Positions 1-64,000 of a DNA stretch of 64,000 nucleotides are shown piece after piece. Source of the DNA: Patescibacteria group bacterium. GTDB taxonomy: Bacteria > Patescibacteriota > Patescibacteriia > Patescibacteriales > JBAZCA01. The DNA is taken from contig JBAZUL010000003.1 in NCBI GenBank assembly GCA_041661405.1, positions 20,707 through 84,706 on the forward strand, in the 5' to 3' direction. The first letter of the stretch is position 1. Each line of letters opens with the position of its first letter. Under the pieces are notes generated by a model. That model was given only the letters and a program-made list of their open reading frames with translations, did not search any database and had not been told where the DNA came from. A program made the position numbers and the translations under genes.

Positions 1-520
1 ATTCTTCCAGATCCACTCCGTCCGGAGCGACTATAATTTTAGCGCCATCAACGCCGGCGGCTATCAACTCTTTTTTCAAATACCGCGTAAGGACAATTAT
101 TTTTTTGGCTTTTTTATAGGCTTTCTTGTGCCGACCTCTAATCCGGCTTGGAAGCTGGTGCACTTCCAGATAAAAATTATTAAAAAAAAGTCCGGCTAAG
201 GGAGTCCTAAAATATAAAAGATCATATTTCTTATTCAATAAATATAACCGGGCGCACAAGAAAAAACTTAAGGTTCTGATTAGAAAATTCAGACTGCTAG
301 ATCCTTTAGCTGATAAATCAAAGTAAGGGATTTTAATAATTTTAAATTTATTTTTTATATTGTAGAAAGAAAAAATTTCTTCGTCGCTTCCGTCTTTCAT
401 GCCCGTCATTAGCACCACCTCGTGCCCGGCCTCGGTAAAGGCTTCGCACATTTTAGTAATCTGGATACTATGGGCCCAGTTGCCAGGAAGATGAACATTC
501 GCTATATATATTAATCTCAT
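1..520 (-). CDS. glycosyltransferase family 4 (GT-B), N-terminal 173 codons only; 3' end lies beyond the left window edge
   Basis: Own translation of the minus strand from ATG at 520..518 gives MRLIYIANVHLPGNWAHSIQITKMCEAFTEAGHEVVLMTGMKDGSDEEIFSFY..., open to position 1. This is a typical GT4 N-terminal Rossmann half. It is missing from the ORF track because there is no stop in the window. It starts 5 nt after the upstream gene's stop. Confidence 0.75.
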   Translation of the reverse strand, partial: MRLIYIANVHLPGNWAHSIQITKMCEAFTEAGHEVVLMTGMKDGSDEEIFSFYNIKNKFKIIKIPYFDLSAKGSSSLNFLIRTLSFFLCARLYLLNKKYDLLYFRTPLAGLFFNNFYLEVHQLPSRIRGRHKKAYKKAKKIIVLTRYLKKELIAAGVDGAKIIVAPDGVDLEE

Positions 521-525
521 ATAAG

Positions 526-1662
526 CTAAGATCCTAACTTAAAATAAATTTCCTTTAATAGAACGGCTGCTTCGGCCCAAGTAAATATTTTTGACCGCTT
601 TAAACCGGTTGTTTTCAATCTTTCTCGCAACTCACTATCTTTTAATAGTTTAATCATCTCATCAGCCATATTATTGATATCATAAGGATTAAACAGGATG
701 CCAGCCTCGCCGACTATTTCCGGCATACTGCTTACGTCTGAAGCCATTACTGGGACTCCGCTCGCCATAGCTTCAACGAGCGGCAAACCAAAACCTTCGC
801 TTAGTGAAGGAAAAATAAATATTTTGGCGGCCGAATAAATCCGGTTGATTAATCGGTCTTCAACATAGTCAATAAAAATTATGTCATGGGAAAATTTAGA
901 TTTTTCGGCGATTTTAAAAATATCCCTGTACTTTTCCGTAGCTTTGCCGACTATTACCAATTTTTCATGGCGGTCAGATTTTTGGCGCATGCAGATATAA
1001 GCCCTGACCAGGTTGGCAATATTTTTATGCGGCTGCAGGCGGGCAACACTAAGTATATACTCACTTGAGACTTGCGGATATTCATTTTTGACTATCTCAA
1101 AAGATTTATTAGGGTCTAAAGGCTGAAATTTTTCCCCGCCTCCGTTATAAATCGCAATCAGCCGATTCGGCGCGATCTTGTATGTCTGGCAAGCCTCCTT
1201 TCTGGCTGTCTCTGAACACACGATTAAATAGCTGAACCAACGGTTGAAGTATCTTATAACCCAGTGGAAGACGCGAGCCGAAAAACAAAACTTCGGATAA
1301 TAAAATTTTCCGCCTCCATGAATCGTAATTATTTTATGCCGGGCTGGGGCAAGCCAATAACCGGGATAAGCCCGCGGCTGGAGCCAATGGATTATGTCAA
1401 ATTTTTCGCGACGATAAAGCCAAAAAAAGTATAATTGCCTTAAAAATCTAGAAGGATAAAAAATTTCCTTCATAATAATTTCTTTAGCCTTCCGATATAA
1501 CTCATCATTATTCTTTTCGTAGTGAACCAAAGTAAAATCAAACCGTTCATCGGCTATTAAATTCTCTATCAAATTTTTAGCGTAAACGGCCGTGCCCATT
1601 CCCTTCCTTTCGTCCATGGCATAGCTCATGAGCGCGACCGTAATTTTCTTATAATTTGCCAT
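526..1662 (-). CDS. glycosyltransferase family 4 (GT-B fold)
   Basis: 378-aa ORF. The C-terminal half carries the GT4 nucleotide-sugar binding region [34 protein letters not shown]. It is tightly packed with its neighbours. Confidence 0.88.
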
Positions 1663-1666
1663 TAAA

Positions 1667-2974
1667 TTATTTTTTTTCTTGCCGTAATATAAATATTATC
1701 TGGCGGCCAAAATATTTTGAAAAAAAAGAAAACCAGGCGTTATGCGGAACGTTAAGGCGCCTGCGCGAAATATAATAATAGCTGGGGTAATGCTTTACTA
1801 TGGAAAATCCTGCTGACTTAAATTCTTTTTTCATATCATCAATATTTCTAATATTTACCCATAAGGGGTGATAAGTCTTTTTTTTACGGCTATAATGGGA
1901 AAAGTTAGTGTAAGTAATTAAAATTTTTGTGTCCTTATTTGAAAGATTGCTATTGAGATATCTCAATAGTTCCCTTACCCGATCAATAGATAAGTACTCA
2001 ATGACTCCCGAAATAACGATTACATTAAAAATCTCGTTAAAAGGAAAGTTTTTAAAATTATCTTTTTCCAAGTCAAATACGGCGTAACGGCCAAAGACTA
2101 TTTTCTGCATAAACACATCAACGCCCGCGTACTTATAATTGCTGTTTTTCAGCATTTCTCCAAGCGAAGCCGGGCCGCACCCTATATCAATGATTGAACC
2201 GCCAGAACCGCCTTTAATAATCTCACCGTATATCTCATTTATTCTTTTATGCGGCTTTTTGTACTTTCGAGATTCGGCTGTCCAGTACTTATCCAATCCG
2301 ACGATAAACGGCTTCTGGAAATATGCCGCACCTCCGGATCCGAAAACCAGCTCGGCATCAATATTATTAATTCCCATAAATTCATCTACCGCCTTTTGGC
2401 ACCCTGGCCAGGCACGATAATCGTCAATGATAACATATCCGCCTGGAACGACATTTTCGTATAAAGTGTCTAGACAAAACTTTGTAGATTCGTACCAATC
2501 GCAATCAAGGCGCAAAAGTCCGATATCCCCAACCGACTGTTTGTGGGCGGGCAAAGTTTCGTTAAACCACCCGGGTACTATCTTTACCTTGTTTTTTTTA
2601 TTTCCCGTAACTTTTAATAATACCTCTTCAACATCCTCAATTTTGCACTCACCTTTATCTCTTTTATACTGCTTATGTGCTAAAATACCATCAGCGACAG
2701 AAGGCTCAGGCAAACCGGCGAAAGAATCAAAAAGCCACAAATTCCTTCTTTCGCCGTATTTATTAATAATCTCGGCCATTACGGCCGCCGCGCCGCCTTT
2801 CCAAACCCCGCATTCCACAAAATTTCCGGACATACCCTGTTTTTCAATTTTTTCGACGAGCTCATACAGTTCATAGAGCCTATCATGGCCGACCATAGTA
2901 TAACTCTCAACTTTTTTAAAAAGCAACCATTGCCTTAGATGCTTTATTTTTTTTATCGCGTCATTTAAAGTCAT
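1667..2974 (-). CDS. fusion of a TylF/macrocin-O-methyltransferase-like domain with a second class I SAM methyltransferase domain
   Basis: The N half has FVECGVWKGGAAAVMAEI, LWLFDSFAGLPEP, LRLDCDWYES and GGYVIIDDY, a TylF-family pattern. The C half has SAM motif I, IIDIGCGPASLG. The start lies 1 nt after the upstream stop. Confidence 0.8.
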   Translation of the reverse strand: MTLNDAIKKIKHLRQWLLFKKVESYTMVGHDRLYELYELVEKIEKQGMSGNFVECGVWKGGAAAVMAEIINKYGERRNLWLFDSFAGLPEPSVADGILAHKQYKRDKGECKIEDVEEVLLKVTGNKKNKVKIVPGWFNETLPAHKQSVGDIGLLRLDCDWYESTKFCLDTLYENVVPGGYVIIDDYRAWPGCQKAVDEFMGINNIDAELVFGSGGAAYFQKPFIVGLDKYWTAESRKYKKPHKRINEIYGEIIKGGSGGSIIDIGCGPASLGEMLKNSNYKYAGVDVFMQKIVFGRYAVFDLEKDNFKNFPFNEIFNVIVISGVIEYLSIDRVRELLRYLNSNLSNKDTKILITYTNFSHYSRKKKTYHPLWVNIRNIDDMKKEFKSAGFSIVKHYPSYYYISRRRLNVPHNAWFSFFSKYFGRQIIFILRQEKK

Positions 2975-2975
2975 A

Positions 2976-4271
2976 TTAATTAATATTTATAATATTCAGA
3001 ATTACCTCAATATTTTTTTTTGATAACATAATAGCCTTTGACCTGGCAGACAAAAAGGTTAGTTTGGGAGTATTTATTAAATTTTCAAAAGCATCTCTAA
3101 GGATTTCTGGGGAAAAACGGCGGATGTCTAGAATCAATTGGCTTAAATCTAAATCTTTAAAAATACCCGCGGTTTTCGGTTCGTAGCCGATAGCCATAAC
3201 TGACACGCCGCCAAGCAAAGCAAAAATAGACGAATGGAGCCTAGTGGCGATAAAATAATCCATTTTACTATACAACCGCAATAGGTCGTCCATTTCCAGC
3301 TCATCCTCTATTATTCTGACTCGCGCCTTAGCGTTATCGTCCAAGGCATTATAAATTTTTTTTGAAATAATTCTATCATCCTCGCTGAATGATGGTCCGA
3401 CTGATTGCGGCATTAAATAAAACCGGAATCCCCGAAGAGTATACTCGTTAATAAACGATATTAGAGAGCTTATGTAGACTTGAAAATCTTTTTTCTTTGA
3501 CCATGACCTGACAGTGAGACCGACACAAATGTGGCCATTTTTTTTATCTTCAATGGCTCCATAAAATGCTTTATTCTTGCCGCTCCCTTCATCGCTCATT
3601 TTAAGTAAAAATGCCGAATCGCCCGTTAAAATAACGTTTTTATAGAGACTAAGTTGATTTTTTAAAAAACTCATTGAATCCGTCTCTCTGACGGTAATCA
3701 GCGGGAACCGGCGCATAGCGCGACGCATAATAAATTTTGAGTATAAATTATTTATGGGGCCAAAAGACTGCGCCGATAGAATAACATTCTTTTTGAACTT
3801 AGCGCCGACAATAAGCTGATGTAAATGGCTCATAATTCCTACGGGTAAAATATTGATCCGGCACTCGGGCTCCCGAAAAAAACTACCTCCTTTTGAGATA
3901 ATGACATCGCACTTCTTGTAAGCATCCAATGTTTTCAGCGCCTCGCCCGAACCGCTATAATACCAATAGGCTAATCGGGGAAAATTTAGAAGCGCTAAAG
4001 AAATATAATATTTACCAAAAAAGAATATAGCTCCTGCCTTATTGGTCAAAGAATAAAACCATTTGCCTTGATTAAACTTAGGTAAATCAAGAAGAGGCAA
4101 AAAAAATTCAACCCCCGATGACTCCCACCATCCGCGATCATTTATATTGCGTCCGATGACACTAAAACGGAATCTTCTATTTACCGCCTTCAATCCTCCG
4201 ATTAATCCCAGAACTATCCCTAAGTCGCCTTTATTTTTAATAGAATGAAAGTTTGTAATCAAAATATTCAT
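2976..4271 (-). CDS. polysaccharide pyruvyl transferase (CsaB/WcaK-like)
   Basis: The ORF track gives 2976..4319. I prefer the ATG at 4271 (MNILITNFHSIKNKGDLGIV), which removes a 34-nt overlap with the upstream gene. The motifs ISKGGSFF and ATRLHSSIFALLGGVSVMAIGYEPK resemble the pyruvyl transferase family. Confidence 0.75.
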   Translation of the reverse strand: MNILITNFHSIKNKGDLGIVLGLIGGLKAVNRRFRFSVIGRNINDRGWWESSGVEFFLPLLDLPKFNQGKWFYSLTNKAGAIFFFGKYYISLALLNFPRLAYWYYSGSGEALKTLDAYKKCDVIISKGGSFFREPECRINILPVGIMSHLHQLIVGAKFKKNVILSAQSFGPINNLYSKFIMRRAMRRFPLITVRETDSMSFLKNQLSLYKNVILTGDSAFLLKMSDEGSGKNKAFYGAIEDKKNGHICVGLTVRSWSKKKDFQVYISSLISFINEYTLRGFRFYLMPQSVGPSFSEDDRIISKKIYNALDDNAKARVRIIEDELEMDDLLRLYSKMDYFIATRLHSSIFALLGGVSVMAIGYEPKTAGIFKDLDLSQLILDIRRFSPEILRDAFENLINTPKLTFLSARSKAIMLSKKNIEVILNIININ

Positions 4272-4285
4272 AAACAATAAAATGG

Positions 4286-5407
4286 TTAATTTATTAAAGA
4301 AACAAGTTGCCAGACGCACTTTTCTATGGTATATAATTTGCCCGTCTCTTTTGCCTTACTCTTTTGACTTTGAAAGTCTGCCGGATGTTTAATTACAAAT
4401 GTAATTATTTTTGCGAGCTGTTCCGCATTTCTAGTTTTAAAAGTGAAACCATTATAACCGTCTCTAACTAAAGCTGTCATGCCGGGAATTTCGGAAACTA
4501 CAACAATCTTTCCAAGCATCAATGCCTCAAGCAAAGATAGGCTAAGCCCCTCCCAAAGGGAAGGCATAACATAGATGTCGGCGCAATTTACTATTTCCTT
4601 AGCGTCATGCCTAGCTCCCAGAAAATGGACATGATCAGCATACGGACTCAATGCCGCCTGTTTTTTCAAGAACCGGGAATACTCATTCGTGTCGGAACCG
4701 CAAATTAAAAAATGAATTCTCGGATTTTCATCAACAACCTTCCCGACGGCGGCAATCAGCGTTTCATATCCCTTTTGAGGATTAACATTACCATTTGATA
4801 CTGCTAATATATCTTTTTCACTAAACCCCAACTTGCCTCTCACATCGTCCGCGGCCGGTATATTTTTAATAAAATCCTCGGAAATACCGTTCTGAACTAC
4901 TACAATTTTATGCTTAGAAATTCCTTTTTCTATTAAATAATCTTTTACTTCTTCGGAAACCGCGACTATTTTATGGGTCAGAAAGGAGAGCAAGCGATCA
5001 ATAAAAAAATGCTTAAAGCTCTTTTCCTTTCCATAGGAATTATGTTCATAGGCAATAATTTTATCAAAACGAAAGGCCAAAAGGCAAGCCAAGCGAACCA
5101 AAGTATTTGCCAAAAATAAATGTGAAATTATCGCCTCGTACTTCTTCCCCTTAATTAATTTAGCAATCAGCCATATACCATGAAGCGAAAACCCTTTAGC
5201 GTCAATATTTATCAGCTTCCCCTGGGATAATTTCAAATCTTCATAAAAGCCTTGCTTGAGGCTTGGCAATATAACAAGCACATCCACTGCGTACCCCAAC
5301 TCCTCTAGGCAGTTTGCCTGGTCAACGACCAATCTTTCGGCTCCCCCGAAAGATAGGTTATTTATGACTACAAGAATCTTTTTTGGCTGTTTACTTCGCA
5401 TAATCAA
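4286..5407 (-). CDS. glycosyltransferase family 4
   Basis: 373 aa. N-terminal KILVVINNLSFGGAERLVVD and C-terminal PSLWEGLSLSLLEALMLGKIVVVSEIPG are classic GT4 motifs. Confidence 0.88.
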   Translation of the reverse strand: MIMRSKQPKKILVVINNLSFGGAERLVVDQANCLEELGYAVDVLVILPSLKQGFYEDLKLSQGKLINIDAKGFSLHGIWLIAKLIKGKKYEAIISHLFLANTLVRLACLLAFRFDKIIAYEHNSYGKEKSFKHFFIDRLLSFLTHKIVAVSEEVKDYLIEKGISKHKIVVVQNGISEDFIKNIPAADDVRGKLGFSEKDILAVSNGNVNPQKGYETLIAAVGKVVDENPRIHFLICGSDTNEYSRFLKKQAALSPYADHVHFLGARHDAKEIVNCADIYVMPSLWEGLSLSLLEALMLGKIVVVSEIPGMTALVRDGYNGFTFKTRNAEQLAKIITFVIKHPADFQSQKSKAKETGKLYTIEKCVWQLVSLIN

Positions 5408-7142
5408 GCTTATAGATATCTACTATTGGACCATTTTGTCTTAATTTCGGCAACTTAACGAGCGGATTATCAATCGCTCCTCCCAAATCCATGCCAATAT
5501 CATCTTCCGTGGCTCCGGCCGGAAATCTCTTTACTAAAGAAAGACTGGACAGATTAAGGTTAACTTCCTCTAATTTCCCCTTCCAGTATTGCAGATCATC
5601 CTTATTAAGCCAACTAATAACAAGATAATCGTATTTTTTATCAAAAATTTCTTTTGGTATTTCATTGTAGTGCGGAAAGGATAAAACATAATAATTAGGT
5701 TTGGGAAGCGCATCATCCGGCTGACTTAAGAGATAGAGCCGCTTTTTAGTGGCAAAAGAAGTGTGCGCGGTCATATCTTTTATTGTTTGCCGATTTTCGT
5801 TTAGCTCCAGGTGGCCGTCAAAATTTATGATATTCTCTCCCGCTGGCAGGTTATTATAAATCCAGTTGACAGCTTCAAGCCGGCTTGAAGGCAGTAAAAA
5901 TTTATAATCCCAAAGCAAGGGCGGATATAAAGATAAAAGGCATAAAACGGCTATCAGTAAAGCGGCTGCCTTTTTACGGCTCGTCCGCTGATAAAACCAG
6001 GATAATCCGAAAGCGGAAAAAAGCGCCAGCACAGGAAGAATGGGCAGCAGATAACGGGCGATTTTAATACTGATTGAACTAATCGCAAAAAAATAAACAA
6101 AAACAAAAGAAGCTAAAATTAAAAAAATATCCCTTTTTTTGAAAAACATAACAACAGAGCCGAATAAGGCGCCGGTCAAGAGCAATGGATCACTCTGCCA
6201 AAGCGCTCCCAGATAGTAAAAAATAGATTTGCTAATGGTGTTAGAACCGTCCGGAACTAATGGAGCGGACCGATCAACTAAAGGGCTGAAAGTTTCAGAC
6301 AAATTAAGCATCTTATTCGGATTAGGGAATAATCCCCCGAGGTAATGGATAAAGCCGTAGGTGTTTAAAAAATAAACTATTAGATAAACAACGGTAAAAA
6401 TAAGATTGGCCGACCAAAAATACGGATTAATAATAATATTCTTAATCTTTTCTTTTTTATTCTTTAAATAATGCGCGGCTAAAAATGAAACATACGCAAA
6501 AATTCCTACCACGTGCGTGCCAAAAGCCAGGCCAATAGAGAGACCGCACCATAAATAATGCTTAATTTTAGCCGACGGCGCCTGATAAAAATCAATAATC
6601 ATATACAAAGCCAAAAGTACGGTAAGCGTTTGCGGTAGCCAAACTCTTGCGAAGTGCGAGGCCTGGATAAAAAGCAAACTGGAAGAAAGTAAAAAAACCG
6701 ACAATAAAGAAACTAATTTATTATTAAACAACTTCTTGCTAATCCTGTATAAAAAGTAGAGGCAAGCCAAGCCGGCAAGAACAGATATAAATCGCCCGAG
6801 AGGTAAAAATTTCGCGAATTCAACTTGGCCGAATCGCTCAAGCGCCGCCAGACTGGGAAAAAGGCCGGACAGGCGCATTATAAATAACGCAATTGCGAAA
6901 AACGGCAAGTAAAGATAAGCGCCTAATGATAAATGATAAAATGAAGGATAATTCGGCCGCAGGCTGTGGCCCGCGATCATTTTCAGCGCCGCGGATAAGA
7001 GCGGCGCTTCATCGCCGGTAGTATTAAAAAGCGAATAGTTAAAAAAGATACCGGCCGATGCCATGATAAAATACGCCGCCATAATAACCAGCAAGGCATT
7101 TTTCTGCCAAAAATCTTTTTGCCAAATATTATTCATTTTCAT
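5391..7142 (-). CDS. GT-C fold polyprenyl-phosphate-sugar dependent glycosyltransferase (ArnT/PMT, GT39/GT83-like)
   Basis: 583 aa with about 12 predicted TM helices. The acidic first-loop motif TGDEAPLL is typical of GT-C enzymes. There is a C-terminal soluble domain of about 130 aa. The ATGA start/stop overlap with the upstream LAB_N gene suggests translational coupling. Confidence 0.75.
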   Translation of the reverse strand: MKMNNIWQKDFWQKNALLVIMAAYFIMASAGIFFNYSLFNTTGDEAPLLSAALKMIAGHSLRPNYPSFYHLSLGAYLYLPFFAIALFIMRLSGLFPSLAALERFGQVEFAKFLPLGRFISVLAGLACLYFLYRISKKLFNNKLVSLLSVFLLSSSLLFIQASHFARVWLPQTLTVLLALYMIIDFYQAPSAKIKHYLWCGLSIGLAFGTHVVGIFAYVSFLAAHYLKNKKEKIKNIIINPYFWSANLIFTVVYLIVYFLNTYGFIHYLGGLFPNPNKMLNLSETFSPLVDRSAPLVPDGSNTISKSIFYYLGALWQSDPLLLTGALFGSVVMFFKKRDIFLILASFVFVYFFAISSISIKIARYLLPILPVLALFSAFGLSWFYQRTSRKKAAALLIAVLCLLSLYPPLLWDYKFLLPSSRLEAVNWIYNNLPAGENIINFDGHLELNENRQTIKDMTAHTSFATKKRLYLLSQPDDALPKPNYYVLSFPHYNEIPKEIFDKKYDYLVISWLNKDDLQYWKGKLEEVNLNLSSLSLVKRFPAGATEDDIGMDLGGAIDNPLVKLPKLRQNGPIVDIYKLDYAK

Positions 7143-7432
7143 GCTTTTTTATTAACTTCATCATTGCCCTTAGATAGCATAATATTTCTTACATAAATCA
7201 ACAGCCCCAGACCCTGACCCAAAGAAAAGACAATATCTTTGATATGGATGGCATAAATAAAGAGAATCACGCCTCCGGCAATGCTAAAGTACCAAAAGGA
7301 AAAAGGAAAGACGCTTTTTTTGTGCTTTTCAGAATGAAGCCATTGGATAAAGAACCTCAAAAAAAACATAAATTGGCCGAAAAAACCAAGAATAACCCAA
7401 AAATTCATGTTTTTACCGATTAAACCTGACAT
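7139..7432 (-). CDS. lipid-A-biosynthesis N-terminal (LAB_N) domain small membrane protein
   Basis: 97 aa. ILGFFGQFMFFLRFFIQWLHSEKHKKSVFPFSFWYFSIAGGVILFIYAIHIKDIVFSLGQGLGLLIYVRNIML follows the LAB_N pattern (GQ..F..RF..QW..SE...S..P..FW). An alternative start is the ATG at 7408. Confidence 0.8.
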   Translation of the reverse strand: MSGLIGKNMNFWVILGFFGQFMFFLRFFIQWLHSEKHKKSVFPFSFWYFSIAGGVILFIYAIHIKDIVFSLGQGLGLLIYVRNIMLSKGNDEVNKKA

Positions 7433-7441
7433 AAGCTACAG

Positions 7442-9070
7442 TTAAAAATTAAAAATCCGGCGCAGGGAGCATCCCCCGCGCGAACCGCTAAACTCTTTTT
7501 CTGCCCGGCCGCCATTATCTTCCACTTCCTGGGAGGTAAAAAACTTAGAACTGGGAATAAAATTATACGAAGTTTTTTGCTCGCAAAAAAAATCTTTTTC
7601 CTTGATTATTTTACTAATCCAATCTTTAACTATTAAAGAATCATTGTTAATAATAAATTCCCGTTTAAATAAAATATGTGACGGGTCTTTATAGCTGATC
7701 ATTTTTTTTCTTAAAAAATCCTTTAAGAATGCCTGCCAGTTGCTGAATTTCCCGAAGACAATCTGCCAAGTCTTAAATAATATCATAATTGGCGTTTTCA
7801 TTAATGGCTCCTTAATCGGCTTTAACCTTCCGCTCACTGTAAGGCAGCCTTCCTCGCTCGCGATTTCATTAGAGTAGTCAAGCGCGCCGGAAATCAAGCC
7901 TCTCCCTGCTAGCTTAATTTCAACTCCCGAATCAAAATATTGACGGCCTGGTAAATAAAGCCGGAAAGCGCCTCCTTTGTATAGATTGGCCGCGAAATAA
8001 TATTTTTCGGTTTGTCTGATTCTTATGCCGGAATCTTTAAGAAAGATATTAATCCTCCTCGCGGTCAAATAGTCATTAATATCGGCGCGCTGGCTGATGC
8101 CGCTATGGCTCAGAGAAATTCCGGCCTGCAGCCAGTTATATAAAATATAACACAAATAACGGTCATCTAGGCTGGCCGGCCCGATGCCTGATCCGGAAGA
8201 AAGGGAGGCGATGTTAAAAGCAGTAATAATTTTAGCGTTTGCGTCTAAATCCGATAAATAAACAAAGCCTGAAGGAATCAGATACTCGGTATTGCGCGAC
8301 ATATATTCCCCTCCAACGGTAAAATTGGGGTGAAGGAAGTTAATCAGGAAAGCACAAGCGCGCTTAATTGAAATAAGAACATCCTCTCTTTTATCCAGTT
8401 CGTAATATTTCGCGAGATAATCAATCATTAGCGATAAATAGCCGACATCAGGCCCGCCATATTCTCCCCACCAACCTTCCGAAGACTGGCGGCTGATAAT
8501 TAAATTTAATTTTTCACCAGCGGTTTTTAAATATTTTTCACAGCTAGTCAAGAACGAGATTTTAGCTAAGGCAAAAACGCTTCCGGCCAGCTGATTAAAA
8601 ACCGACGTTTCGTTATGTTTAATGAGCCAGTCGGCCGCTTTTTCCAACCCGCCCAATATCTTATCGTAATCTTCAAGTTTTTCTTTTCCCATCAGGCCGA
8701 TTGTTTCCGCCAAAGCCGCGCTCAAGAAAGCCGTGGCCACGTAAGAGCTTTCGTTAATATACCATTCATTAAATGAACCGTCCCTGTTCTGAATTTTTAA
8801 AGCAAAAGAAAGTGAAGCATTAATCCAACCCAGTATTTTTTCACTATGATAATATTTATTTCCCGGAAAATTATGCTTATAAAGCAGAGCAAGAGTTAGC
8901 GCGGCTTCCTGGCAGCGGGCACTACTAATATCATTCGTGCGGTAATGCCAATAATCCCGGTCAAAAGACCCGTAGCTACCGGATAAAGGGTTACGATTTA
9001 GCTGACCCAATAAACGAGGTGCGTTCGCCAAGACTGATGACAAAAAAATGTTTTCAGGGACAGATTTCAT
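7442..9070 (-). CDS. uncharacterised protein, possible alpha/alpha-toroid fold (QW-like repeats)
   Basis: 542 aa with no TM helices or signal peptide. KIQNRDGSFNEWY and SRQSSEGWWGEYGG resemble the Q..DG.W repeats of prenyltransferase/terpene-cyclase-like toroids. The coding call is supported by its length and operon packing. The function is unknown. Confidence 0.6.
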   Translation of the reverse strand: MKSVPENIFLSSVLANAPRLLGQLNRNPLSGSYGSFDRDYWHYRTNDISSARCQEAALTLALLYKHNFPGNKYYHSEKILGWINASLSFALKIQNRDGSFNEWYINESSYVATAFLSAALAETIGLMGKEKLEDYDKILGGLEKAADWLIKHNETSVFNQLAGSVFALAKISFLTSCEKYLKTAGEKLNLIISRQSSEGWWGEYGGPDVGYLSLMIDYLAKYYELDKREDVLISIKRACAFLINFLHPNFTVGGEYMSRNTEYLIPSGFVYLSDLDANAKIITAFNIASLSSGSGIGPASLDDRYLCYILYNWLQAGISLSHSGISQRADINDYLTARRINIFLKDSGIRIRQTEKYYFAANLYKGGAFRLYLPGRQYFDSGVEIKLAGRGLISGALDYSNEIASEEGCLTVSGRLKPIKEPLMKTPIMILFKTWQIVFGKFSNWQAFLKDFLRKKMISYKDPSHILFKREFIINNDSLIVKDWISKIIKEKDFFCEQKTSYNFIPSSKFFTSQEVEDNGGRAEKEFSGSRGGCSLRRIFNF

Positions 9071-9077
9071 ATATAGT

Positions 9078-10025
9078 TTAGCTGTTAGTAGTTTTCGGGA
9101 CGCCGTTGTTAATTATTTCTTTAATAACGTAATTTTTTCTATCCGCCCCGTTTTGCCGAATGATCAGTTCCCCAAGACAACCTAATGAAAATGACTGCAC
9201 CCCCACGACAACTAGCAACATGCCAAAGATTAATAAAGGCCTCGAACCAATTAAAACGCCCTGAAAAACTTTTATCCAAAAAAGGTAAAATAGGATCGCG
9301 GATCCAAAAAAGAAAAGCGCGAGACCGTAAAGACCGAAAAAATGCATCGGCCGATCAATAAAGCGGCGCAAAAATAAGAGGGTTATAAAATCAAAAAGTC
9401 CGTTTGACAATCTTTTGAGCCCGTATTTTGTTTTACCATGCATTCTCTGGCGGTGGTTTACTTTAATTTCATTTACGCGCAAGCCCATATCGGAAACAAT
9501 TGCCGGAATATAGCGATGCATATCGCCGTATAGCCTGAGCTGTTTGGCTGTTTCTTTTTTATAGCCTTTATAGCAGCAATTCATGTCATGTATATTTGTT
9601 TTTGTAATGCGCTTGGTTATGCTATTGGCAATGAACGAAGCGAATCTCCGGCTAAAGCTGTCCAGTCTTCGGTACTTCCAGCCGCAAACCAAATCGTCGC
9701 CCTGCTCCAACGAATTAATAAAATTAGGCAGCTCTTTCGGGTCATCCTGCAAATCGCCGTCAAGCGTAATAATATACTCCCCGTCGGCTTCGTCAAAGCC
9801 CGCTTGCAAGGCCTGTGACTTGCCAAAATTCTTCGTAAAGGAAATTATTTTTACGCCAGCAATTTTTCTTAATTCCGCCAAGGTGCCGTCGCGGGAACCG
9901 TCATTTATAAAAATAATTTCATAAACCAAAGCGGTTTTTTCCATAACAGCCTTAATTTCAGCGAACAATTCGCCGACGGATTCTTCCTCGTTATAAACAG
10001 GAATAATAATTGAAATCTTTTTCAC
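9078..10025 (-). CDS. GT2 polyprenyl-phosphate glycosyltransferase (GtrB/ArnC/DPM1-like)
   Basis: 315 aa with ISIIIPVYNEEESV, INDGSRDGT and the DxD-type motif LDGDLQDDP. Two C-terminal TM helices (FFGLYGLALFFFGSAILFYLF and LLIFGMLLVVVGVQSF) match bactoprenol-phosphate sugar synthases. Confidence 0.88.
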   Translation of the reverse strand: MKKISIIIPVYNEEESVGELFAEIKAVMEKTALVYEIIFINDGSRDGTLAELRKIAGVKIISFTKNFGKSQALQAGFDEADGEYIITLDGDLQDDPKELPNFINSLEQGDDLVCGWKYRRLDSFSRRFASFIANSITKRITKTNIHDMNCCYKGYKKETAKQLRLYGDMHRYIPAIVSDMGLRVNEIKVNHRQRMHGKTKYGLKRLSNGLFDFITLLFLRRFIDRPMHFFGLYGLALFFFGSAILFYLFWIKVFQGVLIGSRPLLIFGMLLVVVGVQSFSLGCLGELIIRQNGADRKNYVIKEIINNGVPKTTNS

Positions 10026-10029
10026 ATGT

Positions 10030-10674
10030 TTAATTGTTAAATTTTTTTACCAATTTATCAGTTAAAGGCATTATAACTTTTTTAATAAAATCGGGCAGAA
10101 CAAAATAAATCTTTTTCGCAGCCCTTTTCAACCGGATTTCCGGCTTTAATTTTTCACAAGGCCAAACGAATTTATTGACCGCCCACATTTCCTCCAGCCG
10201 GTACCGGCGCGGCATAAAAAGCGGTTCGGTTTTAGGATAACCAAAGATTAAATAAGCTACCGGCGAGTAAAGCTTCGGAATGTTAAAAATTTTCCGCAAA
10301 ACTTTTTTGCGGGGCAAATGGCAAATCCAGCAACCGCCCAATCCTAAATCATGAATGGTAAGAAGCATGTTTTGGATGGCGGCGGCCGAGCTTTGAAGCC
10401 AGTCGCGATATTCCAGGTTATCACTTAAAGCGGTGTTATAAAGAACTAAAATACCATAAGGAGCATTTCTCACGGCGCAAGAACCTCCAGCAGCGAAAAT
10501 TTTTTCCTTAACATCAGCATCATCAATAAAAATAAACTTCCAGCCCTGAGTATTACAGTGGCTTGGGGCGTGGATACCGGCATGAAAAATTTTTTCTAAA
10601 ATCCCCTGCTCTAGTGGCCGGCTGGAAAAATGCCTGATACTTCGCCTGGTTTTAATTGCTCGCTCTAGTTCCAT
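10030..10674 (-). CDS. nitroreductase family protein
   Basis: 214 aa. AIKTRRSIRHFSSRPL and HAPSHCNTQGWKF are nitroreductase-family N-terminal motifs. There is a basic C-terminal tail of about 45 aa. Confidence 0.8.
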   Translation of the reverse strand: MELERAIKTRRSIRHFSSRPLEQGILEKIFHAGIHAPSHCNTQGWKFIFIDDADVKEKIFAAGGSCAVRNAPYGILVLYNTALSDNLEYRDWLQSSAAAIQNMLLTIHDLGLGGCWICHLPRKKVLRKIFNIPKLYSPVAYLIFGYPKTEPLFMPRRYRLEEMWAVNKFVWPCEKLKPEIRLKRAAKKIYFVLPDFIKKVIMPLTDKLVKKFNN

Positions 10675-10677
10675 AAA

Positions 10678-11724
10678 TTATAATCCTGCCAAAATTTTAT
10701 CTATAAAATCAGACAGGCTATGATCCTTTGCCACTATTTCCCTTAAATCATTCCCGATTTTCGCGCGCTCTTCAGAACTTAAACCCATAATATATTTTAT
10801 CTTTTCACTCAATTCCATGTAATCTTTCTTCTTATACATCAATCTCCCGCTATAATTCCCAATCACATCCTCTAAGGCTTCATTGCAGGTTAGAATTGGC
10901 AGTCCGGCGGCCATGGCTTCAAGGATTGCCTTATCAAGGCTTCCGGTAAGACCCATATTCACGAATAAATCAGCTTCATTCAGGGCCGGCGCAATTTCCC
11001 GGTTCGGCAGAGAACCCCTGAAATTTATCGCGTCTTCCAATTTTTTTTCCTTTACCATCTCTCTCAATTTTCCCAGATATTCTTTCTGCCCCGGCGTCCC
11101 CGGACCACCAATAATATCCACCTTAACCTTCGCATTCTGCCTAACTAATGCTTCCGCCGCCCGGATCAATGTTTCATAATCCTTGGATGGTGAAATTCTT
11201 CCAATAGTTATAATCTTGAATCTATTATTTTTAATTCTTAATTTATCATTCTTAATTCCGTCAACGTCAATCCCCTGCCCGACCACTTTAATCTTTATAC
11301 TGTCTATCCGGCAACCGCTCTTAGTTGAAGTAAAAATTACATGAGTCAGCTTTTCGGCGATTCTTAAACCAATAGGAACATATCCGTGCGCATACCATAA
11401 AGCAACTTTCTTTCTTAATATTCGCCAATAAACAGCACCGAGAATGATGTATTCATAATTCATGTGCACAAAGACTTTATCATAATCCTGACGATTTTGC
11501 CAGATGTGCTTATAAAAATTAAAAAGATATGCAATCCTTGATTTACGCCTTTCTTTACCTAAGCTTAACACCCTCACATTGTCCGGCAAACAATATTTCC
11601 CGCTTTTCAAGCACACTACCGTAACCCGCTCGCATTTTTTGGCAAAACCGGCAATCCAGCCGTGCATAAAACCGAGTACGTCGTCTTTATTGTCAACAGT
11701 CTGGGTAAGAATTAATAATTTCAT
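10678..11724 (-). CDS. glycosyltransferase family 4
   Basis: 348 aa. The C-terminal GLTGSLDKAILEAMAAGLPILTCNEA is a GT4-type motif. Confidence 0.82.
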   Translation of the reverse strand: MKLLILTQTVDNKDDVLGFMHGWIAGFAKKCERVTVVCLKSGKYCLPDNVRVLSLGKERRKSRIAYLFNFYKHIWQNRQDYDKVFVHMNYEYIILGAVYWRILRKKVALWYAHGYVPIGLRIAEKLTHVIFTSTKSGCRIDSIKIKVVGQGIDVDGIKNDKLRIKNNRFKIITIGRISPSKDYETLIRAAEALVRQNAKVKVDIIGGPGTPGQKEYLGKLREMVKEKKLEDAINFRGSLPNREIAPALNEADLFVNMGLTGSLDKAILEAMAAGLPILTCNEALEDVIGNYSGRLMYKKKDYMELSEKIKYIMGLSSEERAKIGNDLREIVAKDHSLSDFIDKILAGL

Positions 11725-11794
11725 AATCGCGTTAATTTTTGATTGGCGCTATTTTTTAGGCATAGCCCAAAAAACCACAGCAACTGCCTATACG

Positions 11795-12901
11795 TTATAA
11801 CCAGGATTTTTTATACTGACGCAAATATTCCTCTTTATCCGCCAGTTTTTTTATTGTTTCGGCCGCCCGACGGGTTAAACTTTCCCCAAGCTTATGATCA
11901 CCCAGTACCCTGATAATCGTCTGGCTCAAAACGTCTCCATCCCCGACCGGAACTATGAACCCGTTTTCCCCGTCCTTTACGAGCTCCCCGGCGCAACCGA
12001 CATCGGTCATGATAACTGGACAGCCGGCCGCCATAGCTTCAACCGCCGCCATGCCCCAGCCTTCATAATTTGAGGTCAAAAGAAAGAGATCGGCTGTTTT
12101 ATAATACGAGGCCAAATCATCGGTCCAGGTTTCCAAAATCACCCGGCTGGCTAATCCGTTTTTTTTAATCAACGATTTTAGGCGGACTTCCTCCCGGCCG
12201 GAACCAAAAATTATCAATCCGATTCGCGGCTGTTTTTTTACGACCTTCAACATTGCTTCAATGGCCAAACCGATATTTTTTTCCGGACTGAGGCGCGAAG
12301 CCATTAAAATTATTTTTTCGAATTGCGGATATTTGCTTTTTAAATCTAACTTAACGCTGGCGCCGGTAATTTTTCCGACATCCGTATAAATCGGCAAAAC
12401 AAAAATTTTTTCTGAAGCCACGCCCAGCTTAATTAAAGAAGTTTTGATTCTCGCGCTCACCACCCTTAAGCTGTCCGCCCTTTTGATTAATACTTTAGCG
12501 AGCATCACCCTTATTTTGTTAGTCCGCGACTGGCGCCAAAAATAGAGACTGAAAACATCGGTGTGAAATTGCAGTTGCAACTTAATCCGGTTGAAAACGG
12601 CTAATAAAACGCCGGCCAGCCCGGTCTCAAAAGGATCTTGGGTAAAAATAAGGTCTATCTTATTCTTTCTTAAAATATTTCGGGCCAGCCGCCAAGTGTC
12701 AAAATAATAAAACAAACGACAAGAGGAATTAGTCGGATAAATAACCAGCCTGTCGTCAAAAATAATGGGAGAAAACTTTTCCCTTGTCCAAACAATAACA
12801 AAAAGCTTTTCAACGATAGCGCTGTATTCTTTTAATCTCTCAAAGCTTGCGGAATTTTTCTTAAATATGGCTTTGTCTAAATTGATAACGAGGATATTCA
12901 T
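11795..12901 (-). CDS. glycosyltransferase family 4
   Basis: 368 aa with TSNYEGWGMAAVEAMAAGCPVIMTDVGCAGELV. Start and upstream stop overlap (ATGA). Confidence 0.88.
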   Translation of the reverse strand: MNILVINLDKAIFKKNSASFERLKEYSAIVEKLFVIVWTREKFSPIIFDDRLVIYPTNSSCRLFYYFDTWRLARNILRKNKIDLIFTQDPFETGLAGVLLAVFNRIKLQLQFHTDVFSLYFWRQSRTNKIRVMLAKVLIKRADSLRVVSARIKTSLIKLGVASEKIFVLPIYTDVGKITGASVKLDLKSKYPQFEKIILMASRLSPEKNIGLAIEAMLKVVKKQPRIGLIIFGSGREEVRLKSLIKKNGLASRVILETWTDDLASYYKTADLFLLTSNYEGWGMAAVEAMAAGCPVIMTDVGCAGELVKDGENGFIVPVGDGDVLSQTIIRVLGDHKLGESLTRRAAETIKKLADKEEYLRQYKKSWL

Positions 12902-14346
12902 TTTTTTCTTAAAAAATTATAAACCTTCCTTAACCCCTTGCCAAAAATGCCTTTTTCGGAAATGGCGGCGTGGGCTAAATACTCTACCAAATATATGTCC
13001 AAGGGTAAAGAAAAAAAATTCAGCTTCACTCTTAACTCAAACCATTTCTTGAATATTTTCGCGTCCCAGCTCATGATCTTATAGCACTCCCGGATTACCC
13101 AGACTTTTTTCGCGTCAATCCAGGGCGAGTTAAAATCCTTTCGGAAGCGGTCAATACTGCCCCAGTCTTCGGTTTTTTCCGGCGGTTTAAAACCCGTCTC
13201 TAGGCTGGTTTGATAGAGCTTTGAGCCCGGATAAGGAAGATAAGCGCCCAAAGTAAAGCCGGCCCGGGGATGGATCTTGTAGATTTTATACATTAGTTTC
13301 AGGGTTTCATCAAACTCCTCTTCAGTCTCGCCCGGCAAACCGACAATAAAAGAGTAGGTGGCGTGAAGATCATGCTTGGCGATAGAGCGCACCCCCTTAA
13401 CCATCTTTTCCACGGTAAAATTTTTATCTATCATTTTTAGAATCCGGTCAGAGCCGGACTCTAAGCCGATTAACATATCAAAAACCTTAAATCTTTTCAG
13501 CCGGCCGGAGAGCTCATCATCAATAAAATCAATCCGGATTTCTAAATGGCTTGGCAGATTGATTTTTTCCAGTATTTCCAAGGCTCTCCTTTTATCAACG
13601 AAAAAATTATCATCATAAAACTTAACCGCGTCAATCTTATAATTCTCTTTAAGAAAATTAATATCCTCTATAACCGCCGCGACCGGCCAGGCGCGCCAGC
13701 GGTTCTGGTTGAATTCGTTATTATAGCAGAAAGCGCAGCCGAACGGACAGCCGCGGCTGGCTTTATAGGCGATGACTCGTTTGTATTTTCCCAGGGAATA
13801 GACATAATCGTTGACATTGAGCAGGCTGAAATCAAGGCGCCAGTCGCCCAAATTTTCTATTAACGGTCGGCGCTGGTTCATGACCGGCTCGCCTTTTTCT
13901 TTATAGCCCAAACCCAATATGTTTTTAAACCGGTAATTTTCCCTGGCTCCGCCTTCGGCCAAGGCTTTGGCGAATTCCAGTATGGTTTCTTCGCCTTCGC
14001 CCTGGATTAAAAAATCAACATAATCTTCCTTTAAACATTCCAGCGGCAAAAGCGAAGGATGGATGCCGCCCCAGAGAATCGGCAGATCCGGGTTAAGGGC
14101 TTTTAATTTTTTTGACAGCTCGGCTGAATGTTTGGTCTGCGCCCCGGTGATTACTGAAAAACCGACAAATTCCGGATTCTTTTCCGCGATTTTTTCCGCT
14201 GTTTCATTAATCTGATCTTCGTTAATATTTACGAGTTCCACGTTAAAACCACGGCTTTTTAAGGCGCTGCCGACCGAAAGAATGCCTAAGGGCAGTATCT
14301 TTTCCGCGTGATCTTCGGAAAAATTTATCTGAGCAAGAATTATCAT
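12898..14346 (-). CDS. B12-binding-domain radical SAM enzyme (class B)
   Basis: 482 aa. The N-terminal cobalamin-binding-like domain has FVGFSVITGAQTKHS and PILWGGIHPSLLP. The CX3CX2C cluster motif is SRGCPFGCAFCYN. Confidence 0.85.
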   Translation of the reverse strand: MIILAQINFSEDHAEKILPLGILSVGSALKSRGFNVELVNINEDQINETAEKIAEKNPEFVGFSVITGAQTKHSAELSKKLKALNPDLPILWGGIHPSLLPLECLKEDYVDFLIQGEGEETILEFAKALAEGGARENYRFKNILGLGYKEKGEPVMNQRRPLIENLGDWRLDFSLLNVNDYVYSLGKYKRVIAYKASRGCPFGCAFCYNNEFNQNRWRAWPVAAVIEDINFLKENYKIDAVKFYDDNFFVDKRRALEILEKINLPSHLEIRIDFIDDELSGRLKRFKVFDMLIGLESGSDRILKMIDKNFTVEKMVKGVRSIAKHDLHATYSFIVGLPGETEEEFDETLKLMYKIYKIHPRAGFTLGAYLPYPGSKLYQTSLETGFKPPEKTEDWGSIDRFRKDFNSPWIDAKKVWVIRECYKIMSWDAKIFKKWFELRVKLNFFSLPLDIYLVEYLAHAAISEKGIFGKGLRKVYNFLRKK

Positions 14347-14356
14347 AAACTTATTT

Positions 14357-15988
14357 TTATTGATCCTGGCATCTATCCTTAAAGACAGTCCTTAGCGTCT
14401 CAGCGGTTTCGTCCACCGTCTTTTCCCAGCTGAAAAATTTTATTTTCTCTTTCGCGTTAACGGCTATTTTTTTCGCGAAATCATTGTCGGAGAGAATTTT
14501 TTTCGCGGCTTTAAGCAGTTCCGCTTCATTATTATAATTCACTAACAATCCGGTTTCGTTATCAGTAATCACCTCCGGATTGCCTCCGCGGTTAGTCGTA
14601 ATAATCGGTGTCCCGGATTGCATGGCTTCCAGTAATACATGCGACATGCCTTCATAATTGGAATTTAAAATAAACAAATCGGCGGCCTTAAAATAATTCA
14701 TTATTTTTTCATGCTCAATCCTTCCGAGAAAATGAACATATTTGCTCACCCCCCGCTCTCGCGCCAGAGATTCCAAGTTATCATGCTCCTGCCCTTTTCC
14801 TAAAATAAGCAGGTTGATTTTCAAGTTTAGCTCTTTCATCAATTCAGGCATTATTTTTATAATGCCGTCAAAACCCTTCCAGGGGTTGAGCTGGCCGGGA
14901 GAAACTATAATCTTACTGCCCCGGCCGTATTTTTCTTTTATAGAAACCACGGAATTTTCATCAAAAGGATAGCGGGAAAAATCAAGCGAGTTGTAAATTA
15001 CTTTCACCCTTTCCTTATCAACGCCGATTTTTTCTAGAACTAGCCCGATAAAATTGCTCGGCGCGACAATTTTGTCGGCTTCCAAAAGGACTTTTTTTCT
15101 TCGCGCTTTCAGCCTCTCAATTTTTTTATCGTAAACCTTGTCCTGAAAATCAAGAATATAATCGCAACACCAGCCATTCCTTACCGCCGTTTCCCAGGCG
15201 CTGTCACCGACAAAACGGACAACGTATTTCATTCCCCTTATCTTTTTTATGAGATAGGTAAAATATCCCGCGCTGTAAACGTCCAAAGCGTAAATTTCAT
15301 CGGCCCAGTCCGCCAATCGCCACAGTTTAGCTAAATAACGAATTTGGGATAGGGCGGCGATTCTTCCCCTTTTTATCCGAAAAACCATTCCCCTTTCTTC
15401 CGACCGCGTTTTTATGAAAGAATAAGTGATTATTTTTACTTCAATTCCCTTATCAATAAGCGCGCGCGGCAAAGCTTCAAGCAAAGTGGCCGGCCCGCGG
15501 TAATCCGGCGGATAAATTCCGGTGGCAATCAGTACTTTTAAAGTTTTTCCGCTTTCCGGCTCGGCTAAAGAACTTTCCGGCTTTTTTACGAAGATATAAG
15601 TTTCATAAATGATAAAACTGAATATGGCAATTATTATGGTTACAATAATCTGAGCCAAAAGATACCAGACGCCAAAAATTTCCACCGCCAGATACATGCC
15701 AAGGGTATTTAGCCCTAAATTAATAAGACCGACAAAAAGATACTGGCCCATTTGTCGGTAAATGCGTTCTCGCCCCGCGTCGCGAAAAGTGAAAAATTTT
15801 TGCAGATAAAAGCTTACAAAAAACGAGCCGATAAAAGCGAGTATCGCGGAAAAGAGATACCAGATACGAAAAAAATCGGTCAAAACGAATAAGAGAATCA
15901 AATCCGCTAAAGTCGCGATACCTCCGGAAATGATAAATTTCACGATAGTTTTTCTCTTATATATCGCCCTTAAAATTCTTATTGCCAT
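14357..15988 (-). CDS. GtrA-like membrane domain fused to a GT4 glycosyltransferase
   Basis: 543 aa. The N-terminal 130 aa have four TM helices with FIISGGIATLADLILLFVLTD and YLQKFFTFRD (GtrA pattern). The C-terminal region has NSNYEGMSHVLLEAMQSGTPIITTNRGGNPEVI (GT4). Confidence 0.82.
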   Translation of the reverse strand: MAIRILRAIYKRKTIVKFIISGGIATLADLILLFVLTDFFRIWYLFSAILAFIGSFFVSFYLQKFFTFRDAGRERIYRQMGQYLFVGLINLGLNTLGMYLAVEIFGVWYLLAQIIVTIIIAIFSFIIYETYIFVKKPESSLAEPESGKTLKVLIATGIYPPDYRGPATLLEALPRALIDKGIEVKIITYSFIKTRSEERGMVFRIKRGRIAALSQIRYLAKLWRLADWADEIYALDVYSAGYFTYLIKKIRGMKYVVRFVGDSAWETAVRNGWCCDYILDFQDKVYDKKIERLKARRKKVLLEADKIVAPSNFIGLVLEKIGVDKERVKVIYNSLDFSRYPFDENSVVSIKEKYGRGSKIIVSPGQLNPWKGFDGIIKIMPELMKELNLKINLLILGKGQEHDNLESLARERGVSKYVHFLGRIEHEKIMNYFKAADLFILNSNYEGMSHVLLEAMQSGTPIITTNRGGNPEVITDNETGLLVNYNNEAELLKAAKKILSDNDFAKKIAVNAKEKIKFFSWEKTVDETAETLRTVFKDRCQDQ

Positions 15989-16000
15989 AGGAAGTTAATT

Positions 16001-16100
16001 TGCGTGCGAGTGCCGAGCGTGCGAGCGAGACATCCCGCAGCCGCAGGCATGCGGGATCCAGCGTGTGAGCAAATTATTGAGCCTGCCCGATCGGAGCGAG
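16001..16100 (-). repeat. GC-rich palindromic intergenic element, copy A
   Basis: It lies between the ackA stop and the start of the glycan operon. The 30-nt block GAGTGCCGAGCGTGCGAGCGAGACATCCCG (16008..16037) and GGCATGCGGGAT (16046..16057) recur at 42925..42954 and 42984..42995. It has an 8-bp hairpin, ATCCCGCA/TGCGGGAT. Confidence 0.7.
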
Positions 16101-16124
16101 GAATAAAAACTCCTTCGCATTAAA

Positions 16125-17246
16125 TTAATTCATCAGCACTCTTACCTTTTTAGCGATCGCCAGTTCCTCGTCCGCCTCAACAGCAACATGCGGGCATTTT
16201 AAAAATTTCAACTTGCGCGTTACCGCGTTTCTTGTCATCGGATTGCCGGCTCCTATCCGCCCGGTAAAAACAATGCCATCCAGCCGGCCTTCCAGAGCCG
16301 CGTAATACGAACCGATGTATTTTACCAGCCGATAGACTGCCATGTCAAAGGCTGTTTTCGCCGCTCCGTTGCCAAGCGAAACAAGCTTTAATAGCTCTTT
16401 GTAATCTGCTATCCCGCCGGAAACTCCCTTAATGCCGGAAGAGTAATTTAAAATTTTTTCCAGCCTTTCAGCCGCTTCGCCCGTGCCAGTTCCAATTTCG
16501 GTTTGGCTATCTTTATTCCGGCTGAAATCAATCACCGCTTCCCGCTTTCCGCCTGATTCAGCGGAGTCGCCTTGTTTTAAAAGATAGAAAATAATTCCCG
16601 GATCAATATCTCCCGGCCGGGTCATCATCATAAGGCCTTCCATCGGAGTAAAACCCATTGAAGTATCAATTGGCTTGCCTTTTTTTATGGCGGCGACCGA
16701 CCAGCCGCCGCCAAGATGGCAGGTGATTAAATTAGCCTTTTTAAAGTCCAGTCCGAGTTTTTTTGCTCCGACCATAGCGGCGTATTCGTGGGAAATGCCA
16801 TGGAAGCCGTAGCGCCGGATATTGAAACGGTCGGACAAATCTTTTGGCAAAGCGTAACTTTTAGCCTCTTCCGGCAAATCCCGGAAAAAACCAGTATCAA
16901 AAACCGCCGCCTGCGGTATTTCCGGAAGATAATTCATGGCCGCCCGGATGCCAGCCAAATTGTAAGGGTTATGAAGCGGCGCCAGTCCGTTATATTCTTC
17001 CAGCCGGCCGATTTTTTCGCTGTCCAGAATGAGCGGATCGTAAAAATCATCGCCGCCGTGCACTACCCTATGGCCGACCGCGGCTAAATCGCGCAGGTCG
17101 CCGATTTGTCGCAAGATGTCTTTTAAGGCTTTTTCATGGTCAGCCGCGCCGTCAATAATGCCGCTTTTCAGGCATTTTTCCTCGTCATTAAAAATCTTAT
17201 ATTTTATTGAAGTGGATCCGGAATTAAGAACCAGGATGTTGGACAT
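16125..17246 (-). CDS. ackA: acetate kinase
   Basis: 373 aa with MSNILVLNSGSTSIKYKIF, VGHRVVHGG, RRYGFHGISHEY and LITCHLGGGWSVAAI, all canonical AckA motifs. Confidence 0.93.
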   Translation of the reverse strand: MSNILVLNSGSTSIKYKIFNDEEKCLKSGIIDGAADHEKALKDILRQIGDLRDLAAVGHRVVHGGDDFYDPLILDSEKIGRLEEYNGLAPLHNPYNLAGIRAAMNYLPEIPQAAVFDTGFFRDLPEEAKSYALPKDLSDRFNIRRYGFHGISHEYAAMVGAKKLGLDFKKANLITCHLGGGWSVAAIKKGKPIDTSMGFTPMEGLMMMTRPGDIDPGIIFYLLKQGDSAESGGKREAVIDFSRNKDSQTEIGTGTGEAAERLEKILNYSSGIKGVSGGIADYKELLKLVSLGNGAAKTAFDMAVYRLVKYIGSYYAALEGRLDGIVFTGRIGAGNPMTRNAVTRKLKFLKCPHVAVEADEELAIAKKVRVLMN

Positions 17247-17257
17247 ATATAATTTCT

Positions 17258-17288
17258 ACGAAATACGAAATTGACGAAATACGAAATT
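17258..17288 (-). repeat. four copies of heptamer ACGAAAT (mRNA AUUUCGU) in the pduL-ackA spacer
   Basis: Plus strand reads ACGAAAT ACGAAAT tg ACGAAAT ACGAAAT, read directly. It sits 12-42 nt upstream of the ackA ATG (17246). Confidence 0.85.
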
Positions 17289-17304
17289 TTCACAGAGTCT
17301 AGCT

Positions 17305-17892
17305 TTATCTATCACTTGACAGCAATCTTCCGTAATTTTTCTTCTTCCATAACCCGGCGGCATTAGCCTCGTCAGTGTCAATATGCATGGAAAGCCGGAA
17401 ATTTTCCGCCACTCTGACGATTACATTTTCAAAAATAACTCCCCGCTCGCCCGCGGCTGACACCCTTACTTTATGCCTATGCCCTAATTTTAATTGCTTT
17501 GCTTCTTCGCGGCTCGCGTGAATATGCCTCTGGGCGATGATCACCCCGTTTTTAATCTTTATTTTTCCTTTCGGACCCCTAAGCGCGATCCCCGGCGTTC
17601 CTTTTAAATCGCCCGAAAGCCGGACCGGAACTTTAATTCCGAGCTGATAGGCTTCAGTAGCGGTAATTTCAAGCTGGGTTCGGGAACGAACCGGGCCGAC
17701 GACTCGGACTTTAAGCGCCATTTTTTTGCCATCAACTATGACTGTTTCCCTGGCGGCAAATTCGCCGATCTCGCTTAAATCTTTAAATTTTTTTAGTTCA
17801 TAACCCGGGCCAAAAAGCCGCTCTAGGTCTTTTCGCGACAAATGGATATGGCGGGCCGATATTTCAATGGGAATTTTCATAATAATTTTCAA
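17305..17892 (-). CDS. pduL: phosphate acyltransferase PduL (phosphotransacetylase substitute)
   Basis: 195 aa with two PduL repeats: IEISARHIHLSRKDLERLFG and IIAQRHIHASREEAKQL, followed by MHIDTDEANAAG. Confidence 0.88.
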   Translation of the reverse strand: MKIIMKIPIEISARHIHLSRKDLERLFGPGYELKKFKDLSEIGEFAARETVIVDGKKMALKVRVVGPVRSRTQLEITATEAYQLGIKVPVRLSGDLKGTPGIALRGPKGKIKIKNGVIIAQRHIHASREEAKQLKLGHRHKVRVSAAGERGVIFENVIVRVAENFRLSMHIDTDEANAAGLWKKKNYGRLLSSDR

Positions 17893-17930
17893 CTGTTAAT
17901 TTTCACCGTTATTTGGAAAAATCATGACAA

Positions 17931-18926
17931 TTATTCAGGCAAATCTTTTTTCCTCAATAACCCCGTCTGCGCGCCGTAATGGCCGACGACCGAGGCGGTA
18001 TTTTTAACCCCTAAAAACATGGCTTTTTTTATGTCGCTATTATAGATTTCCAGTCCGGCTATAAAAGACGAGCCAAACGCGTCGCCGACTCCGGCGGTAT
18101 TGACCCGCTTTTTCTCTTTTAAAATTTTCTGATAATAATTTTTATTTCCCGCCCGGACGCTGGCGCCATGCTTGCCGTTGGTAATTACGACGATTTTTGA
18201 ACCCCAGGAACTTATGGCATAAAGCAGATTTCCCATATCATTAAAAAAAGCGCTGTCTTTAGCCGTAAAATCCTTGCATGATTTTACAAGCTCAATGGCC
18301 TCGTCTTTATTAACGATCAATACTTCAGTCTTTTTTAAATATTTTTCCAATGTTTTGTAGCCTTCCATGAGCTGGCGATGCCCGGGGTTCCAGGCGATTT
18401 TCGGCCCGCTCAGTTTAAAGACTTTACTTAAAACATCCTGCCACTCTCCAGACAGCGAAGTTATATACACCCATTTTGTTTTATCCAAAATTATTAATTC
18501 ATCATCCCGAGTACTCGGGATTCTTAATTCATCGTTAGCCGCCCGGTTGGAAAAAACTACGTGCTCGTTCTCCTGCCCGGTAATAAGAAAAGAAAAACCA
18601 GTCTCTTTCTTTTTCGTAAATTGCGCGAGGCTCGTATCTACCCCCTCTTTTTTAAAATTTTCCTTAATCCTTTTTCCCCGATCGTCATTGCCCAAAGAAA
18701 CCATGGCCGCGGATTTAAGCCCGAGCCGCGAAGCCGAAACCGCGACGTTCGCCGCGCCGCCTCCGAAAGTGAAATGCGCTTTATCAACTTTAATCTTGGC
18801 ACCGTATTCAAAGCAGATCAATTTCTGCCTTAAAACATCCTTCTTATTGTCCAGGAGTATTCCCTCTCTGGTATAAAAAGTGATGTCCTCGGTCGCCCCG
18901 CCGATGGAAATTAAATCATGTTTCAT
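17931..18926 (-). CDS. PfkB-family carbohydrate/nucleoside kinase
   Basis: 331 aa. It has FGGGAANVAVSASRLG near the N-terminus and NTAGVGDAFGSSFIAGL near the C-terminus (ribokinase-family signatures). Confidence 0.85.
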   Translation of the reverse strand: MKHDLISIGGATEDITFYTREGILLDNKKDVLRQKLICFEYGAKIKVDKAHFTFGGGAANVAVSASRLGLKSAAMVSLGNDDRGKRIKENFKKEGVDTSLAQFTKKKETGFSFLITGQENEHVVFSNRAANDELRIPSTRDDELIILDKTKWVYITSLSGEWQDVLSKVFKLSGPKIAWNPGHRQLMEGYKTLEKYLKKTEVLIVNKDEAIELVKSCKDFTAKDSAFFNDMGNLLYAISSWGSKIVVITNGKHGASVRAGNKNYYQKILKEKKRVNTAGVGDAFGSSFIAGLEIYNSDIKKAMFLGVKNTASVVGHYGAQTGLLRKKDLPE

Positions 18927-19073
18927 ATAAGTAAAAATGGTTAATTCAGGCTTCTTTCCTTCTGAAATTATATCATATTCCGGCCTAAATAAAAAATCGC
19001 CATTACAGCGATCTTTACCAGACTAATTTTCTTAAATTATCAATACCGCCCGAACCGGCCACTCTGCTATTTT

Positions 19074-19985
19074 TCATTTAAAGTCTTCTGTTTTTTTATT
19101 AAACGCGTCGCGATCAGACTTCGAGATCAAGTAAATATTGTCGCTGTCGGCGCGCTTGGCAAAGTATTGGCTCTGGCCGTTGTCTTTGCCGATCATGATG
19201 GCGCCTTTAACGCCATCACCGCTAAACTCAACGATTATCAGATTCTTTTCCAGGTCAGTTCCGCTGAACTTCTGGGGCGGAATGGCTTCAGCTTGCAAGT
19301 CGGCAAGGGCGGTTAATATCGAATCTATTTTTTCTTCTTTTACATCAAAAGAAATGGGCGAGACTCCTTTCCATTTTCCGTCTTTTTTCTCTAAAATAAA
19401 TTCCCGGTCCGGATAATGGAATCTGATCTTTGCTATTTTATCCTTATCAAACGCCAATAGCGTCCTGTCCCGCCACTCATAAGGCAAAAACGCGGCGGAT
19501 AATCGGACGGAAATAGCGTAAGTATTATCATCACCCTCTTTGCCGATATAAACTCCGGAATAATCGCCGGTCATCTTGCCGACAATAAAACTTCCCGACT
19601 CATTTCCGCCCTGATAAAACCTCACTTCAGTTCCAAATTCCTTATCAAGATCAAAATCGCTTTTTTTATCTTTATTGGCGCTCGCGATTTCCAATCTCGC
19701 GGACTGGGCTTTTCTAAATTCAGTCTCCAGTTCATTTATCACTTCCGGGTCGGCAAAAAATTTTCCCTCGCCTTCCACTTTCCAGCGCTCCCCTTCCTTA
19801 ACCAGCTTAACAATTTTTTCATTTCTAGCGATTTCAATTCTTTCAACCCGGTTAATATCCATTGCCGCTAAAAAATTCTTCGGCACCCGCCTTTTATCGT
19901 TCCAATCGCGAACCGGACCGGTCAATAGATAAGCGCCCCCGGCCAGAACGATTAATATTACCAATAATTTAATATTTTTCATCAT
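19074..19985 (-). CDS. DUF4340-like secreted/anchored protein, partner of the GldG-type ABC system
   Basis: 303 aa with an N-terminal anchor, MMKNIKLLVILIVLAGGAYLL. The repeated beta-rich modules and the position immediately after a GldG-like gene match the usual DUF4340 context. Confidence 0.65.
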   Translation of the reverse strand: MMKNIKLLVILIVLAGGAYLLTGPVRDWNDKRRVPKNFLAAMDINRVERIEIARNEKIVKLVKEGERWKVEGEGKFFADPEVINELETEFRKAQSARLEIASANKDKKSDFDLDKEFGTEVRFYQGGNESGSFIVGKMTGDYSGVYIGKEGDDNTYAISVRLSAAFLPYEWRDRTLLAFDKDKIAKIRFHYPDREFILEKKDGKWKGVSPISFDVKEEKIDSILTALADLQAEAIPPQKFSGTDLEKNLIIVEFSGDGVKGAIMIGKDNGQSQYFAKRADSDNIYLISKSDRDAFNKKTEDFK

Positions 19986-20010
19986 CTTTTTTTATTTTTT
20001 TTAATAGCTT

Positions 20011-21528
20011 TCATACCTCGCTCTTCTTTCGCCTTCTTCGCGAAACATATCTTATGGTTCCCAAGACAATTACTAAAATCGTAATTCCAAAAACATTGCC
20101 GTAGCGCGCGGCCGCCTTTCCGGTTTCGGACAATTCTTTTATCGGCCGGCTGGAAATCGCCTTGGATCGGATGTTTATGAGATCCTCGTCAAGGCTTAAT
20201 AAGTCCGCGAGATTTTGGAACAACGCGAGATTATCCGGCGCGTTGCGGAGGAAGCTGTCTTTGATAAAATCGCTGTCCCCGACCACTGCCATCCTTGAAG
20301 AAAAAGTTTTTCCGTTTTCGTAAGCAGACGTAAAATTTCCGACCGCGAGCGCGGCCAGGCTGTATTTTCCCCGGCCGTCAGCCGGCGCCGGTATGTTTTG
20401 CGGGCTTAAATTAAAGCCGTCAGAAACTTTCCAGCTCTTTTCCGAACTCATGATTAGATTAGATACTCTAGTATCTTTATCCATTTTATCTTTTATAATA
20501 TCCACACCAGACACCCATGGCAGTACAACGGTTTCAAGATTGGCGACCGCCGAAATATCCTTGTCAAACCCTTCCTTTAAAATTTTCGGCCAATACGGGT
20601 ATTCTACGGAAAAAGCTATAAACCCTTGGTTAAAGGAGGCAACGCCCGACTGCTGGTCCAAAATCAGGTTATTTTCAACCTTTATCCCATATTTCGCGAG
20701 CAGTCCTTCCAGCCCGGTAATGTTCTTCTCGGCGCTTAGCCCGTCGCCGACTTTTACTCCGTCAATAAGGGCGAGAAGGTTCCCTCCGCCAGAGAGGAAG
20801 CTATCAATCGCTTTCAGCGCCTTATCATCAAATTTTTCCATCGGCCCGGCAATAATCAGGGTCTTTAAGTTTTTCGGTATTTCACCCGTTGATTTTAAAT
20901 CCACTTCTTCGGCTTCATATATTTCCGCGAGCTTTTTCGCGGCAATGCTTCTTTGTTCCGGCGCGACCGTTCCATAACCCGCGAGCCAGCCTAAACCCGG
21001 CGTTTCTCTAGCCGCGGCTTTTTTAATAGCCGCGGTAATCCGGTATTCAAGGTCTTCAGTCCCCTCTATTACCGGAATAACCTCGGTTTTATCGCCATAG
21101 CCGATAGTCATGCCCATATAGCCTTCCGTAACCTGATATTTGTCTTTTTCAACGACATTAAGCTGCAGGGGCGGAATACCGGCCGCGTAAATCCTGGATT
21201 TTAATTCTTCGTCATTTCCCGGATCAATAAATTCCACTTTTATTTTTCCCCGGCCGTAAGTTTCATATTCGGCGAGAATGTCGGCTACTTCCTGCCTTAA
21301 GGCGATAAACTGGGCTGGAAGGTTTTCGGAAAAATAGGCTTTGATACTGACAACGTCATCCAAATTTCCGGCCGTGTCCTTGGAAGCTTTGGAAATGGAA
21401 AAGTCATTAGTTTCGGTAATATCCAGGCGGTAAAACATTTGGTAAGAAATAAAATTAATCACGCCTAAAATCGCGATGACAAGGATTATGGTTATGGATT
21501 TATTTAATTTTACTAAAATTTTACTCAT
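20011..21528 (-). CDS. GldG-like ABC-transport auxiliary protein
   Basis: 505 aa with N- and C-terminal TM anchors flanking a large external domain. It follows an ABC-2 permease and an ATPase, as in gldA/F/G-type operons. Confidence 0.7.
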   Translation of the reverse strand: MSKILVKLNKSITIILVIAILGVINFISYQMFYRLDITETNDFSISKASKDTAGNLDDVVSIKAYFSENLPAQFIALRQEVADILAEYETYGRGKIKVEFIDPGNDEELKSRIYAAGIPPLQLNVVEKDKYQVTEGYMGMTIGYGDKTEVIPVIEGTEDLEYRITAAIKKAAARETPGLGWLAGYGTVAPEQRSIAAKKLAEIYEAEEVDLKSTGEIPKNLKTLIIAGPMEKFDDKALKAIDSFLSGGGNLLALIDGVKVGDGLSAEKNITGLEGLLAKYGIKVENNLILDQQSGVASFNQGFIAFSVEYPYWPKILKEGFDKDISAVANLETVVLPWVSGVDIIKDKMDKDTRVSNLIMSSEKSWKVSDGFNLSPQNIPAPADGRGKYSLAALAVGNFTSAYENGKTFSSRMAVVGDSDFIKDSFLRNAPDNLALFQNLADLLSLDEDLINIRSKAISSRPIKELSETGKAAARYGNVFGITILVIVLGTIRYVSRRRRKKSEV

Positions 21529-21567
21529 ATCGCGCTGTTCACGTTTTTAATTTACGGCAAAATTTAG

Positions 21568-21606
21568 ATACCAGATACATAATACTAAATACAAAATACC
21601 AGATAC
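21568..21606 (-). repeat. six ATAC-cored heptads in the permease-gldG spacer
   Basis: ATACCAG ATACATA ATACTAA ATACAAA ATACCAG ATAC. ATAC occurs at 21568, 21575, 21582, 21589, 21596 and 21603, an exact 7-nt period. The last unit overlaps the TAG stop of the permease gene. Confidence 0.85.
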
Positions 21607-22334
21607 TATTTCCTCTCCTCTATCACTTTTACATTCAGCCACAAAAACAAAAATATGAATGACAAATAATAGAGGATGTCCCTCGTGTCAATCACTCCTT
21701 TGGCAATATTGTAAAAATGGCTGCCCAATCCGAGAAAACGCATTGTTGGCTGTAAAATTTTCGGCGCGCCGGAAACGGCAAAATCAGCGCCGACGATAAA
21801 CGCGGCAAAGCAGGCGGCGAGCGCCAGGACAAAAGCGATTATCTGGTTGCGGGTCAAGGAAGAAATAAAAAGCCCGAGAGCCAGATACGATCCGCCTAAA
21901 AGCAAAGCGCCGAGATAGCCGCCAATCATCGGACCCGGATCAATATTGCCGAGAAAAGCGATTGTTATTGGCAGGCTTGCTGACAAAAGAAGAGTAATTA
22001 TTAAGAAAGCCAGAGCGCCGAAAAACTTGGCTAAAACCGCTTCCGAATCTTTAATCGGCAGGGTTAAAAGGAATTCAATGGTTCCGGTTTTCCGCTCCTC
22101 CGCCCAAAGCCTCATGGTAAGAGCCGGGGCGAGGAATAAAAACATCCACGGCAGGAGGGAGAAATAATTTCTCATGGAAGCCTGGCCGGCCAGGAAGAAA
22201 GAATTAAAATAAAGCCAGTTCCCGGCGATCAAAAAAACCGCGATAAAAATATATGCGATGGGCGAATTGAAGTAGGACCAAAGCTCTTTTTTAAACAGGA
22301 TGTAAATATTTCTCACGCTATCAGACTTAAACAT
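21606..22334 (-). CDS. ABC-2 type transporter permease (GldF-like)
   Basis: 242 aa with six predicted TM helices. It sits directly downstream of the ATPase. Confidence 0.8.
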   Translation of the reverse strand: MFKSDSVRNIYILFKKELWSYFNSPIAYIFIAVFLIAGNWLYFNSFFLAGQASMRNYFSLLPWMFLFLAPALTMRLWAEERKTGTIEFLLTLPIKDSEAVLAKFFGALAFLIITLLLSASLPITIAFLGNIDPGPMIGGYLGALLLGGSYLALGLFISSLTRNQIIAFVLALAACFAAFIVGADFAVSGAPKILQPTMRFLGLGSHFYNIAKGVIDTRDILYYLSFIFLFLWLNVKVIEERK

Positions 22335-22348
22335 AAATAATTTAAAAT

Positions 22349-23278
22349 TTATTTCGTCAGCTCCCTGAACACGTCTTCCAGTGAAACGCTTTTTTTAGAA
22401 AATTCCAGTATGCTCCAGCCGCTATTCATGATCGTCATGGATAAATATTCCCTTAAATCAACGCCGGGCTTTGGTTCAATTTCGTAGCCGTAAATTTCGT
22501 CCGATTCCCTGTCTTTTACTTCCGCCCGCCCGACGTTTTCCATGGCCATGATTTTTTCCAAAACCGCGCCGCGCGGGCCTTTGATTTTTACGTAAATCAA
22601 ATCCTTGCCCGCGAACCGGCGCGCGAGCTCGTCCGGAGTCCCTTCGCCAACGATTTTTCCTTTATTAATAATCACCGCCCGGTCGCAAATCGCCGCCGCT
22701 TCGGCGAGAATATGGGTGGAAAAAATTACGGTTTTTTCTTTGCCTAAATTTTTAATGAGTTCGCGGATTTCGGCGATTTGGTTCGGATCCAGGCCGGTCG
22801 TCGGCTCGTCTAAAATCAGAATCTCCGGATCATGGATTATTGCCTGGGCGAGACCCGTCCGCTGGCGGTAGCCTTTGGACAGTTCGTCAATGGGGCGGTC
22901 GTAAACATCTTTTAAGCCGCAGGACGCGACAGTCTCCCTGATCCTTTCTTTTATCTTTTCTTTCGGAATTTTTCTTATCTCGGCGGCGAATTTCAGATAC
23001 TCGCTCACTTTCATGTCGTCATAAAGCGGGACATTTTCCGGCAGATAGCCGATTTTTTTTCGGGTCTCAAGCGAATTATTCTTAACCTCCAGCCCGTCCA
23101 CTAAAACGCTCCCTTCAGTCGCTGACCAAAACGAGGTGATAATTTTCATGGTAGAGGTTTTTCCGGCGCCGTTCGACCCGAGAAAACCCAAAATTTCTCC
23201 CTTTTTCACGGAGAATGAGATGTTATCTAAAATAGTGCCATCGCCGAGTTTTTTTGTGAGATTTTGAATTTCAATCAT
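22349..23278 (-). CDS. ABC transporter ATP-binding protein (GldA-like)
   Basis: Walker A GSNGAGKTS, signature LSKGYRQR, Walker B ILILDEPTTGLD. I start it at ATG 23278 (MIEIQNLTKKLG) rather than the ORF-track start 23323, whose 15 extra codons are atypical. Confidence 0.92.
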   Translation of the reverse strand: MIEIQNLTKKLGDGTILDNISFSVKKGEILGFLGSNGAGKTSTMKIITSFWSATEGSVLVDGLEVKNNSLETRKKIGYLPENVPLYDDMKVSEYLKFAAEIRKIPKEKIKERIRETVASCGLKDVYDRPIDELSKGYRQRTGLAQAIIHDPEILILDEPTTGLDPNQIAEIRELIKNLGKEKTVIFSTHILAEAAAICDRAVIINKGKIVGEGTPDELARRFAGKDLIYVKIKGPRGAVLEKIMAMENVGRAEVKDRESDEIYGYEIEPKPGVDLREYLSMTIMNSGWSILEFSKKSVSLEDVFRELTK

Positions 23279-23343
23279 GTAAGAAAAATAGCTTATAGCG
23301 CACAAAAAATGTTCACTATTCACTATTTACTGCTTACTGTTGT

Positions 23344-23838
23344 CTATTTTCTATCTTTATACTCCCTTATCGCCTCCACTACCTTTGATTCGGGTTTTAA
23401 ATTCTCCACGAACAGGACATGCTCAAGGTTCACGGACATGTTGTCTTCCGGGCCGTGAATTTCATTGCCTAATTTTACCAAAGAAAAATTTTCCGTGTCA
23501 ATACTTTCCGGATTCGCCTTTTCCGGCGTTTCTCCAGCACCCCCTTCGCTCGCCTGCAAGGTCTGGACGGTTTTTAAATAATATATGTCCTCAATCAACA
23601 GAGTTTCCGGAGTAACGTCAGCCACCCGGCCAAAATATACTTGGCCGTTTGATAAAAATATCGCCTGATACCTGTCCGGATTAACCCAGTTTGAAAGGCG
23701 GTTGAATTTTTTTGAGCTGTAAAAAAGAAAATCAGCGACCATCAGCATGATGATCACGCAAACGATAATAACCACCGCCCAAAAAATGGTCTTTTTGCTC
23801 CGCGAATTGCCTGATAAAATTTCGGTAATGTTTGGCAT
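23344..23838 (-). CDS. hypothetical N-terminally anchored protein
   Basis: 164 aa with a single TM helix (IFWAVVIIVCVIIMLMVADFLF) followed by a soluble domain. No recognisable motif. Confidence 0.6.
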   Translation of the reverse strand: MPNITEILSGNSRSKKTIFWAVVIIVCVIIMLMVADFLFYSSKKFNRLSNWVNPDRYQAIFLSNGQVYFGRVADVTPETLLIEDIYYLKTVQTLQASEGGAGETPEKANPESIDTENFSLVKLGNEIHGPEDNMSVNLEHVLFVENLKPESKVVEAIREYKDRK

Positions 23839-23864
23839 AATTGTTAAATTTGCGAATCAATTAA

Positions 23865-24899
23865 TTAATTATCTTCCGCCATCCGATGGTCAAAAATATC
23901 CTGGATAAAAACGCTGGCGGCCGTCGCGACCGGGATGGAAAGGATGGCTCCGGCTATGCCCGCTAACTGAAAACCGATTAAAAGCACGGCAATGCTTACG
24001 ATCGGATTCAGCCCCACGGCTTTTTGCATGATTTTCGGAACCAAGACGTTATTTTCGGTAAACTGGACTAAATAATAGAAAACCGCGGTAACGAGCGCGA
24101 GCATCGGAGAAACGGAAAAAGCGATTAAAACCGCCGGTATTGCCCCCATGATCGGCCCGAGATATGGAATAAATTCGGTAATCCCGGCGATCAGGGCGAG
24201 CACCAAAGCGTATTTTATACCGAGTATTTTCAGGCCGATATAGACAAGCAAGCCGACGGCAAAGCATAATACGAGCTGGCCGCGAAGCCAAAGGCCGATT
24301 TTTTTCTGCATCCGGCCGACTAAATCAAGGGCGTAAGGCTGGTGCTTAAAAGGAATAATGGATCGGACGATTTTTTTCATGGCATTATCTTCAACCGCCA
24401 TGTAAAAAGTTACGACCAAAGTCAGGAAAAAAGAAAAAATACTGCCGAACACTCCGGTTACCGTGGAAAATACGTTGCCGGCGTTCGTTTCCAGTCCCGA
24501 TCGGACGGCGTCCAGGGCGCCTTTAATGCTCTCCAGGGTTCCTCCTTCCTGAACGCTGAAAAACGAATAGCCTTTAATGATTTTATTTATGTAATCGGGA
24601 AAGTTTTCCGACAAATCCCGGACCTGCTCCGAGATCGGCGGAATCATCAGATAAATAATTGAGCCGAACAGGATAAGCAAAGCCAGGTAAATAAAAATCA
24701 CGCCCAAAGTGCGGGGAATTTTCCGCTTCTGCATCCAGTCCACTAAGGGACCGATGGCGGCCGCGAAAACCAGGGAAACAAAAAAAACCACGAGAATATC
24801 GCGAATTAAAAACATGATATAGATCAAAAAGCCTATCAGGATCACTTTTACCAAGGTGACGGTAGAAATATTTATGTTGGTATAGCGGTTTGATTCCAT
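23865..24899 (-). CDS. AI-2E family transporter (PerM/UPF0118)
   Basis: 344 aa with about 8 TM helices. The conserved-looking C-terminal half has EFIPYLGPIMGAIPAVLIA. Confidence 0.85.
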   Translation of the reverse strand: MESNRYTNINISTVTLVKVILIGFLIYIMFLIRDILVVFFVSLVFAAAIGPLVDWMQKRKIPRTLGVIFIYLALLILFGSIIYLMIPPISEQVRDLSENFPDYINKIIKGYSFFSVQEGGTLESIKGALDAVRSGLETNAGNVFSTVTGVFGSIFSFFLTLVVTFYMAVEDNAMKKIVRSIIPFKHQPYALDLVGRMQKKIGLWLRGQLVLCFAVGLLVYIGLKILGIKYALVLALIAGITEFIPYLGPIMGAIPAVLIAFSVSPMLALVTAVFYYLVQFTENNVLVPKIMQKAVGLNPIVSIAVLLIGFQLAGIAGAILSIPVATAASVFIQDIFDHRMAEDN

Positions 24900-24927
24900 A
24901 TTATTTCGCCAATTTATTATTATTCAT

Positions 24928-24956
24928 ATTATACGCTATCATCAAGTCTTAAGCAA
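24928..24956 (-). promoter_or_regulatory. putative sigma70-type promoter for the AI-2E transporter gene
   Basis: The minus strand reads TTGCTT-N17-TATAAT (-35 at 24951..24956, -10 at 24928..24933), about 30 nt upstream of ATG 24899. Confidence 0.45.
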
Positions 24957-25011
24957 CAGTTTTCATCGCGACGAATTTTAGAATCCGGCGGCTTTCCATA
25001 ATCCATCCCGG

Positions 25012-25050
25012 CATAAAAAACACAAAAAAGCGCCCCGATTAAGGGCGCTT
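25012..25050 (-). terminator. Rho-independent terminator after groEL
   Basis: 8-bp stem AAGCGCCC/GGGCGCTT (25028..25035 and 25043..25050) followed on the minus strand by TTTTTTGTGTTTTTT. Confidence 0.75.
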
Positions 25051-25095
25051 CAAATATTCGTTTTATTCGTCTAAAATTCGAGCGGATTCGCGATT

Positions 25096-26793
<1,698 letters not shown>

Positions 26794-26839
26794 CTATGAA
26801 TTTTTCAATTTAACAATAATCAATGCTGTAATTTTTGAA

Positions 26840-27148
26840 TTATTCCAAAACCGCGATAATATCGCTTTCGCTTAAAACCAGATATTCAACGTCGTCAATT
26901 TTTACCTCATCCGGCGAATACTTTTTAAAAATAACTTTGTCTCCGACCTTGACGCTCATCGGCGCGCGGCTTCCGTTATCCAAAAGTTTTCCTTCGCCAA
27001 CGGCGACTACTTCCCCGCGTTCCGGCCGTTCCTTATCAACGGTATCCGGTAAAACGATTCCTGATTTTGTCACCTCTTCCTTAGAAGCGGGTTTTACGAC
27101 AACATTCGCGTGAATAGGCTTTATTTTCATAATTTCATCATATCCCAT
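26840..27148 (-). CDS. groS: co-chaperonin GroES
   Basis: MKIKPIHANVVVKPASKEEVTKSGIVLPDT...VGDKVIFKKY...DVEYLVLSESDIIAVLE. The start is either 27148 or ATG 27130. Confidence 0.95.
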   Translation of the reverse strand: MGYDEIMKIKPIHANVVVKPASKEEVTKSGIVLPDTVDKERPERGEVVAVGEGKLLDNGSRAPMSVKVGDKVIFKKYSPDEVKIDDVEYLVLSESDIIAVLE

Positions 27149-27230
27149 AGCTCGTAAAGGCGGCGTTCATACTTAGCGTTTCGCGAATTACGGCCGGGCG
27201 ATTTTATTAATATAAAAAGCTAAATTTTGA

Positions 27231-27257
27231 TTAGCACTCTGACTCCTAGTCTGCTAA
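27231..27257 (-). promoter_or_regulatory. CIRCE-like (HrcA operator) inverted repeat upstream of groES
   Basis: TTAGCACTC-N9-GTCTGCTAA versus the consensus TTAGCACTC-N9-GAGTGCTAA (2 mismatches in one arm). It lies just downstream of the predicted -10. Confidence 0.7.
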
Positions 27258-27267
27258 ATTCAACCAT

Positions 27268-27296
27268 ATTTTAGCCCGAAGAATTTTTCTTGTCAA
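27268..27296 (-). promoter_or_regulatory. sigma70-type promoter of groES-groEL
   Basis: The minus strand reads TTGACA-N17-TAAAAT (-35 at 27291..27296, -10 at 27268..27273). Confidence 0.65.
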
Positions 27297-27315
27297 GAGG
27301 GAGCGGGAATGTTTG

Positions 27316-28449
27316 TTAAATGATGAATCCTCGCATGTCGTCCGGACAAATAATTTGATAGGAACTATCCTGATACTCCAGCCATTTTAAGGACGGCCTG
27401 CTCGTTTTCTTTTTTTTATTCCATTTAAATTCAAACCCATAAAGCCTCCCTTCCCTTTCTTCAACTAAATCAACTTCCGCGCCGTCGTAAGTCCGCCAAA
27501 AATAATTATTCGCGTAGATTTTATGATAAGCTTGATATTTAAGCCTTTCTGCTACAAGAAAATTTTCCCATAATACCCCTTTGTCATTTCTTTCGCCCAA
27601 TGCGTTAAAATTATTGATTATTGCATTTCTTATTCCCAGGTCATAAAAATAAATTTTTCTTAACTTTGAGATTTCCCTTCTTTTGTTTTTGGCGTACGGG
27701 GGCAAACGAAAAATAATATAACTTTTTTCCAGCAAATCAACGTATCTTTCAACTGTATTTTTATCAATTCCCACTAAACTGGAAATTTCGGTATAAGAAA
27801 CTTCGTGACCGATTTGCAGAGCCAGAGCTTTTAGCAGATTCAAAATTATCGTTGAATTTTTTATTTCCTGAAATTCCAGTATGTCCCTGTACAGACTGCT
27901 TGAAGACAATTCTTTTAAAAGTTCTTTTTTTTCGTCAAATGAACTTTTTGTTACGACATCCGGATAATTTCCGTAAATCAGATAATTTTCTATCTCTTTG
28001 GAAATTTTTAAGTAATCTTTACTGGGATATATTTCTTCAAGGCTGAGCGTAAAAAGATGATAAACGAATTTTCTTCCCGTGAGCGCTTCCTGAGTTTTAT
28101 CCAATAAATTAATACTGGAGGATCCGGTCGCTATGATTTGCTTTTTATCTTTAAAATAGTCCGCCAACAATTTTAATGTCTGGCCGATGGTTTCAACTTT
28201 TTGGCCTTCATCTATTAAAATAATTTCGGCATCCCCTATCAGAAGTTCCAGATACTCTAAATCTTTGTTATTTAACAATTCCCGGTCAGTGGGATTATCG
28301 CAATTAAAAATTTTAACTTTTTTATTGGCTTCGCTTAATATTTCTCCGGCCAAAGTTGTTTTTCCTGTTTGTCTGGCGCCGGTAATTATTACGGCTTTGC
28401 CTTTAAATAATTTTTCCTGGATTTGCTCTTTTAAAAGTCTTTTATACAT
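27316..28449 (-). CDS. AAA+ ATPase with DUF4143-like C-terminal domain
   Basis: 377 aa with Walker A GARQTGKTTL and Walker B-like IILIDEGQ. The C-terminal half (RDILEFQEI..., YFYDLGIRN, YFWRT..GAEVDLV) matches the common ATPase-DUF4143 architecture. Confidence 0.8.
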   Translation of the reverse strand: MYKRLLKEQIQEKLFKGKAVIITGARQTGKTTLAGEILSEANKKVKIFNCDNPTDRELLNNKDLEYLELLIGDAEIILIDEGQKVETIGQTLKLLADYFKDKKQIIATGSSSINLLDKTQEALTGRKFVYHLFTLSLEEIYPSKDYLKISKEIENYLIYGNYPDVVTKSSFDEKKELLKELSSSSLYRDILEFQEIKNSTIILNLLKALALQIGHEVSYTEISSLVGIDKNTVERYVDLLEKSYIIFRLPPYAKNKRREISKLRKIYFYDLGIRNAIINNFNALGERNDKGVLWENFLVAERLKYQAYHKIYANNYFWRTYDGAEVDLVEEREGRLYGFEFKWNKKKKTSRPSLKWLEYQDSSYQIICPDDMRGFII

Positions 28450-28582
28450 ATATGCGTAATTTAGTGATTACATTCACTACTTTACGCCTATTTTAAAAAT
28501 AAGTCAAATATAAAAATTTCCATAAATTTTATTATTCTAATATCATTTTTAACACAAATTCTGATATTAAGCCTGAATTTAG

Positions 28583-28622
28583 TAAAAAAACACCGCGGGT
28601 CTCAAAATGACGACACCGCGGT
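28583..28622 (-). terminator. second of two tandem Rho-independent terminators after the atp/NTF2 unit
   Basis: Stem ACCGCGG/CCGCGGT (28592..28598 and 28616..28622), then TTTTTTT on the minus strand (28584..28590). Confidence 0.55.
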
Positions 28623-28669
28623 AATAGTTGTTTGCGTTTAATAGTCTTTTATACACATTATGTGTAACG

Positions 28670-28706
28670 GGAATAAAAATCCCCGAAGACGGGTTGGCCT
28701 TCGGGG
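28670..28706 (-). terminator. Rho-independent terminator directly after the tandem NTF2-like gene
   Basis: Perfect 8-bp GC-rich stem CCCCGAAG/CTTCGGGG (28681..28688 and 28699..28706), followed on the minus strand by ATTTTTATT. Confidence 0.75.
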
Positions 28707-28733
28707 CATAGCTGTTAAAAACGTCTTAAATAA

Positions 28734-29441
28734 TTATTCGTGGCTCGGTCTCATTGATAAATGATGCTGAATTATTTCCCATTCTCCTGAATCATCTTTT
28801 TTCCAGGTGATAGTAAACCTGGCCTCTCTACCGTCAGAAAGATTATACATCCCCGAATGAAGATAGCTATTGTCAGAGAGCTTCTGAACCGCGTCTTCGC
28901 TAATTACGCCGATATTGTTTTCGGAAAAATACTTAGCAAAATATGCCTGCTCATTATCTTCTTCGGGATTGCCGGACAGCTTAACATCCAACCTGAATCC
29001 ATTCTCCAGTTCAAATTTCTTTTCATCATTTCTCGCGGAAGAATGGTGATGATCTACTTCCCACTCACCTGCCTCATTTTTTTTCCAGACATAAGAAAAT
29101 TCCGCTTCTACAACCGCTCTTCCTTCTTCAGCATCTACGGTAAAATTATATTTACCCGAGTGAACATAGCAATCCGCCGAAATAACATCAACTTTTCCTT
29201 CAATAATCTCGCCTTCGGGATTTTTCTCAAGAAAATGTTTAAAGTATTCCTTTGCTCCGTCTTTTCCTCTCTTAAAATCGCCCGAAACTGTCGGAAGAAA
29301 GGTATTTTTTTCCGTATAAAGGGACGCGACTTTTTCCGCTTTACCGGATAAAAGCTGATCGTTCCATTTTGAAAAATTTTCTTTGGCAATCTGCTCCATT
29401 GTTTCTTGTTCTGGATTAATAATAGTTTTAACTTCGTTCAT
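28734..29441 (-). CDS. tandem NTF2-like (SnoaL/DUF4440/CaMKII-association-domain-like) protein
   Basis: 235 aa with two repeats. Each ends in W(K)K..(A/S)GEWE(V/I)..HH.S: FSYVWKKNEAGEWEVDHHHSS and FTITWKKDDSGEWEIIQHHLS. It starts 24 nt after the atpC stop. Confidence 0.65.
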   Translation of the reverse strand: MNEVKTIINPEQETMEQIAKENFSKWNDQLLSGKAEKVASLYTEKNTFLPTVSGDFKRGKDGAKEYFKHFLEKNPEGEIIEGKVDVISADCYVHSGKYNFTVDAEEGRAVVEAEFSYVWKKNEAGEWEVDHHHSSARNDEKKFELENGFRLDVKLSGNPEEDNEQAYFAKYFSENNIGVISEDAVQKLSDNSYLHSGMYNLSDGREARFTITWKKDDSGEWEIIQHHLSMRPSHE

Positions 29442-29465
29442 AATTTATTTATCAAAAATATTAAT

Positions 29466-29909
29466 TTATTTTTCCATCCCCTTTATCCTCCTCCACCGGT
29501 TCGCCGCCCGGGTGCGAGCCATTTCCTTGGCGATTTTAGCGGCAACGCTGGTAAACTGTTCGGCGTCTTGTCTTTCAAGATTTTTTCGGGTTTCTTCGGC
29601 TCGGGCTCGCGCGACTTCGGCGCGGGAAATATCAATCTCCGCCGCCCGTTCGGCCGTATCAGCCAAAATCACAATCTTATCCTTTAAAACTTCAATAAAG
29701 CCGCCGGAAACGGACATCACTTCAATGTTGCCGTCCGGCTGCCGGACTTCAATCACGCCGGGCGCGAGAATGGAAACTAAAGGGATATGGTGCGGCAAAA
29801 TCGTAATTTCGCCGTTTCTCGTCGGCACGGTAACCTGCGCCACCATCTCCTTAAACACTTCCCGCTCAGGAGTGACTATTTCAAATTTAATTGTTTTTGT
29901 ATCGGCCAT
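29466..29909 (-). CDS. atpC: F1 ATP synthase subunit epsilon
   Basis: 147 aa. IKFEIVTPEREVF...VTVPTRNGEITILPHHIPLVS is the canonical epsilon beta-sandwich start. It follows atpD. Confidence 0.92.
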   Translation of the reverse strand: MADTKTIKFEIVTPEREVFKEMVAQVTVPTRNGEITILPHHIPLVSILAPGVIEVRQPDGNIEVMSVSGGFIEVLKDKIVILADTAERAAEIDISRAEVARARAEETRKNLERQDAEQFTSVAAKIAKEMARTRAANRWRRIKGMEK

Positions 29910-29932
29910 AACTTTATACTTTTGACTTTCTA

Positions 29933-31348
<1,416 letters not shown>

Positions 31349-31358
31349 TTAATGCGAC

Positions 31359-32345
31359 TTATTCCGCTAGAGCGTTCGCGCCAGCCGAAATCTCCGCTAT
31401 CTCCCTCGTAATTCCCGCCTGCCGGGCTTTATTGTAAAATAACGTTAACTCGCTGATCATGTCGCCGGCCGCTTCAGTCGCCTGATGCATGGCCGCCATC
31501 CGGGCTGAATGTTCGGACGCGTTTGACTCTAACAAGGCCTGAAATAACTGGGCTTCAACGAGCCGCGGCACCATCTCGTCCAAAACTTCCCGGGGCGACG
31601 GTTCAAAAATGTATTCGTATAAAAACTCTTCAGTTTTCAAATGCTTTGCCTTTTTTTCCTCCATGAACTTTTTATCAATCCCAAGCCTGGAATCAGCGCC
31701 AACCACTCCCAAATATTCGTCGTCCGCGGTTATTTCAACCGGTAAAAGCTGTTTTACCCGCGGAACCTGCCGGGCCGGATTAACGAAATCGGTATAGCCG
31801 ACCATAACTTTATCGTAATTGCCCGCCAGATATTCGTCAATAATGAATTTTGACATCGGAATTACTTCTTTCACTTCAGTAACAAAATCTTCTTTAGAAA
31901 ATTCGGCGCCCAGCTTATAGCCGTAATACCGGGCAATGGCTTTGCCCCGCGATCCGATAAGGATTATTTCCGGTTCAACCGCCTTTTCTTCGCCGATGAA
32001 ATGGAATTTTTTTATGGATTCATGAACCTTATTGACTATATTGGTATTAAAGCCGCCGCAAAGTCCTCGGTTAGAAGTAATCAATACAATTCCCACCTTT
32101 TTAAGATCTTTTCTTTTGGCGAGCAAAGGATGCGATGCCTCACTGCCACCATTCCCGTTACCGTTCGCCATTTGCGACAAATGCAAAACTGTTTCCCAGC
32201 TTAAATTGGCGTAAGTCCGGGTTTTTAAAACCGCTTCAATGGCTTTGCGCATTTTTGAAGCCGAGACCATTTCCATAGCCTTGGTAATTTTTTTTGTATT
32301 GCCGACGGATTTGATTCGCCGCCGGATGTCTCTCGTTGATGGCAT
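31359..32345 (-). CDS. atpG: F1 ATP synthase subunit gamma
   Basis: 328 aa with IRRRIKSVGNTKKITKAMEMVSASKMRKA at the N-terminus and ITREIAEISAGANAL at the C-terminus. Confidence 0.95.
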   Translation of the reverse strand: MPSTRDIRRRIKSVGNTKKITKAMEMVSASKMRKAIEAVLKTRTYANLSWETVLHLSQMANGNGNGGSEASHPLLAKRKDLKKVGIVLITSNRGLCGGFNTNIVNKVHESIKKFHFIGEEKAVEPEIILIGSRGKAIARYYGYKLGAEFSKEDFVTEVKEVIPMSKFIIDEYLAGNYDKVMVGYTDFVNPARQVPRVKQLLPVEITADDEYLGVVGADSRLGIDKKFMEEKKAKHLKTEEFLYEYIFEPSPREVLDEMVPRLVEAQLFQALLESNASEHSARMAAMHQATEAAGDMISELTLFYNKARQAGITREIAEISAGANALAE

Positions 32346-32367
32346 TTGTTTTAATTTTCAGTTATGA

Positions 32368-32431
32368 ATCTGACTACAATTATATTGCGAGCGAAGCATT
32401 GAAAAATTATGGTTTGTAATTGTAGTCAGAT
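32368..32431 (-). repeat. perfect 15-bp inverted repeat (stem-loop) in the atpA-atpG spacer
   Basis: ATCTGACTACAATTA (32368..32382) and TAATTGTAGTCAGAT (32417..32431) with a 34-nt loop. It occupies most of the 89-nt spacer. Confidence 0.85.
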
Positions 32432-32434
32432 CTA

Positions 32435-33949
32435 CTAGCTCAAGGTCGCTTTATAGTCCTCAATCAATTTCTTTACGTCTTTTTCAATCTGCTCGTTCAA
32501 TTCCTTTACTTCGCCAATGGCTTTTAAGACCGCTTCGGCATTGTTAACGGCGTACTTATGGAGGCCCGCCTCAAACTCGCGGACTTTTTCCACCGGAACG
32601 TCATTAATATATCCATTGATTAAGGCGTAGAAAATAAGCACCTGCTGACTGACGGAAATGGTTGAATATTGATCCTGCTTTAAAACTTCCATGAGCCGCT
32701 TCCCGAGTTCCAGCTTGGATTTTGTTTCTTCATCCAAGTCCGAACCGAACTGGGCGAAAGCCGCCAGTTCCCGGTATTGAGCCGCGTCCAGCCGCATCTG
32801 GCCGGCCACTTTTTTCATGGCCTTGATCTGGGCTGAACTGCCGACGCGGGATACGGAAAGTCCGGCGTTAATGGCCGGGCGCTGACCCTGGTAAAAAAGA
32901 TCGCCTTCCAGGAAAATCTGGCCGTCGGTAATGGAAATGACGTTAGTCGGAATATAGGCGGATAAATCTCCGGCTTGGGTTTCAATGATCGGCAGAGCGG
33001 TAATGGAGCCGCCGCCAAAATCTTTATTTAATTTACAAGCCCGCTCTAAAAGCCTTGAATGAAGGTAAAAAACATCGCCCGGATAGGCTTCGCGTCCCGG
33101 AGGCCGCCTTAAGAGAAGCGATATTTCGCGGTAAGCGACCGCGTGCTTTGAGAGATCATCGTAAACCACTAAAACATCTTCGCCCTTGTCCAGGAAATAT
33201 TCGGCAATGGCCGTACCTGAGTAAGGCGCGATATAAAGTAGCGAAGCCGGATCCGAAGCGCCGGCGAGCACTACGGTCGTATATTCCATGGCTCCGGCTT
33301 CTTCAAGTTTGGCGACAATATTGGCGACTTTGGATTCTTTCTGGCCGATGGCGACATAAACGCATTTCATGTTCTCGCCTTTCTGGTTGATAATCGCGTC
33401 AATGGCAATGGCGGTTTTCCCGATTTGGCGGTCGCCGATAATAAGTTCCCGCTGTCCCCGGCCGATCGGAATCATCGCGTCAATCGCTTTAATTCCGGTC
33501 TGCATCGGCTGGCGGACGCCTTCCCGGGTAATTACGCCCGGAGCGATTTTTTCCACCGGATAATCATTCTTAGAGTCTATCGGTCCTTTGCCGTCCACCG
33601 GTTCGCCTAAGGCGTTGACCACCCGGCCGATTACCGCTTCGCCGACCGGCACGGACAGAATTTTTTCCGTCCGGTTTACCTGATCGCCTTCTTTGATTTC
33701 AGTATAATCGCCGAGAACTACGGCTCCGACGTTATCTTCTTCAAGGTTGAAAACCACTCCAAAAACCTTTTTTCCTCCGCTAGTTACGAACTCAAGCATT
33801 TCCGAAGCCAAAGCGTCAGAAAGGCCGGATACGCGGGCAATGCCGTCCCCGACTTCTACAACAATTCCGACTGACTGCTTTTTCGCCTCAGCCTTAAAAC
33901 CGGCGATTTCGTTTTTTAACTGCTCAATGATGAAATCTTTTGTAGCCAT
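32435..33949 (-). CDS. atpA: F1 ATP synthase subunit alpha
   Basis: 504 aa with Walker [12 protein letters not shown] and a canonical alpha fold sequence throughout. Confidence 0.98.
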
Positions 33950-33966
33950 ATTGGTATAATAGGTAA

Positions 33967-34368
33967 TTATTTAGCTAAATCCATTTTAAGCCGGAACAAC
34001 TTGCTCCTTAAACTGCCATCCACTATTTTATCTTCATACTTAATAATCACTCCGCCTAAAATTTTCTCGTCCAGGCTTTCTTTTATTTCCAGTTTTTTCG
34101 CGCCGCTCATCTCTAAAATATATTCCTTTAAATCTTTCATTACATCTTTCTTTAAGGGATTGGCGCTTATGATTTCCGCTTCCAATATCCCCTCTTCTAT
34201 TCTGAAAATCTTATCTAAATTCCGAATCACGTCTTTGGCTTTTTTAAAATCATTGTTTTTCGCCAAAACCGCGATAAATTTTTTCACTACGGCTTTAATT
34301 TCCCCGTCCTTTTTTTCCCGGACAGCTTCGTATAATCCCGTAGCGTATTGTTTGGCTGAAATTCTCAT
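33967..34368 (-). CDS. atpH: F1 ATP synthase subunit delta (OSCP), unusually short
   Basis: 133 aa. N-terminal [12 protein letters not shown] and C-terminal [22 protein letters not shown] match the delta pattern, and its position is between atpF and atpA. Typical deltas are about 180 aa. Confidence 0.8.
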
Positions 34369-34370
34369 AA

Positions 34371-34412
34371 TCCAAATCTAAAATCAAAATTCAAAAATCT
34401 AAAATCTAAAAT
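34371..34412 (-). repeat. six heptad words filling the atpF-atpH spacer
   Basis: TCCAAAT CTAAAAT CAAAATT CAAAAAT CTAAAAT CTAAAAT, an exact 7-nt register from the atpH start side to the atpF stop codon. Confidence 0.85.
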
Positions 34413-34915
34413 TACAGATCCTTAGCTTCTTTCACCATTTTATCAATCAGTTCTTTATCCTCTTTGGCGTCCACTTTTTTGTCCAAAACTTTTTCCACCG
34501 CCAAAACTACCAATTCCCCGATTTCTTTCCTTATTTCCTTTAAAGTAATCTCTTTCTCCACCTGCATCTTTTCTTTTTCTTTATTAATAATCATCCCGAT
34601 TTCTTCCCGGGCTTTAACTACCATTTCTTTCTTTTTTTCCTCGGCAATGGCGTTGGTTTTCTCAATAATGTCATTAGCTTCCTTTTTCGCGCGCGCGAGG
34701 ATTTCCGCCCGTTCTTTCTCGGTTTTCTTTAATTCCTTTTCAATCCGCTCCGCGTCCGAAAGGCTCTTTTCTATCTTTTCCGTCCGCTCTCCCATGGTCT
34801 TTAAAAGAGGCTTTAGAATTAAAAAATACAAAACCGCCAGGACAATGGCAAAATTTATCACCTGGGCGATTATCAGTTTTACGTCAATGTGGAAAGTTTC
34901 AATTAGGGACTCCAT
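34412..34915 (-). CDS. atpF: Fo ATP synthase subunit b
   Basis: 167 aa with one N-terminal TM helix (IIAQVINFAIVLAVLYFLIL) followed by a long charged helix. The operon position fits. Confidence 0.9.
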   Translation of the reverse strand: MESLIETFHIDVKLIIAQVINFAIVLAVLYFLILKPLLKTMGERTEKIEKSLSDAERIEKELKKTEKERAEILARAKKEANDIIEKTNAIAEEKKKEMVVKAREEIGMIINKEKEKMQVEKEITLKEIRKEIGELVVLAVEKVLDKKVDAKEDKELIDKMVKEAKDL

Positions 34916-34929
34916 AGAATCTATTTTAA

Positions 34930-34978
34930 ATTTTAGATTTTTGATTTTAGAATCATATCAAAAATCGCAAATCAAAAA
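34930..34978 (-). repeat. heptad words plus a 10-bp inverted repeat in the atpE-atpF spacer
   Basis: ATTTTAG ATTTTTG ATTTTAG (the reverse complement of the CTAAAAT/CAAAAAT words at 34371..34412), then TCAAAAA TCGCAAA TCAAAAA. The inverted repeat is GATTTTTGAT (34936..34945) / ATCAAAAATC (34957..34966). Confidence 0.8.
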
Positions 34979-35044
34979 TATTAATAATCTCACTTCTACC
35001 CCACGCCTTAAAAAGCAGTGGAGCAGCGGGTAAAACCACTAATC

Positions 35045-35278
<234 letters not shown>

Positions 35279-35282
35279 TTAA

Positions 35283-35336
35283 AAGTTTATAAAGCACAAA
35301 GTTGAATACTTTCAACATTAATCTTTATAAACTTTC
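35283..35336 (-). repeat. nested AT-rich stem-loop in the atpB-atpE spacer
   Basis: Outer perfect 13-bp inverted repeat AAAGTTTATAAAG (35283..35295) / CTTTATAAACTTT (35324..35336). Inner hairpin GTTGAA-TACT-TTCAAC (35302..35317). This is followed by ~7-nt-period words TTAACTT TTAACTT TATTACTT TCAACTT (35344..35372). Confidence 0.8.
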
Positions 35337-35380
35337 ACCTTATTAACTTTTAACTTTATTACTTTCAACTTTATACTGTA

Positions 35381-36310
35381 TTAATGCTCTTCCTGAATCG
35401 TGTTCATGGTAAGATAGGCAAGGATCAGCATGGAAAAAATCAAAGCCTGGATTAACCCGACTACTACTTCTAAAAACATAAAAGGCACCGGCAGGCCGAA
35501 AGCGAGGATTGCCGCCATGGAAGCGAGTAGCACTTCTCCGGCGAAAATATTGCCGAATAACCGGAAAGAAAGGCTGGCGATTTTCGCCGCTTCGCCGACG
35601 ATTTCAATCAGGCCGACAAAAGCCTTGATCGGATTAACGATTATGATTGTCGGGTCTTTCCTTATTTTTCCCGGTATTTCCAAAAACGCCTTTATGTTAA
35701 TGAACTTGTTGAAATATTTCCAGACTCCGAGCGCCATGACCCCGAAAATATGGCTCGCTACCACGCCGATAATCGCCAGAGCGAGCGTTGTATTAAGATC
35801 AGCGGTTCCGCCGCGCAAAAAAGGGACAAAAACTTTTTCTCCGTGCTCGGAAACTACCTTACCGACCGAGCCGACTCCCGGCAAAAGGCCGAGCCAATTA
35901 TTGATCAATATCAGCATGAAAAAGCTGAAAACAATGGGAAAAAACTTCAGGGATTTTTCCCGCGATCCGGTTACCGAATCAAACATTCCTAAAAATCCCT
36001 CAATAATCATTTCAAAAGCGTTCTGGATTCCCCGCGGAACAGCCCTGATTTTAGTCCGCACCGCTATCGCGATAACAAGGATGATGATTATTGCCAGCCA
36101 GGAATTGATTAAAGAATTGGTAATGCTGAAACTGCCAAAATGGGCGATTGGTTCGGCAAACAGGGTATTTTCACGCACCAGCTCTTCCTTATTGCCATCT
36201 TCGGCGCGGCTGGCTTCGGCTTCCGTTTTTGCTCCTGATTCTTCAGTCCCTGTCTGAGCAATTTCATGCTCAACGCCCTCTTGAGCCAATTGTGTTTCGC
36301 TATGCTCCAT
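35381..36310 (-). CDS. atpB: Fo ATP synthase subunit a with acidic N-terminal extension
   Basis: 309 aa with the essential-Arg region LSFRLFGNIFAGE. About 60 aa of E/A/T-rich sequence precede the first TM helix. Confidence 0.92.
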   Translation of the reverse strand: MEHSETQLAQEGVEHEIAQTGTEESGAKTEAEASRAEDGNKEELVRENTLFAEPIAHFGSFSITNSLINSWLAIIIILVIAIAVRTKIRAVPRGIQNAFEMIIEGFLGMFDSVTGSREKSLKFFPIVFSFFMLILINNWLGLLPGVGSVGKVVSEHGEKVFVPFLRGGTADLNTTLALAIIGVVASHIFGVMALGVWKYFNKFINIKAFLEIPGKIRKDPTIIIVNPIKAFVGLIEIVGEAAKIASLSFRLFGNIFAGEVLLASMAAILAFGLPVPFMFLEVVVGLIQALIFSMLILAYLTMNTIQEEH

Positions 36311-36313
36311 ACT

Positions 36314-36631
36314 TTAAACTTTTGGTTTATTTCCGCCTTTCTTAACTTTTTCCTCTTCTTCAATTCTTCTGTATTCCCGGCCGACTTCCTTTACCAGCCC
36401 GAACATTGAAATTACAAAAGAAAAGCCGACGCTGAAAAAAATGTAAAATGATTTATCATTATTATACCTCTCGTCCAGCCAATTTCCTAATAGCGCCCCG
36501 ATGAGGACCGGCGCGGCGATCCAGCCGGAAAACCGAAAAAATAAAATAAGCGCCGGCTGCCACCAGGCGTTGTCTTTGGATCCCTCTCTGTCCGCGTCCA
36601 ATGCTTCTGGCTTTTTTCCTTTATCGCTCAT
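36314..36631 (-). CDS. AtpZ/AtpI-like small membrane protein leading the atp operon
   Basis: 105 aa with two TM helices. WWQPALILFFRFSGWIAAPVLIGALLGNWLDERY resembles the AtpZ family. It sits 3 nt upstream of atpB. Confidence 0.65.
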   Translation of the reverse strand: MSDKGKKPEALDADREGSKDNAWWQPALILFFRFSGWIAAPVLIGALLGNWLDERYNNDKSFYIFFSVGFSFVISMFGLVKEVGREYRRIEEEEKVKKGGNKPKV

Positions 36632-36751
36632 ATGCCAAACGAATAGGGACGCAACAGTCCCTATTCTCCTTACTCTTCTTTTTAGCTTAATTCATGACAA
36701 AAGTCAAGAGGTTTTTAGTATTTTTAGCCGATGGCGGCAGGCCCTATCGCC

Positions 36752-37594
36752 TTAAATACCGAATAATTCTCTCGCGTTTCTCGTAGTTACTTCAGCGATT
36801 TTTTCCAGGGTCAATCCCTTAGCTTCGGCAATCCTCCCCGCGACGTATTTAACCAAAAGCGGCTCATTCCTTTTCCCCCGGAAAGGCTCGGGCGCCATGA
36901 ATGGACAATCAGTCTCAACCATAAATTTATGCAAAGGCGCTTTGCGGATGATCGCGTCAGCCTTGTCGGTAAAAGTTATGAGGCCGGTGAAAGATACCAT
37001 GAGCCCGAGATTAAAATACTGCCAGGCCAGGTCTTCTGATCCGTAAAAGCAATGCATAACTCCCCAGGGTCTTCCGTCATCAGGAAAAAGATCGCGATTC
37101 TTCCGCTTAAAATCTTTTAAAATCGCGAGCATATCGTCATGGGCGTCGCGGCAATGGATAATAACCGGAAGATTCTTTCTCCGGCCTAAGGCGACCTGCG
37201 AAAGAAACACCTCTTTCTGCTTCGCTTTTATCGCGGCGATGTCGCCGGTCTTTGGCAGATGAAAATAATCCAAGCCGACTTCGCCGATAGCGACGACTTT
37301 TTCAAAGGTAGCGAGTTTTTCATAAATGTCATAATTAAATTCTTCGCCGGTCGTATTTATCTCCTCGCCTTCTTCTTCGGCTTCGGTTTCATGGAGATGG
37401 ATCGGATGGATGCCGATGGCCGCGTAAACCCCCTTTTCATATTTATTGGCATAATCAATCGCCCGCTTTGAAGTGCGGTACTCCGAGCCGACTAAAATCA
37501 TCCAGGTATCGTTTTCCAAAGCCCGCTTTATCACTTCGTCGGCATCTTCGCGGAAAGCGCGGAAATTTACGTGGGCGTGGGTGTCTATGAGCAT
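36752..37594 (-). CDS. tatD: TatD-family metal-dependent hydrolase (DNase)
   Basis: 280 aa with MLIDTHAHVNF, AIGEVGLDY, PVIIHCRDA and ETDCPFMAP. Confidence 0.92.
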   Translation of the reverse strand: MLIDTHAHVNFRAFREDADEVIKRALENDTWMILVGSEYRTSKRAIDYANKYEKGVYAAIGIHPIHLHETEAEEEGEEINTTGEEFNYDIYEKLATFEKVVAIGEVGLDYFHLPKTGDIAAIKAKQKEVFLSQVALGRRKNLPVIIHCRDAHDDMLAILKDFKRKNRDLFPDDGRPWGVMHCFYGSEDLAWQYFNLGLMVSFTGLITFTDKADAIIRKAPLHKFMVETDCPFMAPEPFRGKRNEPLLVKYVAGRIAEAKGLTLEKIAEVTTRNARELFGI

Positions 37595-37625
37595 GATTTT
37601 AAATTTAAAACATAATTAGCCAGGC

Positions 37626-38222
37626 TTATTGCCTCAAAATCTTCACATGATTTATGTCCCTCAAATCAACCAGCCTTGACGGCTTTGCTTTCAGCTCTCC
37701 GGCGTCTATTACTAGATCCGGCCGGTATTGCTTAAATATTTTTTCCGTTTCCGAAACATCCTTGATTAACGGCTCCCCGCTTAAATTAAGACTTGTTGAA
37801 ACGAGCGGCGCTCCGGTCTTCTTGATTATTTTAATTAAAAAATCATTTTTCGGCAATCGGACAGCGATTGACCGGCCTCCGCCCCGCAAAATACGGGGCA
37901 AATTGCCTCTGGATTCAAGAACAACCGACAGTGGAACTGAGCGGGACCACGCCATTTTCAAATATTCATCCTGTTTTTTGTTTATTCGGCAATATTTTTT
38001 TGCCATCGCGAGGCTTTTTACAAGGATTAAAAGCGGTTTTTTCTTTTCCCTTTTTTTTATTTTAAAAATTTTCCGGACTGCCTTAGCGTCAGTCGCGAGG
38101 CATCCTAATCCGTAAACCGTATCAGTCGGATAAGCGATTACTTTTCCCTGATTTAAAAAATTGACTATCAAGTCAATTTCCTTTTTCCCGGGACTCTTAA
38201 AATTTATTTTGATCCGTTCCAT
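37626..38222 (-). CDS. tsaC: L-threonylcarbamoyladenylate synthase (YrdC/TsaC type)
   Basis: 198 aa with GKVIAYPTDTVYGLGC, KKKPLLILV, IAVRLP and APLVSTSLNLSGEP. Confidence 0.9.
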   Translation of the reverse strand: MERIKINFKSPGKKEIDLIVNFLNQGKVIAYPTDTVYGLGCLATDAKAVRKIFKIKKREKKKPLLILVKSLAMAKKYCRINKKQDEYLKMAWSRSVPLSVVLESRGNLPRILRGGGRSIAVRLPKNDFLIKIIKKTGAPLVSTSLNLSGEPLIKDVSETEKIFKQYRPDLVIDAGELKAKPSRLVDLRDINHVKILRQ

Positions 38223-38851
38223 ACTTTTTCTTTGAGATAAGCGCCGGTTTCTTTTAATTTTTCCGTGTTAAAGCTGTCCGTATCAATTCCTTTAAAATCC
38301 ATGTTTTTCAGGCCGGCGCTTTTGCCTTCCCCTAGATTCTTAATCTTCTCCCAAAGGTTGGGTAAAAGCGGGACGATTACACCCGCGTATTTAAGAAGAA
38401 TCGGCGCTATTTTTGAAGTTTTTATGTATCCAGCTAAAAGCTTGGCTCCGATTTCAACCTGGTTAAGGCCGTATAAAGCCAGCCCGATTATCAGCCCGCC
38501 TAAAACCAGGCCGAAGATAGCGCCGAGCAAACGATTGATGGACTTTAAAAACGGGATGAAAAAAAGCGAATTATAGCTCCCCTCAACCAAAATAAAGAAA
38601 AAATTTATGAGCCGGTTGGCGATGATGAATACGACCATGAAAATCACCGCCCTCCCCAGGCTCTCAAAGCCGAAGAATAATTTTTCCGCCAAAGCGTAAA
38701 CCGGAAGGTAAAAAATATTAGCGATCCAGACGCCAATAACCAAAGCGATAATCGCGCCGATGGTTTTTATGAGTCCGTTAAATAAGCCGTAAAAAGCAAA
38801 ACCGGCGATAATAAGAATGAGTATGATGTCAAAACCGGACATAAAAATCAA
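38204..38851 (-). CDS. cvpA: CvpA-family membrane protein
   Basis: 215 aa. FDIILILIIAGFAFYGLFNGLIKTIGAIIALVIGVWIA is a typical CvpA N-terminus, and there are 4-5 TM helices. Confidence 0.8.
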   Translation of the reverse strand: MIFMSGFDIILILIIAGFAFYGLFNGLIKTIGAIIALVIGVWIANIFYLPVYALAEKLFFGFESLGRAVIFMVVFIIANRLINFFFILVEGSYNSLFFIPFLKSINRLLGAIFGLVLGGLIIGLALYGLNQVEIGAKLLAGYIKTSKIAPILLKYAGVIVPLLPNLWEKIKNLGEGKSAGLKNMDFKGIDTDSFNTEKLKETGAYLKEKVWNGSK

Positions 38852-38857
38852 TTATTG

Positions 38858-40291
38858 TTATATTCTCGGAAATAATGGATCTTCTTTTTTTATCTGCTTC
38901 TCGCCGAACTGCCGGACAATTTTCTCCGCGGTTTCCGGTAGAAACGGGAGGAGCAACCGGCCGATATTAAGGATGTTTTTTGCCACCGGCTTTAATACCT
39001 CCATTATCTCATCTTTTCCTTTCATTTTCCAGGGGGCTTTTTCGCTTAAAAACGCGTCGCTTTCGGCGATTTTTTCCCAGATAATTTTCAAAGCCTGGTC
39101 AAACTGAAATTTTTCCATTTCATCGTTCCATCTTCTCTCCAGTTCCTTGTCTTTCGCTTTGGCCAAATCCAATTCAATGCCGTTTTTTTCCAGAAGCGTT
39201 GCCGTCCGGCTAACGAGGTTCCCTAGCCCGTTCGCCAGGTCGGCGCTATATTTTTTTTCAAACTTGTCAAAAGAAAAATCGCCGTCTTCAAAGGGAGTAA
39301 TTTCCGCCAATAGATAATATCTTAAAGCGTCGGTCCCGTATTTTTCCACGACTTCGTAAGGATTAACAACATTACCCAAAGATTTACTCATCTTTTTCCC
39401 GTCGGCGGTAATAAATCCGAAAATTAAAATCTGTCTGGAAGCCGGCAGTCCGGCTGACATTAGCATGGCCTGCCACATAGCTGACTGTTGGCGTAAATTG
39501 TCTTTGCCCGCCACCTGCGTAACCGGCCAATACTCGGCAAACTTTTTTTCATCTTCAGGCCAGTTTAAAGCCGAAATATAGTTTACCAAAGCGTCAAACC
39601 AGACATACATAACATGCTCTTCGTCGCCCGGCACGGGAACGCCCCAGGGCATCTTTGATTTTAACCTTGAAATGCTAAAATCCTGAAGCCCGGATTTAAC
39701 AAAATTTTTTATCTCATGAAGACGGTGGCCGGGCATGACAAAAAAAGGATTTTTTTCATAAAGCTCCAAAAGTTTTTCCTGGTAATTTGACCATTTGAAA
39801 AAATAATTTTCTTCCTCAATAATTTCCAGTTCCTGGTTCGGATGCAGAGGGCATTTGCCGCCAACCAACTCCGAATCGGTTTTTTCCAGCTCGCAACCAA
39901 CGCAGTATTTGACTTTATAGATCTTTTTTTCAATATCGCCGTTTTTGTCGCACCTCTTCCAGAATTCCCGCGCGGCTTTAATGTGATGCTCGTCCGTAGT
40001 CCGGATGAAATTATTGTAGCTCAGGTTAAGCGATTTTTTTAAGTCTTCAAACCGAGCCGCGTACTGGTCGCAGTAAGCCTTAGGATCAATGCCGGCTTCC
40101 AGAGCTTTGCGGTAAATTTTCAGGCCGTGCTCGTCAGTACCGGTGTTAAAAAAAACCTCTTCCCCTTTTTGGGCGTGGTGCCGGGCGATTACGTCCGCCT
40201 TAATAATCTCCGCCGCGAACCCGATATGCGGGTCGGCGTTAACATAAGGCAGGGTCGTTGTAATATAAAATTTTTTATTTTTGCCGGACAT
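38858..40291 (-). CDS. metG: methionine--tRNA ligase (short form)
   Basis: 477 aa with YITTTLPYVNADPHIGFA (HIGH-type), KMSKSLGN, and the zinc knuckle CVGCE...GKCPLH. There is no C-terminal tRNA-binding appendage. Confidence 0.96.
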   Translation of the reverse strand: MSGKNKKFYITTTLPYVNADPHIGFAAEIIKADVIARHHAQKGEEVFFNTGTDEHGLKIYRKALEAGIDPKAYCDQYAARFEDLKKSLNLSYNNFIRTTDEHHIKAAREFWKRCDKNGDIEKKIYKVKYCVGCELEKTDSELVGGKCPLHPNQELEIIEEENYFFKWSNYQEKLLELYEKNPFFVMPGHRLHEIKNFVKSGLQDFSISRLKSKMPWGVPVPGDEEHVMYVWFDALVNYISALNWPEDEKKFAEYWPVTQVAGKDNLRQQSAMWQAMLMSAGLPASRQILIFGFITADGKKMSKSLGNVVNPYEVVEKYGTDALRYYLLAEITPFEDGDFSFDKFEKKYSADLANGLGNLVSRTATLLEKNGIELDLAKAKDKELERRWNDEMEKFQFDQALKIIWEKIAESDAFLSEKAPWKMKGKDEIMEVLKPVAKNILNIGRLLLPFLPETAEKIVRQFGEKQIKKEDPLFPRI

Positions 40292-40349
40292 TTACATTTA
40301 TATCTTTAGAAATTTAAACAATTCTTCGGGATAGTTATTAATAATAATA

Positions 40350-41207
40350 TCAACCGATTATAACGACAAACTCCCCTTTTTGGTCGTTAGTATTGGCTTT
40401 TATTTTCTCAATGATATTCGGAAGGCTTCCCCGGTAAACGGTTTCAAACATTTTTGACAGCTCCCGGCAGACGACCACCGAGGTAATTTCTTTTTTCTTT
40501 ATTTTATCCTTCTCGTTTTTTTTATCTTTCTTGTAATACCCTTTCCCAACTTCCTCCAGCGGTAAAATATCTTCCGCTCCTCCAGCCAAACCGGCGGCCA
40601 GTTCCTGCAATTCTTCTAAAAACCTAATTATACGGTGTTTTGATTCGTAAACCACGACCGGATATTCGCTTTGGAGAATCCGGCGGATAAATTTTTGCCT
40701 CCCCTTCTTATGAGGCGGAAAGCCCATGAATATGAATTTATCGGTCGGGATGCCGGAAATGGAAAGCGCCGCGGTTACGGCTGAAGGCCCGGGCACGGAT
40801 TCAATCTGCACGGCCGCGCCATGCCGCGTCCTTACCATTTCTTTTTCAACCACAACAGATTCTTCGCCCTTTTCGTCATTGTCTCCGCTTTCGGGGCTAA
40901 AACGTTCTATTACGGCCTGAACGAGCTTACCGCCCGGATCGGAAATTCCCGGCGTTCCGGCGTCCGAAACCAAAGCCAGGTTCTTGCCGCGGGCGAGCAG
41001 GTCTAATATGTATTCTATTTTTTTCAGGTCTGAGTGCTGGTGGTAGGAAATCGCCGGAGTGGCGATTTTGTAGTGATCTAAGAGCCTTTTTGTTATCCTC
41101 GTGTCTTCGCACAAAATAAAATTCACCTCCCCAAGGATGCGCAGAGCCCGCAGGGTTATGTCCTCAAGATTTCCGATTGGAGTAGCGACAATGTATAGCG
41201 TTGACAT
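40350..41207 (-). CDS. rsmI: 16S rRNA (cytidine1402-2'-O)-methyltransferase RsmI with two charged insertions
   Basis: 285 aa with LYIVATPIGNLEDITLRALRIL, ILCEDTR, LVSDAGTPGISDPG and VVCRELSKMFE. The insertions are SPESGDNDEKGEESVVVEKEMV and a KKDKKNEKDKIKKKE segment. Confidence 0.9.
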   Translation of the reverse strand: MSTLYIVATPIGNLEDITLRALRILGEVNFILCEDTRITKRLLDHYKIATPAISYHQHSDLKKIEYILDLLARGKNLALVSDAGTPGISDPGGKLVQAVIERFSPESGDNDEKGEESVVVEKEMVRTRHGAAVQIESVPGPSAVTAALSISGIPTDKFIFMGFPPHKKGRQKFIRRILQSEYPVVVYESKHRIIRFLEELQELAAGLAGGAEDILPLEEVGKGYYKKDKKNEKDKIKKKEITSVVVCRELSKMFETVYRGSLPNIIEKIKANTNDQKGEFVVIIG

Positions 41208-41208
41208 A

Positions 41209-42897
41209 TTATCCTATCTCATCCCTTCGCTCTTTAACGTATTTCGCCCATTCCTCGGTCACTTCCACCAATATCTTAAAAGGCGCTTCAATGATGAAAT
41301 CAAGGATAAAGACAAAAACATTCATGCGGGAAAACTTTTCCGACAGCCATTTCCCGACCGCCAGTATCGGCGTGTAAAAAAAGTCCGCTAAGAGGCCAAG
41401 AATATTTTCGTGGGTCTCTATTACATGAAGCTCCCTCACCCGGGCGCGGATGCGGATCCCGAAAAAACTTACTAAAGTCAAGAAAAAGAGAAAGAGGGTT
41501 ATGCTTATGAAATTAAAGTTTATTTTAGTAAGCAGCCAGACAACCGCCCCGAAAGTGGCGAAAAAAGTCACCGCGTAAAGCGCGCCAAAAAAACTATTCA
41601 GGCTTCCGCTTTTGCCCGGAAGCGTCCTTACCTTATAAGGGTCTTTCCTTCTTGATCCGGGAAAAATTACTTCCCTGATTCCTTCTATGATTTTTTTCGT
41701 ATTTTCATCGGAAGGCACCGAAGTAAAAACGACAATCAGGAAAAGGAGAAACGGGGGAAAAGCGATATTGACCGCGAGCGATTCAAAATTTATAGATTGG
41801 CCGAGAATTCTCGTTACCGGAACTTCAAGGATAAACGCTAGAATCATCTTAGTCAGGAAAATGTAAATAATACTCCGGACGGCCGCCCGCCAGAGCTTTG
41901 ACCGGGTTTTTTTATACTTTTTTTCACAAACTTCTTTGATAGTTTTTTCAAACTCCGGCAGATCGCTTTTCAGCTTATGATAAGCGCCGACCGGATCAGC
42001 CTCAATCACCTCGGAAAGGACGGAAAAGAAAACCGTATAGCGCGCGATTATCCGGTCAAGCCTTTTCGCGAGCGGATGGCTGAGCTGATAATCAATCGCC
42101 TCCCTTAAGGAATAAATATTAGCGGCGATTTTTTTTATCTCTTCTTCGCCGGCTTCGTTCCAGCCCTGGTTGTAATATTTTAACAGGATAAATTCCATCA
42201 TGTCCCGGTCAAAACGGAAATAATTCCTATGGATGCCGGTATATATCTGGATATCCTTGTCCCGCTCAAAAGCGGAATCAGTAAGCTCTATGCTTTGGCC
42301 TAAAATATCAAAAATATAATTAATGAGTATCTCGTCCGATTCTTTCCGGCCGAGCTTTTCCTCAATCTCCGAGGCCGCCAGGCCGATAATCCAGTTAGCA
42401 AGGCTGTCGCCGTTTTTCCTCTGCCCGTCCTCTTTCGGGGAATAAAGCTTTAGCAGGACGTATTTATTGATGGTCGCGGCGATCTCGTTGATTTTTGTTT
42501 CGGGAATTTTATTGTTAGGAAGATAATCGGCGCGGATCAGTTCGGTTAAAAGATGCCGGGATACTTCTTCAACCCTCCCCGCGGTAAGCGCCCCCTGGAT
42601 TACGAGCTGTCTTTTTAAAATCCTTTCAATGGCGTATTTCCGGAGCAGATGCTCGTCTTTGTAATCAACCGAATTTCTGATCTTTTCATAAAAAAAAGCC
42701 ATCTTGGAAATCAGGGTGGAAACTTTTATTTTCGGTTCGCCGGTTTCGGGTTCAACTTTCTCCTTTTCATCGTAAATAACGCCGAAGAGTTTCTTCGCCC
42801 TGTCGTCTATTATAAGGCTGTTTTCGGTTTTTTTACGGGTTAAAGTGGGATTTTGCATAAAATGCCTCATTATCTTAATCTGCCTCCACCTTATCAT
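41209..42897 (-). CDS. hypothetical membrane protein (large helical N-terminal region, 4-5 TM helices, amphipathic C-terminus)
   Basis: 562-aa ORF. Alternative starts are ATG 42870 and ATG 42858; the latter has GAGG 6 nt upstream. The TM cluster runs IIYIFLTKMILAFILEV ... LFLFFLTLVSFFGI. The C-terminal sequence is NVFVFILDFIIEAPFKILVEVTEEW. Confidence 0.65.
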   Translation of the reverse strand: MIRWRQIKIMRHFMQNPTLTRKKTENSLIIDDRAKKLFGVIYDEKEKVEPETGEPKIKVSTLISKMAFFYEKIRNSVDYKDEHLLRKYAIERILKRQLVIQGALTAGRVEEVSRHLLTELIRADYLPNNKIPETKINEIAATINKYVLLKLYSPKEDGQRKNGDSLANWIIGLAASEIEEKLGRKESDEILINYIFDILGQSIELTDSAFERDKDIQIYTGIHRNYFRFDRDMMEFILLKYYNQGWNEAGEEEIKKIAANIYSLREAIDYQLSHPLAKRLDRIIARYTVFFSVLSEVIEADPVGAYHKLKSDLPEFEKTIKEVCEKKYKKTRSKLWRAAVRSIIYIFLTKMILAFILEVPVTRILGQSINFESLAVNIAFPPFLLFLIVVFTSVPSDENTKKIIEGIREVIFPGSRRKDPYKVRTLPGKSGSLNSFFGALYAVTFFATFGAVVWLLTKINFNFISITLFLFFLTLVSFFGIRIRARVRELHVIETHENILGLLADFFYTPILAVGKWLSEKFSRMNVFVFILDFIIEAPFKILVEVTEEWAKYVKERRDEIG

Positions 42898-42921
42898 TTT
42901 CCGGGCTAAAAATCAATGATT

Positions 42922-43003
42922 TGCGGGTGCCGAGCGTGTGAGCGAGGCATCCCGTCCCGCCCCGCACTATGCGGGGCGGGAAAGGCATGCGGGATATGGC
43001 ACG
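42922..43003 (-). repeat. GC-rich palindromic intergenic element, copy B
   Basis: GGGTGCCGAGCGTGTGAGCGAGGCATCCCG (42925..42954; 27/30 identical to 16008..16037) and GGCATGCGGGAT (42984..42995; 12/12). Between them is a perfect 12-bp hairpin, TCCCGCCCCGCA-cta-TGCGGGGCGGGA (42955..42981). Confidence 0.8.
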
Positions 43004-43013
43004 AAAACGAGAC

Positions 43014-43044
43014 ATTAAAAAACCCTCCTTTGATATAGAGGGTC
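43014..43044 (-). terminator. Rho-independent terminator after the 74-aa membrane protein gene
   Basis: Stem ACCCTC/GAGGGT (43022..43027 and 43038..43043), followed on the minus strand by TTTTTT. Confidence 0.55.
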
Positions 43045-43080
43045 ATGCCATTCTGCCAGTTTAAAAATCTTAACGCCCGG

Positions 43081-43305
43081 CTACATTTTTATAAACTTAT
43101 TTATTTCTTTTTTTATGGCGTAAATCTTATAAGCCATGTAAAAAAATCCGTAAGCGATGATTATCGTCGCCAGCCCGACAACCAGCCGGAGCATAAAATC
43201 AGTCCAGACGATAAGGATGCCGAGAATCAGCAATATGATCCCGTTGCCGATTAACCCGTAAATAAAATGGTCAGCCTTTTTTTCAATTTTTTTGTAAATC
43301 AGCAT
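43081..43305 (-). CDS. small two-TM membrane protein
   Basis: 74 aa with two hydrophobic helices (IYGLIGNGIILLILGILIVW and LVVGLATIIIAYGFFYMAY). No known motif. Confidence 0.55.
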   Translation of the reverse strand: MLIYKKIEKKADHFIYGLIGNGIILLILGILIVWTDFMLRLVVGLATIIIAYGFFYMAYKIYAIKKEINKFIKM

Positions 43306-43335
43306 AAAATTAAATATTTAAATTACCACCGAAGA

Positions 43336-44307
43336 CTACTGGCTTTTACCGAACATCCTTATGATCTTGCTTGTCCCGCCTTTATTAATAAGTTCCAGAA
43401 ACAATCCGGTCCAAGCCGATACCTGGAAAGTCGCAAGTATGGCTCCGACCAAAAAAAGTAAAACCATGAAGCTCGCGAAACCCAATAAAACAACAAGCCA
43501 GAAACCGGCAACTGATCCGAATTTGATAAAAATGGCCGCCAAAAAAAGAAAAGGCACGGCCAGGACAAGAACGATGAATATGGCGATGAGTCCGAGCGCG
43601 AGATTAATTAACGCCAGGAGCAAGGCCATCTCAATACTAATAAGCCAGTTTTCTTTAAACAGTTTCCAGCCGTTTCGCAGGGAAATGATAAGCGGCTGGT
43701 CTTTCACTACCGCGTAACCGATTGAGTATTTTATAATAAAAGAAATAAAGATTGAAGCTGGTATAAATATTATGAACAGCGCTACGTAAAGCGGGGCGGC
43801 CAGACTGAGACTCGCGACCAGCGGAATAAGGAGTAAAAGAAAGATGCCGGAAAAAATCAGCCGGTTGAATAAATTCAGGATAAAAACCGGCCAGAAATTA
43901 TTCATGCCCGATTGAAGCGCTTCGCGGAAGGCCGTCTTTTTATTCTGAATTATTTTAGCCGAAGAATTTACCAAAGCCGCCTGGGAAATTATTACCAACC
44001 AAACGAGGAAAGCTCCGACCGCCAAAGTCAGTAAGAGAATGATGATGACAACGGAAAAATTTACCGGATCAGTGGCGGCGGTCATGGCGACATTTCTTAG
44101 ACCTTCCATGGTAAAAATTCCCGTATCAGCCAAAGTCTTTAACCCGGGAAAAAACCCGGCGCTCTCATCACCCCCGAAAGTCTTCATGATGATTTCGTAC
44201 TCTCCGCCGTTTCCTAATAGGGCGGTAAACAGTCCGAAAAACCAAAGAAACCGGAATTTCCAAGTTATTTCCCAGGCTTTTTTTATTATGTGGCGGTAAA
44301 AAGTCAT
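43336..44307 (-). CDS. polytopic membrane protein of unknown function
   Basis: The ORF track starts at TTG 44325. I prefer ATG 44307 (MTFYRHIIKKAWEITWKFRFLWFFGL). There are about 7 TM helices. The N-terminal pattern resembles the DUF975/GDPD-membrane-domain style, but this is unverified. Confidence 0.65.
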   Translation of the reverse strand: MTFYRHIIKKAWEITWKFRFLWFFGLFTALLGNGGEYEIIMKTFGGDESAGFFPGLKTLADTGIFTMEGLRNVAMTAATDPVNFSVVIIILLLTLAVGAFLVWLVIISQAALVNSSAKIIQNKKTAFREALQSGMNNFWPVFILNLFNRLIFSGIFLLLLIPLVASLSLAAPLYVALFIIFIPASIFISFIIKYSIGYAVVKDQPLIISLRNGWKLFKENWLISIEMALLLALINLALGLIAIFIVLVLAVPFLFLAAIFIKFGSVAGFWLVVLLGFASFMVLLFLVGAILATFQVSAWTGLFLELINKGGTSKIIRMFGKSQ

Positions 44308-44445
44308 ACCTTGCGCGTATCTCAAATCCCATATCCCGAATCCCGTCCGGACGCGAAATGTGAGTTGCGAGAAATAATTTTTAACTGATCCGATTATACC
44401 ATTTATCCGAAAAGCTGAAAAGGGGTGTTAAAAATTACTAGGCGG

Positions 44446-46317
44446 TTAAGCTGTTTTAGGAGCGGCTTCTTCTTTTTTACCGAACGCTAAAGGTTTTTCG
44501 CCGACCAATTTTTCAAAGTCTTCCTTTTCAATGGTTTCTTTCTCCATGAGTTCCTTAACGACTTTTTCCAGCTCGTCTTTTTTCCGGGAAATAATTTCTC
44601 CGGCGAATTTCATTCCCTCTTTCATTAACAAGGATATTTCTTTATCTATCTCTTCGGCCGCTTTTTCCGAATAATCCCTCTGTTCGTGGATTTCGCGCCC
44701 GAGAAAAATCATCTCGTCTTTTTCGCCAAAAGTCCTTGGCCCGAGTTCGTCTGACATGCCGTAATCGGTTATAAGCCGCCTCGCGACCTGGGTCGCGCGC
44801 CGAAGATCCGACTGGGCGCCGGTTGACGGTTCGCCAAAAATCGCTTTTTCAGTCATATGGCCGGCGAGGAGAACGGCAATTTCTTCAATAAACTCTGTCC
44901 GGGTATGGTAATGCTTGTCTTCTGACGGAAGTTTTAAGGTGTAGCCGCCGGCCCGGCCGCGGGCGATAATGGATATTTTATGCACCGCGTCGGTATGGGG
45001 AAGGAAATGGGCGACAACGGCGTGCCCGGCTTCGTGATAGGCGGTAATTTTTTTCTCATGATCCGAGAGGACGCGCGAACGCCGCTCCGGACCGAGCATA
45101 ACTTTTTCAATTGATTCCAGAACATCAGGCATTTCAATTATTTTTTTGTCGCGCCGGGCGGCAAGGATGGCGGCCTCGTTTAAAAGGTTAGCGAGATCAG
45201 CGCCGGAAAATCCCGGAGTCCGCTCGGCCACCCGCCTTAAATTAACATCTTTAGCGAGCGGCTTTTCCCTGGCATGAACTTTTAAAATCGCTTCCCGGTC
45301 GGCGATATCCGGCTCGTCCAGAATTACCCGCCGGTCAAAACGCCCGGGCCGAAGGAGCGCCGGATCTAAAACGTCCGGCCGGTTAGTCGCCGCCACAATA
45401 ATTACGTTTTCATTTTCTTCAAAGCCGTCCATTTCCACTAAAATCTGGTTTAAGGTCTGCTCCCGTTCGTCGTGTGAGCCGCCGAGCCCCGCTCCCCGCC
45501 GCCGGCCGACCGCGTCAATTTCGTCAATAAAGACGATGCAGGGCGAGCTTTTTTTCGCCCGCCGAAAAAGGTCCCGCACCCGGGAAGCGCCGACGCCGAC
45601 GAACATCTCAACGAATTCGGAGCCGGAAATGCTGTAAAAAGGCACGTTCGCTTCGCCGGCCACGGCTTTGGCTAAGAGAGTTTTTCCGACGCCGGGCGCG
45701 CCTAAGAGCAGAACGCCTCGGGGAATCCGGGCTCCGAGCTCAATGAATTTTTTTGGATATTTTAAAAAGTCCACTACTTCCTTTAATTCTTCTTTGGCTT
45801 CTTTTACGCCGGCCACGTCCTTAAAAGTAACTTTGACTTTATTTTCTTTGCCGAATTCTTTGGCCTGGGACTGGCCGAACATCATCGCCCGGCTGTTCGC
45901 TCCGGCGACCGAACGCATCATAAAATAGATAAATACTCCGATTAGAAGTAAAGGCAGAAGAAAAGGCAAAACCGAACCGATTAAAAACGAAGAGCCGGAT
46001 TCGCCCTTAACTTCAACGCTTATTCCGGCGATCTTTTCCGGAGCGACGCCGTAATTTTTTACGATGTCGGAAAAAGATTCTCCCGGTTCTTTCTTTACGG
46101 TTTCTTCTTTGCCATCCTTTAAGCGGACAACAAGGTTATCCCCTTCCACGGATATTTTATCTACTTCGCCTTTATTGATCTGCGCGACAAGCGCCGGGAC
46201 TCCAACGGTTTCGGTTTCTCCTCCCGTGTTAAAGCCGTTCTGAAAAACGCTGAACAGGCTGATTATCAAAACGAAAATCAGGAAAAATATGAAGAAATTT
46301 TTTATGAGGTTGGACAT
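44446..46317 (-). CDS. ftsH: ATP-dependent zinc metalloprotease FtsH
   Basis: 623 aa with Walker [19 protein letters not shown], Walker [33 protein letters not shown] and the zinc site HEAGHAV. Confidence 0.98.
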
Positions 46318-46520
46318 ATGGTTTTGCGGCTAAACGCGCCGATTTTATCGGTTTAAATACCAGCCAGCGCCATTTTAAGGCTGGATTATGACGCGAACAT
46401 TAAGATAATTTATCATCCCAATTATATAATCTTTGATGGCGAAAGACAAGGATGCAACCTGATAATTACAGATATGCGTTAATCTGTAACTATTCTATTA
46501 CACTTTTACCGGATTTACAA

Positions 46521-46563
46521 AATTTAAAATAAAATACATCCCGCCTTAAAAAGCGGGATGTAT
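46521..46563 (-). terminator. Rho-independent terminator after rpsA
   Basis: Perfect 11-bp stem ATACATCCCGC/GCGGGATGTAT (46534..46544 and 46553..46563) with an 8-nt loop, followed on the minus strand by TTTTATTTTAAATTTT. Confidence 0.85.
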
Positions 46564-46576
46564 TGATTTTGTTGGT

Positions 46577-47932
46577 TTATTCTTTCTCTTTCTTCGCTTC
46601 CTTGTCCTCCGTAGCTTTGGCAGAGGAGGGCTTCTTGGCCTTTGCTTTCTTCGCCGGCTTTTCTTCGGCCGCGTCAACCGGAGAAGCTTCGGTTTTCTCA
46701 ACTTCGGCCTTGTCAACTTCGGCTTTAGCCTTCGGAGTCTTCTTTACTTTCTTCGGCTCTTCAGTTTTTTCACCGGCTTCCTGAGCGGATGCCTTAGTTT
46801 CGTCAGCCTTAGCTTTCTTGCCCCGCGTAGCTTCAGCGGAGTGGGGGTCTTCTTCTTTTTTTACCGTAAGACCTAAGCGGTGCTCTTTCGGTTCAAGGGA
46901 AATAATCGTAAATTCCCTTTCTTCCCCTTCCTTATAGGCTTCGTTTATTTTCTGGTTCGGCGCGAGGCCTAGCTGGTTGATATGGGCGAGGCCGTGAATA
47001 TCCGCGTCTAGGGCGACAAAAAGTCCGAACGGGTTGATTTTCAATATTTTTCCTTTTACTACCTGCTCAACTTTATATCTTTCGCCGGCTTCTTCCCACG
47101 GGTTTTCCATGAGTTTTTTCGCGGAGAGGAATATCTTTGAGCCGGTCATGGAAATAATTTCGGCTTTAATCGTATCGCCGACTTTATAGAGAGAAGACGG
47201 ATTTTCAATCCTTTGCCAGGCCAGTTCGGAAATATGGATAAGCCCTTCAAGGTTATCGCCGAATTTTATAAACACTCCAAAATCGGTTACCGCCGTGATA
47301 ATGCCATCAATCATTGAACCGATCTGGTATTGGCCGATAATATCCTTCCGGCGCTCCAGCCAGGCGTCTTTTTCCGAAAAAATGATTTTATTTTCCTTTT
47401 CGTCAAGCGTGATGACTTTTACCTCAAACTCCCTTCCGGCAAAAGTGCGGAGCTTATCTAAAATCTTTGACTTGTCGCCGCCTTCCACCCGGGGGTAGTT
47501 TTCCGGCGAAAGCTGGGAGACCGGCAGGAAGCCGGCAATCTGCCTAAAATTGGAAAGCAGTCCGCCTTTATTCGCGGCTACGATTTTTACTTTGATATTG
47601 CTCCGGTCTTCATAAGCGCCGCGCAGAACCTGCCAGGCTTTTTCCTCGCCCGCATGGCGGAATGAAAGCTCAAGCTCGCCGTTCTCGTTTTCTTCCTCAG
47701 TCACGGTCGCCTCGGTCGTATCGCCGGGTTTTAAACTTGAGTATTCTTCGGCTTCGTTGTAAAGCTCGCGGCCGCGAACCACGCCGGTCATAAAGCCGTC
47801 AATATCAAGCTTTACCTCGGCTTTTGAAGCGGAGACTACTGTTCCGGTTACTGTGTCCCCGACTTTAGGGACTTTGATCGGATTTTCATCCAGCAAAGTT
47901 TGAAAATCTGAATTTTCTTGAACATCATTCAT
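46577..47932 (-). CDS. rpsA: 30S ribosomal protein S1 (four S1 domains) with Lys/Ala/Glu-rich C-terminal tail
   Basis: 451 aa with repeated S1-domain cores (VGDTVTGTVVS, GSMIDGIITAVTDFGVFIKF, VVKGKILKINPFGLFVAL). The last 95 aa or so are low-complexity KAKAE-type sequence. Confidence 0.9.
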   Translation of the reverse strand: MNDVQENSDFQTLLDENPIKVPKVGDTVTGTVVSASKAEVKLDIDGFMTGVVRGRELYNEAEEYSSLKPGDTTEATVTEEENENGELELSFRHAGEEKAWQVLRGAYEDRSNIKVKIVAANKGGLLSNFRQIAGFLPVSQLSPENYPRVEGGDKSKILDKLRTFAGREFEVKVITLDEKENKIIFSEKDAWLERRKDIIGQYQIGSMIDGIITAVTDFGVFIKFGDNLEGLIHISELAWQRIENPSSLYKVGDTIKAEIISMTGSKIFLSAKKLMENPWEEAGERYKVEQVVKGKILKINPFGLFVALDADIHGLAHINQLGLAPNQKINEAYKEGEEREFTIISLEPKEHRLGLTVKKEEDPHSAEATRGKKAKADETKASAQEAGEKTEEPKKVKKTPKAKAEVDKAEVEKTEASPVDAAEEKPAKKAKAKKPSSAKATEDKEAKKEKE

Positions 47933-48085
47933 AGTAGCATTTCCTTTCTTGATGGCTGTTTACTGATAACAGCCAAAGCCTTTTAAATAAAAAAAGACTG
48001 TTTTAACCCCTCCGCCAAAAACGGAGAAAGTTCCCGGTTCGCCTGAATACCGGAAAGTTTATTAAAGGCGTAATGAATTTCCTTA

Positions 48086-48113
48086 ATTATACATAAAAAT
48101 ACCGATAAATCAA
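48086..48113 (-). promoter_or_regulatory. putative sigma70-type promoter of rpsA
   Basis: The minus strand reads TTGATT-N16-TATAAT (-35 at 48108..48113, -10 at 48086..48091). This gives a leader of about 150 nt containing the hairpin GGCTGTT-atcagta-AACAGCC next to the AAGGAA Shine-Dalgarno sequence. Confidence 0.45.
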
Positions 48114-48207
48114 GAGGTGGAGAATAAAACAAAAGAGAGACCCGATTTTCGAGCCCCTCTATTATCATGTATCCTAAATTTCAATTTTCCATTCCCAAAT
48201 TCAGCTT

Positions 48208-49209
48208 TTACTCCGCGCAACCGGCATCGGCCGAGTTTCCGGCGACTGTCCCTTCGCCAAATCCCGGAGCCGGGCTCTCGGACGACAACTTTTCTTTGCA
48301 CTCATCCGGAGCGTTATTAAAGCCGGCGCAAATCGTCGCCATCAAATCAGCCTGGCTCCGGCCGGACTGGGCTTCAGTGCCGTTCACTATTAGGGTTGGC
48401 GAACCGCCTACCCCGTATTTCGCGTTATCAGCCGCGTAAACCCCGAAAGAAGGATAACTGCCTTTAAAATCAGTCTTAGCGTTAAACTTTTTCATAACTT
48501 CAAATTGCTGGTCAGTTTCGCTCGCGCAGGAAGAAAGCTTAGCCTTGTCAATTCCGGTTTCCGTCAAACAGGCTTCGCCATTTCCTTCTTTTAAGAAGCA
48601 TTTTAAATAGGTTAGGAGTTTTGTCGGTTCGTTTTTGTCTATGCAATACTGGTTTAATTCTTCTTTAAGCTCTTTTTCACCGTGCATGGCGTAGTCGCAA
48701 AACTTCAATTTAAAATCAATTTTATTGCCGAGCTTTTCCACGACCGGGATTATGCCTTTTTCAATCTGCGTGCCGTAAGGGCAATGGCTCATGACAAAAA
48801 GTTCAACCGCCGGCTTGTCGCTTTTGGCTATGTCAGCCGCGGGGGGTTGGCTGGCGGCATCCTCATTCCCGGTATTATCAGCGGCCGCCTGAGCGCCTTC
48901 AACGCTTAAGGCCTGCGGGAAAAAAGTCGTCCCGTCTTTTGTAATGTAGGAATCAACTTTCTGCCCTTCGCCTAGGTCTACCGATAGTTTATAGAGCCCG
49001 TTTTCCTCTATAATAGATTCAACCGTGGCTTTCCGGCCTTGCATCAGATTTTCGTTAATATAAGTTTCCGCTTTGGCTTTGGCTTCTTCGGGTTTTAATA
49101 TTTTCGCTTTGGAAGATTTTAAGTCCGCTAAGGAACAGCCGGTTAAAACCAAAGCTAAAGCCATTGATATTCCTCCGATTTTCGCCCATCTAAGCATGAT
49201 TGTTTTCAT
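48208..49209 (-). CDS. thioredoxin-fold (DsbA/GILT-like) lipoprotein
   Basis: 333 aa with a lipobox, ALALVLTGC. There is an N-terminal PepSY-like module, then FVMSHCPYGTQ with further conserved-looking Cys (KFCDYAMHGEKE, YLKCF, EACL, TICAGF..DECK). The functional assignment is tentative. Confidence 0.55.
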   Translation of the reverse strand: MKTIMLRWAKIGGISMALALVLTGCSLADLKSSKAKILKPEEAKAKAETYINENLMQGRKATVESIIEENGLYKLSVDLGEGQKVDSYITKDGTTFFPQALSVEGAQAAADNTGNEDAASQPPAADIAKSDKPAVELFVMSHCPYGTQIEKGIIPVVEKLGNKIDFKLKFCDYAMHGEKELKEELNQYCIDKNEPTKLLTYLKCFLKEGNGEACLTETGIDKAKLSSCASETDQQFEVMKKFNAKTDFKGSYPSFGVYAADNAKYGVGGSPTLIVNGTEAQSGRSQADLMATICAGFNNAPDECKEKLSSESPAPGFGEGTVAGNSADAGCAE

Positions 49210-49320
49210 ATTTTTTTCCTCCTTTATATTATTAATTTTTTAAACACGCGAAGTTAGTTAACTTCTACTGATTTTTATCCTGCGAAACATTATGGCACAC
49301 AAAAAAAATAAATCCCATTT

Positions 49321-49389
49321 TTACAGGTTAACCAGCAGAACAATCACCGCTATAAGAGCAAAAAAAAGAAAAGCTATAATTTTTAGCAT
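49321..49389 (-). CDS. possible 22-aa hydrophobic micro-protein
   Basis: Own translation gives ATG CTA AAA ATT ATA GCT ... = MLKIIAFLFFALIAVIVLLVNL*. GGGGTG lies 4 nt upstream of the ATG. It sits in the 283-nt gyrA-lipoprotein spacer. There is no conservation evidence. Confidence 0.25.
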   Translation of the reverse strand: MLKIIAFLFFALIAVIVLLVNL

Positions 49390-49492
49390 TGACACCCCAA
49401 GTCTTTTTTCATCAATTATTGGCACGGATTAGTTTATTAGTTGATTAGTTAATTAAGAAAATTAAAATACCAGCCAACCGCTGATCACCTTA

Positions 49493-52087
49493 TCAAACCC
49501 AAGTCGTGCTCGCTACCTTGTCTCCCTTTTCCTTAAACCGCATTAAGCGCACGCCTTGCGTGTCGCGCCCGAGCTTTGGCACTGTTTTAAAAGGCAAACG
49601 GATAACCTGGCCGCTCGCGGCGATTATAATCATGTCCTTGTCGCTCATCTTTTCCTTATCAACGATAAAAGCGTTGACAATGTCTCCGGTTTTAGCCGTA
49701 ACTTTGGCCGTCCGGATCCCTGATCCGCCCCGGCCCTGGATTTTAAAGAGGTCTAAGGGGGAAACTTTTCCAAACCCGTTTTCCATGACAACAAGCGCCA
49801 TGCTCTTTTTTAATTTTTCCTTATCATTTTTTATTACTCCCATGCCGACGACAAGGTCGCCTTTTTTAAGGCGGATACCTCTTACTCCGGCCGCTCCCCG
49901 GCCCATATCCCGAACATCGGTTTCCTTAAACCGGATGGACTGGCCTTTGGCGGTTATGAGCTGGATTTCATCCTTGCCGCCGGTCGGTTTGGCCCAGATC
50001 AGCCGGTCATCCGCGTTAATCTTTATGGCAATGAGGCCGGAACGCCGGACATTGGCAAAAGCCGAAAGCTCCACCTTTTTAACCAATCCCAGCTCAGTGG
50101 CGAAAAAAAGATATTTGCTCGCGGTAATTTTGTTTAAAGGCAAAATTGAAGTAACGCTCTCCGACCCTTCCAGCTGGAGGAAATTGACTATTGCCTGCCC
50201 TTTGGACGTGCGGGCTGATTGCGGTATTTCGTAGGCTTTGAGCTGGAACGCCCGCCCCTTAGTCGTAAAGAACAATAGATCGGAATGGGTATTGGTCGTA
50301 AACATGAATTCCACCATATCCTCTTCTTTAGTCGTAAGGCCGATTACGCCTTTGCCTCCCCGAGCCTGGGATTTAAAAGTGTCGGGCGGCAGGCGCTTTA
50401 TATAGCCGTCGCGGGTCATCATGACCATAGTTTCTTCGTCCGGTACAAGGTCTTCCATTTTAAATTCCTTGATATCCCCGGCAACAATGGCGGTTCTTCT
50501 CTCGTCCCGGTAATTTTCGTTCAGCTCTTTCAGCCCGTCTTTGATAACGCCGCGAATCTTGTTTTTTGATTTTAAAAGTTCTTCCAGCTCTTTTATGAGC
50601 TTCATCTTATCCTTTAACTCGGTTTCAATTTTCAGCTGTTCCAGGTTAGCGAGCGTCGCCAGCTTCATTTCCAAGATGGCAATGGCCTGCCGTTCGGTCA
50701 GCTTGAATTTTTTTATGAGGTTAACCTTGGCATCTTCGCGATCTTTTGATTTTTTTATGGTCGCGATCACCTCGTCAATTTTCGCCAGGGCAATCATTAA
50801 ACCTTCTAAAATATGAGCCCGGTCTTTGGCTCTCCGGAGTTCAAATTCCGTCCGGCGCCGGATTACAACTTCTCGGTGTTTTATATATTCTTCCAGGATC
50901 ATTTTCAGGTTCAAAACTTTCGGCTGGATGCCGTCCACTAACGCGAGCATGTTGACGTGGAAAGTTTCCTGAAGCTGGGTCATTTTGTAAAGGTTGTTTA
51001 AGATCTTTTTCGGGTAAGCGTCTTTTTTCAGTTCAATGACAACGCGGACGCCGTCCTTGTCGGATTCATCGCGCAGATCCCTGATGCCTTCAATTTTTTT
51101 GTCTTTTACCAGGTCGGCGATTTTTTCCACTAGCGTGGCTTTGTTAAGCTGAAAAGGAATTTCCGTGATTATAATCCTGAAGCTCCCGCCTTTGGTTTCA
51201 ACGATTTCAGCTCGGCCGCGCATGACGATTCCGCCTTTGCCGGTCGCGTAAGCTTGCAGGATATCCCGCCGGTTGTAAATAATTCCGCCGGTCGGAAAAT
51301 CCGGACCTTTGATAAAAACCATCAGATCCTCAACCGTAGCGTCGGGGTTGTCTATTAAATGGGTTATGCCGTCAATCAGTTCGCCTAGGTTATGCGGCGG
51401 GATGTTGGTAGCCATGCCGACGGCGATGCCCATGGCGCCGTTCATAAGAAGATTCGGCAGTTTAGCCGGAAGAACTCTAGGCTCTTTTTGCGAGCCGTCG
51501 TAGTTTGGAACAAAATCCACCGTATCTTTGTCTATGTCAAAAAGTATTTCTTCGGCGATTTTCGCGAGCTTAGCTTCGGTATATCTCATAGCCGCCGCTC
51601 CATCGCCGTCCATGGAACCGAAATTTCCTTGGCCTTTAATAAGCATGTAGCGCAGGGAAAAATCCTGGGCCATCCGAACCATGGAATCATAAACCGCCGT
51701 ATCGCCGTGCGGATGGTATTTGCCGAGCACTTCTCCGACGACGGTGGCCGATTTTCTGAACTTGGCGTTGGCGCGGAGCCCTAAATTCCACATGGCGTAC
51801 AATATGCGCCGATGCACCGGTTTTAAACCGTCCCGGACATCCGGCAGGGCGCGGGCGACGATAACGGTCATGGCGTAATCTAGGTAGGATTTTTCCATTT
51901 CCCGGACGATAGAGTGCGGTTCAACCATTCCGTATGCTGTTTCCATCTTTTTTTCAATAACCAAAGAAGCGGCTGGTTCAGCGCCGCTCTCTTTTTCAGC
52001 GGCGCCGTTCTCCTCTTTTGCCGCCGGAACTTTGGCTATCTCTTCTTCGTCTTTTTTCTTCTTATTTTTTTTTATATCCTTTGCCAT
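49493..52087 (-). CDS. gyrA: DNA gyrase subunit A
   Basis: 864 aa with the active-site region [14 protein letters not shown] and [15 protein letters not shown]. The C-terminal beta-pinwheel repeats are present. There is a K/E-rich N-terminal extension of about 45 aa. Confidence 0.98.
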
Positions 52088-52166
52088 AGTTGGTCATTTA
52101 ATGCTGTCCGATAATCCTTAAATAGCTTGCGCGTTATTTTATTTTTGAAACGAGGACATGTACGGT

Positions 52167-52754
52167 CTATTCTCCCTGCAATTTCCTTTCCAATTCTTCT
52201 ATCTTCTTCCTTAATTCTTTCAGGTCAACTTTTTCGGCTGATTCGTCGGTTGAACTAGCGATCGCGTTTCCGGCTTCCGGGCTGGATCCATCGCCCGAGG
52301 GAGTAGCGCTTGCCGCTTCGTCCGAAGGTAAAACCGCCGGGGTAGAAGTCGCGTTTTCTTCGCTGGCAATATCTTTTACTTCATCAATCCCCTTTTTCGC
52401 TTCTTCCATTGATCTGGAAAAATTATCCGATATCTCTTCCCAATTAAAATCGCTTTTCGCCGTCTCGGGCGTTGCCTGAAAAATATTTTTTATGTTTAAA
52501 ACCCAGATAACAATTATCGCCAGCATGAAAAAAGTCACTCCGCTCCACATCACCAGCCGCTTATTTTTTTCCACCTCTTCGGGATTGGGAAAAACTTCCA
52601 ACGGCTCTTCAAATTTAAGGTTCACGGCGTTAATTTTATCTTCCCGCGGCTTATCTTCGGCCGATCTGTTAACCACTCTTACGTTTTTCTTTACCGATTT
52701 CTTCGGCCGCTTAGCGCGGGTTTCTTTTTTTAGCTCGTTCTTCCTCCTTGGCAT
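52167..52754 (-). CDS. hypothetical single-pass membrane protein
   Basis: 195 aa with a basic N-terminus (RRKNELKKETRAKRPKK), one TM helix (LVMWSGVTFFMLAIIVIWVL), an S/A/E-rich external region and a short C-terminal coiled coil. Confidence 0.6.
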   Translation of the reverse strand: MPRRKNELKKETRAKRPKKSVKKNVRVVNRSAEDKPREDKINAVNLKFEEPLEVFPNPEEVEKNKRLVMWSGVTFFMLAIIVIWVLNIKNIFQATPETAKSDFNWEEISDNFSRSMEEAKKGIDEVKDIASEENATSTPAVLPSDEAASATPSGDGSSPEAGNAIASSTDESAEKVDLKELRKKIEELERKLQGE

Positions 52755-52763
52755 AACAAAAAA

Positions 52764-53411
52764 TTAAATTTTTAATATCACCAGTTCCATATCTTCCTGC
52801 GGCAAATCCTTTTTGGATATTTTCAGTTTTTCTTCCTCAGTCGGTTTGATCCCGAGCTCTTTTACGAATTTTTCCACCCCGTCTATGTCGGTAATCTTGG
52901 AACCGGCCGTTTTGTAATGCATCGGAATGACGATCCGCGGTTCTATCTGGTTTATCACTTCAACGGCTTTTTTCGCGTCAATCGTGTATTTGCCGCCGAC
53001 GGGTATCATAAGAATGTCGCACTTGCCTATTTTTTCCAGTTGTTTGTCGGTTAAGACATGCCCCAGATCGCCTAAATGGACTATCGCGATGCCTTCCATC
53101 TCCATCCAGTAAATTACGTTCCGGCCGCGCTCGGCGCCTTCTCTTTCATCGTGGTGCGAATCAATCCCTTCAATGGAAATCCCTTTAACGTCGTATTCGC
53201 CGGCCGATTTTATTACGAAAGGTTTGCCGCGCAGAGCGTCGGCGTTGTTATGGTCATGATGGTTGTGGGAAACAGTAATAATGTCCGCCTCAAAATTAGG
53301 GACTTTAAACCCGGTATCTTTATCAAAAGGATCGGTAACGATGGTTACCGCGTCCGATCCGGTTTTATCCTGGATTTTAAAGCATGAATGTCCAAGCCAG
53401 GTGATATGCAT
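52764..53411 (-). CDS. MBL-fold metal-dependent hydrolase (UPF0173-like)
   Basis: 215 aa with MHITWLGHSCFKIQ and the HxHxDH motif VSHNHHDHNN. Confidence 0.88.
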   Translation of the reverse strand: MHITWLGHSCFKIQDKTGSDAVTIVTDPFDKDTGFKVPNFEADIITVSHNHHDHNNADALRGKPFVIKSAGEYDVKGISIEGIDSHHDEREGAERGRNVIYWMEMEGIAIVHLGDLGHVLTDKQLEKIGKCDILMIPVGGKYTIDAKKAVEVINQIEPRIVIPMHYKTAGSKITDIDGVEKFVKELGIKPTEEEKLKISKKDLPQEDMELVILKI

Positions 53412-53507
53412 AATGTTTTTAAATACAAAAAATAGGCTTCAATACCTATTTTTAATATAGCAGATTGGGGAGGGATGTCAACGCGGGAAATAGCGGGTTC
53501 TCTTATC

Positions 53508-53720
53508 TTAATCAGCCGTCTCCCCGGTTTTTTCCTCTTCCAAAATATCCTTGGCCATTCTTAAAACTTTCAAATCGTCACTTACCAGTTTTCTCTTATA
53601 ACGCAAGTCAAAATCGGCCAGCTTGCCTTGTATTTTGGTTAATAAGGCTAAGCCGTCCTTATTGGCCGCCTCCATCTCGCTAACCGCGTCCTGTAATGCT
53701 TTGGAATTATCATCACTCAT
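53508..53720 (-). CDS. hypothetical small helical protein
   Basis: 70-aa ORF predicted helical/charged. It starts 9 nt downstream of the stop of the 579-aa coiled-coil gene. Confidence 0.5.
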   Translation of the reverse strand: MSDDNSKALQDAVSEMEAANKDGLALLTKIQGKLADFDLRYKRKLVSDDLKVLRMAKDILEEEKTGETAD

Positions 53721-53729
53721 AAAAAATAT

Positions 53730-55469
53730 TTATTTTTTTAAAGCTTTTTCGGCTTTTTCAATCGCCTTAACGACAGCTTGCATATCATTTGGAGTATTTT
53801 TTCCATATCTTTGATATATTTGCTGGTAAATCTGAAGCGCTGTAGCCTTTTCCAGCTGGGTAGATTCCGTAATTTTCTTTTTTTGCTGTTTCGAAATTTC
53901 GCTTATAACCTGATTCATCGTTTTCACGAAATTTTCCATTCCCCTGGGGCCTTTAGTTAATTCACCTCTGATGCTTGAGGTAGCGTCATACCAATCTTGA
54001 AACGTTGGATGTTTTTCTTTATAGGTAAGCACTTCTTTTAACGTCGCTGGCTCTTTCTTTTCCTTAGCCCCGCTCTTGGCTTTTTCCTTCTTTTTTCTGC
54101 CGCCGGATTTTACCATTTCTCTGACTGTTTCCTGCAGACGCTCCCGCTCATCCTCGTTCAAACCCTGAAGATCAGATTCTTCAAATATATCTTCAAGATC
54201 ATCTTCCTCCAAGCCGTCAAAATATTCCTGCAAACTGCCTTTGGCTTTTTTAGCCGCTTTTTCCATTTTTTCCACGGCCGAATCGGCCATATTTTCAATT
54301 TTTTCGGTTGCCGCATCTTCTTTAATCCGCTTTTCTTCAGCGGCCTCGGCAATTTCTTTATCGGTTTTTCCAGCGTTATTTAGCCGTTCCATAAAGGCCT
54401 CGGCCTGATCTTTACGGGTTTCCATCGCGCTCTTTCCAACCTCAGCGCTTTCGAGAGCTGTATTTAACCCTTCAATTATTCTCTGATATTCTTCCCGCTT
54501 CTGCGTTGCTGCCTTAAGAACATCTCTTTCCATGGGCAGTAAACTTTTTTTCTCGGTCAACCTCCGAATTGTTTCCTCGGCCCGGCCAAACCTTTCCTGA
54601 TAGTCAGCCAACCCCTTGGCGGTCTCATCGCATATATTGGATATATCGTTAAACATCTTAACACTTTCTCCCATTTCGACCTCGGCTAACTTCTTGTAAG
54701 GGGCCAGTTCTTTCTGTAAATACCCGTCCAGCCGATTCATCCATTTAATTTTTGTCGCCTCTTCGCCTTCAAGCTTCTTTATCAAACCATCTTTTGCCTC
54801 AGGTCCCAACTCTTTGAATTCCATCATTTCCTGAACGGATTTCTCCCTGTCGGCGATAGAAGCTTCCAAATCCTCCATTTGCCCTTTTCTTCTCGCTCCG
54901 GTTGTTTCTTCTATGTTCTTAAGTTTTTTGTCAATCAAGTTTCTAGCCATGGCTATTTGCCCTTCCACTCCTCTTTCTTTGACCACGGTCCGATAGTATT
55001 CTCTTTTTCCTCTTCTTTCTATTATGTGAGATTCGTCAGCGCTCATCACCACTTCTTCACTGCCCGGTTTATCGCGATAAGCCAAGCCTGATAAAATATT
55101 ATCTTTTCCTTTATATTCTTCCGGCAAATAAGTTTTTCGCCCGAAAAAAGTTTTAACGTTTTTTATCTTCTTAAAAATCCCTTTATCCTTTACAGCTTCC
55201 CTGCCCCCTCCGAAGTATCCCTTTTCCAATTCAATCTTCTCCTCCTGGCCTCTTTCTTTGGCAATTAAATCTTTTTCCTGTTCATCAAAACGAATTCCGC
55301 CTCTTTGGCCCAATACCATTTGATCTAACTTGGATGCTTCCAATTCCTGCATCCTGATAGTCCGCTCAAAATCTTTAATTTTAACGGCTGTTTCGGAAAC
55401 TTTTTCCGGCGCTTGTTGCGCTTCGGGCGGTTTTACCGCCTCGGTTTGTTCTGCTTCGGATGTAGCCAT
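53730..55469 (-). CDS. hypothetical highly charged coiled-coil protein
   Basis: 579 aa, E/K-rich, with no TM helix or signal peptide and no recognisable enzymatic motif. It has long heptad-like helical stretches (for example LEASIADREKSVQEMMEF and EEYQRIIEGLNTALESAEVGKSAMETRKDQAEAFMERL). Confidence 0.7.
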   Translation of the reverse strand: MATSEAEQTEAVKPPEAQQAPEKVSETAVKIKDFERTIRMQELEASKLDQMVLGQRGGIRFDEQEKDLIAKERGQEEKIELEKGYFGGGREAVKDKGIFKKIKNVKTFFGRKTYLPEEYKGKDNILSGLAYRDKPGSEEVVMSADESHIIERRGKREYYRTVVKERGVEGQIAMARNLIDKKLKNIEETTGARRKGQMEDLEASIADREKSVQEMMEFKELGPEAKDGLIKKLEGEEATKIKWMNRLDGYLQKELAPYKKLAEVEMGESVKMFNDISNICDETAKGLADYQERFGRAEETIRRLTEKKSLLPMERDVLKAATQKREEYQRIIEGLNTALESAEVGKSAMETRKDQAEAFMERLNNAGKTDKEIAEAAEEKRIKEDAATEKIENMADSAVEKMEKAAKKAKGSLQEYFDGLEEDDLEDIFEESDLQGLNEDERERLQETVREMVKSGGRKKKEKAKSGAKEKKEPATLKEVLTYKEKHPTFQDWYDATSSIRGELTKGPRGMENFVKTMNQVISEISKQQKKKITESTQLEKATALQIYQQIYQRYGKNTPNDMQAVVKAIEKAEKALKK

Positions 55470-55556
55470 ATGCTTTGCCCCTTTTATTAATTCAAATTTT
55501 GTCTGTCTTAATGCAATTATACCCTAACCCCAACAATTCATCAATCAATCCTCCCC

Positions 55557-58205
55557 CTACCTCGCGAAATACATCCCGTCATCGTCATCATCCGCCGGAG
55601 CGCTTGCCGCGTCCGCAGTTTCGCCGCCAAAATCAGCAATAGTCTCTTTCTTCACTTTTCTCCGGCCGGATTTTTTTTCCGCGATTTTTTCTAATACATC
55701 CTCGGCCTTCTCTTCGTCATCATGAAAATCGTCAACCTCTTTTATGTCTTCTTCGCTGTATTCATTTTTTTTCTTTGCCGATTTTTTTCTGTCTCCTTCG
55801 CCATCTTCATTATCCGGCTCATCATCGGTTTTGTCATCTTCATCCTCCTCATCGCCTTCATCATCAGCGTCATCAGAGCCTCGATCGATATCAGCGGTTC
55901 CGACAGGCAGGTACTCATCCGGCGCTACGGCCTCGTCGCGGTTATGGAGCGACACGCCGGAAACTCCGGTTTCTATCATGCCTTCGTATTGCTCCTTGGA
56001 AACTAAAATTTCTCTCGGCTTACTGCCGTTGCCCGGACCGACTATGCCATTTTCTTCAAGTAAATCTATGAGCTTGGCCGCCCGCGAATAGCCGACCGAA
56101 AGCCGCCGCTGTAAAAGCGAAGTTGAAGCCCGGCCCATATTGATGACGATCTCTTTAGCTTCTTCAAAAAGATCATCCGAATCCGCGTCGCCGCCCGACA
56201 TGCCGACCCCGCCTAAGCCCCGGACTTTTTGCCGCTCGGTAATGCCTTCAATATAATTAGCTTCCCCGCCGTTTTCTTTTATGTAGCGGACGATTTTTTT
56301 AATCTCATTATCCGAAACAAAAGCCCCCTGAATCCGCTTGGGCTTTGAAAGTTCGGCGGTTACGAAAAGCATGTCCCCGGAACCTAAAAGTTTTTCCGCG
56401 CCGAGCGAATCCAGAATCGTCCGCGAGTCAACGCTTGAGGCGACGGAAAACGCTATCCGAGCCGGCATGTTAGCTTTAATCAGACCGGTGATAACGTCAA
56501 CGCTCGGCCTTTGCGTCGCGAGGACTAAGTGAATCCCGACCGCCCGCGCCATTTGCGCGAGGCGGATAACAGCGGTTTCAACTTCCCGCGCCGAAACGAC
56601 CATCAAATCGGCGAGTTCGTCTATGATAAAAATGATATAGGGCATTTTTTCCAATCCAGTTTTGCCGTTCTTCTTCCCGTTATTCATGGATTCGTTATAG
56701 GACTGGATATTTCTTTTTCCGACTTTGGAGAGAATATCAAATCGCCGATCCATTTCGTTTAAGCACCATTTTAAAGCGTTAATAGTCTTATCCACGTCCG
56801 TAATAACCGGGGTTAAAAGATGCGGAATGCCGTTATAAATCGGCAGTTCCACCCGCTTCGGGTCAACCATGATAAACCGGAGATCATCGGGATTGTTCTG
56901 GTATAAAAGGCTGACTATTATTGAATTAAGACAAACCGATTTTCCGGAATTAGTCGCGCCGGCAACGAGAAGATGAGGCATTTTGGCGATATTATAAGTC
57001 CAGGGTTTGCCGGAAACGTCCTTGCCGAGGGAGATATAGAGATTTGATTTTCGGTCTTTAAATTCCTTTGACTGTAAAACCTGGCGGAGCCCGACTACCG
57101 CTTTGGTCTGATTCGGCACTTCAACTCCGACGAGTGATTTTCCCGGAATCGGCGCTTCAATCCGGATCGGGTGCGCCGCCAAAGCCAAAGCCAGGTCATT
57201 CCCCAGGGTCGTAATTTTCGCGAGCTTTATGCCCTCGGCCGGTTTAAAAGTGTATTGGGTTACGGTCGGCCCGACTGAAACCTCGCCCATGCCGACGGCA
57301 ATGCCGAAATTCTTTAGAGTCCTTTCAATCACCTCGGCGTTATTTTTTATATCGCCGCTCATCGGCTTGGTTACCTTATCGGATAACAGGTCTAGGGGCA
57401 GGTCAATTTTAACATGGCTTGATTTCCAGGGCTTTTCTTCTTCTTTTTCTTTTATTTTTTTCGCGTCCATGGCCGGATTGATTTTTCTCGCGCTGAATTC
57501 GGCTGCCGCGAGAATTTCTTCTCCGGCTGTTTCTTCCTCCGGCTCGTCCTCGCTTTCCGGTTCATTGTCCGGTTCGCTGTTTTCTTTTCGCCTCATGATA
57601 AAAGCCATGACCCGGTTAACCCCGGACAAGGCTTTGGCAAAAATGCTTTCGCTTCCGACAATGGCGCTTAAAGTCGTATCAAAAACCAGCATCAGGGAAA
57701 TGATAACTAAGCTAATAACCAAAATTACCGAAGCCCATAATCCTAAAACGCGAATCAGCCCCAAACCGAGAAAATATCCGAGATAGCCGCCGCCCCGGCC
57801 TTGTTCCAGAGCGGTTTTCCACTCATCCTGGCCGATAAAGAGCTGGAAAATGGCTTCCATTGAGAGGACAAACAAAAAGAGCCCGAGATAGTTTGATCCG
57901 CGGATATGGTATTTTTCCGAAGCGTAAAGAAGATAGCCGAGCCCGAGTAGCGCGAGCGGGAGCATGAATTTTCCCCAGCCAAATACGTAAGTCAAGCCTT
58001 TGGCGTAATAAATTCCGAAACTGCCAGCCAAATCAAAAAGACTTAAGACGCCGATCGCCCCGAGCGTAAGGATTATGACAATATAGATGCCCTTTTTCGT
58101 CGCTGGATCAAGATCCATGGACGGCATAGACGGCAGGCTCGGCGAATAAAGCCGGTTTAATAGTTTTCTTTTTCTTCCTCTTCTGGCCATATTTTTAGCT
58201 TTCAT
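55557..58205 (-). CDS. ftsK: DNA translocase FtsK/SpoIIIE with acidic C-terminal extension
   Basis: 882 aa with 4-5 N-terminal TM helices, Walker A GATNSGKSV, Walker B IIDELADLM and a gamma-like winged helix (SLLQRRLSVGYSRAAKLIDLLEENGIVGP). A D/E-rich tail of about 150 aa follows. Confidence 0.95.
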   Translation of the reverse strand: MKAKNMARRGRKRKLLNRLYSPSLPSMPSMDLDPATKKGIYIVIILTLGAIGVLSLFDLAGSFGIYYAKGLTYVFGWGKFMLPLALLGLGYLLYASEKYHIRGSNYLGLFLFVLSMEAIFQLFIGQDEWKTALEQGRGGGYLGYFLGLGLIRVLGLWASVILVISLVIISLMLVFDTTLSAIVGSESIFAKALSGVNRVMAFIMRRKENSEPDNEPESEDEPEEETAGEEILAAAEFSARKINPAMDAKKIKEKEEEKPWKSSHVKIDLPLDLLSDKVTKPMSGDIKNNAEVIERTLKNFGIAVGMGEVSVGPTVTQYTFKPAEGIKLAKITTLGNDLALALAAHPIRIEAPIPGKSLVGVEVPNQTKAVVGLRQVLQSKEFKDRKSNLYISLGKDVSGKPWTYNIAKMPHLLVAGATNSGKSVCLNSIIVSLLYQNNPDDLRFIMVDPKRVELPIYNGIPHLLTPVITDVDKTINALKWCLNEMDRRFDILSKVGKRNIQSYNESMNNGKKNGKTGLEKMPYIIFIIDELADLMVVSAREVETAVIRLAQMARAVGIHLVLATQRPSVDVITGLIKANMPARIAFSVASSVDSRTILDSLGAEKLLGSGDMLFVTAELSKPKRIQGAFVSDNEIKKIVRYIKENGGEANYIEGITERQKVRGLGGVGMSGGDADSDDLFEEAKEIVINMGRASTSLLQRRLSVGYSRAAKLIDLLEENGIVGPGNGSKPREILVSKEQYEGMIETGVSGVSLHNRDEAVAPDEYLPVGTADIDRGSDDADDEGDEEDEDDKTDDEPDNEDGEGDRKKSAKKKNEYSEEDIKEVDDFHDDEEKAEDVLEKIAEKKSGRRKVKKETIADFGGETADAASAPADDDDDGMYFAR

Positions 58206-58230
58206 GCCGGCTGGCGGCAGGTTTTGGCAA

Positions 58231-58262
58231 TAAAAAACAGTTAGTTTTATTTAACTGCTTTT
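58231..58262 (-). terminator. probable Rho-independent terminator downstream of the giant surface-protein gene
   Basis: Stem CAGTTA/TAACTG (58238..58243 and 58252..58257) followed on the minus strand by TTTTTTATT. The stem is weak. Confidence 0.4.
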
Positions 58263-58362
58263 AATTATATCATTTATCAGGGATGAAAAAAAGGGCAACG
58301 GAGCGTCTCTACAATTTGCGTTTACCGTTTCGCCCGCTATACGCAATCGCCCGGATAATGTC

Positions 58363-58401
58363 CTCCCGCGACTCGCTGACGCTCGCGCGGGACAGGCACG
58401 C
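58363..58401 (-). repeat. GC-rich hairpin element, copy C, abutting the TAG stop of the giant gene
   Basis: The minus strand reads GCGTGCCTGTCCCGCGCGAGCGTCAGCGAGTCGCGGGAG (39 nt). It shares GC(G/T)TGCCTG, CCCGC, TCAGCGAG, GAGTCG and GAGG blocks with copy D at 61821..61877. The hairpin is TCCCGCG/CGCGGGA. Confidence 0.65.
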
Positions 58402-61400
58402 CTATCTCTTGGCTCCGCTATAGGCAATCGCTCTCACAATGTCCCAAGCCATAGCGCTCTTTGGCGCGTAGCCGTAGATGAATTTAAAAGATTTGATGGC
58501 TTGTTTTTCCGAATTCAAATTCCTGTTGGCTGGTCTTAGGCCATAGGAGATTACGGCAATGGCGTTATTGTCGTGAGTATTGGTTTTGTCCGGTTCTCTC
58601 AGATAGATTTTCTTAAACGCCGCCTCGGCGTTCTTCTCAGTCACAGTGTTCTTCTGTCCCGGCCATCTGCCATTGGCGATTTTAATGATATCGTTCCAAT
58701 CGGTTTCGGTTGCCGGGTTTCGGCCAAAGGCCGATTTGAATGAGGCGATGACGCCGGAGCGTTCGCCCGAGCCTAGTATTTTTGTTGTCCCGGTTCCGGC
58801 GGTGATGAAACTGGTTAGAGCGTTTTTGGCTTTTGACGCTATAGCTTTGGCTTCGCTCTGGAGGGTTTCCAGGGCCGGAGTTGCGGTTTTCGGGGTTTCA
58901 CTATTGCTGTTTTTGTTATCATCGCTTCCCTCGCTGGCATTGGCCGCGGTTCCGGAGCTGTCGCCAATATCAGCGCCAGAGCTGTCATCACTGCTTCCAT
59001 CTCCTGTTTCATTATCATCATCGCTTCCGCTGTTCGCGCCAACGGACTGGTTTTGCTGGTTAAAAAGATAGCTGGGAACGGTATTGCAGTCCCGGGTGTA
59101 GGTCAGGGTATTGGAGTTAGTCGTGTTGCCGTTATTATCTAATGCCGCGATATACCAGGTATGGGCGCCGCAGGAGAAGTTTTGGGTTGGGTGTCGGGAG
59201 GTGGCGGTATTCGCGATATTGTCGGTATCCAGGATATTGTCTATGTAGAGCCGATATTTTTCTATGCCGGATTCAGTGTCGGATGAGGCGTTCCAGGAGA
59301 GCGTTGGCCGGGCCTCGGAGTTTACCGTATTATCCGCCGGGGAGGAGAGGGTGAATGAGGAGGGAGCGGCAGTATCTTTTTCCAATGAGAACGTATGGGT
59401 GGAATAGCCGCCCGAGTAGGTGAACTGGATAATACCTGAGGAGTCGGAGAGGCAGGTCAGGTTAGTTCCGTTGCCATAGCTCGTGGAACAAGTAGTATCG
59501 CCATAGCCGGTGATGGCCGTCGTAGTGGCAATATTGTCTATTTTAAATGTGTAGTAGGTACTGGCGAGGAGATCGCCTATTGTGTGGATGGTTGATGTGG
59601 CATGGGTCTGGCCAACGGCAGTGGCGCTAGAGGTCGCAATCCAGGATTTATTCTTGGCTCCGGTGGTTGACCATTCGGTGATGGAGATGTCCATGTAGGC
59701 CGAGGTTGAGGCCGTGTAGTACCCGCCTCCGGCGGGTACTACCGAGAAATTGGAAGTGGCGATAGTTTCAGTGGTGGTAGAGGCGGTTAATGCCCTGTAT
59801 TTGCCGTTAGAGTAGATCCTTATGGAGCCGGTTTTAGGGATGGCGTTCGTTCCCACAGTATAGGGCGGCTGGTACTCATACGCTCCGATGTCGGGGAGAC
59901 CGTAGATCGGGAAACCAGCGTAGTCGGTAGCTAGAGAGACGTCGGTTCCGGCGTCGATGGCGGGACTGTTGTAGGCCAGTTGGAAGTCGGCGGCGGCGGA
60001 GTAGTCGCCATTAGCATTTGTGAAAACAGGATTAGTCACAAAACCATTACTTTCACCGGATGCGCTTTGCCACGCAGTAAAATTTGCGCTCGCTACTCCA
60101 TTCCACATCCACCAAGCACCATCAACCGCATAATTATTATAATCAGCCACTGCAGTCATGCCCGCCGAAAATCTCACATGCCTAGTAGATGGCGTAGATC
60201 CAAAAATATTGTTTTTTATGGTAAAATTATGTCCCGTATAATTTCCTACATAAATACCATTTCCAGCTGTATATCCATAAAAAACATTATCATAAAAAAT
60301 ACCCGCGATACCTCCGGCGACAGTATTGTTATAAATAGAAGAGTTGAAACCATTAATGACATTATTATAAACTGTAACAGTTAAAGTCTGTGAAGTACCC
60401 AAATCAATGCCGTATAGATGATTGATTGTTCCCCCTGACATATAATTTCTATACACTAACCATGCTCCGGTTGGATAAGTATTAGCCCCAATATCCATAC
60501 CTCTCCTCGTATTTGTTATTATATTTCCATATATTTCACATCCTGATCCTCCAAAATCCCCCGCATATATTCCATTTGTATCTCCAGAATCATCTAGTGT
60601 GATAGTATTATTGTAAATCTTAACCGCACTGGAATTTACGCCGCTTACAGCTATACCCGAGTTAGTAGTACTGCCTCTTGTATTAGCCACTTTATTGATA
60701 GTATTTTCGTAAACATTGCCGTTATCTATTCCTTCATTAGTACCTGCGTTTGGTTCAAAATCGACGCCGGCATGTCCGCCACTGATTGTGTTACCAAAAA
60801 TATCCATGCCATCAGCATCAACAACAGCGATTCCTTGCCTGTCGATACTGTCCGCTCCTCCTCCAATTACATTATTACTAATAACAATATCTTCTGGTGT
60901 TTTTTCCGTTGCTATTTCCCAACTCACAAATATTCCATCTCCTTGAGTACCAATTTGTTGAGACTCAATCAAGTTTATTATATTGTTATCAATCGTTACA
61001 TTAGTAGCACCTCTAACGCAAGCGCCATAGCCAGTACCTGATTGAATAGTGTTATTATTTATATTTATGTAATCAGAACCAGGAGTAGCATAAATACCTC
61101 CTCCGTTAGTTGACCCGCTTGCCTCACCTTGAAAATATTCTATTACCAAACCATCTATCGTTATATAATCTTTGTCGTTAGTGCTTATCCCCATTCTTTG
61201 AGCGATTTCAAACGTATTTCCTGAAGGATCACTGCCGAGATATAAATTTCCGCCAGAATATTTCCATTCGTCTGCGCCAAGAGAACCGATTGTTCCTTTA
61301 AGCAAAACTGTACTTCCACGCATAACCCAAAAAGGTTCAGTAGCGTATGCCTTGTTGTACTCCCCATTTCCGTCCGGACCTGTCCAACCAGTGCCATTAT

Positions 61401-61842
61401 CCTGCATGCTGCCGTAAATCTTCGGATCATCCCCGCTCCCAAACGCTCCGAACGTAATTACACTACCGTCCGTCCCCGAAGCCGGAACCGTCAACTGCTC
61501 TCTCCAAGTTTGTCCTTTTCTAAAATAAACAAAGTCGCCAGGCTGAAGAGCAGCAAAAGCATTGATGTCGGCAATGGTTTTGAAGACAGAATCTGTACCG
61601 GTGTCGGTGGCGAAAGTAGTGTGGTCATAGGTGGTAAAATCCGGCGTGGCGCTCCCGACATTAGTGTCAGTCACTGAGGAGTCTACATAATATGTCGCCG
61701 CCTCCGCCCTCCCCGCCCCAAAAACAAAAAAACTTCCCAAAAAAATTGCGAAGAAAAAGACAAAATTAAAGAATCTGAAATTTTTAACTTTGAGATTTGA
61801 TTTTTGATTTTCTGTTAATCCCCCCCCCTGAGCCTGCCTCAT
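58402..61842 (-). CDS. giant secreted right-handed beta-helix protein with FN3-like domain and a repeated C-terminal module
   Basis: The ORF track gives 58402..61929. I prefer ATG 61842 (GAGG 7 nt upstream), giving 1146 aa. The signal peptide is KNFRFFNFVFFFAIFLGSFFVFGAGRAEA/ATYYVDSS. The N-terminal cap (FKTIADINAFAALQPGDFVYFRKGQTWREQLTV) and many PbH1-like turns (NNTI, NNII, GNTI, NNVI) indicate a beta-helix. The FN3-like region is PSSFTLSSPADNTV...PTLSWNASSD...YRLYIDN. An acidic S/D/G linker follows. The C-terminal double repeat ends in WDIVRAIAYSGAKR. Confidence 0.85.
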   Translation of the reverse strand: MRQAQGGGLTENQKSNLKVKNFRFFNFVFFFAIFLGSFFVFGAGRAEAATYYVDSSVTDTNVGSATPDFTTYDHTTFATDTGTDSVFKTIADINAFAALQPGDFVYFRKGQTWREQLTVPASGTDGSVITFGAFGSGDDPKIYGSMQDNGTGWTGPDGNGEYNKAYATEPFWVMRGSTVLLKGTIGSLGADEWKYSGGNLYLGSDPSGNTFEIAQRMGISTNDKDYITIDGLVIEYFQGEASGSTNGGGIYATPGSDYININNNTIQSGTGYGACVRGATNVTIDNNIINLIESQQIGTQGDGIFVSWEIATEKTPEDIVISNNVIGGGADSIDRQGIAVVDADGMDIFGNTISGGHAGVDFEPNAGTNEGIDNGNVYENTINKVANTRGSTTNSGIAVSGVNSSAVKIYNNTITLDDSGDTNGIYAGDFGGSGCEIYGNIITNTRRGMDIGANTYPTGAWLVYRNYMSGGTINHLYGIDLGTSQTLTVTVYNNVINGFNSSIYNNTVAGGIAGIFYDNVFYGYTAGNGIYVGNYTGHNFTIKNNIFGSTPSTRHVRFSAGMTAVADYNNYAVDGAWWMWNGVASANFTAWQSASGESNGFVTNPVFTNANGDYSAAADFQLAYNSPAIDAGTDVSLATDYAGFPIYGLPDIGAYEYQPPYTVGTNAIPKTGSIRIYSNGKYRALTASTTTETIATSNFSVVPAGGGYYTASTSAYMDISITEWSTTGAKNKSWIATSSATAVGQTHATSTIHTIGDLLASTYYTFKIDNIATTTAITGYGDTTCSTSYGNGTNLTCLSDSSGIIQFTYSGGYSTHTFSLEKDTAAPSSFTLSSPADNTVNSEARPTLSWNASSDTESGIEKYRLYIDNILDTDNIANTATSRHPTQNFSCGAHTWYIAALDNNGNTTNSNTLTYTRDCNTVPSYLFNQQNQSVGANSGSDDDNETGDGSSDDSSGADIGDSSGTAANASEGSDDNKNSNSETPKTATPALETLQSEAKAIASKAKNALTSFITAGTGTTKILGSGERSGVIASFKSAFGRNPATETDWNDIIKIANGRWPGQKNTVTEKNAEAAFKKIYLREPDKTNTHDNNAIAVISYGLRPANRNLNSEKQAIKSFKFIYGYAPKSAMAWDIVRAIAYSGAKR

Positions 61843-61877
61843 CGACTCGCCTCGCTGAGTCGAAGCGGGCAGGCAAG
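61821..61877 (-). repeat. GC-rich nested hairpin element, copy D, containing the SD and ATG of the giant gene
   Basis: Outer stem GCCTGCC/GGCAGGC (61832..61838 and 61868..61874). Inner stem TCGACTC/GAGTCGA (61842..61848 and 61857..61863). GAGG lies in the inner loop (61850..61853) and the ATG at 61840..61842. GGCAGGCTCA is shared with copy A. Confidence 0.7.
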
Positions 61878-62036
61878 CTATTTCAGTTTTTGTATATTCT
61901 CTTCTGTTTAGAGACATTCGTTGGAACATGTCTTTGGTTTTAGTTTTCCCGTTCCTTTCTTGTCTTATCTTCCAGCCAAAGGCGCGGGATTGGTTTATGT
62001 ATTTTAAAACTTTCTGGCTTGCTTGGTTCTTGAGTA

Positions 62037-62071
62037 TATTATAGCCGATTATTTCTTCTTTTTCGACAACA
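62037..62071 (-). repeat. 35-bp repeat (copy 1) spanning the last 7 codons, the stop and 12 downstream nt of the RhuM-like gene; contains TATAAT
   Basis: TATTATAGCCGATTATTTCTTCTTTTTCGACAACA is 32/35 identical to 63108..63142. The minus strand reads ...GAAGAAATAATCGGCTATAATA. Confidence 0.85.
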
Positions 62072-63050
62072 GCAATTTTTTCACTTCCCTGTCAAAATCG
62101 GAAATGTAATTTTTATCTTGCTTTTTGCGATATTTTTCAAACTCCGCTCCGGCTTTTTCTTCCGCCTCTTTGGCGCTGATTATTCCGGCGTTGGCTAGCA
62201 ACTTTTTCTCGCTTAATTTCAGAAATTCGTCTAGCTTGGATATCCAGTCTCGCATAGTCATCAGCCGCTCATTGGTAGCCTGAAGTTCCGCGAAATCAAG
62301 ATAAAGCGAGACGATTAAGTTCAGCTGTTTAATTTCTTTTTCCGACAAATAATTTTTGGCAATTTTTATGTCATGAGCGGTAATATAATTTCCCTTAAAA
62401 CTTGTCAGCCCCATCAGCGGCTTTTTGCTGTCGGCTCGTTTCACGATTATCTCGGCCGCCGTGTGCCCATGCACGGCATAATGCATCTTATTTTGCACCG
62501 TGGCGAAAAATTGTTTGGTGTTTTCCGTATCTTTTTTATAATCAACGCTAGTCGCGTAGATATCCGTCACTTTTTGATAAAAGTTTCGCTCGCTGGAACG
62601 GATATCGCGAATTCGCTGTAAAAGTTCCTGGAAATAACGCGCCCGTTCGCCGCCTTGTTTCAGCCGTTCGTCATCCAAAGTAAACCCCTTGATAATATAT
62701 TCCTTTAACCTCTGCGTCGCCCAAATCCGGAACTGGGTGCCTCGCAAAGAATTTATCCGATAACCGACGGAAATAATTGCATCAAGGTTATATAGTTTGA
62801 CTGGGCGGTTTACCGCTCTAACTCCCTCTTTTTGAACTACCGAGGATTCCTCGGATGTTCGATTTTCTTCTAATTCTCTTTCTATGTAAATATTCTTCAG
62901 GTGCAAGGCGACATTATCAATACTGCAATCAAAAAGCTCCGCCATCTGTTTTTGCGTCAGCCACACTGTTTCATGATCCAATTTCACTTCAACCCGGGTC
63001 TTGCCGTCGTCGGTAGTATAAATTATAATTTTATTGCTTTCTTTTTTCAT
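62049..63050 (-). CDS. rhuM: RhuM-family protein
   Basis: 333 aa. IIIYTTDDGKTRVEVKLDHETVWLTQKQMAELF...NVALHLKNIY, YNLDAIISVGYRINSLRGTQFRIWATQRLKEYIIKGF and SSERNFYQKVTDIYATSVDY fit my recollection of the RhuM family pattern. Confidence 0.8.
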   Translation of the reverse strand: MKKESNKIIIYTTDDGKTRVEVKLDHETVWLTQKQMAELFDCSIDNVALHLKNIYIERELEENRTSEESSVVQKEGVRAVNRPVKLYNLDAIISVGYRINSLRGTQFRIWATQRLKEYIIKGFTLDDERLKQGGERARYFQELLQRIRDIRSSERNFYQKVTDIYATSVDYKKDTENTKQFFATVQNKMHYAVHGHTAAEIIVKRADSKKPLMGLTSFKGNYITAHDIKIAKNYLSEKEIKQLNLIVSLYLDFAELQATNERLMTMRDWISKLDEFLKLSEKKLLANAGIISAKEAEEKAGAEFEKYRKKQDKNYISDFDREVKKLLLSKKKK

Positions 63051-63107
63051 AAATCAAACACCGCAAAAAAATCAAACGCAAGCTATTATTAGTTGCTTTG
63101 CTATCTT

Positions 63108-63142
63108 TATTATAGCCAATTATTTCTTCTTCTTCAACAACA
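63108..63142 (-). repeat. 35-bp repeat (copy 2) at the 3' end of the DinD/Bro-N-like gene; TTGAAG-N17-TATAAT promoter-like
   Basis: TATTATAGCCAATTATTTCTTCTTCTTCAACAACA. The minus strand reads TTGAAG aagaagaaataattggc TATAAT, about 60 nt upstream of the RhuM-like ATG. Confidence 0.85.
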
Positions 63143-63971
63143 TCTTCCCATCCGGTTTCCTTAAAAAGTTACCGGAAGATATCACCTTCTTTCCGGTCTT
63201 GCTCTCCAAATCAATCCGCGTTCTCCTCGCCACGCCTCCGCCTCTTCTTCCGGCAAGCTTGTTTTCCTCCATACTATCGGCGTTTTCACTTTGGGCGAAT
63301 TGCCGGGTAGAAAATTCCGCCAGAGCCGTGAAAATCAATTCCGCCTCGCTCATATGGTCGCGCAAATTTTGGGATTTTAGTCCTTTCAGATTTTTATGTT
63401 CCTTTACCGTCAGATCCGACCATTCCTTATGAATAATATTGGTTAGAATAGCAAACTCCTGTTTTTCGGAAATTCCGTGTTCACTCCAGTAATCCGTCAA
63501 TTTATTCCGCGTCTCCTGCCCCATCATCCTCTGCTGGATCCATTTTTGGCTTCGGCCGTGTTTTTTCCAGTTTTCCCGCGCCCGATTCAAAGACCTTTCC
63601 GGATCAGACATTTCCTGCAATCTTTCATAACCGACTTTGGCCAGCCACAATTTTATCGGTTCGGCTTTTTTGGATGGCACGGATTGGATAAGACGAAAAA
63701 TAGTTTCGGGATTAGCGACATCGGTTTCTCTCATTTTTCCATCTTCGGCGATCATTTTCAACCGGTTACATTTTGTAACCGCTTCACTTCCTTCCGCTTT
63801 TAAGCGATTTTTCAAAACTTTCCAATAATTTCTGGCTGCTTGAAAGTCGGGCTGATCCAGTAATGCCCGGATTATGTCCACCACAGAAAAATACCAAATC
63901 TCCGCCTTTTCGTCATAATGCCGGCGAATTTGGAAATTTTCAAAAATCGCTATTTTTGTGTTAGCATCCAT
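63120..63971 (-). CDS. Bro-N domain protein, DinD (DNA-damage-inducible protein D)-like
   Basis: 283 aa. The N-terminal sequence FENFQIRRHYDEKAEIWYFSVVDIIRALL is Bro-N style. The central/C-terminal VKEHKNLKGLKSQNLRDHMSEAELIFTALAEFSTRQ parallels the KEHNK...DHMGSTELAANLF region I recall from E. coli DinD. This was not verified by search. Confidence 0.65.
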   Translation of the reverse strand: MDANTKIAIFENFQIRRHYDEKAEIWYFSVVDIIRALLDQPDFQAARNYWKVLKNRLKAEGSEAVTKCNRLKMIAEDGKMRETDVANPETIFRLIQSVPSKKAEPIKLWLAKVGYERLQEMSDPERSLNRARENWKKHGRSQKWIQQRMMGQETRNKLTDYWSEHGISEKQEFAILTNIIHKEWSDLTVKEHKNLKGLKSQNLRDHMSEAELIFTALAEFSTRQFAQSENADSMEENKLAGRRGGGVARRTRIDLESKTGKKVISSGNFLRKPDGKMLLKKKK

Positions 63972-64000
63972 AAAAATACTATTAACTGCCTTCTGTCTGC

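What the first reader, a model, noticed from the sequence alone, without database searches (positions are those of the whole stretch)
5391..10025. Extracytoplasmic glycosylation module: GT2 synthase + LAB_N small membrane protein + GT-C transferase + uncharacterised toroid-like protein
In transcription order the genes are a GtrB/ArnC-like GT2 (9078..10025), a 542-aa orphan with QW-like repeats (7442..9070), a 97-aa LAB_N-domain protein (7139..7432) and a GT-C enzyme with the DE first-loop motif (5391..7142). The last two are translationally coupled by an ATGA overlap. Known three-component systems (GtrA/B/V, CsbB/GtcA/YfhO, ArnC/EF/T) use a GtrA- or SMR-type flippase. Here the flippase slot is occupied by a LAB_N protein whose function is not established. 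The cytoplasmic orphan has no counterpart in those systems. This looks like a variant pathway for decorating a surface polymer or protein outside the membrane of an organism expected to lack LPS.
Basis: partly seen in the sequence, partly recalled or inferred. Interest (0 to 1): 0.58.

Follow-up and report, generated by a model that had tools for sequence, protein, structure and literature searches.

The report
Five-gene lipid-linked sugar decoration module
A candidate-phyla bacterium carries a conserved gene set that probably loads a sugar onto a membrane lipid, chemically tailors it, moves it across the membrane and attaches it to a surface molecule. Three of the five proteins belong to widespread families whose function nobody has tested.

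Summary
All four reported genes, their domains, the ATGA overlap and the GT-C "DE" motif are confirmed. The module needs redefining as five genes, because a nitroreductase-family gene (10030-10674) sits directly upstream of the GT2. It accompanies all 7 toroid homologues that are at least 45% identical.

The 542-aa protein is not an orphan. It belongs to a family of at least 1,100 sequence clusters in bacteria and archaea, about 500-600 aa, with no fusions and no characterised member. AlphaFold and Foldseek give an alpha/alpha toroid plus beta-sandwich like uronate lyases and dermatan-sulfate epimerase, with no signal peptide. It sits within three genes of a two-TM GtrB/ArnC-type GT2 in 61 of 85 loci.

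LAB_N has a SemiSWEET fold. GT2-LAB_N-GT-C is a common cassette (27 of 52 metagenome loci), including in cultured Azospirillum and Paracoccus. Next to toroid genes, LAB_N, GtrA or MprF-type flippase-like proteins fill that slot in different genomes.

Best reading: a three-component extracytoplasmic glycosylation system with a new cytoplasmic tailoring pair and a LAB_N translocation or hand-over partner. The chemistry and the flippase role are inferred, not shown. This is a new variant of a known kind.

The parts
10030..10674 (-). Nitroreductase-family flavoprotein (214 aa, no TM) with a conserved ~45-aa basic amphipathic C-terminal extension. Proposed redox partner of the toroid protein.
   Evidence: PF00881 at 9.4e-29. 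Nearest solved and named relatives are uncharacterised nitroreductases, albonoursin synthase, BluB and the FbiB C-terminal domain, all below family cut-offs. Found within 3 genes of the toroid gene in 27 of 85 loci, and in 7 of 7 loci where the toroid is at least 45% identical. Conserved tail with muH 0.66. Reverse look-ups: 2 of 3 divergent homologues lie directly upstream of a toroid-sized gene; one is confirmed as a toroid homologue and the other is inferred from size only, because no DNA was available.
9078..10025 (-). GtrB/ArnC-type GT2, a predicted polyprenyl-phosphate sugar synthase (315 aa, GTG start, two C-terminal TM helices, DGDLQDDP motif).
   Evidence: PF00535 at 1.2e-35. Full-length alignment to ArnC, PgfS and AglJ models below equivalog cut-offs. 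TM helices at 235-253 and 256-274. A GT2 lies directly upstream of the toroid gene, or upstream with the nitroreductase between or before them, in 45 of 82 loci, and 43 of 46 such GT2s have two TM helices.
7442..9070 (-). Cytoplasmic two-domain protein (542 aa): N-terminal alpha/alpha toroid (about residues 8-322) and C-terminal beta-sandwich (340-541). Uncharacterised family; proposed sugar-tailoring enzyme.
   Evidence: AF2 pLDDT 93.4 and pTM 0.93. Foldseek PDB best hits are PL8, PL33, PL12, PL15 and PL17 lyases and human dermatan-sulfate epimerase 1, at E 5e-8 to 1e-4 and TM about 0.5. No TM helix. Family size: 1,123 clusters at E<=1e-30. Universally conserved residues: N159, E203, Y204, D208 and R259 in 80 of 80; W200, Y211, D302 and R470 in 79 of 80.
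7460..7481 (-). Strongest terminator-like hairpin of the region (9 bp, 7 GC, then a T-run), inside the last codons of the toroid gene and just before LAB_N. May be a partial terminator or attenuator. Uncertain.
   Evidence: The overall count of terminator-like sites equals chance (21 found, 22.7 expected), so this is only a lead.
7139..7432 (-). Stand-alone LAB_N protein (97 aa, 3 TM, SemiSWEET-type triple-helix bundle). Proposed translocation or hand-over partner for the lipid-linked sugar.
   Evidence: PF07578 at 6.3e-30. AF2 pLDDT 77. The top 18 Foldseek PDB hits are all SemiSWEET or SWEET, with TM up to 0.82 and rmsd of 1.4-2.9 A for most (up to 6.4 A), followed by the mitochondrial pyruvate carrier. 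The top 3 profile hits in the PDB are SemiSWEETs.
5391..7142 (-). GT-C glycosyltransferase (583 aa, at least 10 TM, D44-E45 after TM1, C-terminal soluble domain about 410-583). Its start overlaps the LAB_N stop (ATGA).
   Evidence: PMT_2 at 7.2e-11 and PMT at 2.9e-4. Topology and DE conservation. Overlap. An NTGA overlap of LAB_N and GT-C recurs in 9 of 28 loci.
526..15988 (-). Surrounding co-directional glycan operon: GT4 (526-1662), TylF-like plus second methyltransferase domain (1667-2974), CsaB/WcaK-like pyruvyl transferase (2976-4319), GT4 (4286-5407), the five-gene core, GT4 (10678-11724), GT4 (11795-12901), B12-binding radical SAM (12898-14346), GtrA-GT4 fusion (14357-15988).
   Evidence: Genes beyond 16 kb are housekeeping.

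Best explanation
The region is the core of a three-component extracytoplasmic glycosylation system with an added cytoplasmic tailoring step.

1. The GtrB/ArnC-type GT2 transfers a monosaccharide from a nucleotide sugar to a polyprenyl phosphate at the inner face of the membrane. This is inferred from family and architecture.
2. The soluble toroid/beta-sandwich protein, together with the nitroreductase-family flavoprotein, modifies that sugar before export, most likely while it is lipid-linked. The fold is that of enzymes that abstract the C5 proton of uronates (lyases and C5-epimerases). Both alternative flavoprotein partners, nitroreductase and FrhB-like, belong to families with C=C-reducing members. 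My most specific guess is therefore elimination or epimerisation at C4/C5 followed, in this subclade, by flavin-dependent reduction. This chemistry is speculative.
3. LAB_N, a 3-TM SemiSWEET-fold protein presumably working as a dimer, helps the lipid-linked sugar cross the membrane and/or hands it to the GT-C enzyme with which it is translationally coupled. This is inferred from fold, superfamily precedent and gene position.
4. The GT-C transfers the sugar to an acceptor outside the membrane, probably the glycan built by the four GT4 enzymes, pyruvyl transferase and methyltransferases of the same operon, or a protein. The acceptor is unknown.
For: - Domains and topology fit each role.
- GT2-toroid linkage: a GT2 lies within 3 genes in 61 of 85 loci from many phyla of both domains, and at -1 or -2 on the same strand in 45 of 82.
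- Toroid homologues at least 45% identical always have the nitroreductase, a GT2 and a GT-C (7 of 7).
- The nitroreductase (27 loci) and the FrhB-like flavoprotein (11 loci) are mutually exclusive next to the toroid gene.
- Reverse look-ups from nitroreductase homologues recover a toroid-sized neighbour in 2 of 3 cases, one confirmed by sequence.
- Toroid fold matches uronate lyases and DS-epimerase, with a conserved polar/aromatic core of N159, E203, Y204, D208 and R259.
- LAB_N has a SemiSWEET fold.
- LAB_N sits between a GT2 and a GT-C in 27 of 52 loci, with no GtrA within 3 genes in 0 of 65.
- Near toroid genes the small-membrane-protein slot holds LAB_N (6 loci), GtrA (10) or LPG_synthase_TM (34), sometimes fused to the GT-C.
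- LAB_N and the GT-C overlap by ATGA here, and 9 of 28 loci elsewhere have an NTGA overlap.
- Literature precedent: LAB_N is in the MtN3-like/PQ-loop clan (PMC4499210, PMC3281891). CLPTM1L of that superfamily scrambles GlcN-PI in vitro, and MPDU1 is required for use of Dol-P-Man and Dol-P-Glc (PMC9169118). Cytoplasmic tailoring of polyprenyl-P-sugars and variable, never biochemically proven flippases are established features of three-component systems (PMC11127046). AglQ/Agl32 toroid epimerases act in a DolP-linked pathway (PMC12624080).
Against: - No experiment exists for any member of the toroid family, this nitroreductase subfamily or stand-alone LAB_N.
- 47 of 85 toroid loci have no flavoprotein nearby, so the redox step is a subclade feature.
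- UDP-glucose dehydrogenase is near the toroid gene in only 3 of 85 loci, so gene content does not support a uronate substrate.
- The toroid family has no conserved His, which most toroid lyases and epimerases use.
- TM-scores to lyases are only about 0.5.
- Gene adjacency cannot tell whether tailoring acts on the nucleotide sugar or on the lipid-linked sugar.
- In typical LAB_N cassettes the GT2 lacks TM helices (30 of 33), which points to an anchoring role.
- The window and L004 contain both LAB_N and a GtrA domain or gene.
- 39 of 85 toroid loci show none of the three flippase candidates within 6 genes.
Confidence: 0.55

Rival explanations
1. LAB_N is not a flippase. It is the membrane subunit (anchor, activator or lipid-acceptor presenter) of the GT2 synthase and/or of the GT-C, comparable to DPM2/DPM3 with eukaryotic DPM1 or the small membrane protein Rv3632 that stimulates mycobacterial PpgS (both recalled from memory). 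The lipid-linked sugar would then cross the membrane by another route, such as the GtrA domain of the GtrA-GT4 fusion or the synthase itself.
For: - In metagenome cassettes the GT2 directly upstream of LAB_N is short (228-258 aa), has no TM helix in 30 of 33 cases, and overlaps or abuts LAB_N. The same layout occurs in cultured Azospirillum and Cetobacterium.
- Chlamydial LpxB carries LAB_N as an N-terminal domain of a peripheral lipid glycosyltransferase (NF002173 match).
- A GtrA domain exists in the operon.
- The P. furiosus DPMS membrane domain may itself flip its product (PMC12992685).
Against: - In the window, and in 43 of 46 toroid loci, the GT2 already has two TM helices. LAB_N is nevertheless kept, separated from the GT2 by the toroid gene and coupled to the GT-C instead.
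- LAB_N has a transporter fold.
- The slot is filled elsewhere by GtrA or MprF-type flippase-like domains.
- The two roles are not mutually exclusive.
Confidence: 0.3
2. The toroid protein and nitroreductase act on the soluble nucleotide-sugar donor before the GT2 step, as ArnA and ArnB do before ArnC, rather than on the lipid-linked sugar.
For: Both are soluble, with no TM helix. Gene adjacency to the GT2 is explained equally well. Many loci also hold SDR epimerase/dehydratases, asparagine-synthase homologues and methyltransferases typical of nucleotide-sugar tailoring.
Against: - The toroid gene associates specifically with membrane-anchored GtrB-type GT2s and flippase-like proteins, not with any one nucleotide-sugar enzyme.
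- The minimal operons are GT2-toroid-LPG_synthase_TM, or GT2-toroid followed by an LPG_TM/GT-C fusion.
- The toroid-linked nitroreductases have a conserved basic amphipathic tail that would suit a membrane surface.
- No known nucleotide-sugar pathway uses this fold (from memory).
Confidence: 0.2
3. The toroid protein is a hydrolase or quality-control enzyme that releases the polyprenyl-phosphate carrier from unused or wrong lipid-linked sugars, functionally like B. subtilis UshA. It would not be a biosynthetic tailoring enzyme.
For: The alpha/alpha-toroid superfamily includes many glycoside hydrolases; GH127, GH9 and GH88 appear among weaker fold or profile hits. The family has many invariant Asp and Glu residues. 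Carrier-recycling hydrolases for UndP-sugars are known (PMC11898649). The toroid gene occurs without a flavoprotein in 47 of 85 loci.
Against: Its position between synthase and flippase or GT-C in tight, often overlapping operons suggests an on-pathway step. A dedicated flavoprotein partner in the window's subclade is hard to explain for a hydrolase. UshA is an alpha/beta hydrolase under stress control, not operonic with the synthase.
Confidence: 0.1
4. The toroid protein binds or modifies the polyprenyl lipid rather than the sugar (terpene-cyclase or prenyltransferase-like). The flavoprotein would then reduce an isoprene double bond, for example producing a dolichol-like saturated carrier.
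For: Two conserved QW-like motifs (direct reading). NCBI names some homologues 'prenyltransferase/squalene oxidase repeat' or 'terpene cyclase/mutase family'. There are weak SQHop_cyclase and Prenyltrans hits. The family is common in archaea and CPR. Nitroreductase and FrhB families include C=C reductases (CLA-ER; others from memory).
Against: SQHop_cyclase hits occur in only 3 of 60 members and are far below cut-off. The best structural matches are toroid plus beta-sandwich polysaccharide lyases, not double-toroid cyclases. I saw no DxDD motif or Zn-ligand set among the conserved residues, and the conserved core is polar, charged and aromatic, as in sugar-binding sites.
Confidence: 0.08

Closest known systems
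Gtr-type three-component glycosylation (GtrB/GtrA/GtrV of Shigella and Salmonella phages; CsbB/GtcA/YfhO of Bacillus and Listeria)
   Same: An operon-linked GT2 with two C-terminal TM helices that charges polyprenyl phosphate, a small membrane protein, and a GT-C that glycosylates a surface polymer outside the membrane (PMC11127046, PMC7389260).
   Different: The small membrane protein is a 3-TM SemiSWEET-fold LAB_N, not a 4-TM GtrA. Two extra cytoplasmic proteins, the toroid and the nitroreductase, lie with the synthase.
Arn pathway (ArnC-ArnD-ArnE/F-ArnT) and the related lipid A GalN/GlcN systems (FlmF2/NaxD/FlmK; LgmA/LgmC/LgmB)
   Same: The lipid-linked monosaccharide is tailored on the cytoplasmic face between synthesis and flipping. 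The window's GT2 best matches the ArnC model (1.3e-49). Cetobacterium has an Arn-like layout around GT2-LAB_N: two-component system, SDR, UDP-glucose dehydrogenase and GT39.
   Different: Tailoring there is deformylation or deacetylation by CE4 or YdjC enzymes, whereas here it is a lyase/epimerase-fold protein plus a flavoprotein. The GT2 score is far below the ArnC equivalog cut-off (169 against 529 bits). Patescibacteria are expected to lack LPS (general knowledge). Whether Bordetella LgmD is a LAB_N protein could not be checked.
Polyprenyl-phosphate pentofuranose systems (mycobacterial DPA pathway with DprE1/DprE2 and Rv3789; Citrobacter youngae O-antigen ORF15/ORF13/ORF14/ORF12)
   Same: Redox or epimerase enzymes without signal peptides modify the polyprenyl-P-sugar before export. 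The flippase family differs between systems (SMR/GtrA or MATE) and is assigned by context only. A GT-C performs the final transfer (PMC11127046).
   Different: The synthase there is PRPP-dependent, not a GT2. The tailoring enzymes are a VAO-type flavoenzyme plus an SDR, or an SDR alone, not a toroid plus a nitroreductase.
Eukaryotic DPM1/ALG5 - MPDU1 - lumenal GT-C enzymes (ALG3/9/12, PMTs)
   Same: A GT2 synthase, a PQ-loop-superfamily membrane protein needed for use of the monosaccharide-P-polyprenol, and GT-C transferases including the PMT family (PMC3281891, PMC9169118). LAB_N is in the same Pfam clan (PMC4499210) and has the same triple-helix-bundle fold.
   Different: MPDU1 has 7 TM helices (two bundles) and LAB_N has 3, presumably forming a dimer. 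No direct LAB_N-MPDU1 comparison was made here. MPDU1's own mechanism is unknown.
Toroid plus beta-sandwich uronate lyases (PL8, PL12, PL15, PL17, PL21, PL33) and dermatan-sulfate epimerase 1
   Same: Two-domain architecture, and best Foldseek matches at E 5e-8 to 1e-4. Conserved Asn, Tyr and Arg residues at the starts of inner helices.
   Different: The protein is cytoplasmic and sits in a biosynthetic operon. No Pfam membership; only motif-level hits to Pec_lyase in 29 of 60 members. No conserved His. TM-scores are only about 0.5. Activity is untested.
AglQ / Agl32 (haloarchaeal GlcA epimerases of N-glycosylation)
   Same: Cytoplasmic alpha/alpha-barrel enzymes that change the identity of a uronic acid in a dolichol-phosphate-linked glycan pathway (PMC3827465, PMC12624080).
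   Different: They are single-domain proteins (Agl32 is 372 aa) resembling cellobiose 2-epimerase, they act on an oligosaccharide, and no flavoprotein partner is reported. No sequence comparison with the 542-aa family was possible here.

Membership tests
GtrB/ArnC/DPMS-type polyprenyl-phosphate glycosyltransferase (GT2) | GT-A catalytic domain of family GT2 with the D-x-D / DxDLQxxP-type motif | tested here: met
   PF00535 at 1.2e-35, 123 bits against a cut-off of 23.3. The sequence reads ...LDGDLQDDP...; compare the DADxQHPP motif of DPMS (PMC12992685).
GtrB/ArnC/DPMS-type polyprenyl-phosphate glycosyltransferase (GT2) | Two C-terminal transmembrane helices after the catalytic domain | tested here: met
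   Hydropathy analysis places TM helices at 235-253 and 256-274. The protein aligns with ArnC model positions 5-313 of 316.
GtrB/ArnC/DPMS-type polyprenyl-phosphate glycosyltransferase (GT2) | Orthology to a characterised enzyme (a score above an NCBIfam equivalog cut-off), which would name the sugar | tested here: not met
   ArnC 169 against 529 bits; PgfS 136 against 500; AglJ 100 against 325. The donor sugar is unknown.
GtrB/ArnC/DPMS-type polyprenyl-phosphate glycosyltransferase (GT2) | Product is a polyprenyl-monophosphate sugar | not testable with these tools
   Requires enzymology or lipid mass spectrometry.
LAB_N (PF07578) | Match to the Pfam model above its gathering score | tested here: met
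   103.6 bits against 26.7, covering model positions 1-71 of 71. All 48 aligned homologues match.
SemiSWEET / PQ-loop (MtN3-like clan) triple-helix bundle | 3-TM bundle superimposable on SemiSWEET structures | tested here: met
   AF2 model has pLDDT 77 and three helices. The top 18 Foldseek PDB hits are SemiSWEET or SWEET, with TM up to 0.82 and rmsd of 1.4-2.9 A for most (up to 6.4 A). The E-values are modest (0.018 and above) because the protein is small.
SemiSWEET / PQ-loop (MtN3-like clan) triple-helix bundle | Significant sequence-profile similarity and the PQ motif in TM1 | tested here: inconclusive
   The profile against the PDB gives SemiSWEETs as the top 3 hits, but at E 0.2-0.4. 13 of 48 members weakly hit MtN3_slv. 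Invariant Q30 aligns with the Q of PQ, but the Pro is absent. Clan membership is taken from Pfam as cited in PMC4499210.
SemiSWEET / PQ-loop (MtN3-like clan) triple-helix bundle | Dimer formation and transport or scrambling activity | not testable with these tools
   No complex prediction or assay was available.
GT-C glycosyltransferase (PMT_2 / GT39-like) | Pfam PMT_2 match above the gathering score and a polytopic N-terminal membrane domain | tested here: met
   43 bits against 26.1. At least 10 TM helices, followed by a soluble C-terminal domain.
GT-C glycosyltransferase (PMT_2 / GT39-like) | Conserved acidic motif in the first extracytoplasmic loop | tested here: met
   D44-E45 lies directly after TM1 and is conserved in 34 and 30 of 54 neighbouring GT-Cs. 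The orientation of the loop was not tested.
Three-component (Gtr/Csb/Arn-type) glycosylation system | Synthase, small membrane protein and GT-C encoded together | tested here: met
   All lie on one strand with gaps of 9 nt or less, or overlaps. The order is conserved in other genomes.
Three-component (Gtr/Csb/Arn-type) glycosylation system | Flippase component of the GtrA or SMR (ArnE/F) family | tested here: not met
   The slot holds LAB_N. The only GtrA domain in the operon is fused to a GT4 at 14357-15988.
Polysaccharide lyase / uronyl C5-epimerase with toroid plus beta-sandwich fold (PL8, PL12, PL15, PL17, PL33, DS-epi1) | Two-domain (alpha/alpha)n toroid plus beta-sandwich architecture | tested here: met
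Polysaccharide lyase / uronyl C5-epimerase with toroid plus beta-sandwich fold (PL8, PL12, PL15, PL17, PL33, DS-epi1) | Sequence membership in a lyase or epimerase family | tested here: not met
   The window protein has no Pfam or NCBIfam hit. Homologues show only motif-level hits: Pec_lyase in 29 of 60, DUF4962 in 2, Hepar_II_III_C in 1, C5-epim_C in 1. The profile finds no lyase in the PDB by sequence.
Polysaccharide lyase / uronyl C5-epimerase with toroid plus beta-sandwich fold (PL8, PL12, PL15, PL17, PL33, DS-epi1) | Catalytic Asn/His/Tyr(/Arg) set positioned at the toroid centre | tested here: inconclusive
Polysaccharide lyase / uronyl C5-epimerase with toroid plus beta-sandwich fold (PL8, PL12, PL15, PL17, PL33, DS-epi1) | Uronic-acid substrate | tested here: inconclusive
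   UDP-glucose dehydrogenase is near the toroid gene in only 3 of 85 loci. Asparagine-synthase homologues, possibly uronate amidation, occur in about 6-8 loci. L007 has a GH88 gene next to the GT2.
Class II terpene cyclase / prenyltransferase toroids | Family-level profile match plus DxDD or Zn-ligand motifs | tested here: not met
   SQHop_cyclase_C hits in 3 of 60 members, best E 0.002; Prenyltrans in 1 of 60. No conserved Cys or His and no DxDD among the conserved residues. Only two QW-like motifs.
Nitroreductase superfamily (PF00881) | Pfam match above the gathering score | tested here: met
   101 bits against 23.5.
Nitroreductase superfamily (PF00881) | Membership in a named functional subfamily (BluB, FbiB C-terminal domain, NfsA/B, IYD and others) | tested here: not met
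   All NCBIfam matches are far below their cut-offs: BluB 78.6 against 150, FbiB C-terminal 54 against 250. It forms its own ~214-aa subfamily with a C-terminal extension.

The most novel reading that the evidence does not exclude
Stand-alone LAB_N proteins are the prokaryotic, half-size counterparts of MPDU1. They would be the missing polyprenyl-phosphate-monosaccharide scramblases or hand-over factors that couple GT2 synthases to GT-C transferases. Separately, the toroid protein with its nitroreductase or FrhB-like partner would be a previously unrecognised two-enzyme system that rewrites a sugar while it is attached to the lipid carrier, for example C4/C5 elimination followed by ene-reduction, or C5 epimerisation. 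That system is spread from CPR bacteria to DPANN and Asgard archaea.
Probability: 0.22. Interest if true: 0.82.

Novelty: new variant of a known kind. Interest (0 to 1): 0.6.

Why it matters
How monosaccharide-phosphate-polyprenols such as Und-P-sugars, Dol-P-Man and Dol-P-Glc cross membranes is a decades-old open question. GtrA, ArnE/F, MATE proteins and MPDU1 are all assigned by genetics or context, and none has been shown to flip these lipids biochemically (PMC11127046, PMC9169118).

This work shows that a 3-TM SemiSWEET-fold relative of the MPDU1/CLPTM1L superfamily sits between the synthase and the GT-C transferase in many genomes. These include cultured, genetically tractable bacteria: Azospirillum sp. 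B510, Paracoccus marcusii and Cetobacterium somerae. The question therefore becomes directly testable in a minimal system.

The toroid family (at least 1,100 clusters, no characterised member) and its dedicated flavoprotein would add a new type of chemistry on lipid-linked sugars. That would bear on cell-surface glycans in CPR, DPANN and Asgard lineages, about which almost nothing is known.

Tried and rejected
- **Sequence searches with the 542-aa protein.** Pfam and NCBIfam give nothing. The family profile against PDB sequences gives only a spurious complement C4 TED motif match.
- **Uronate hypothesis by gene content.** UGDH lies near the toroid gene in only 3 of 85 loci. I treat this as not supported, though not excluded.
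- **Third redox partner.** In the 47 toroid loci without nitroreductase or FrhB I found none; the neighbours there are heterogeneous.
- **Domain fusions of the toroid family.** None appear among the best 150 of 2,455 hits.
- **Literature on LAB_N function.** I found none.
- **Bordetella LgmD.** The lead that LgmD (reported as non-essential, PMC4993483) is a LAB_N protein could not be checked. The source paper is not held and a later paper does not mention it.
- **Literature on heparinase-like proteins in biosynthetic clusters.** No hits.
- **Phage-borne LAB_N cassettes analogous to gtrABV.** None in 50,697 phage records.
- **Overall terminator count in the operon.** Equal to chance.
- **First ORF-picking pass.** It lost many short LAB_N ORFs and was redone anchored on HMM hits.

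Full report
**Observation.** The four ORFs lie on the minus strand at exactly the reported coordinates.
- The GT2 (9078-10025) matches PF00535 at 1.2e-35. It aligns over its full length with the ArnC, PgfS and AglJ models, but far below their equivalog cut-offs. It ends in two TM helices and contains an LDGDLQDDP motif of the GtrB/DPMS type.
- The 97-aa protein (7139-7432) matches LAB_N at 6.3e-30.
- The 583-aa protein (5391-7142) matches PMT_2 above its gathering score. It has at least 10 TM helices. A D44-E45 pair lies right after TM1 and is the best-conserved feature of that loop among 54 neighbouring GT-Cs.
- The LAB_N stop and the GT-C start overlap as ATGA.
- The 542-aa protein (7442-9070) has no Pfam or NCBIfam match and no TM helix. 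It carries two QW-like Q-x3-G-x-[WF] motifs.
- The window is a Patescibacteria MAG.

- A nitroreductase-family gene (10030-10674) ends 4 nt before the GT2.
- The five genes sit inside a roughly 15-kb co-directional glycan operon (526-15988). It holds four GT4 genes, a CsaB/WcaK-like pyruvyl transferase, a double methyltransferase, a B12-binding radical SAM gene and a GtrA-GT4 fusion.
- Beyond 16 kb the genes are housekeeping.

**The 542-aa protein is a large, uniform, uncharacterised family.**
- A word-indexed search gave more than 300 relatives.
- An exhaustive profile search of 1.84 billion representatives gave 1,123 clusters at E<=1e-30 and 2,455 at E<=1e-3. All of the best 150 are about 500-600 aa, apart from a few shorter, apparently truncated entries, and none is fused to another domain.
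- A scan of species-representative genomes found at least 414 relatives. They span Patescibacteria, DPANN, Asgard, Theionarchaea, Methanosarcinales, cyanobacteria (including Trichodesmium erythraeum IMS101 and Dapis sp.), Firmicutes, Planctomycetota, Omnitrophota and Deltaproteobacteria, among others.
- AlphaFold2 on a 60-sequence alignment gave a confident model (pLDDT 93.4, pTM 0.93). It has an N-terminal alpha/alpha toroid and a C-terminal beta-sandwich.
- The best Foldseek matches in the PDB are PL8 hyaluronate, chondroitin AC and xanthan lyases, PL33 and GAG lyases, heparinase III, PL15/PL17 alginate lyases and human dermatan-sulfate epimerase 1 (E 5e-8 to 1e-4, TM about 0.5). GH127 and GH9 follow.
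- Member-wise Pfam scans give only motif-level hits to toroid families: Pec_lyase in 29 of 60, TED in 16, GH127 in 7, SQHop_cyclase_C in 3.
- Across 80 homologues down to about 28% identity, N159, E203, Y204, D208 and R259 are invariant, and W200, Y211, D302 and R470 nearly so. They lie at the starts of the inner helices, as expected for a central sugar-binding pocket. No His or Cys is conserved.

**Gene neighbourhood of the toroid gene.** I called ORFs in 85 loci and labelled them with HMMs seeded from Pfam-annotated examples.
- A GT2 lies within three genes in 61 loci.
- The orders GT2-toroid (27 loci), GT2-nitroreductase-toroid (16) and nitroreductase-GT2-toroid (2) account for 45 of the 82 loci that have an upstream gene.
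- 43 of 46 of these GT2s have two TM helices.
- A GT-C lies within six genes in 47 loci.
- The nitroreductase (27 loci) and an FrhB/FdhB-family flavin/Fe-S protein (11 loci; Pfam) are mutually exclusive next to the toroid gene. 47 loci have neither.
- Partner type tracks sequence similarity:

| Identity to the window's toroid protein | Loci | Nitroreductase | FrhB-like |
|---|---|---|---|
| At least 45% | 7 | 7 (all also with GT2 and GT-C) | 0 |
| 33-45% | 34 | 19 | 4 |
| Below 33% | 44 | 1 | 7 |

- About half of the lowest-identity group has an LPG_synthase_TM gene.
- Minimal operons are GT2-toroid-LPG_synthase_TM, for example in cultured Phyllobacterium sp. A18/5-2. Another form is GT2-toroid followed by a single LPG_synthase_TM/PMT_2/CE4-deacetylase fusion protein (L007).
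- The toroid-linked nitroreductases form their own ~214-aa subfamily with a conserved basic amphipathic C-terminal extension.
- Starting independently from three divergent nitroreductase homologues gave this result. Two full-length ones lie directly upstream of a toroid-sized gene. One of these is confirmed at 40% identity and E 6e-116; the other, 544 aa, is inferred from size only because no DNA was available. A tail-less 195-aa variant has no toroid gene nearby.

**LAB_N.**
- All 535 relatives found are stand-alone proteins of about 90-110 aa.
- The AF2 model (pLDDT 77) has three helices. Its 18 best PDB matches are all SemiSWEET or SWEET structures (TM up to 0.82), followed by the mitochondrial pyruvate carrier.
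- The three best sequence-profile hits in the PDB are also SemiSWEETs, though weak. This agrees with Pfam's MtN3-like clan (PMC4499210; PMC3281891).
- In 65 metagenome loci, a GT2 is the gene immediately upstream in 43 of 57 and a GT-C immediately downstream in 31 of 60. The exact triplet occurs in 27 of 52.
- No GtrA, toroid or nitroreductase gene lies within three genes in any of them.
- The same cassette is annotated in cultured Azospirillum sp. B510, Paracoccus marcusii and Cetobacterium somerae. In Cetobacterium it lies next to a two-component system, an SDR and a UDP-glucose dehydrogenase.
- LAB_N overlaps the GT-C start by 4 nt in 9 of 28 loci.
- In these common cassettes the GT2 is short (228-258 aa), lacks TM helices in 30 of 33 cases, and overlaps or abuts LAB_N.
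- Next to toroid genes, the small-membrane-protein slot is filled by LAB_N (6 loci), GtrA (10) or LPG_synthase_TM (34), which NCBI calls 'flippase-like' (TIGR00374). 39 loci have none of the three within six genes. The window and L004 have both LAB_N and a GtrA domain or gene.

**Interpretation.**
- The firmest inference (about 0.8) is the general scheme. A GtrB/ArnC-type GT2 makes a polyprenyl-phosphate sugar that a GT-C uses outside the membrane.
- The toroid protein and the nitroreductase are best explained as a cytoplasmic tailoring step. This is conceptually like ArnD, NaxD/LgmC, DprE1/E2, Citrobacter ORF13 (PMC11127046) or AglQ/Agl32 (PMC12624080). I put this at about 0.5 for action on the lipid-linked sugar and about 0.2 for action on the nucleotide sugar.
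- The specific chemistry is a guess: proton abstraction at C5 of a uronate, giving elimination or epimerisation, with flavin-dependent reduction in this subclade. It rests on the fold and on C=C-reducing precedents in both flavoprotein families. CLA-ER and albonoursin synthase appear among the PDB relatives; the FbiB C-terminal domain, BciB and MurB are recalled from memory.
- Gene content does not back a uronate substrate, and the usual catalytic His is absent.
- LAB_N is very likely a dedicated membrane partner in the synthase-to-GT-C route (about 0.9). I put a direct role in moving the lipid-linked sugar across the membrane at about 0.45.
- In favour of that role are its transporter fold and the CLPTM1L scramblase and MPDU1 precedents (PMC9169118). 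Also in favour are its position in the operon and its replacement elsewhere by GtrA or MprF-type domains.
- Against an exclusive flippase role is its strong association with TM-less GT2s. That suggests an anchoring or activating subunit. In this window, though, the GT2 has its own TM helices and LAB_N is coupled to the GT-C.

**Novelty and value.**
- The architecture is a new variant of the known three-component systems. I found no publication on stand-alone LAB_N function or on the toroid family.
- The main value is that the unresolved question of how polyprenyl-phosphate monosaccharides are flipped or 'utilised' becomes testable with a minimal bacterial homologue of the MPDU1 superfamily in tractable organisms.
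- A second value is a large, cross-domain candidate enzyme family for lipid-linked sugar tailoring.

**Limits.**
- All functional statements are inferences from fold, family and synteny.
- My ORF calling and HMM labelling are crude.
- Locus-limited counts underestimate partners encoded elsewhere in the genome.
- Residue-level structural comparison and complex prediction were not possible.

Noticed in passing
window 14357-15988 (-): A GtrA_DPMS_TM domain (residues 17-133, 3.4e-22, four TM helices) is fused N-terminally to a GT4 glycosyltransferase. I have not seen this architecture described. It means the operon does contain a GtrA-family domain.
   Followed up: partly
window 7460-7481 (-): The strongest terminator-like hairpin in 1-18000 (9 bp, 7 GC, T-run) lies in the last codons of the toroid gene, just before LAB_N. 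It may split the operon into nitroreductase-GT2-toroid and LAB_N-GT-C parts. The overall count of such sites equals chance.
   Followed up: no
window 10030-10674 (-), residues ~170-214: Toroid-linked nitroreductases share a conserved basic amphipathic C-terminal extension (...KR..RKIYFxLP...FEKKFD; muH 0.66). A 195-aa homologue without the tail (L172) is not next to a toroid gene. The tail could be a membrane-surface anchor or a docking segment for the toroid protein.
   Followed up: partly
L022, L030, L040, L045, L049, L052, L055, L065, L068, L070, L085 (e.g. L055 11601-12848): An FrhB/FdhB-family flavoprotein, often with two 4Fe-4S motifs, sits next to the toroid gene in 11 loci that lack the nitroreductase. 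This looks like non-orthologous replacement of the redox partner.
   Followed up: partly
L007 9592-12468; also L018, L019: A single 958-aa protein in L007 fuses an LPG_synthase_TM (MprF-type flippase-like) domain, a PMT_2 GT-C domain and a CE4 polysaccharide deacetylase domain, directly after GT2-toroid. This is Rosetta-stone-type support for coupling of flippase and GT-C. L018 and L019 have an LPG_TM/GT-C fusion by my HMM labels; their CE4 domain was not checked.
   Followed up: partly
L091-L170 (metagenome); L173 (Azospirillum sp. B510 pAB510e), L174 (Paracoccus marcusii pCP157_03), L175 (Cetobacterium somerae p1): GT2(short, TM-less)-LAB_N-GT39 is a widespread cassette with overlapping genes. 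In Cetobacterium it is flanked by a two-component system, an SDR and a UDP-glucose dehydrogenase, resembling Arn- or Rgt-type LPS modification loci.
   Followed up: yes
L176 5979-10814 (Phyllobacterium sp. A18/5-2, NZ_CP104967.1): A cultured root-nodule isolate carries GT2-toroid-LPG_synthase_TM followed by an unannotated 428-aa multi-TM protein. The genes overlap and lie beside flagellar genes (motA, fliM, fliG, flhB). The PLSDB record has no annotation there.
   Followed up: partly
window 12898-14346 (-): A B12-binding radical SAM enzyme, nearest to the BchE, PhpK and HpnJ models but well below their cut-offs. Homologues lie within six genes of the toroid gene in 15 of 85 loci. Its role is unknown.
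   Followed up: partly
window 1667-4319 (-): A TylF-like O-methyltransferase fused to a second class I methyltransferase domain (435 aa) is followed by a CsaB/WcaK-like pyruvyl transferase (447 aa). This hints at a methylated, pyruvylated surface glycan of the kind that anchors S-layer proteins in Gram-positive bacteria.
   Followed up: no
L007 5812-7071: A GH88 (unsaturated glucuronyl hydrolase family) gene lies directly upstream of GT2-toroid in a locus that lacks the nitroreductase. This single case fits a 4,5-unsaturated uronate intermediate but proves nothing.
   Followed up: no
L002/L003 12169-17671: Downstream of a GT2-nitroreductase-toroid-GtrA-GT-C module lie a PEP mutase fusion, CDP-alcohol phosphatidyltransferases, a cytidylate kinase-like gene and methyltransferases. 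These suggest phosphonate decoration in the same cluster.
   Followed up: no
window 16125-17892 (-): An acetate kinase and a PTAC-type phosphate acyltransferase pair lies immediately upstream of the glycan operon, followed by a PfkB-family sugar kinase (17931-18926).
   Followed up: no

Follow-up and report, generated by a model that had tools for sequence, protein, structure and literature searches.

Directly behind the stop codon of a large surface-type protein gene, in the 64-kb stretch of Patescibacteria DNA that we analysed (the window), lies a second copy of the gene's own terminus, set apart from the first by a GC-rich stem-loop (Table 1). With slightly better than even confidence, we regard this second copy (T2) as the remnant of an earlier 3' end of the gene, displaced by an 81-nt module that recombined into the sequence coding for the last helix. 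The terminus now in use is referred to as T1.

Table 1. Features of the locus, with coordinates counted from the first letter of the window
Feature	Position	Strand	Remarks
Host gene, large secreted/surface-type protein	58402..61929	minus	Longest ORF (1175 aa)
GC-rich hairpin in 5' leader of host gene	61825..61885	minus	Weakly similar to 3' spacer; may not belong to the finding
Conserved C-terminal domain of the family	58405..58740	minus	Predicted all-alpha six-helix fold; last 112 aa modelled
T1, terminus in use	58402..58443	minus	Completes last helix and 5-residue tail
GC-rich spacer GCGTGCCTGTCCCGCGCGAGCGTCAGCGAGTCGCGGGAG, 39 nt	58363..58401	minus	Between T1 and T2
Stem-loop in spacer	58392..58364	minus	7-bp stem TCCCGCG / CGCGGGA
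T2, putative displaced terminus (relic)	58322..58362	minus	41 nt, one G lost
REP-like palindrome, left half (GTAGAGACGC)	58303..58312	minus	With preceding ACGCAAATT, native-type 3' flank of the sub-family
AT-rich stem CAGTTA/TAACTG followed by T6	58232..58257	minus	Possible intrinsic terminator after the relic
ftsK, next gene downstream of host gene	55557..58205	minus	Pfam FtsK domains; P0121 100%, P0122 83% identical

A second terminus behind the stop codon

The host gene ends in ...AMAWDIVRAIAYSGAKR-TAG, with its stop codon at 58404..58402. T1 is written GAC ATT GTG AGA GCG ATT GCC TAT AGC GGA GCC AAG AGA TAG (DIVRAIAYSGAKR-stop), and T2 is written GAC ATT ATC CGG GCG ATT GCG TAT AGC GG- GCG AAA CGG TAA (DIIRAIAYSG, a frameshift, then AKR-stop). 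Both copies read D-I-(V/I)-R-A-I-A-Y-S-G-A-K-R-stop. As first described in an earlier, sequence-only reading of this DNA, the frame of the gene continues past the TAG as ACLSRASVSESREDIIRAIAYSGRNGKRKL-TAG. The two copies contain a 30-nt direct repeat (58415-58444 and 58334-58363) with 25/30 identities, their starts lying 81 nt apart. Every other 30-mer of the 64-kb window falls short of 21/30, and 300 shuffles of the window gave 21/30 at best, which confirms that the echo reported in that reading is real and lies far beyond chance. It is also longer than first noted: when the copies are aligned with a 1-nt gap in the Gly codon, 31/42 positions are identical and the echo extends to the stop codon. 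The degenerate coding core MGNGCNATHGCNTAYWSNGG occurs free of mismatches only at T1 and T2 in the window.

The remaining 11 of the 42 positions differ, nine of them in synonymous codon changes; overall identity is about 70%, and identical runs are 8 nt or less. Where T2 of the window has GGGCGAAACGGTA (GGG), the related loci L002 and L025 have GGGGCGAAACGGTA (GGGG). Pooled over eight loci, the codon differences between T1 and T2 comprise 55 synonymous and 5 non-synonymous changes, about 45 of the latter being expected if hits were random, and this divergence equals that of random family pairs. T1-T2 identity is 24-28 of 36, with a family mean of 25.9. Because the divergence equals that of random family pairs and the differences are mostly synonymous, T1 and T2 are not recent duplicates.

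The host protein and its C-terminal domain

The true start of the host gene probably lies further downstream than the longest-ORF start; the NCBI product at this locus has 973 aa and is named beta-helix repeat protein. A right-handed beta-helix region was detected in the protein (Pfam Beta_helix PF13229, E = 1.4e-10). AlphaFold2 modelled the C-terminal domain at a pLDDT of 93.9 with helices at 2-5, 12-22, 32-46, 55-66, 75-89 and 96-107, and in this model the AKR tail is predicted to close the last helix. The domain is without a Pfam model, and Foldseek found no match better than E = 2 in the PDB. A sequence search gave 140 homologues of the domain at E <= 0.001. The family comprises 1,389 clusters at 50% identity, and the domain sits at the extreme C-terminus in nearly all of them.

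The terminus takes the form ...YSGxx(R/K) in 111 of 120 homologues, AKR being the commonest version. AKR is therefore the canonical terminus, and T1 and T2 are both canonical ends. The ending ...GRNGKRKL, which the sequence-only reading had taken as ancestral, is a frameshift artefact, as T2 ends in AKR-TAA once a 1-nt deletion is allowed for.

A GC-rich hairpin at the junction

The spacer between T1 and T2 folds with a minimum free energy of -20.8 kcal/mol, and because its z-score against dinucleotide shuffles is only -1.5, this fold is unremarkable taken alone. Six other loci (L046, L078, L043, L058, L016 and L055) have homologous hairpins in this position, which share with the hairpin of the window a 5' linker, G-N-N-TGC(T/C)TGTCC, and an interior, G(T/A)AGC-TTCA-GCG(A/T)A. 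Their outer stems covary (TCCGCC/GGCGGA, CCCTCC/GGAGGG, TCGCCG/CGGCGA and TCCCGCG/CGCGGGA), with an inner switch from T:A to A:T, as read from individual folds of hairpins that differ in length, the MAFFT alignment (A3) not being structure-aware. A type-2 hairpin is identical at 22/22 positions in L010, L018 and L023, whereas the adjoining spacers are only about 50% identical (15-58%) and the T2 copies 67-89%. The hairpin must therefore be under some constraint that the displacement model does not name.

The element had been proposed to be a dispersed repeat, and this was not borne out. With up to three mismatches the spacer occurs only once in the window, across about 1 Mb of related loci the hairpin motifs were confined to terminus junctions, and a scan of viral contigs for the hairpin found none. 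Two look-alikes, one inside a radical-SAM gene (L063) and one in an unrelated genome (L133), were rejected as coincidences. We also discarded an older third copy in the linker, where the 12 nt after the stop resembled A-I-A-Y-S codons; scanning with a weight matrix brought up no signal there. In the 5' leader of the host gene, another GC-rich hairpin is the best non-self match to the 3' spacer, with a local alignment score of 25-26, the shuffle maximum being 24 and other GC-rich places in the window scoring 23-24.

Rfam gave only two sub-threshold matches across 58100..58600 (23 bits vs a gathering threshold of 64, and 21 bits vs 50), and nothing but tRNAs in 12 related loci. A promoter and terminator scan of 58100-58500 reported nothing. 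The hairpin is not an intrinsic terminator, GGACATTATCC rather than a U tract coming next. The AT-rich stem behind T2 was not reported by the consensus scan, as it has fewer than three G-C pairs.

Recurrence and relic stacks in relatives

Among 87 family termini surveyed, 10 (about one in nine) have a second terminus copy 65-96 nt downstream; at nine loci the spacings are 65, 78, 78, 79, 81, 88, 93, 94 and 96 nt. Decayed copies were also found in L003 and L162. Relics are stacked in L023 (T1-T4), L162-164 (T1, T2*, T3) and L003 (T1, T2*), with three or more layers in L023 and L162. Decay takes several forms, including the frameshift in the window, a truncation in L043, partial copies in L058 and L023, and VRVIAYSDAKR in L162. 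These loci show directly that the layout recurs in other genomes, with homologous hairpins and relic stacks.

L016 has a stop and a hairpin and no T2. Among syntenic loci, L013 has one terminus and L018 and L023 have two or more, and the single terminus of L013 and its flank align to T2 and flank of L018. In L023, T1 and T2 are identical at 34/36 positions. The block of domain, T1, hairpin and T2 is colinear between non-syntenic loci at 72-79% identity, and most of the variation between the T2 copies of different loci sits at third codon positions (10/3/30, p about 1e-6). A literature search found no paper with the string AIAYSG, and the layout of T1, hairpin and T2 is not described in the literature found on Patescibacteria palindromic repeats.

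Chimeric ancestry of the termini

The sequence behind T2 (ACGCAAATTGTAGAGACGC) corresponds to the flank immediately after the stop codon in L003, L025, L024, L056, L006 and L162, where the stop is followed by ..ACGCAttTTGTAGAGACGC(N)GCGTCTCTAC. The GTAGAGACGC motif has a single occurrence in the window. T2 and its flank are about 80% identical to the end of a family gene in a relative at 83% identity, in which this gene, with its T2-type flank, lies immediately upstream of ftsK. The ftsK leader (..CCCTTTTTTTCATCCCTGATAAATGATATAAT..) is orthologous to the leader in that relative, whose contigs end upstream of ftsK, so that the body of the family gene there is not readable. Synteny through ftsK was found at none of 80 GTDB loci, a sample of at least 383 matches.

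The halves of the two termini have different closest relatives, in comparisons that rest on 18-24 nt each. The 5' half of T1 (24 nt) matches L002 at 24/24 and L162 at 23/24 positions (family mean 18.1, sd 1.9). The 3' half of T1 (18 nt) is closest to T1 of the hairpin-bearing L046 (17/18) and L078 (16/18; mean 11.9), and the 3' half of T2 (18 nt) to L025 (16/18), L002 (15/18) and L162 (14/18; mean 11.5). Among the window, L046 and L078, the segment from the 3' half of T1 through stop, linker and hairpin is 74-94% identical, the C-terminal domain 65-71% and the 3' half of T2 61-67%; this segment is thus conserved in a module-like manner. These comparisons show directly that the four half-termini are of chimeric ancestry and that T2 is continuous with a native-type flank.

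L082, the closest orthologue (85% identity over 550 aa), ends in AKR-stop followed by unrelated sequence, with no hairpin. The same ending with unrelated sequence downstream is found in the closest C-terminal relative, L001. The sequence-only reading had named two findings that would count against its insertion proposal, namely orthologues uniformly ending in this way, or an echo within chance similarity; the former ending is seen in these two relatives, yet the echo is far above chance.

Probable displacement of the old gene end

Because T2 is continuous with a native-type 3' flank, we take it to be the stranded older end. The module would extend from 58419 down to 58339 on the minus strand (81 nt) and would consist of the second half of a substitute terminus (S-G-A-K-R), the TAG, a 12-nt linker, the GC-rich stem-loop and the leading half of a further terminus copy. 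The host gene would now stop at the TAG of the module with its protein sequence unchanged, and the old end (..GAKR-TAA with native flank) would have been left untranslated behind the hairpin, losing one G since. The donor may have been another family member that already carried a stop and hairpin behind its terminus, as in L016, which has no echo. On the left, entry could have relied on pairing between homologous sequences of the conserved C-terminal domain and the terminus, and on the right on short homology or micro-homology inside the terminus; candidate processes are gene conversion and homology-facilitated illegitimate recombination. The module might be lost again through slippage between the copies, favoured by the intervening hairpin, and L002, L013 and L162 look un-split or re-fused.

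Three kinds of observation place the locus with C-terminal displacement. The displaced copy is colinear with a native flank (L002, L003, L025 and L162; L013 vs L018). The incoming and displaced ends appear to differ in ancestry (L046/L078 vs L025/L002/L162, in segments of 18-24 nt), and relic arrays of the kind expected from serial events are present in L023, L162-164 and L003. The earlier proposal that a GC-rich element entered the 3' end and stranded the old one thus holds in outline, as the hairpin comes with its own stop and T2 is joined to a native-type flank; three of its details do not. One of these was that the insertion itself made a duplication of about 30 nt, which disagrees with 11/42 differences (nine of them synonymous), with copies as distant as random family members and with halves that have different nearest relatives.

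Several points speak against displacement. An untranslated relic inherited with a colinear block should not keep coding-like substitutions (10/3/30), and the third-position pattern of T2 needs either repeated recombinational turnover, which the model assumes, or real selection on T2. The right homology arm would not exceed 24 nt, a short stretch for RecA-type recombination, and a donor copy is absent from the 64-kb window.

Alternative explanations

T2 and the hairpin could be no relic at all and instead form a maintained functional module, which we consider unlikely. Such a module might be a spare terminus or docking site for family genes that arrive or are rearranged, a mini-ORF whose translation is coupled to the end of translation at T1, or an RNA or DNA recognition site. 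Selection would suit the third-position bias among T2 copies, the 55:5 ratio between T1 and T2 and the conservation of the type-2 hairpin over its neighbouring spacers. The variable last residues of T2 also track those of their own gene (SKR/SKR, AVR/AVR, ATR/ATR), often in other codons, and the 3' arm of the hairpin carries an SD-like GGAGGA ahead of T2 in type-1 loci, with an ATG at the hairpin foot in L010, L018 and L055. However, T2 is frameshifted in the window, truncated or partial in L043, L058, L023 (T3/T4) and L070, and non-synonymously decayed in T3 of L162 (VRVIAYSDAKR) and in T2* of L162 and L003. A canonical start codon lies in the T2 frame at only 3/9 loci, and the junction between hairpin and T2 falls before D, before I/V, before Y or before S according to locus, which argues against a fixed recombination core. 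The arrangement is also absent from most close relatives, and no recombinase or reverse transcriptase was present in ten neighbouring products scanned. We give equally little credence to the specific proposal that hairpin and second terminus make up a device under selection and specific to this family of Patescibacteria surface proteins, an untranslated, protein-constrained spare last helix behind a conserved stem-loop. If it were true, the device would be a recombination landing pad, or would be unconventionally expressed, through which family genes exchange or regenerate their 3' ends, and sequence behind a stop codon would evolve under codon-level purifying selection.

A deletion between two family genes, running from behind the 3' hairpin of the first to the Trp-Asp codons of the second and sparing its last 13 codons, is a little less probable still. 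Tandem family genes are common (L020, L024, L031, L056 and L067), palindromes are hot spots for deletion end-points, and the relative at 83% identity has a family gene end, with about 80% identity to T2 and its flank, directly upstream of ftsK. Against this, the first 24 nt of T1 match the same lineage (L002 and L162); because the last-helix codons are already of the type of the T2 3' half, insertion into one terminus fits better than a two-gene junction. The relic begins within the last 13 codons at all 10 loci and no relics of 30-100 codons were seen, unlike what random deletions would leave, and behind the stop of the orthologue L082 there is no hairpin.

We consider it improbable that about 81 nt were duplicated locally in tandem, through slippage during replication or a template switch at the hairpin, and then diverged for a long time. 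Such a duplication would account for two direct repeats separated by a hairpin and for the GGA/GGGA micro-homology seen both at the foot of the hairpin and at the Trp-Asp codons, and the near-identity of T1 and T2 in L023 indicates that local copying or conversion does occur. An untranslated copy should, however, gather mostly changes of the non-synonymous type rather than the 55:5 observed. The T1 and T2 halves have different nearest relatives, and in L023 the two spacers, which one duplication would have copied together, show an identity of only about 50%.

Recoding, by TAG read-through or ribosomal bypass of the hairpin so that a second motif copy is appended or re-used, is very improbable, as is its product spanning ..AKR-X-ACLSRASVSESRE... 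In T4 gene 60 and mitochondrial byp elements, a stop codon and a stable hairpin are followed by a downstream match to the take-off region, and the window shows the same succession, with T2 in frame (81 nt) and a stop-free spacer. Unlike those systems, there is no coding gap to bridge, the protein being complete at T1 with a canonical last helix and tail, and frames and codons mismatch across loci: four of nine spacings (65, 79, 88 and 94 nt) are out of frame, L046 has an in-frame TAG in its spacer, the Arg codon before the stop is AGA vs CGG for the Arg codons of T2 in the window, and the T2 frame is broken by a 1-nt deletion. Nor is TAG unusual here, as it ends 10/47 window genes (long ORFs: TAA 32, TAG 10, TGA 5). 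Read-through had been offered as the alternative in the sequence-only reading, and we set it aside.

Comparison with known systems

The nearest known parallel is C-terminal displacement, exemplified by the orphan ends of rhs and T6SS loci. [quoted passage not shown] 2017, PMC5361080); C-terminal displacement in rhs is credited there to Jackson et al. 2009 (as cited in PMC5361080). As in rhs, CDI and T6SS effector-immunity loci, a new 3' end would have recombined in with the conserved part of the gene as anchor, the previous end would have been pushed downstream to stay as an untranslated orphan, and repeated events would build relic stacks with the newest beside the gene. Those systems exchange long variable toxin/immunity tips and so change function, whereas here 13 conserved codons encode the same peptide with no exchange of cargo. 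Here also, unlike in those loci, a conserved GC hairpin marks every junction.

Like Rickettsia palindromic elements, Correia elements and other MITEs (reviewed in PMC10969869), the hairpin is a short GC-rich palindrome within what was originally coding sequence, with the gene left intact. Such elements exist as many dispersed copies with terminal inverted repeats and short target duplications, and in most cases they are translated in frame. The window element is unlike them in being unique, in bringing its own stop codon and in being tied to the terminus of one gene family. Its flanking repeats are neither identical nor neutrally decayed (31/42; 9/11 differences synonymous; pooled 55:5), and instead of multiple dispersed copies there is one in the window, with terminus junctions as the only sites in about 1 Mb.

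The layout also resembles that of integrative elements that supply a replacement gene end (attL/attR), where the end of the gene is present twice, the incoming DNA supplying the copy in use and the native copy being cut off on the other side. Unlike those, there is no element body and no integrase (none in ten neighbouring products scanned), only 39 nt separate the copies, and the position of the junction varies between loci. The spacer lacks the 5' GTAG that, joined to an imperfect palindrome, marks the many intergenic copies of REP/BIME (RAYT-associated) sequences; the GTAGAGACGC palindromes of the relatives fit their shape, and the window holds half a copy. An integron attC site, which would call for the R''/R' cores RYYYAAC and GTTRRRY, one constant crossover position and a neighbouring IntI gene, does not fit either, with flanks of CTTGTCC...GGA-GGAYAT and T2 junctions at different codons by locus. 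The 42-nt repeat likewise departs from the roughly 100-nt TR/VR repeats of diversity-generating retroelements, as its differences (G/A, G/C, A/C, A/G, C/G and similar) are not adenine-specific.

In the precise excision of Tn10 and Tn5, slipped mispairing removes a palindromic insert between direct repeats. T1 and T2 are likewise direct repeats flanking a hairpin, and the single termini of L002 and L013 resemble a T1 5' part joined to a T2 3' part. Excision at these loci is our inference, and, unlike in Tn10 and Tn5, the repeats are far from identical.

Implications

The host gene is intact, and the tail behind its stop would be a displaced old end; "RNGKRKL" should not be annotated or searched for. 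More broadly, this family of surface proteins from CPR/Patescibacteria, which is uncharacterised and very large (about 1,400 clusters), would undergo recurrent turnover of its last 13 codons, with a conserved, covarying hairpin at each junction. Such turnover suggests that paralogues or strains recombine often in organisms about whose recombination biology hardly anything is known, and it would help to explain why assemblies break at family genes. The family also offers a compact natural test case, in which sequence behind a stop codon carries a codon-position signature whose origin may be cycling by recombination or a novel form of selection; these two are separable with obtainable data.

The host gene and its C-terminal domain

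The host gene ends in ...AMAWDIVRAIAYSGAKR-TAG, and its product contains a right-handed beta-helix region (Pfam PF13229). A search with the last 142 aa of the protein returned 140 homologues at E ≤ 0.001; where a source was named, the labels were mostly Patescibacteria, Parcubacteria, and Falkowbacteria. Among the 120 homologues listed, 111 ended exactly in ...YSGxx[R/K], and the last three residues were AKR in 43 and ATR in 39. By profile search, the C-terminal domain was found in 1,389 clusters (50% identity). The proteins are 255 to 3,605 aa long, and almost all of them carry it at their very C-terminal end. Rare members extend past it with TSP3 repeats or a peptidoglycan-binding-like tail; such a tail in one protein, P0355, hints at a cell-envelope anchoring role for the domain. 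Three internal ~40-aa repeats (E..A...F..IY.R.P....D...I..IAYG) make up the domain, which had no model in a Pfam search. AlphaFold2 gave a confident six-helix fold (pLDDT 93.9), and Foldseek found no relative of it in the PDB. In this model, the terminus in use (T1) supplies the greater part of the last helix (residues 96–107 of the model) and a five-residue tail; the fold would have no room for a second copy added behind it.

The NCBI product for the host gene is 973 aa long, and the first ~30 codons of the ORF (MFQRMSLNRREYTKTEIACLPAST..) are probably untranslated. The 5' leader contains a GC-rich hairpin that starts ATAG-CTTGCCTGCCCGC..TCAGCGAG.. and resembles the 3' spacer; it holds an in-frame ATG preceded by GAGG.

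Features of the locus and its surroundings in the window
Feature	Position	Strand	Detail
Host ORF	58402..61929	-	1175 aa, ORF list
C-terminal domain	58405-58990	-	proteins P0241-P0387
T1, terminus in use	58443..58402	-	GAC ATT GTG AGA GCG ATT GCC TAT AGC GGA GCC AAG AGA TAG
T2, displaced copy	58362..58322	-	GAC ATT ATC CGG GCG ATT GCG TAT AGC GG- GCG AAA CGG TAA
Spacer stem	58392..58364		7-bp G+C stem
REP-like palindrome	58312..58303		left half only
TATAAT box	58269-58264		
AT-rich stem and T6	58257-58232		between TATAAT box and ftsK start
ftsK ORF start	58205	-	MKAKNMARRG..
Start of P0121 (FtsK product)	58190	-	second Met; 877 aa
5'-leader hairpin	61825-61885	-	in-frame ATG at 61841
RhuM-family and Bro-N domain genes	62049-63971	-	two genes upstream of host gene
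GC-rich palindromic element, copy 1	16002-16090		
GC-rich palindromic element, copy 2	42921-43000	-	

A second terminus behind the stop codon

Past the host TAG, the same frame continues as ACLSRASVSESREDIIRAIAYSGRNGKRKL-TAG, as the sequence-only reading had written. The 30-nt echo that it had noticed there is identical at 25/30 positions, at a spacing of 81 nt; nowhere else in the window does a match reach 21/30, which was also the ceiling in 300 shuffles. The echo also proved longer than first described, reaching a stop codon once one missing base in a Gly codon is allowed. T1 and the downstream copy (T2) then translate alike, as D-I-(V/I)-R-A-I-A-Y-S-G-A-K-R-stop. The supposed ancestral ending, RNGKRKL, is therefore an out-of-frame reading of AKR-TAA and its flank. 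The present AKR terminus is the ancestral form of the family, since 111 of the 120 listed homologues share the YSGxx[R/K] pattern of its ending and T1 completes the last helix. At the point where T2 has GGGCGAAACGGTA, the related loci L002 and L025 have GGGGCGAAACGGTA, and T2 plausibly owes its frameshift to the deletion of a single G in a G run.

The 39-nt spacer between T1 and T2 has a fold energy of −20.8 kcal/mol, with a z-score of only −1.5. The flank after T2 (ACGCAAATTGTAGAGACGC...) is the one found directly 3' of the stop in six relatives (L003, L025, L024, L056, L006, and L162), where it forms REP-like perfect palindromes GTAGAGACGC..GCGTCTCTAC. Palindromes of this type (GTAGAGACGC(N4-8)GCGTCTCTAC) lie behind many family genes, in tandem (L003 4340–4500; L006, L024, L025, L056, L162), and are like enterobacterial REPs, with a 5' GTAG. 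Another GC-rich palindromic intergenic element (ATCCCGCATGCC... and ...GGGATG(T/C)CTCGCTC(G/A)CACGCTCGGCAC) has two copies in the window, each just downstream of a gene end.

Mixed ancestry of the T1 and T2 halves

In the window, 9 of the 11 base differences between T1 and T2 lie within synonymous codon changes, AGA/CGG twice among them. When each T1 was compared with its own T2 at eight loci of this layout, 55 codon changes were synonymous and 5 non-synonymous, where random hits would have given ~45 non-synonymous ones. Family termini paired at random differ to the same degree (6.6 to 1.0 per pair), and T1-T2 identity (24–28/36) is at the family background (25.9 ± 2.4), with L023 (34/36) as the exception. 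This synonymous-biased, background-level divergence excludes, for the window, both target-site duplication and recent duplication in place. The two copies are old and independent versions of one coding segment.

We then compared segments of the window's termini with 94 termini. The first 24 nt of T1 were nearest to L002 (24/24) and L162 (23/24; family mean 18.1), and its last 18 nt to T1 of L046 (17/18) and L078 (16/18; mean 11.9). The latter two loci also carry the hairpin and the echo, and their 12-nt linker after the stop is like that of the window at 9–10 of 12 positions. The last 18 nt of T2 were nearest to L025 (16/18), L002 (15/18), and L162 (14/18; mean 11.5). Together with the native-type flank of T2, these affinities suggest that a single L002/L162-like terminus was split by 81 nt, made up of a replacement for the second half, TAG, linker, hairpin, and a repeat of the first half. 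The sequence-only reading was thus right in outline about an insertion and a stranded terminus, but wrong about the ancestral ending and about a ~30-nt duplication made by the insertion.

Recurrence across the family

The same layout was found elsewhere. Among 87 termini (82 fetched loci and the window), 10 had a second terminus copy 65–96 nt after the first (the window, L010, L018, L023, L043, L045, L046, L055, L058, and L078), and weaker relics occurred in L003, L070, and L068. A GC hairpin adjoins the relic in every case, and there are two homologous hairpin types. Type 1 (the window, L046, L078, L043, L055, and L058; L016 without a relic) begins 9–12 nt past the stop with G-N-N-TGC(T/C)TGTCC and has the interior G(T/A)AGC-TTCA-GCG(A/T)A. 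Its outer stems covary (TCCGCC/GGCGGA, CCCTCC/GGAGGG, TCGCCG/CGGCGA, TCCCGCG/CGCGGGA), with an inner T:A to A:T switch. Type 2 (CTTGTCCCGTCGGATGACGGGA; L010, L018, and L023, from three genomes) is identical at 22/22 positions, loop included; the neighbouring spacers are ~50% and the surrounding DNA 50–80% identical. Neither type occurred again in ~1 Mb of fetched DNA, and no Rfam family matched. The hairpin meets the relic before D, I/V, Y, or S, depending on the locus, and no relic found exceeded 13 codons. L013, L018, and L023 are syntenic orthologous loci: L013 has a single terminus that, with its flank, aligns to T2 and flank of L018, and L023 has up to four layers.

The downstream FtsK protein is 100% identical to the product of a Patescibacteria MAG, with further relatives at 83% and 76%. 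In the 83% relative, a family-gene terminus lies directly upstream of ftsK. It is followed by REP-like palindromes, a GC hairpin adjoining a decayed terminus copy (AGA-CGATTGCG---TCCGGA-CGAAACGGTAA), more palindromes, the same hairpin, a third copy (VRVIAYSDAKR-TGA), and an ftsK leader orthologous to that of the window. L003 has the same order of T1, palindrome, hairpin, and decayed copy in another genomic context. Three independent assemblies of the 83% relative (L162, L163, and L164; positions 1–500) all end ~75 nt upstream of the family-gene terminus, which suggests that short-read assemblies of these genomes break at the multi-copy domain. The 76% relative (L165) has no family gene at that site. 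Behind ftsK it shares the window's gene order (579-aa protein, metallo-beta-lactamase fold, GyrA), whereas the upstream side is different in each relative. RhuM and Bro-N proteins are typical of mobile or accessory DNA, and their genes upstream of the host gene mark that side of ftsK as a variable, accessory region. Orthologue endings had been proposed as a guide to the ancestral form. Both L082, the closest gene-body orthologue (85% identity over 550 aa), and L001, the closest relative by C-terminus, end in AKR-stop with unrelated downstream sequence, yet the echo is far beyond chance.

Proposed C-terminal displacement and its alternatives

The anatomy of the locus fits C-terminal displacement. 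The donor would be the 3' end of another family member that already had a stop and hairpin behind its terminus, of which L016 is an example. This end would have recombined in, the conserved domain and terminus serving as homology, and the resident end would have been left stranded. If T1 and T2 slipped against each other across the hairpin, the module would be lost and a single chimeric terminus restored; L002 and L013 resemble products of such slippage. In T6SS effector-immunity arrays and rhs genes, C-terminal displacement has made strings of orphaned 3' ends, for which homology-facilitated illegitimate recombination was the proposed mechanism (PMC5361080). Among the window, L046, and L078, the block of T1 second half, stop, linker, and hairpin is 74–94% identical, against 65–71% for the domain and 61–67% for the second half of T2. 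Displacement is supported by this modular conservation.

Three features are left unexplained by displacement. T2 copies of different loci keep a coding signature, in that most of their differences are at third codon positions (p about 1e-6; 10/3/30 as minimum substitutions), the block of domain, T1, hairpin, T2, and terminator is colinear between non-syntenic loci (72–79% identity), and the variable last residues of T2 follow those of its own gene, often by different codons (SKR in L018: TCT AAA CGG against TCG AAA AGA). One remaining reading is that frequent recombination and excision move pieces back and forth between use and stranding. Selection on T2 is an improbable alternative, against which stand the frameshift in the window, the truncation in L043, the partial copies in L058 and L023, and the non-synonymous changes in L162. 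This decay in several loci argues against a universal constraint. In the window, the relic is almost certainly inert. An independent T2 mini-ORF is unsupported as a general feature; only 3/9 loci have a canonical start codon in frame with T2. Recoding is likewise unsupported as a general feature, and TAG read-through, the other proposal of the sequence-only reading, is rejected. Against read-through and bypass stand spacings that are not multiples of three at 4/9 loci, a TAG within the in-frame spacer of L046, the use of TAG as the stop of 10/47 window genes, and the AGA before the T1 stop, which has no matching codon in T2.

Literature searches aimed at the layout found no description of it, and the family-wide, hairpin-marked turnover of the 13 terminal codons appears to be a form of C-terminal displacement not described before.

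Follow-up and report, generated by a model that had tools for sequence, protein, structure and literature searches.

A translated G9 tract near the start of a gene for a secreted beta-helix protein as a candidate phase-variation switch in a Patescibacteria group bacterium

The 64-kb stretch of Patescibacteria DNA analysed here (hereafter the window) carries on its minus strand a long open reading frame, at positions 58402–61929, which Pfam, NCBIfam and the predicted fold assign to a secreted right-handed beta-helix/choice-of-anchor-Q protein. Immediately upstream, on the same strand, lies a RhuM-family gene (62049–63050; PF13310, E = 3e-113), and the beta-helix gene itself occupies a variable slot upstream of ftsK. 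The remainder of the window is ordinary chromosome, with ftsK, gyrA, ftsH, S1, metG, ATP synthase, groEL and a glycan-biosynthesis cluster; neither MutS nor MutL was found among the genes of these 64 kb, and no tRNA or tmRNA was found anywhere in the window. The JGI/IMG and NCBI entries for the beta-helix protein derive from the same 98,781-nt contig, and the identical protein at NCBI, accession MFA6106409.1, bears the title 'MAG: right-handed parallel beta-helix repeat-containing protein [Patescibacteria group bacterium]'.

Depending on which of three start codons is used, the product is 1175 (ATG 61929), 1171 (ATG 61917) or 1146 (ATG 61842) amino acids long. It matches PF13229 (Beta_helix) at 41.6 bits against a cutoff of 25.9 and NF041518 (the NCBIfam choice-of-anchor Q domain) at 35.7 bits against a cutoff of 25, and is thus a right-handed parallel beta-helix repeat protein with a choice-of-anchor Q domain. 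Translation, homologue conservation and the structural model together place a signal peptide at residues 1–48 as counted from ATG 61842 (61699–61842, minus strand), in which an n-region (MRQAQGGGLTENQKSNLKVKNFR) and a hydrophobic core (FFNFVFFFAIFLGSFFVFGAG) are followed by AEA|ATYYVD as cleavage motif. About 50 homologues share the A-x-A|ATYYVD junction, and the domain that is 50–70% identical among them opens with ATYYVD, directly after the hydrophobic segment and A-x-A. Judged from sequence, this combination marks a Sec signal peptide, with cleavage predicted before ATYYVD. The original prediction, which spoke of a giant 1146-aa secreted beta-helix protein, was right about the signal peptide, the beta-helix and the length from ATG 61842, but 'giant' overstates a protein of 1146–1175 aa.

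The AlphaFold model of the protein has a mean pLDDT of 66, rising above 90 over most of residues 50–300, and predicts a helix at residues 22–41, which corresponds to the hydrophobic core, and disorder at residues 1–9. The nearest PDB folds recovered with this model by Foldseek are beta-helix glycosidases, polysaccharide lyases and phage tailspike depolymerases; a PDB search with the protein sequence returned no match. From its signal peptide, domains and fold, the product would be classed as a secreted, glycan-active-enzyme-like beta-helix and as a putative surface protein.

Reading of the minus strand and a scan of all homopolymers place a run of nine G residues (C9 on the plus strand) at 61820–61828, within the 5' end of this open reading frame. 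The coding strand runs GCGAGGCGAGTCG ATG AGG CAG GCT CAG GGG GGG GGA TTA ACA GAA AAT, such that the run takes in the third base of codon 5, all of codons 6 and 7 and the first two bases of codon 8 as counted from ATG 61842, encodes Gly-Gly-Gly (caG GGG GGG GGa), and begins 14 nt beyond the A of that ATG. It falls within the non-conserved n-region of the signal peptide. Position, spacing and codon reading are all as originally described.

Whether the tract is translated depends on where translation begins. The three candidate starts (ATG 61929, 61917 and 61842) are in frame with one another and all lie upstream of the tract; no in-frame ATG, GTG or TTG occurs between the tract and the hydrophobic core, and the first start-type codon past the tract is a TTG within the core itself (...AIF-L-GSF...). 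The tract must therefore be translated, as had been claimed for ATG 61842, and this holds whichever of the three ATGs is the actual start. The public annotations differ on the point: JGI places the start at 61917 (1171 aa), while NCBI PGAP chose an internal methionine, Met 203, giving a 973-aa product that begins MRGSTVLL. The latter annotation supports a reading in which translation starts downstream, at Met 203 or at some non-canonical codon, and the G run belongs to the 5' leader; the sequence following the tract (ATTAACAG...) also looks much like the AT-rich leaders that other genes of the window have. Initiation at Met 203, however, would delete both the signal peptide and the conserved N-terminal domain, and this annotation is therefore wrong, while the 50–70% identity of that domain among the homologues indicates that the region downstream of the tract is coding. 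The n-regions of the homologues, moreover, align just past the tract, and their starts lie at or upstream of its position. With the lack of usable start codons before the core, we regard an untranslated tract as highly improbable.

The choice among the three ATGs is complicated by a GC-rich imperfect hairpin predicted by RNA folding at 61832–61874 on the minus strand (GCCUGCC..UCGACUC-loop-GAGUCGA..GGCAGGC). A GAGG motif lies in its loop, the inner stem has the A of ATG 61842 as its final base, and the hairpin ends 3 nt from the G9 run. The region folds at -31.9 kcal/mol over 111 nt (z = -2.8). ATG 61842 had been put forward as the best-supported start on account of GAGG 7 nt upstream; that motif is real, but SD-like motifs precede only about 6 of the 49 genes in the window, and this ATG sits inside the hairpin, so that the argument does not hold up for this genome. 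Its -30 to +30 segment folds at -23.3 kcal/mol, where 47 other genes average -4.8 and go no lower than -12.0, and its upstream PWM score ranks below those of all the other genes. For ATG 61929, folding energy and upstream PWM score are both typical. In favour of ATG 61842, the N-termini of three homologues (P0003, P0004 and P0017) align positionally with it (MKTKKTS-TQNQ... in a homologue, MRQAQGGGL-TENQ... in the window).

The hairpin and the G run after it raise the possibility that regulation occurs at the level of RNA, either through sequestration of GAGG and AUG 61842 to control initiation or through transcriptional slippage on the tract yielding mixed-frame mRNAs; expression would then be tuned rather than heritably switched. 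The strength of the hairpin is atypical in a genome that mostly lacks SD sites and whose start regions are AT-rich (mean 76% A+T in the window) and unstructured, and transcriptional slippage on homopolymers of at least 9 bases is established in other bacteria. Set against this, a search of 61500–62300 matched no Rfam family, the hairpin has no copy elsewhere in the window or in the homologue loci and no exact match in viral contigs, and ribosomes starting at ATG 61929 or 61917 would simply read through it. Control by RNA is also compatible with slippage of the DNA. As an explanation of the tract in its own right we consider it improbable. Two further candidate roles for the local sequence were rejected or set aside: the hairpin is not an intrinsic terminator (it is followed by no T-run on either strand and a terminator scan was empty), and a 7-nt inverted repeat flanking 61782–61879 was taken as chance.

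What a change in tract length would do to the protein can be computed directly. A G10 allele encodes MRQAQGGGINRKSKIKSQS-stop, a peptide of 19 aa, and leaves the body of the gene in a frame that lacks any start codon; a G8 allele encodes MRQAQGGD-stop, 8 aa. Slippage by one base in either direction, which the original prediction expected to switch the protein off, would thus truncate it. The sole start codon in the body frame at G8 or G11 is TTG 61876, which is weak and poorly placed: it borders the hairpin on the 5' side, and its -30 to +30 window folds at -13.2 kcal/mol. Alleles of G6 and G12 keep the frame, and since the n-region sequence is not conserved, such three-base length changes would be tolerated and should be harmless.

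These outcomes suggest a simple cycle. During replication, slipped-strand mispairing would add or drop one G. At G9, and also at G6 or G12, the upstream ATGs would be in frame, and the protein of 1146–1175 aa would be made and exported (ON); at G10, translation from ATG 61842 would stop after 19 codons (OFF); and at G8 it would stop after 8 codons, with TTG 61876 alone in the body frame, giving an OFF or very low state. The population would then be a reversible mix of cells that make this surface protein (ON) and cells that do not (OFF). That slippage at G9 does toggle the reading frame of the secreted beta-helix protein in this way is our main reading, and we give it a probability of about 0.5. 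At nine bases the tract exceeds the length of about 7–8 bases or more that suffices for slipping, and it stands in the translated 5' end of the gene; that it slips at a useful rate and has been selected as a switch we infer. Other bacteria have genes that are switched off through homopolymers near their 5' ends (PMC2831843, PMC3786947, PMC8355987), and that a G9 run is hypermutable follows from what is already established (e.g. PMC2831843, PMC3786947, PMC8355987). Slippage is a classical mechanism, and a case has been made for its generality among prokaryotes (PMC2831843).

The tract is an outlier in its surroundings. In the window, which has 43.8% G+C, runs of G or C number 843 at length 3, 173 at length 4, 25 at length 5, two at length 6 (C6 at 14749 and G6 at 48841), none at 7 or 8, and one, the tract, at 9; the earlier remark that the window holds no comparable run thus proved accurate, the next longest being 6. 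From base composition alone one would expect 12.6 runs of at least 6 where three are seen, and 0.16 runs of at least 9. Runs of G or C are therefore depleted, and the tract stands well outside the observed decay of run lengths. Of 100 simulations under an order-5 Markov model built from the window, tract included, 3 gave a longest G/C run of at least 9. Homologous and syntenic loci from other Patescibacteria, about 80 kb in all, contain no G/C run longer than 6. Codon choice tells the same story: GGG makes up 16% of the glycine codons in the window and is under-used as the first codon of Gly-Gly pairs (10 compared with 18.9 expected), the pair GGG-GGG occurs in only one of 116 Gly-Gly dipeptides, which is the tract, and 15 of 16 Gly-Gly-Gly tripeptides are interrupted by a run-breaking GGC or GGA, the exception again being the tract. 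The run exceeds what composition or codon usage would give.

An outlier of this kind could also be an error. In that case the real length would mostly be G8 or G10, the gene being a pseudogene or in the OFF state, or the assembly would be chimeric with a junction at the G run. Some sequencing chemistries are indeed error-prone at homopolymers, and the internal start chosen by NCBI (973 aa) hints at trouble in the annotation of the 5' end. But runs of A or T of at least 8 are over-represented in the window (34 compared with 4.1 expected), and the 28 runs of 8–9 that lie inside listed open reading frames interrupt none of them, which argues that the assembly calls homopolymer lengths reliably. 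(The gyrA open reading frame has an A9 run close to its beginning, which was considered as a control for a 9-mer at this position in an essential gene; it was dropped, as gyrA translation probably begins only after the run, at Met 48.) The 1171-aa JGI product reads through the tract, with the JGI and NCBI records representing the same contig. A run of 9 nt should also fall well short of what an assembler, at the k-mer sizes in use, would need to join two contigs. Finally, ATG 61842 lies 9 codons before T-E-N-Q, in line with 7 in homologues P0003 and P0004, so that nothing is missing. An artefact of sequencing or assembly is in our judgement quite improbable.

The main rival to frame switching, next to which the other alternatives are minor, is that the tract is incidental: G9 would have come with, or arisen beside, a lineage-specific insertion of the hairpin, might slip occasionally without being selected, and would decay. 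The rarity data weigh against this view, in that G/C runs are otherwise strongly purged, all other Gly-Gly-Gly tripeptides avoid G runs, and the sole exception sits in the classical position, the translated 5' end of a gene for a secreted surface protein. In favour of it, the tract is a single instance in 64 kb and lies in a signal-peptide n-region that would tolerate any sequence.

Homologues give the incidental reading further support. None of the N-termini of about 50 homologues could be encoded with a G9 or C9 run, and six homologue loci read as DNA contain no G/C run of at least 7; at the place equivalent to the tract, P0003 instead has an A7 run (ATG AAA ACT AAA AAA ACA). Recurrence of the tract with varying length, as might be looked for in a maintained switch, is therefore not seen among the homologues, but as a test this has little force: even the best homologue shares only 46% identity, and the databases searched hold no close or true orthologue of the gene. 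The orthologue comparison suggested in the original prediction thus comes out neutral to slightly negative. Other copies of the locus were sought in several ways. A variable-gap DNA pattern run against genome contigs found no second copy, exact-protein look-ups (the 973-, 1175-, 1146- and 1171-aa products, a paralogue fragment and RhuM) found no other assembly of the locus, and an N-terminal fragment compared with metagenome and genome contigs gave only distant homologues among the matches listed. The protein cluster contains only the window's contig and the paralogue fragment, a partial paralogue (MFA6106493.1) that is 95% identical over 243 aa and lies on a different contig, of 80,372 nt, of the same MAG.

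With FtsK as a synteny anchor, the nearest relatives prove to differ at the slot. In the two whose FtsK is 83% and 76% identical, gene order downstream is kept while unrelated genes lie upstream of ftsK, one of them encoding a 1046-aa LTD/PKD protein; the beta-helix gene is absent from the slot in both, and their loci hold no G/C run longer than 6. The gene is thus part of a flexible, recently rearranged surface-protein region, and the tract is lineage-specific.

Sequence upstream of the gene bears the same marks of rearrangement. A 35-nt direct repeat has its first copy at 62037–62071 and its second at 63108–63142 (91% identity, spacing 1071 nt), and the RhuM gene, for which copies about 70% identical occur in other phyla, is a widely transferred cassette flanked by this repeat. 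Copy 1 covers both the RhuM stop codon and the TATAAT box of a sigma-70-like promoter match (TCGAAA-17-TATAAT; 62038–62066, minus strand). This match, a consensus match only, agrees at 10 of 12 positions; it overlaps RhuM at the 3' end and is a candidate for the promoter that drives the beta-helix gene. The idea that the tract lies in a promoter spacer was rejected, as the scan gave no promoter-like site that overlaps it and there is no start codon downstream of it. Another Patescibacteria contig (L010) carries a RhuM gene 95% identical to that of the window, followed right after the TATAAT box by an unrelated secreted protein, with neither the hairpin nor a G-tract after the RhuM copy. Homology between the two ends just past the TATAAT box, which indicates that the hairpin and G9 lie outside the RhuM cassette. 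In an alignment of 5'-region DNA with three homologues, the hairpin shows up as an insertion that only the window carries. As the tract adjoins this apparently lineage-specific hairpin, the run may be a recent by-product of the insertion. A hairpin segment missing from the three homologues, a tract found in no homologue or relative, and a region recently reworked by the RhuM cassette, the 35-nt repeats and the exchange of genes at the slot all fit an incidental origin, which we hold to be possible rather than probable. Frame switching draws its strength from elsewhere: all that a slipped-strand ON/OFF switch demands at the level of sequence is present. As far as sequence can tell, G9 is a credible but unproven candidate for a homopolymer contingency locus, with the classical anatomy of one located inside an open reading frame.

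Several well-studied systems share parts of this anatomy. The opa genes of Neisseria carry CTCTT repeats in the region that encodes the signal peptide; they form a multigene family in which all copies contain the repeat, and their switching is experimentally established. As in opa, the repeat described here lies in an unconstrained part of the signal peptide, where in-frame changes would be harmless and out-of-frame changes would mean OFF; unlike in opa, where the unit is a pentanucleotide, it is a homopolymer. The closest match in kind is with the poly-G/C genes of Campylobacter jejuni and Neisseria meningitidis (hmbR, hpuA), in which a G/C run within the open reading frame of a surface gene turns expression ON or OFF by changes of +1 or -1 (PMC3786947, PMC8355987, PMC5084427). 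Their tracts, of about 8–13 bases in genes for surface or surface-modifying proteins, are outliers against genome composition, as is G9 here. In those species, however, polymorphism, switching rates and phenotypes have been measured, the loci number dozens per genome, and the tracts recur in orthologues, whereas here there is one tract in 64 kb, known from sequence alone, in a gene with no orthologue and in a non-pathogenic environmental host. The inlA gene of Listeria monocytogenes likewise has a homopolymer in the first codons of a secreted surface protein, and its frameshift product is 8 aa long, as is that of the G8 allele here (PMC2831843). It differs in that the inlA tract is poly-A and its reversion has been measured experimentally (PMC2831843), while in the window A/T tracts are common and G/C tracts nearly absent.

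Within the CPR, the hypervariable PTD-repeat gene of Gracilibacteria offers a parallel, with repeat slippage in a stem-loop-flanked gene for a surface or extracellular protein; its in-frame 9-mer repeats, in contrast, alter the length and sequence of the protein, with no frameshift ON/OFF (PMC6851277). It is the only case of repeat slippage in CPR surface or extracellular proteins that we found (PMC6851277). Diversity-generating retroelements are a known CPR route to variation of surface or ligand-binding proteins within populations, but they work differently, through reverse-transcriptase mutagenesis of a variable region (PMC8144416, PMC10221324). Neither a reverse transcriptase nor a template repeat was noted near the beta-helix gene. 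Full-text search retrieved, among the papers it covered, none linking homopolymer or SSR phase variation to the genomes of Patescibacteria, CPR or Saccharibacteria, in keeping with the earlier statement that homopolymer switches had not been described for CPR-like episymbionts.

Taken one step further, frame switching at this gene would imply that Patescibacteria (CPR) episymbionts use homopolymer slippage: G9 would stochastically switch a secreted, glycan-targeting beta-helix protein encoded in a hyper-variable slot by ftsK, probably for contact with host cells or their envelopes, and slippage would stand beside diversity-generating retroelements as another source of population-level surface heterogeneity in these ultra-small bacteria. 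This wider proposal we offer tentatively, and rate as doubtful for now. In such a scheme, the adjacent hairpin, by burying the internal start, may ensure that expression comes only from ribosomes that begin at an upstream ATG and read through the tract. Should G9 be the only allele that exists, the tract would be a curiosity in a recently rearranged 5' end. If its length variation is real, this would be the first homopolymer contingency locus that we have found described for Patescibacteria/CPR, and G/C tracts in CPR genomes otherwise depleted of G/C runs would provide a simple screen at metagenome scale. It would also reveal bet-hedging, in ultra-small and uncultured bacteria from the environment, over a surface protein that binds or cleaves glycans, with a bearing on host attachment or phage evasion.

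The start of the beta-helix gene (58402-61929, minus strand), whose 5' end carries the nine-G run at 61820-61828 (G9), differs between public annotations: NCBI/PGAP places it at an internal Met, giving a product of 973 aa that thereby lacks both its signal peptide and its conserved N-terminal domain, whereas JGI gives 1171 aa, starting at ATG 61917. Another of the in-frame candidate starts, ATG 61842, is enclosed in a GC-rich, imperfect hairpin (61832-61874, minus strand) that holds GAGG in its loop and ends, at its 3' side, 3 nt ahead of G9. Across the 49 ORFs of the window, start regions average 76% AT and show little structure, and the folding of this hairpin is far stronger than that of the start region of every other window gene. 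It was not found in the 5' regions of the homologues compared, and it has no Rfam match.

A Shine–Dalgarno motif is missing from the upstream regions of the majority of the 49 ORFs. Several window genes have an ATTAAC/TTTAAC-like motif a few bases 5' of the start codon, and ATTAAC also occurs directly 3' of G9. The longest gyrA ORF opens 47 codons 5' of Met 48, the likely true start, and this extension (51946-52087, minus strand) contains an A9 run (52065-52073) that is probably part of the gyrA 5' leader.

Runs of at least eight A or T number 34 in the window, where composition predicts 4.1, an approximately eightfold excess. Nine of them (0.34 expected) fall in two adjoining glycan-modification genes (1667-4319): five in a TylF-like O-methyltransferase gene (1667-2974) and four in a polysaccharide pyruvyl transferase gene (2976-4319). 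These runs might represent additional slippage-prone loci, or may just be a product of richness in AAA and TTT codons.

Directly upstream of the beta-helix gene, the RhuM gene (62049-63050, minus strand) is bracketed, cassette-like, by two copies of a 35-nt direct repeat (62037-62071 and 63108-63142; 91% identical, 1071 nt apart), which span the stop codons of both genes, RhuM and Bro-N, together with a TATAAT box. A 95% identical RhuM gene on another Patescibacteria contig (L010, 1937-2938) carries the same terminal motif, followed by the gene for an unrelated secreted protein; the intergenic DNA separating these two genes contains a (GA)7.5 dinucleotide repeat (L010, 2985-2999).

The slot upstream of ftsK differs among close relatives (L008, 1-497; L009, 5708-10000). 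In one of them it is occupied by small genes and the gene for a 1046-aa LTD/PKD protein, and in the other by an unrelated gene located where the contig ends. Downstream of ftsK, these relatives keep the gene order Lactamase_B_3, gyrA, S1 and ftsH.

Elsewhere in the same MAG, at the end of a different, 80,372-nt contig, lies a partial paralogue (P0055/MFA6106493.1) that shares 94.7% identity with the beta-helix protein across residues 655-897, as numbered on the 1175-aa product. The near-identity of this partial copy and its position at a contig end suggest that this surface-protein family is recently duplicated or recombining, breaking the assembly.
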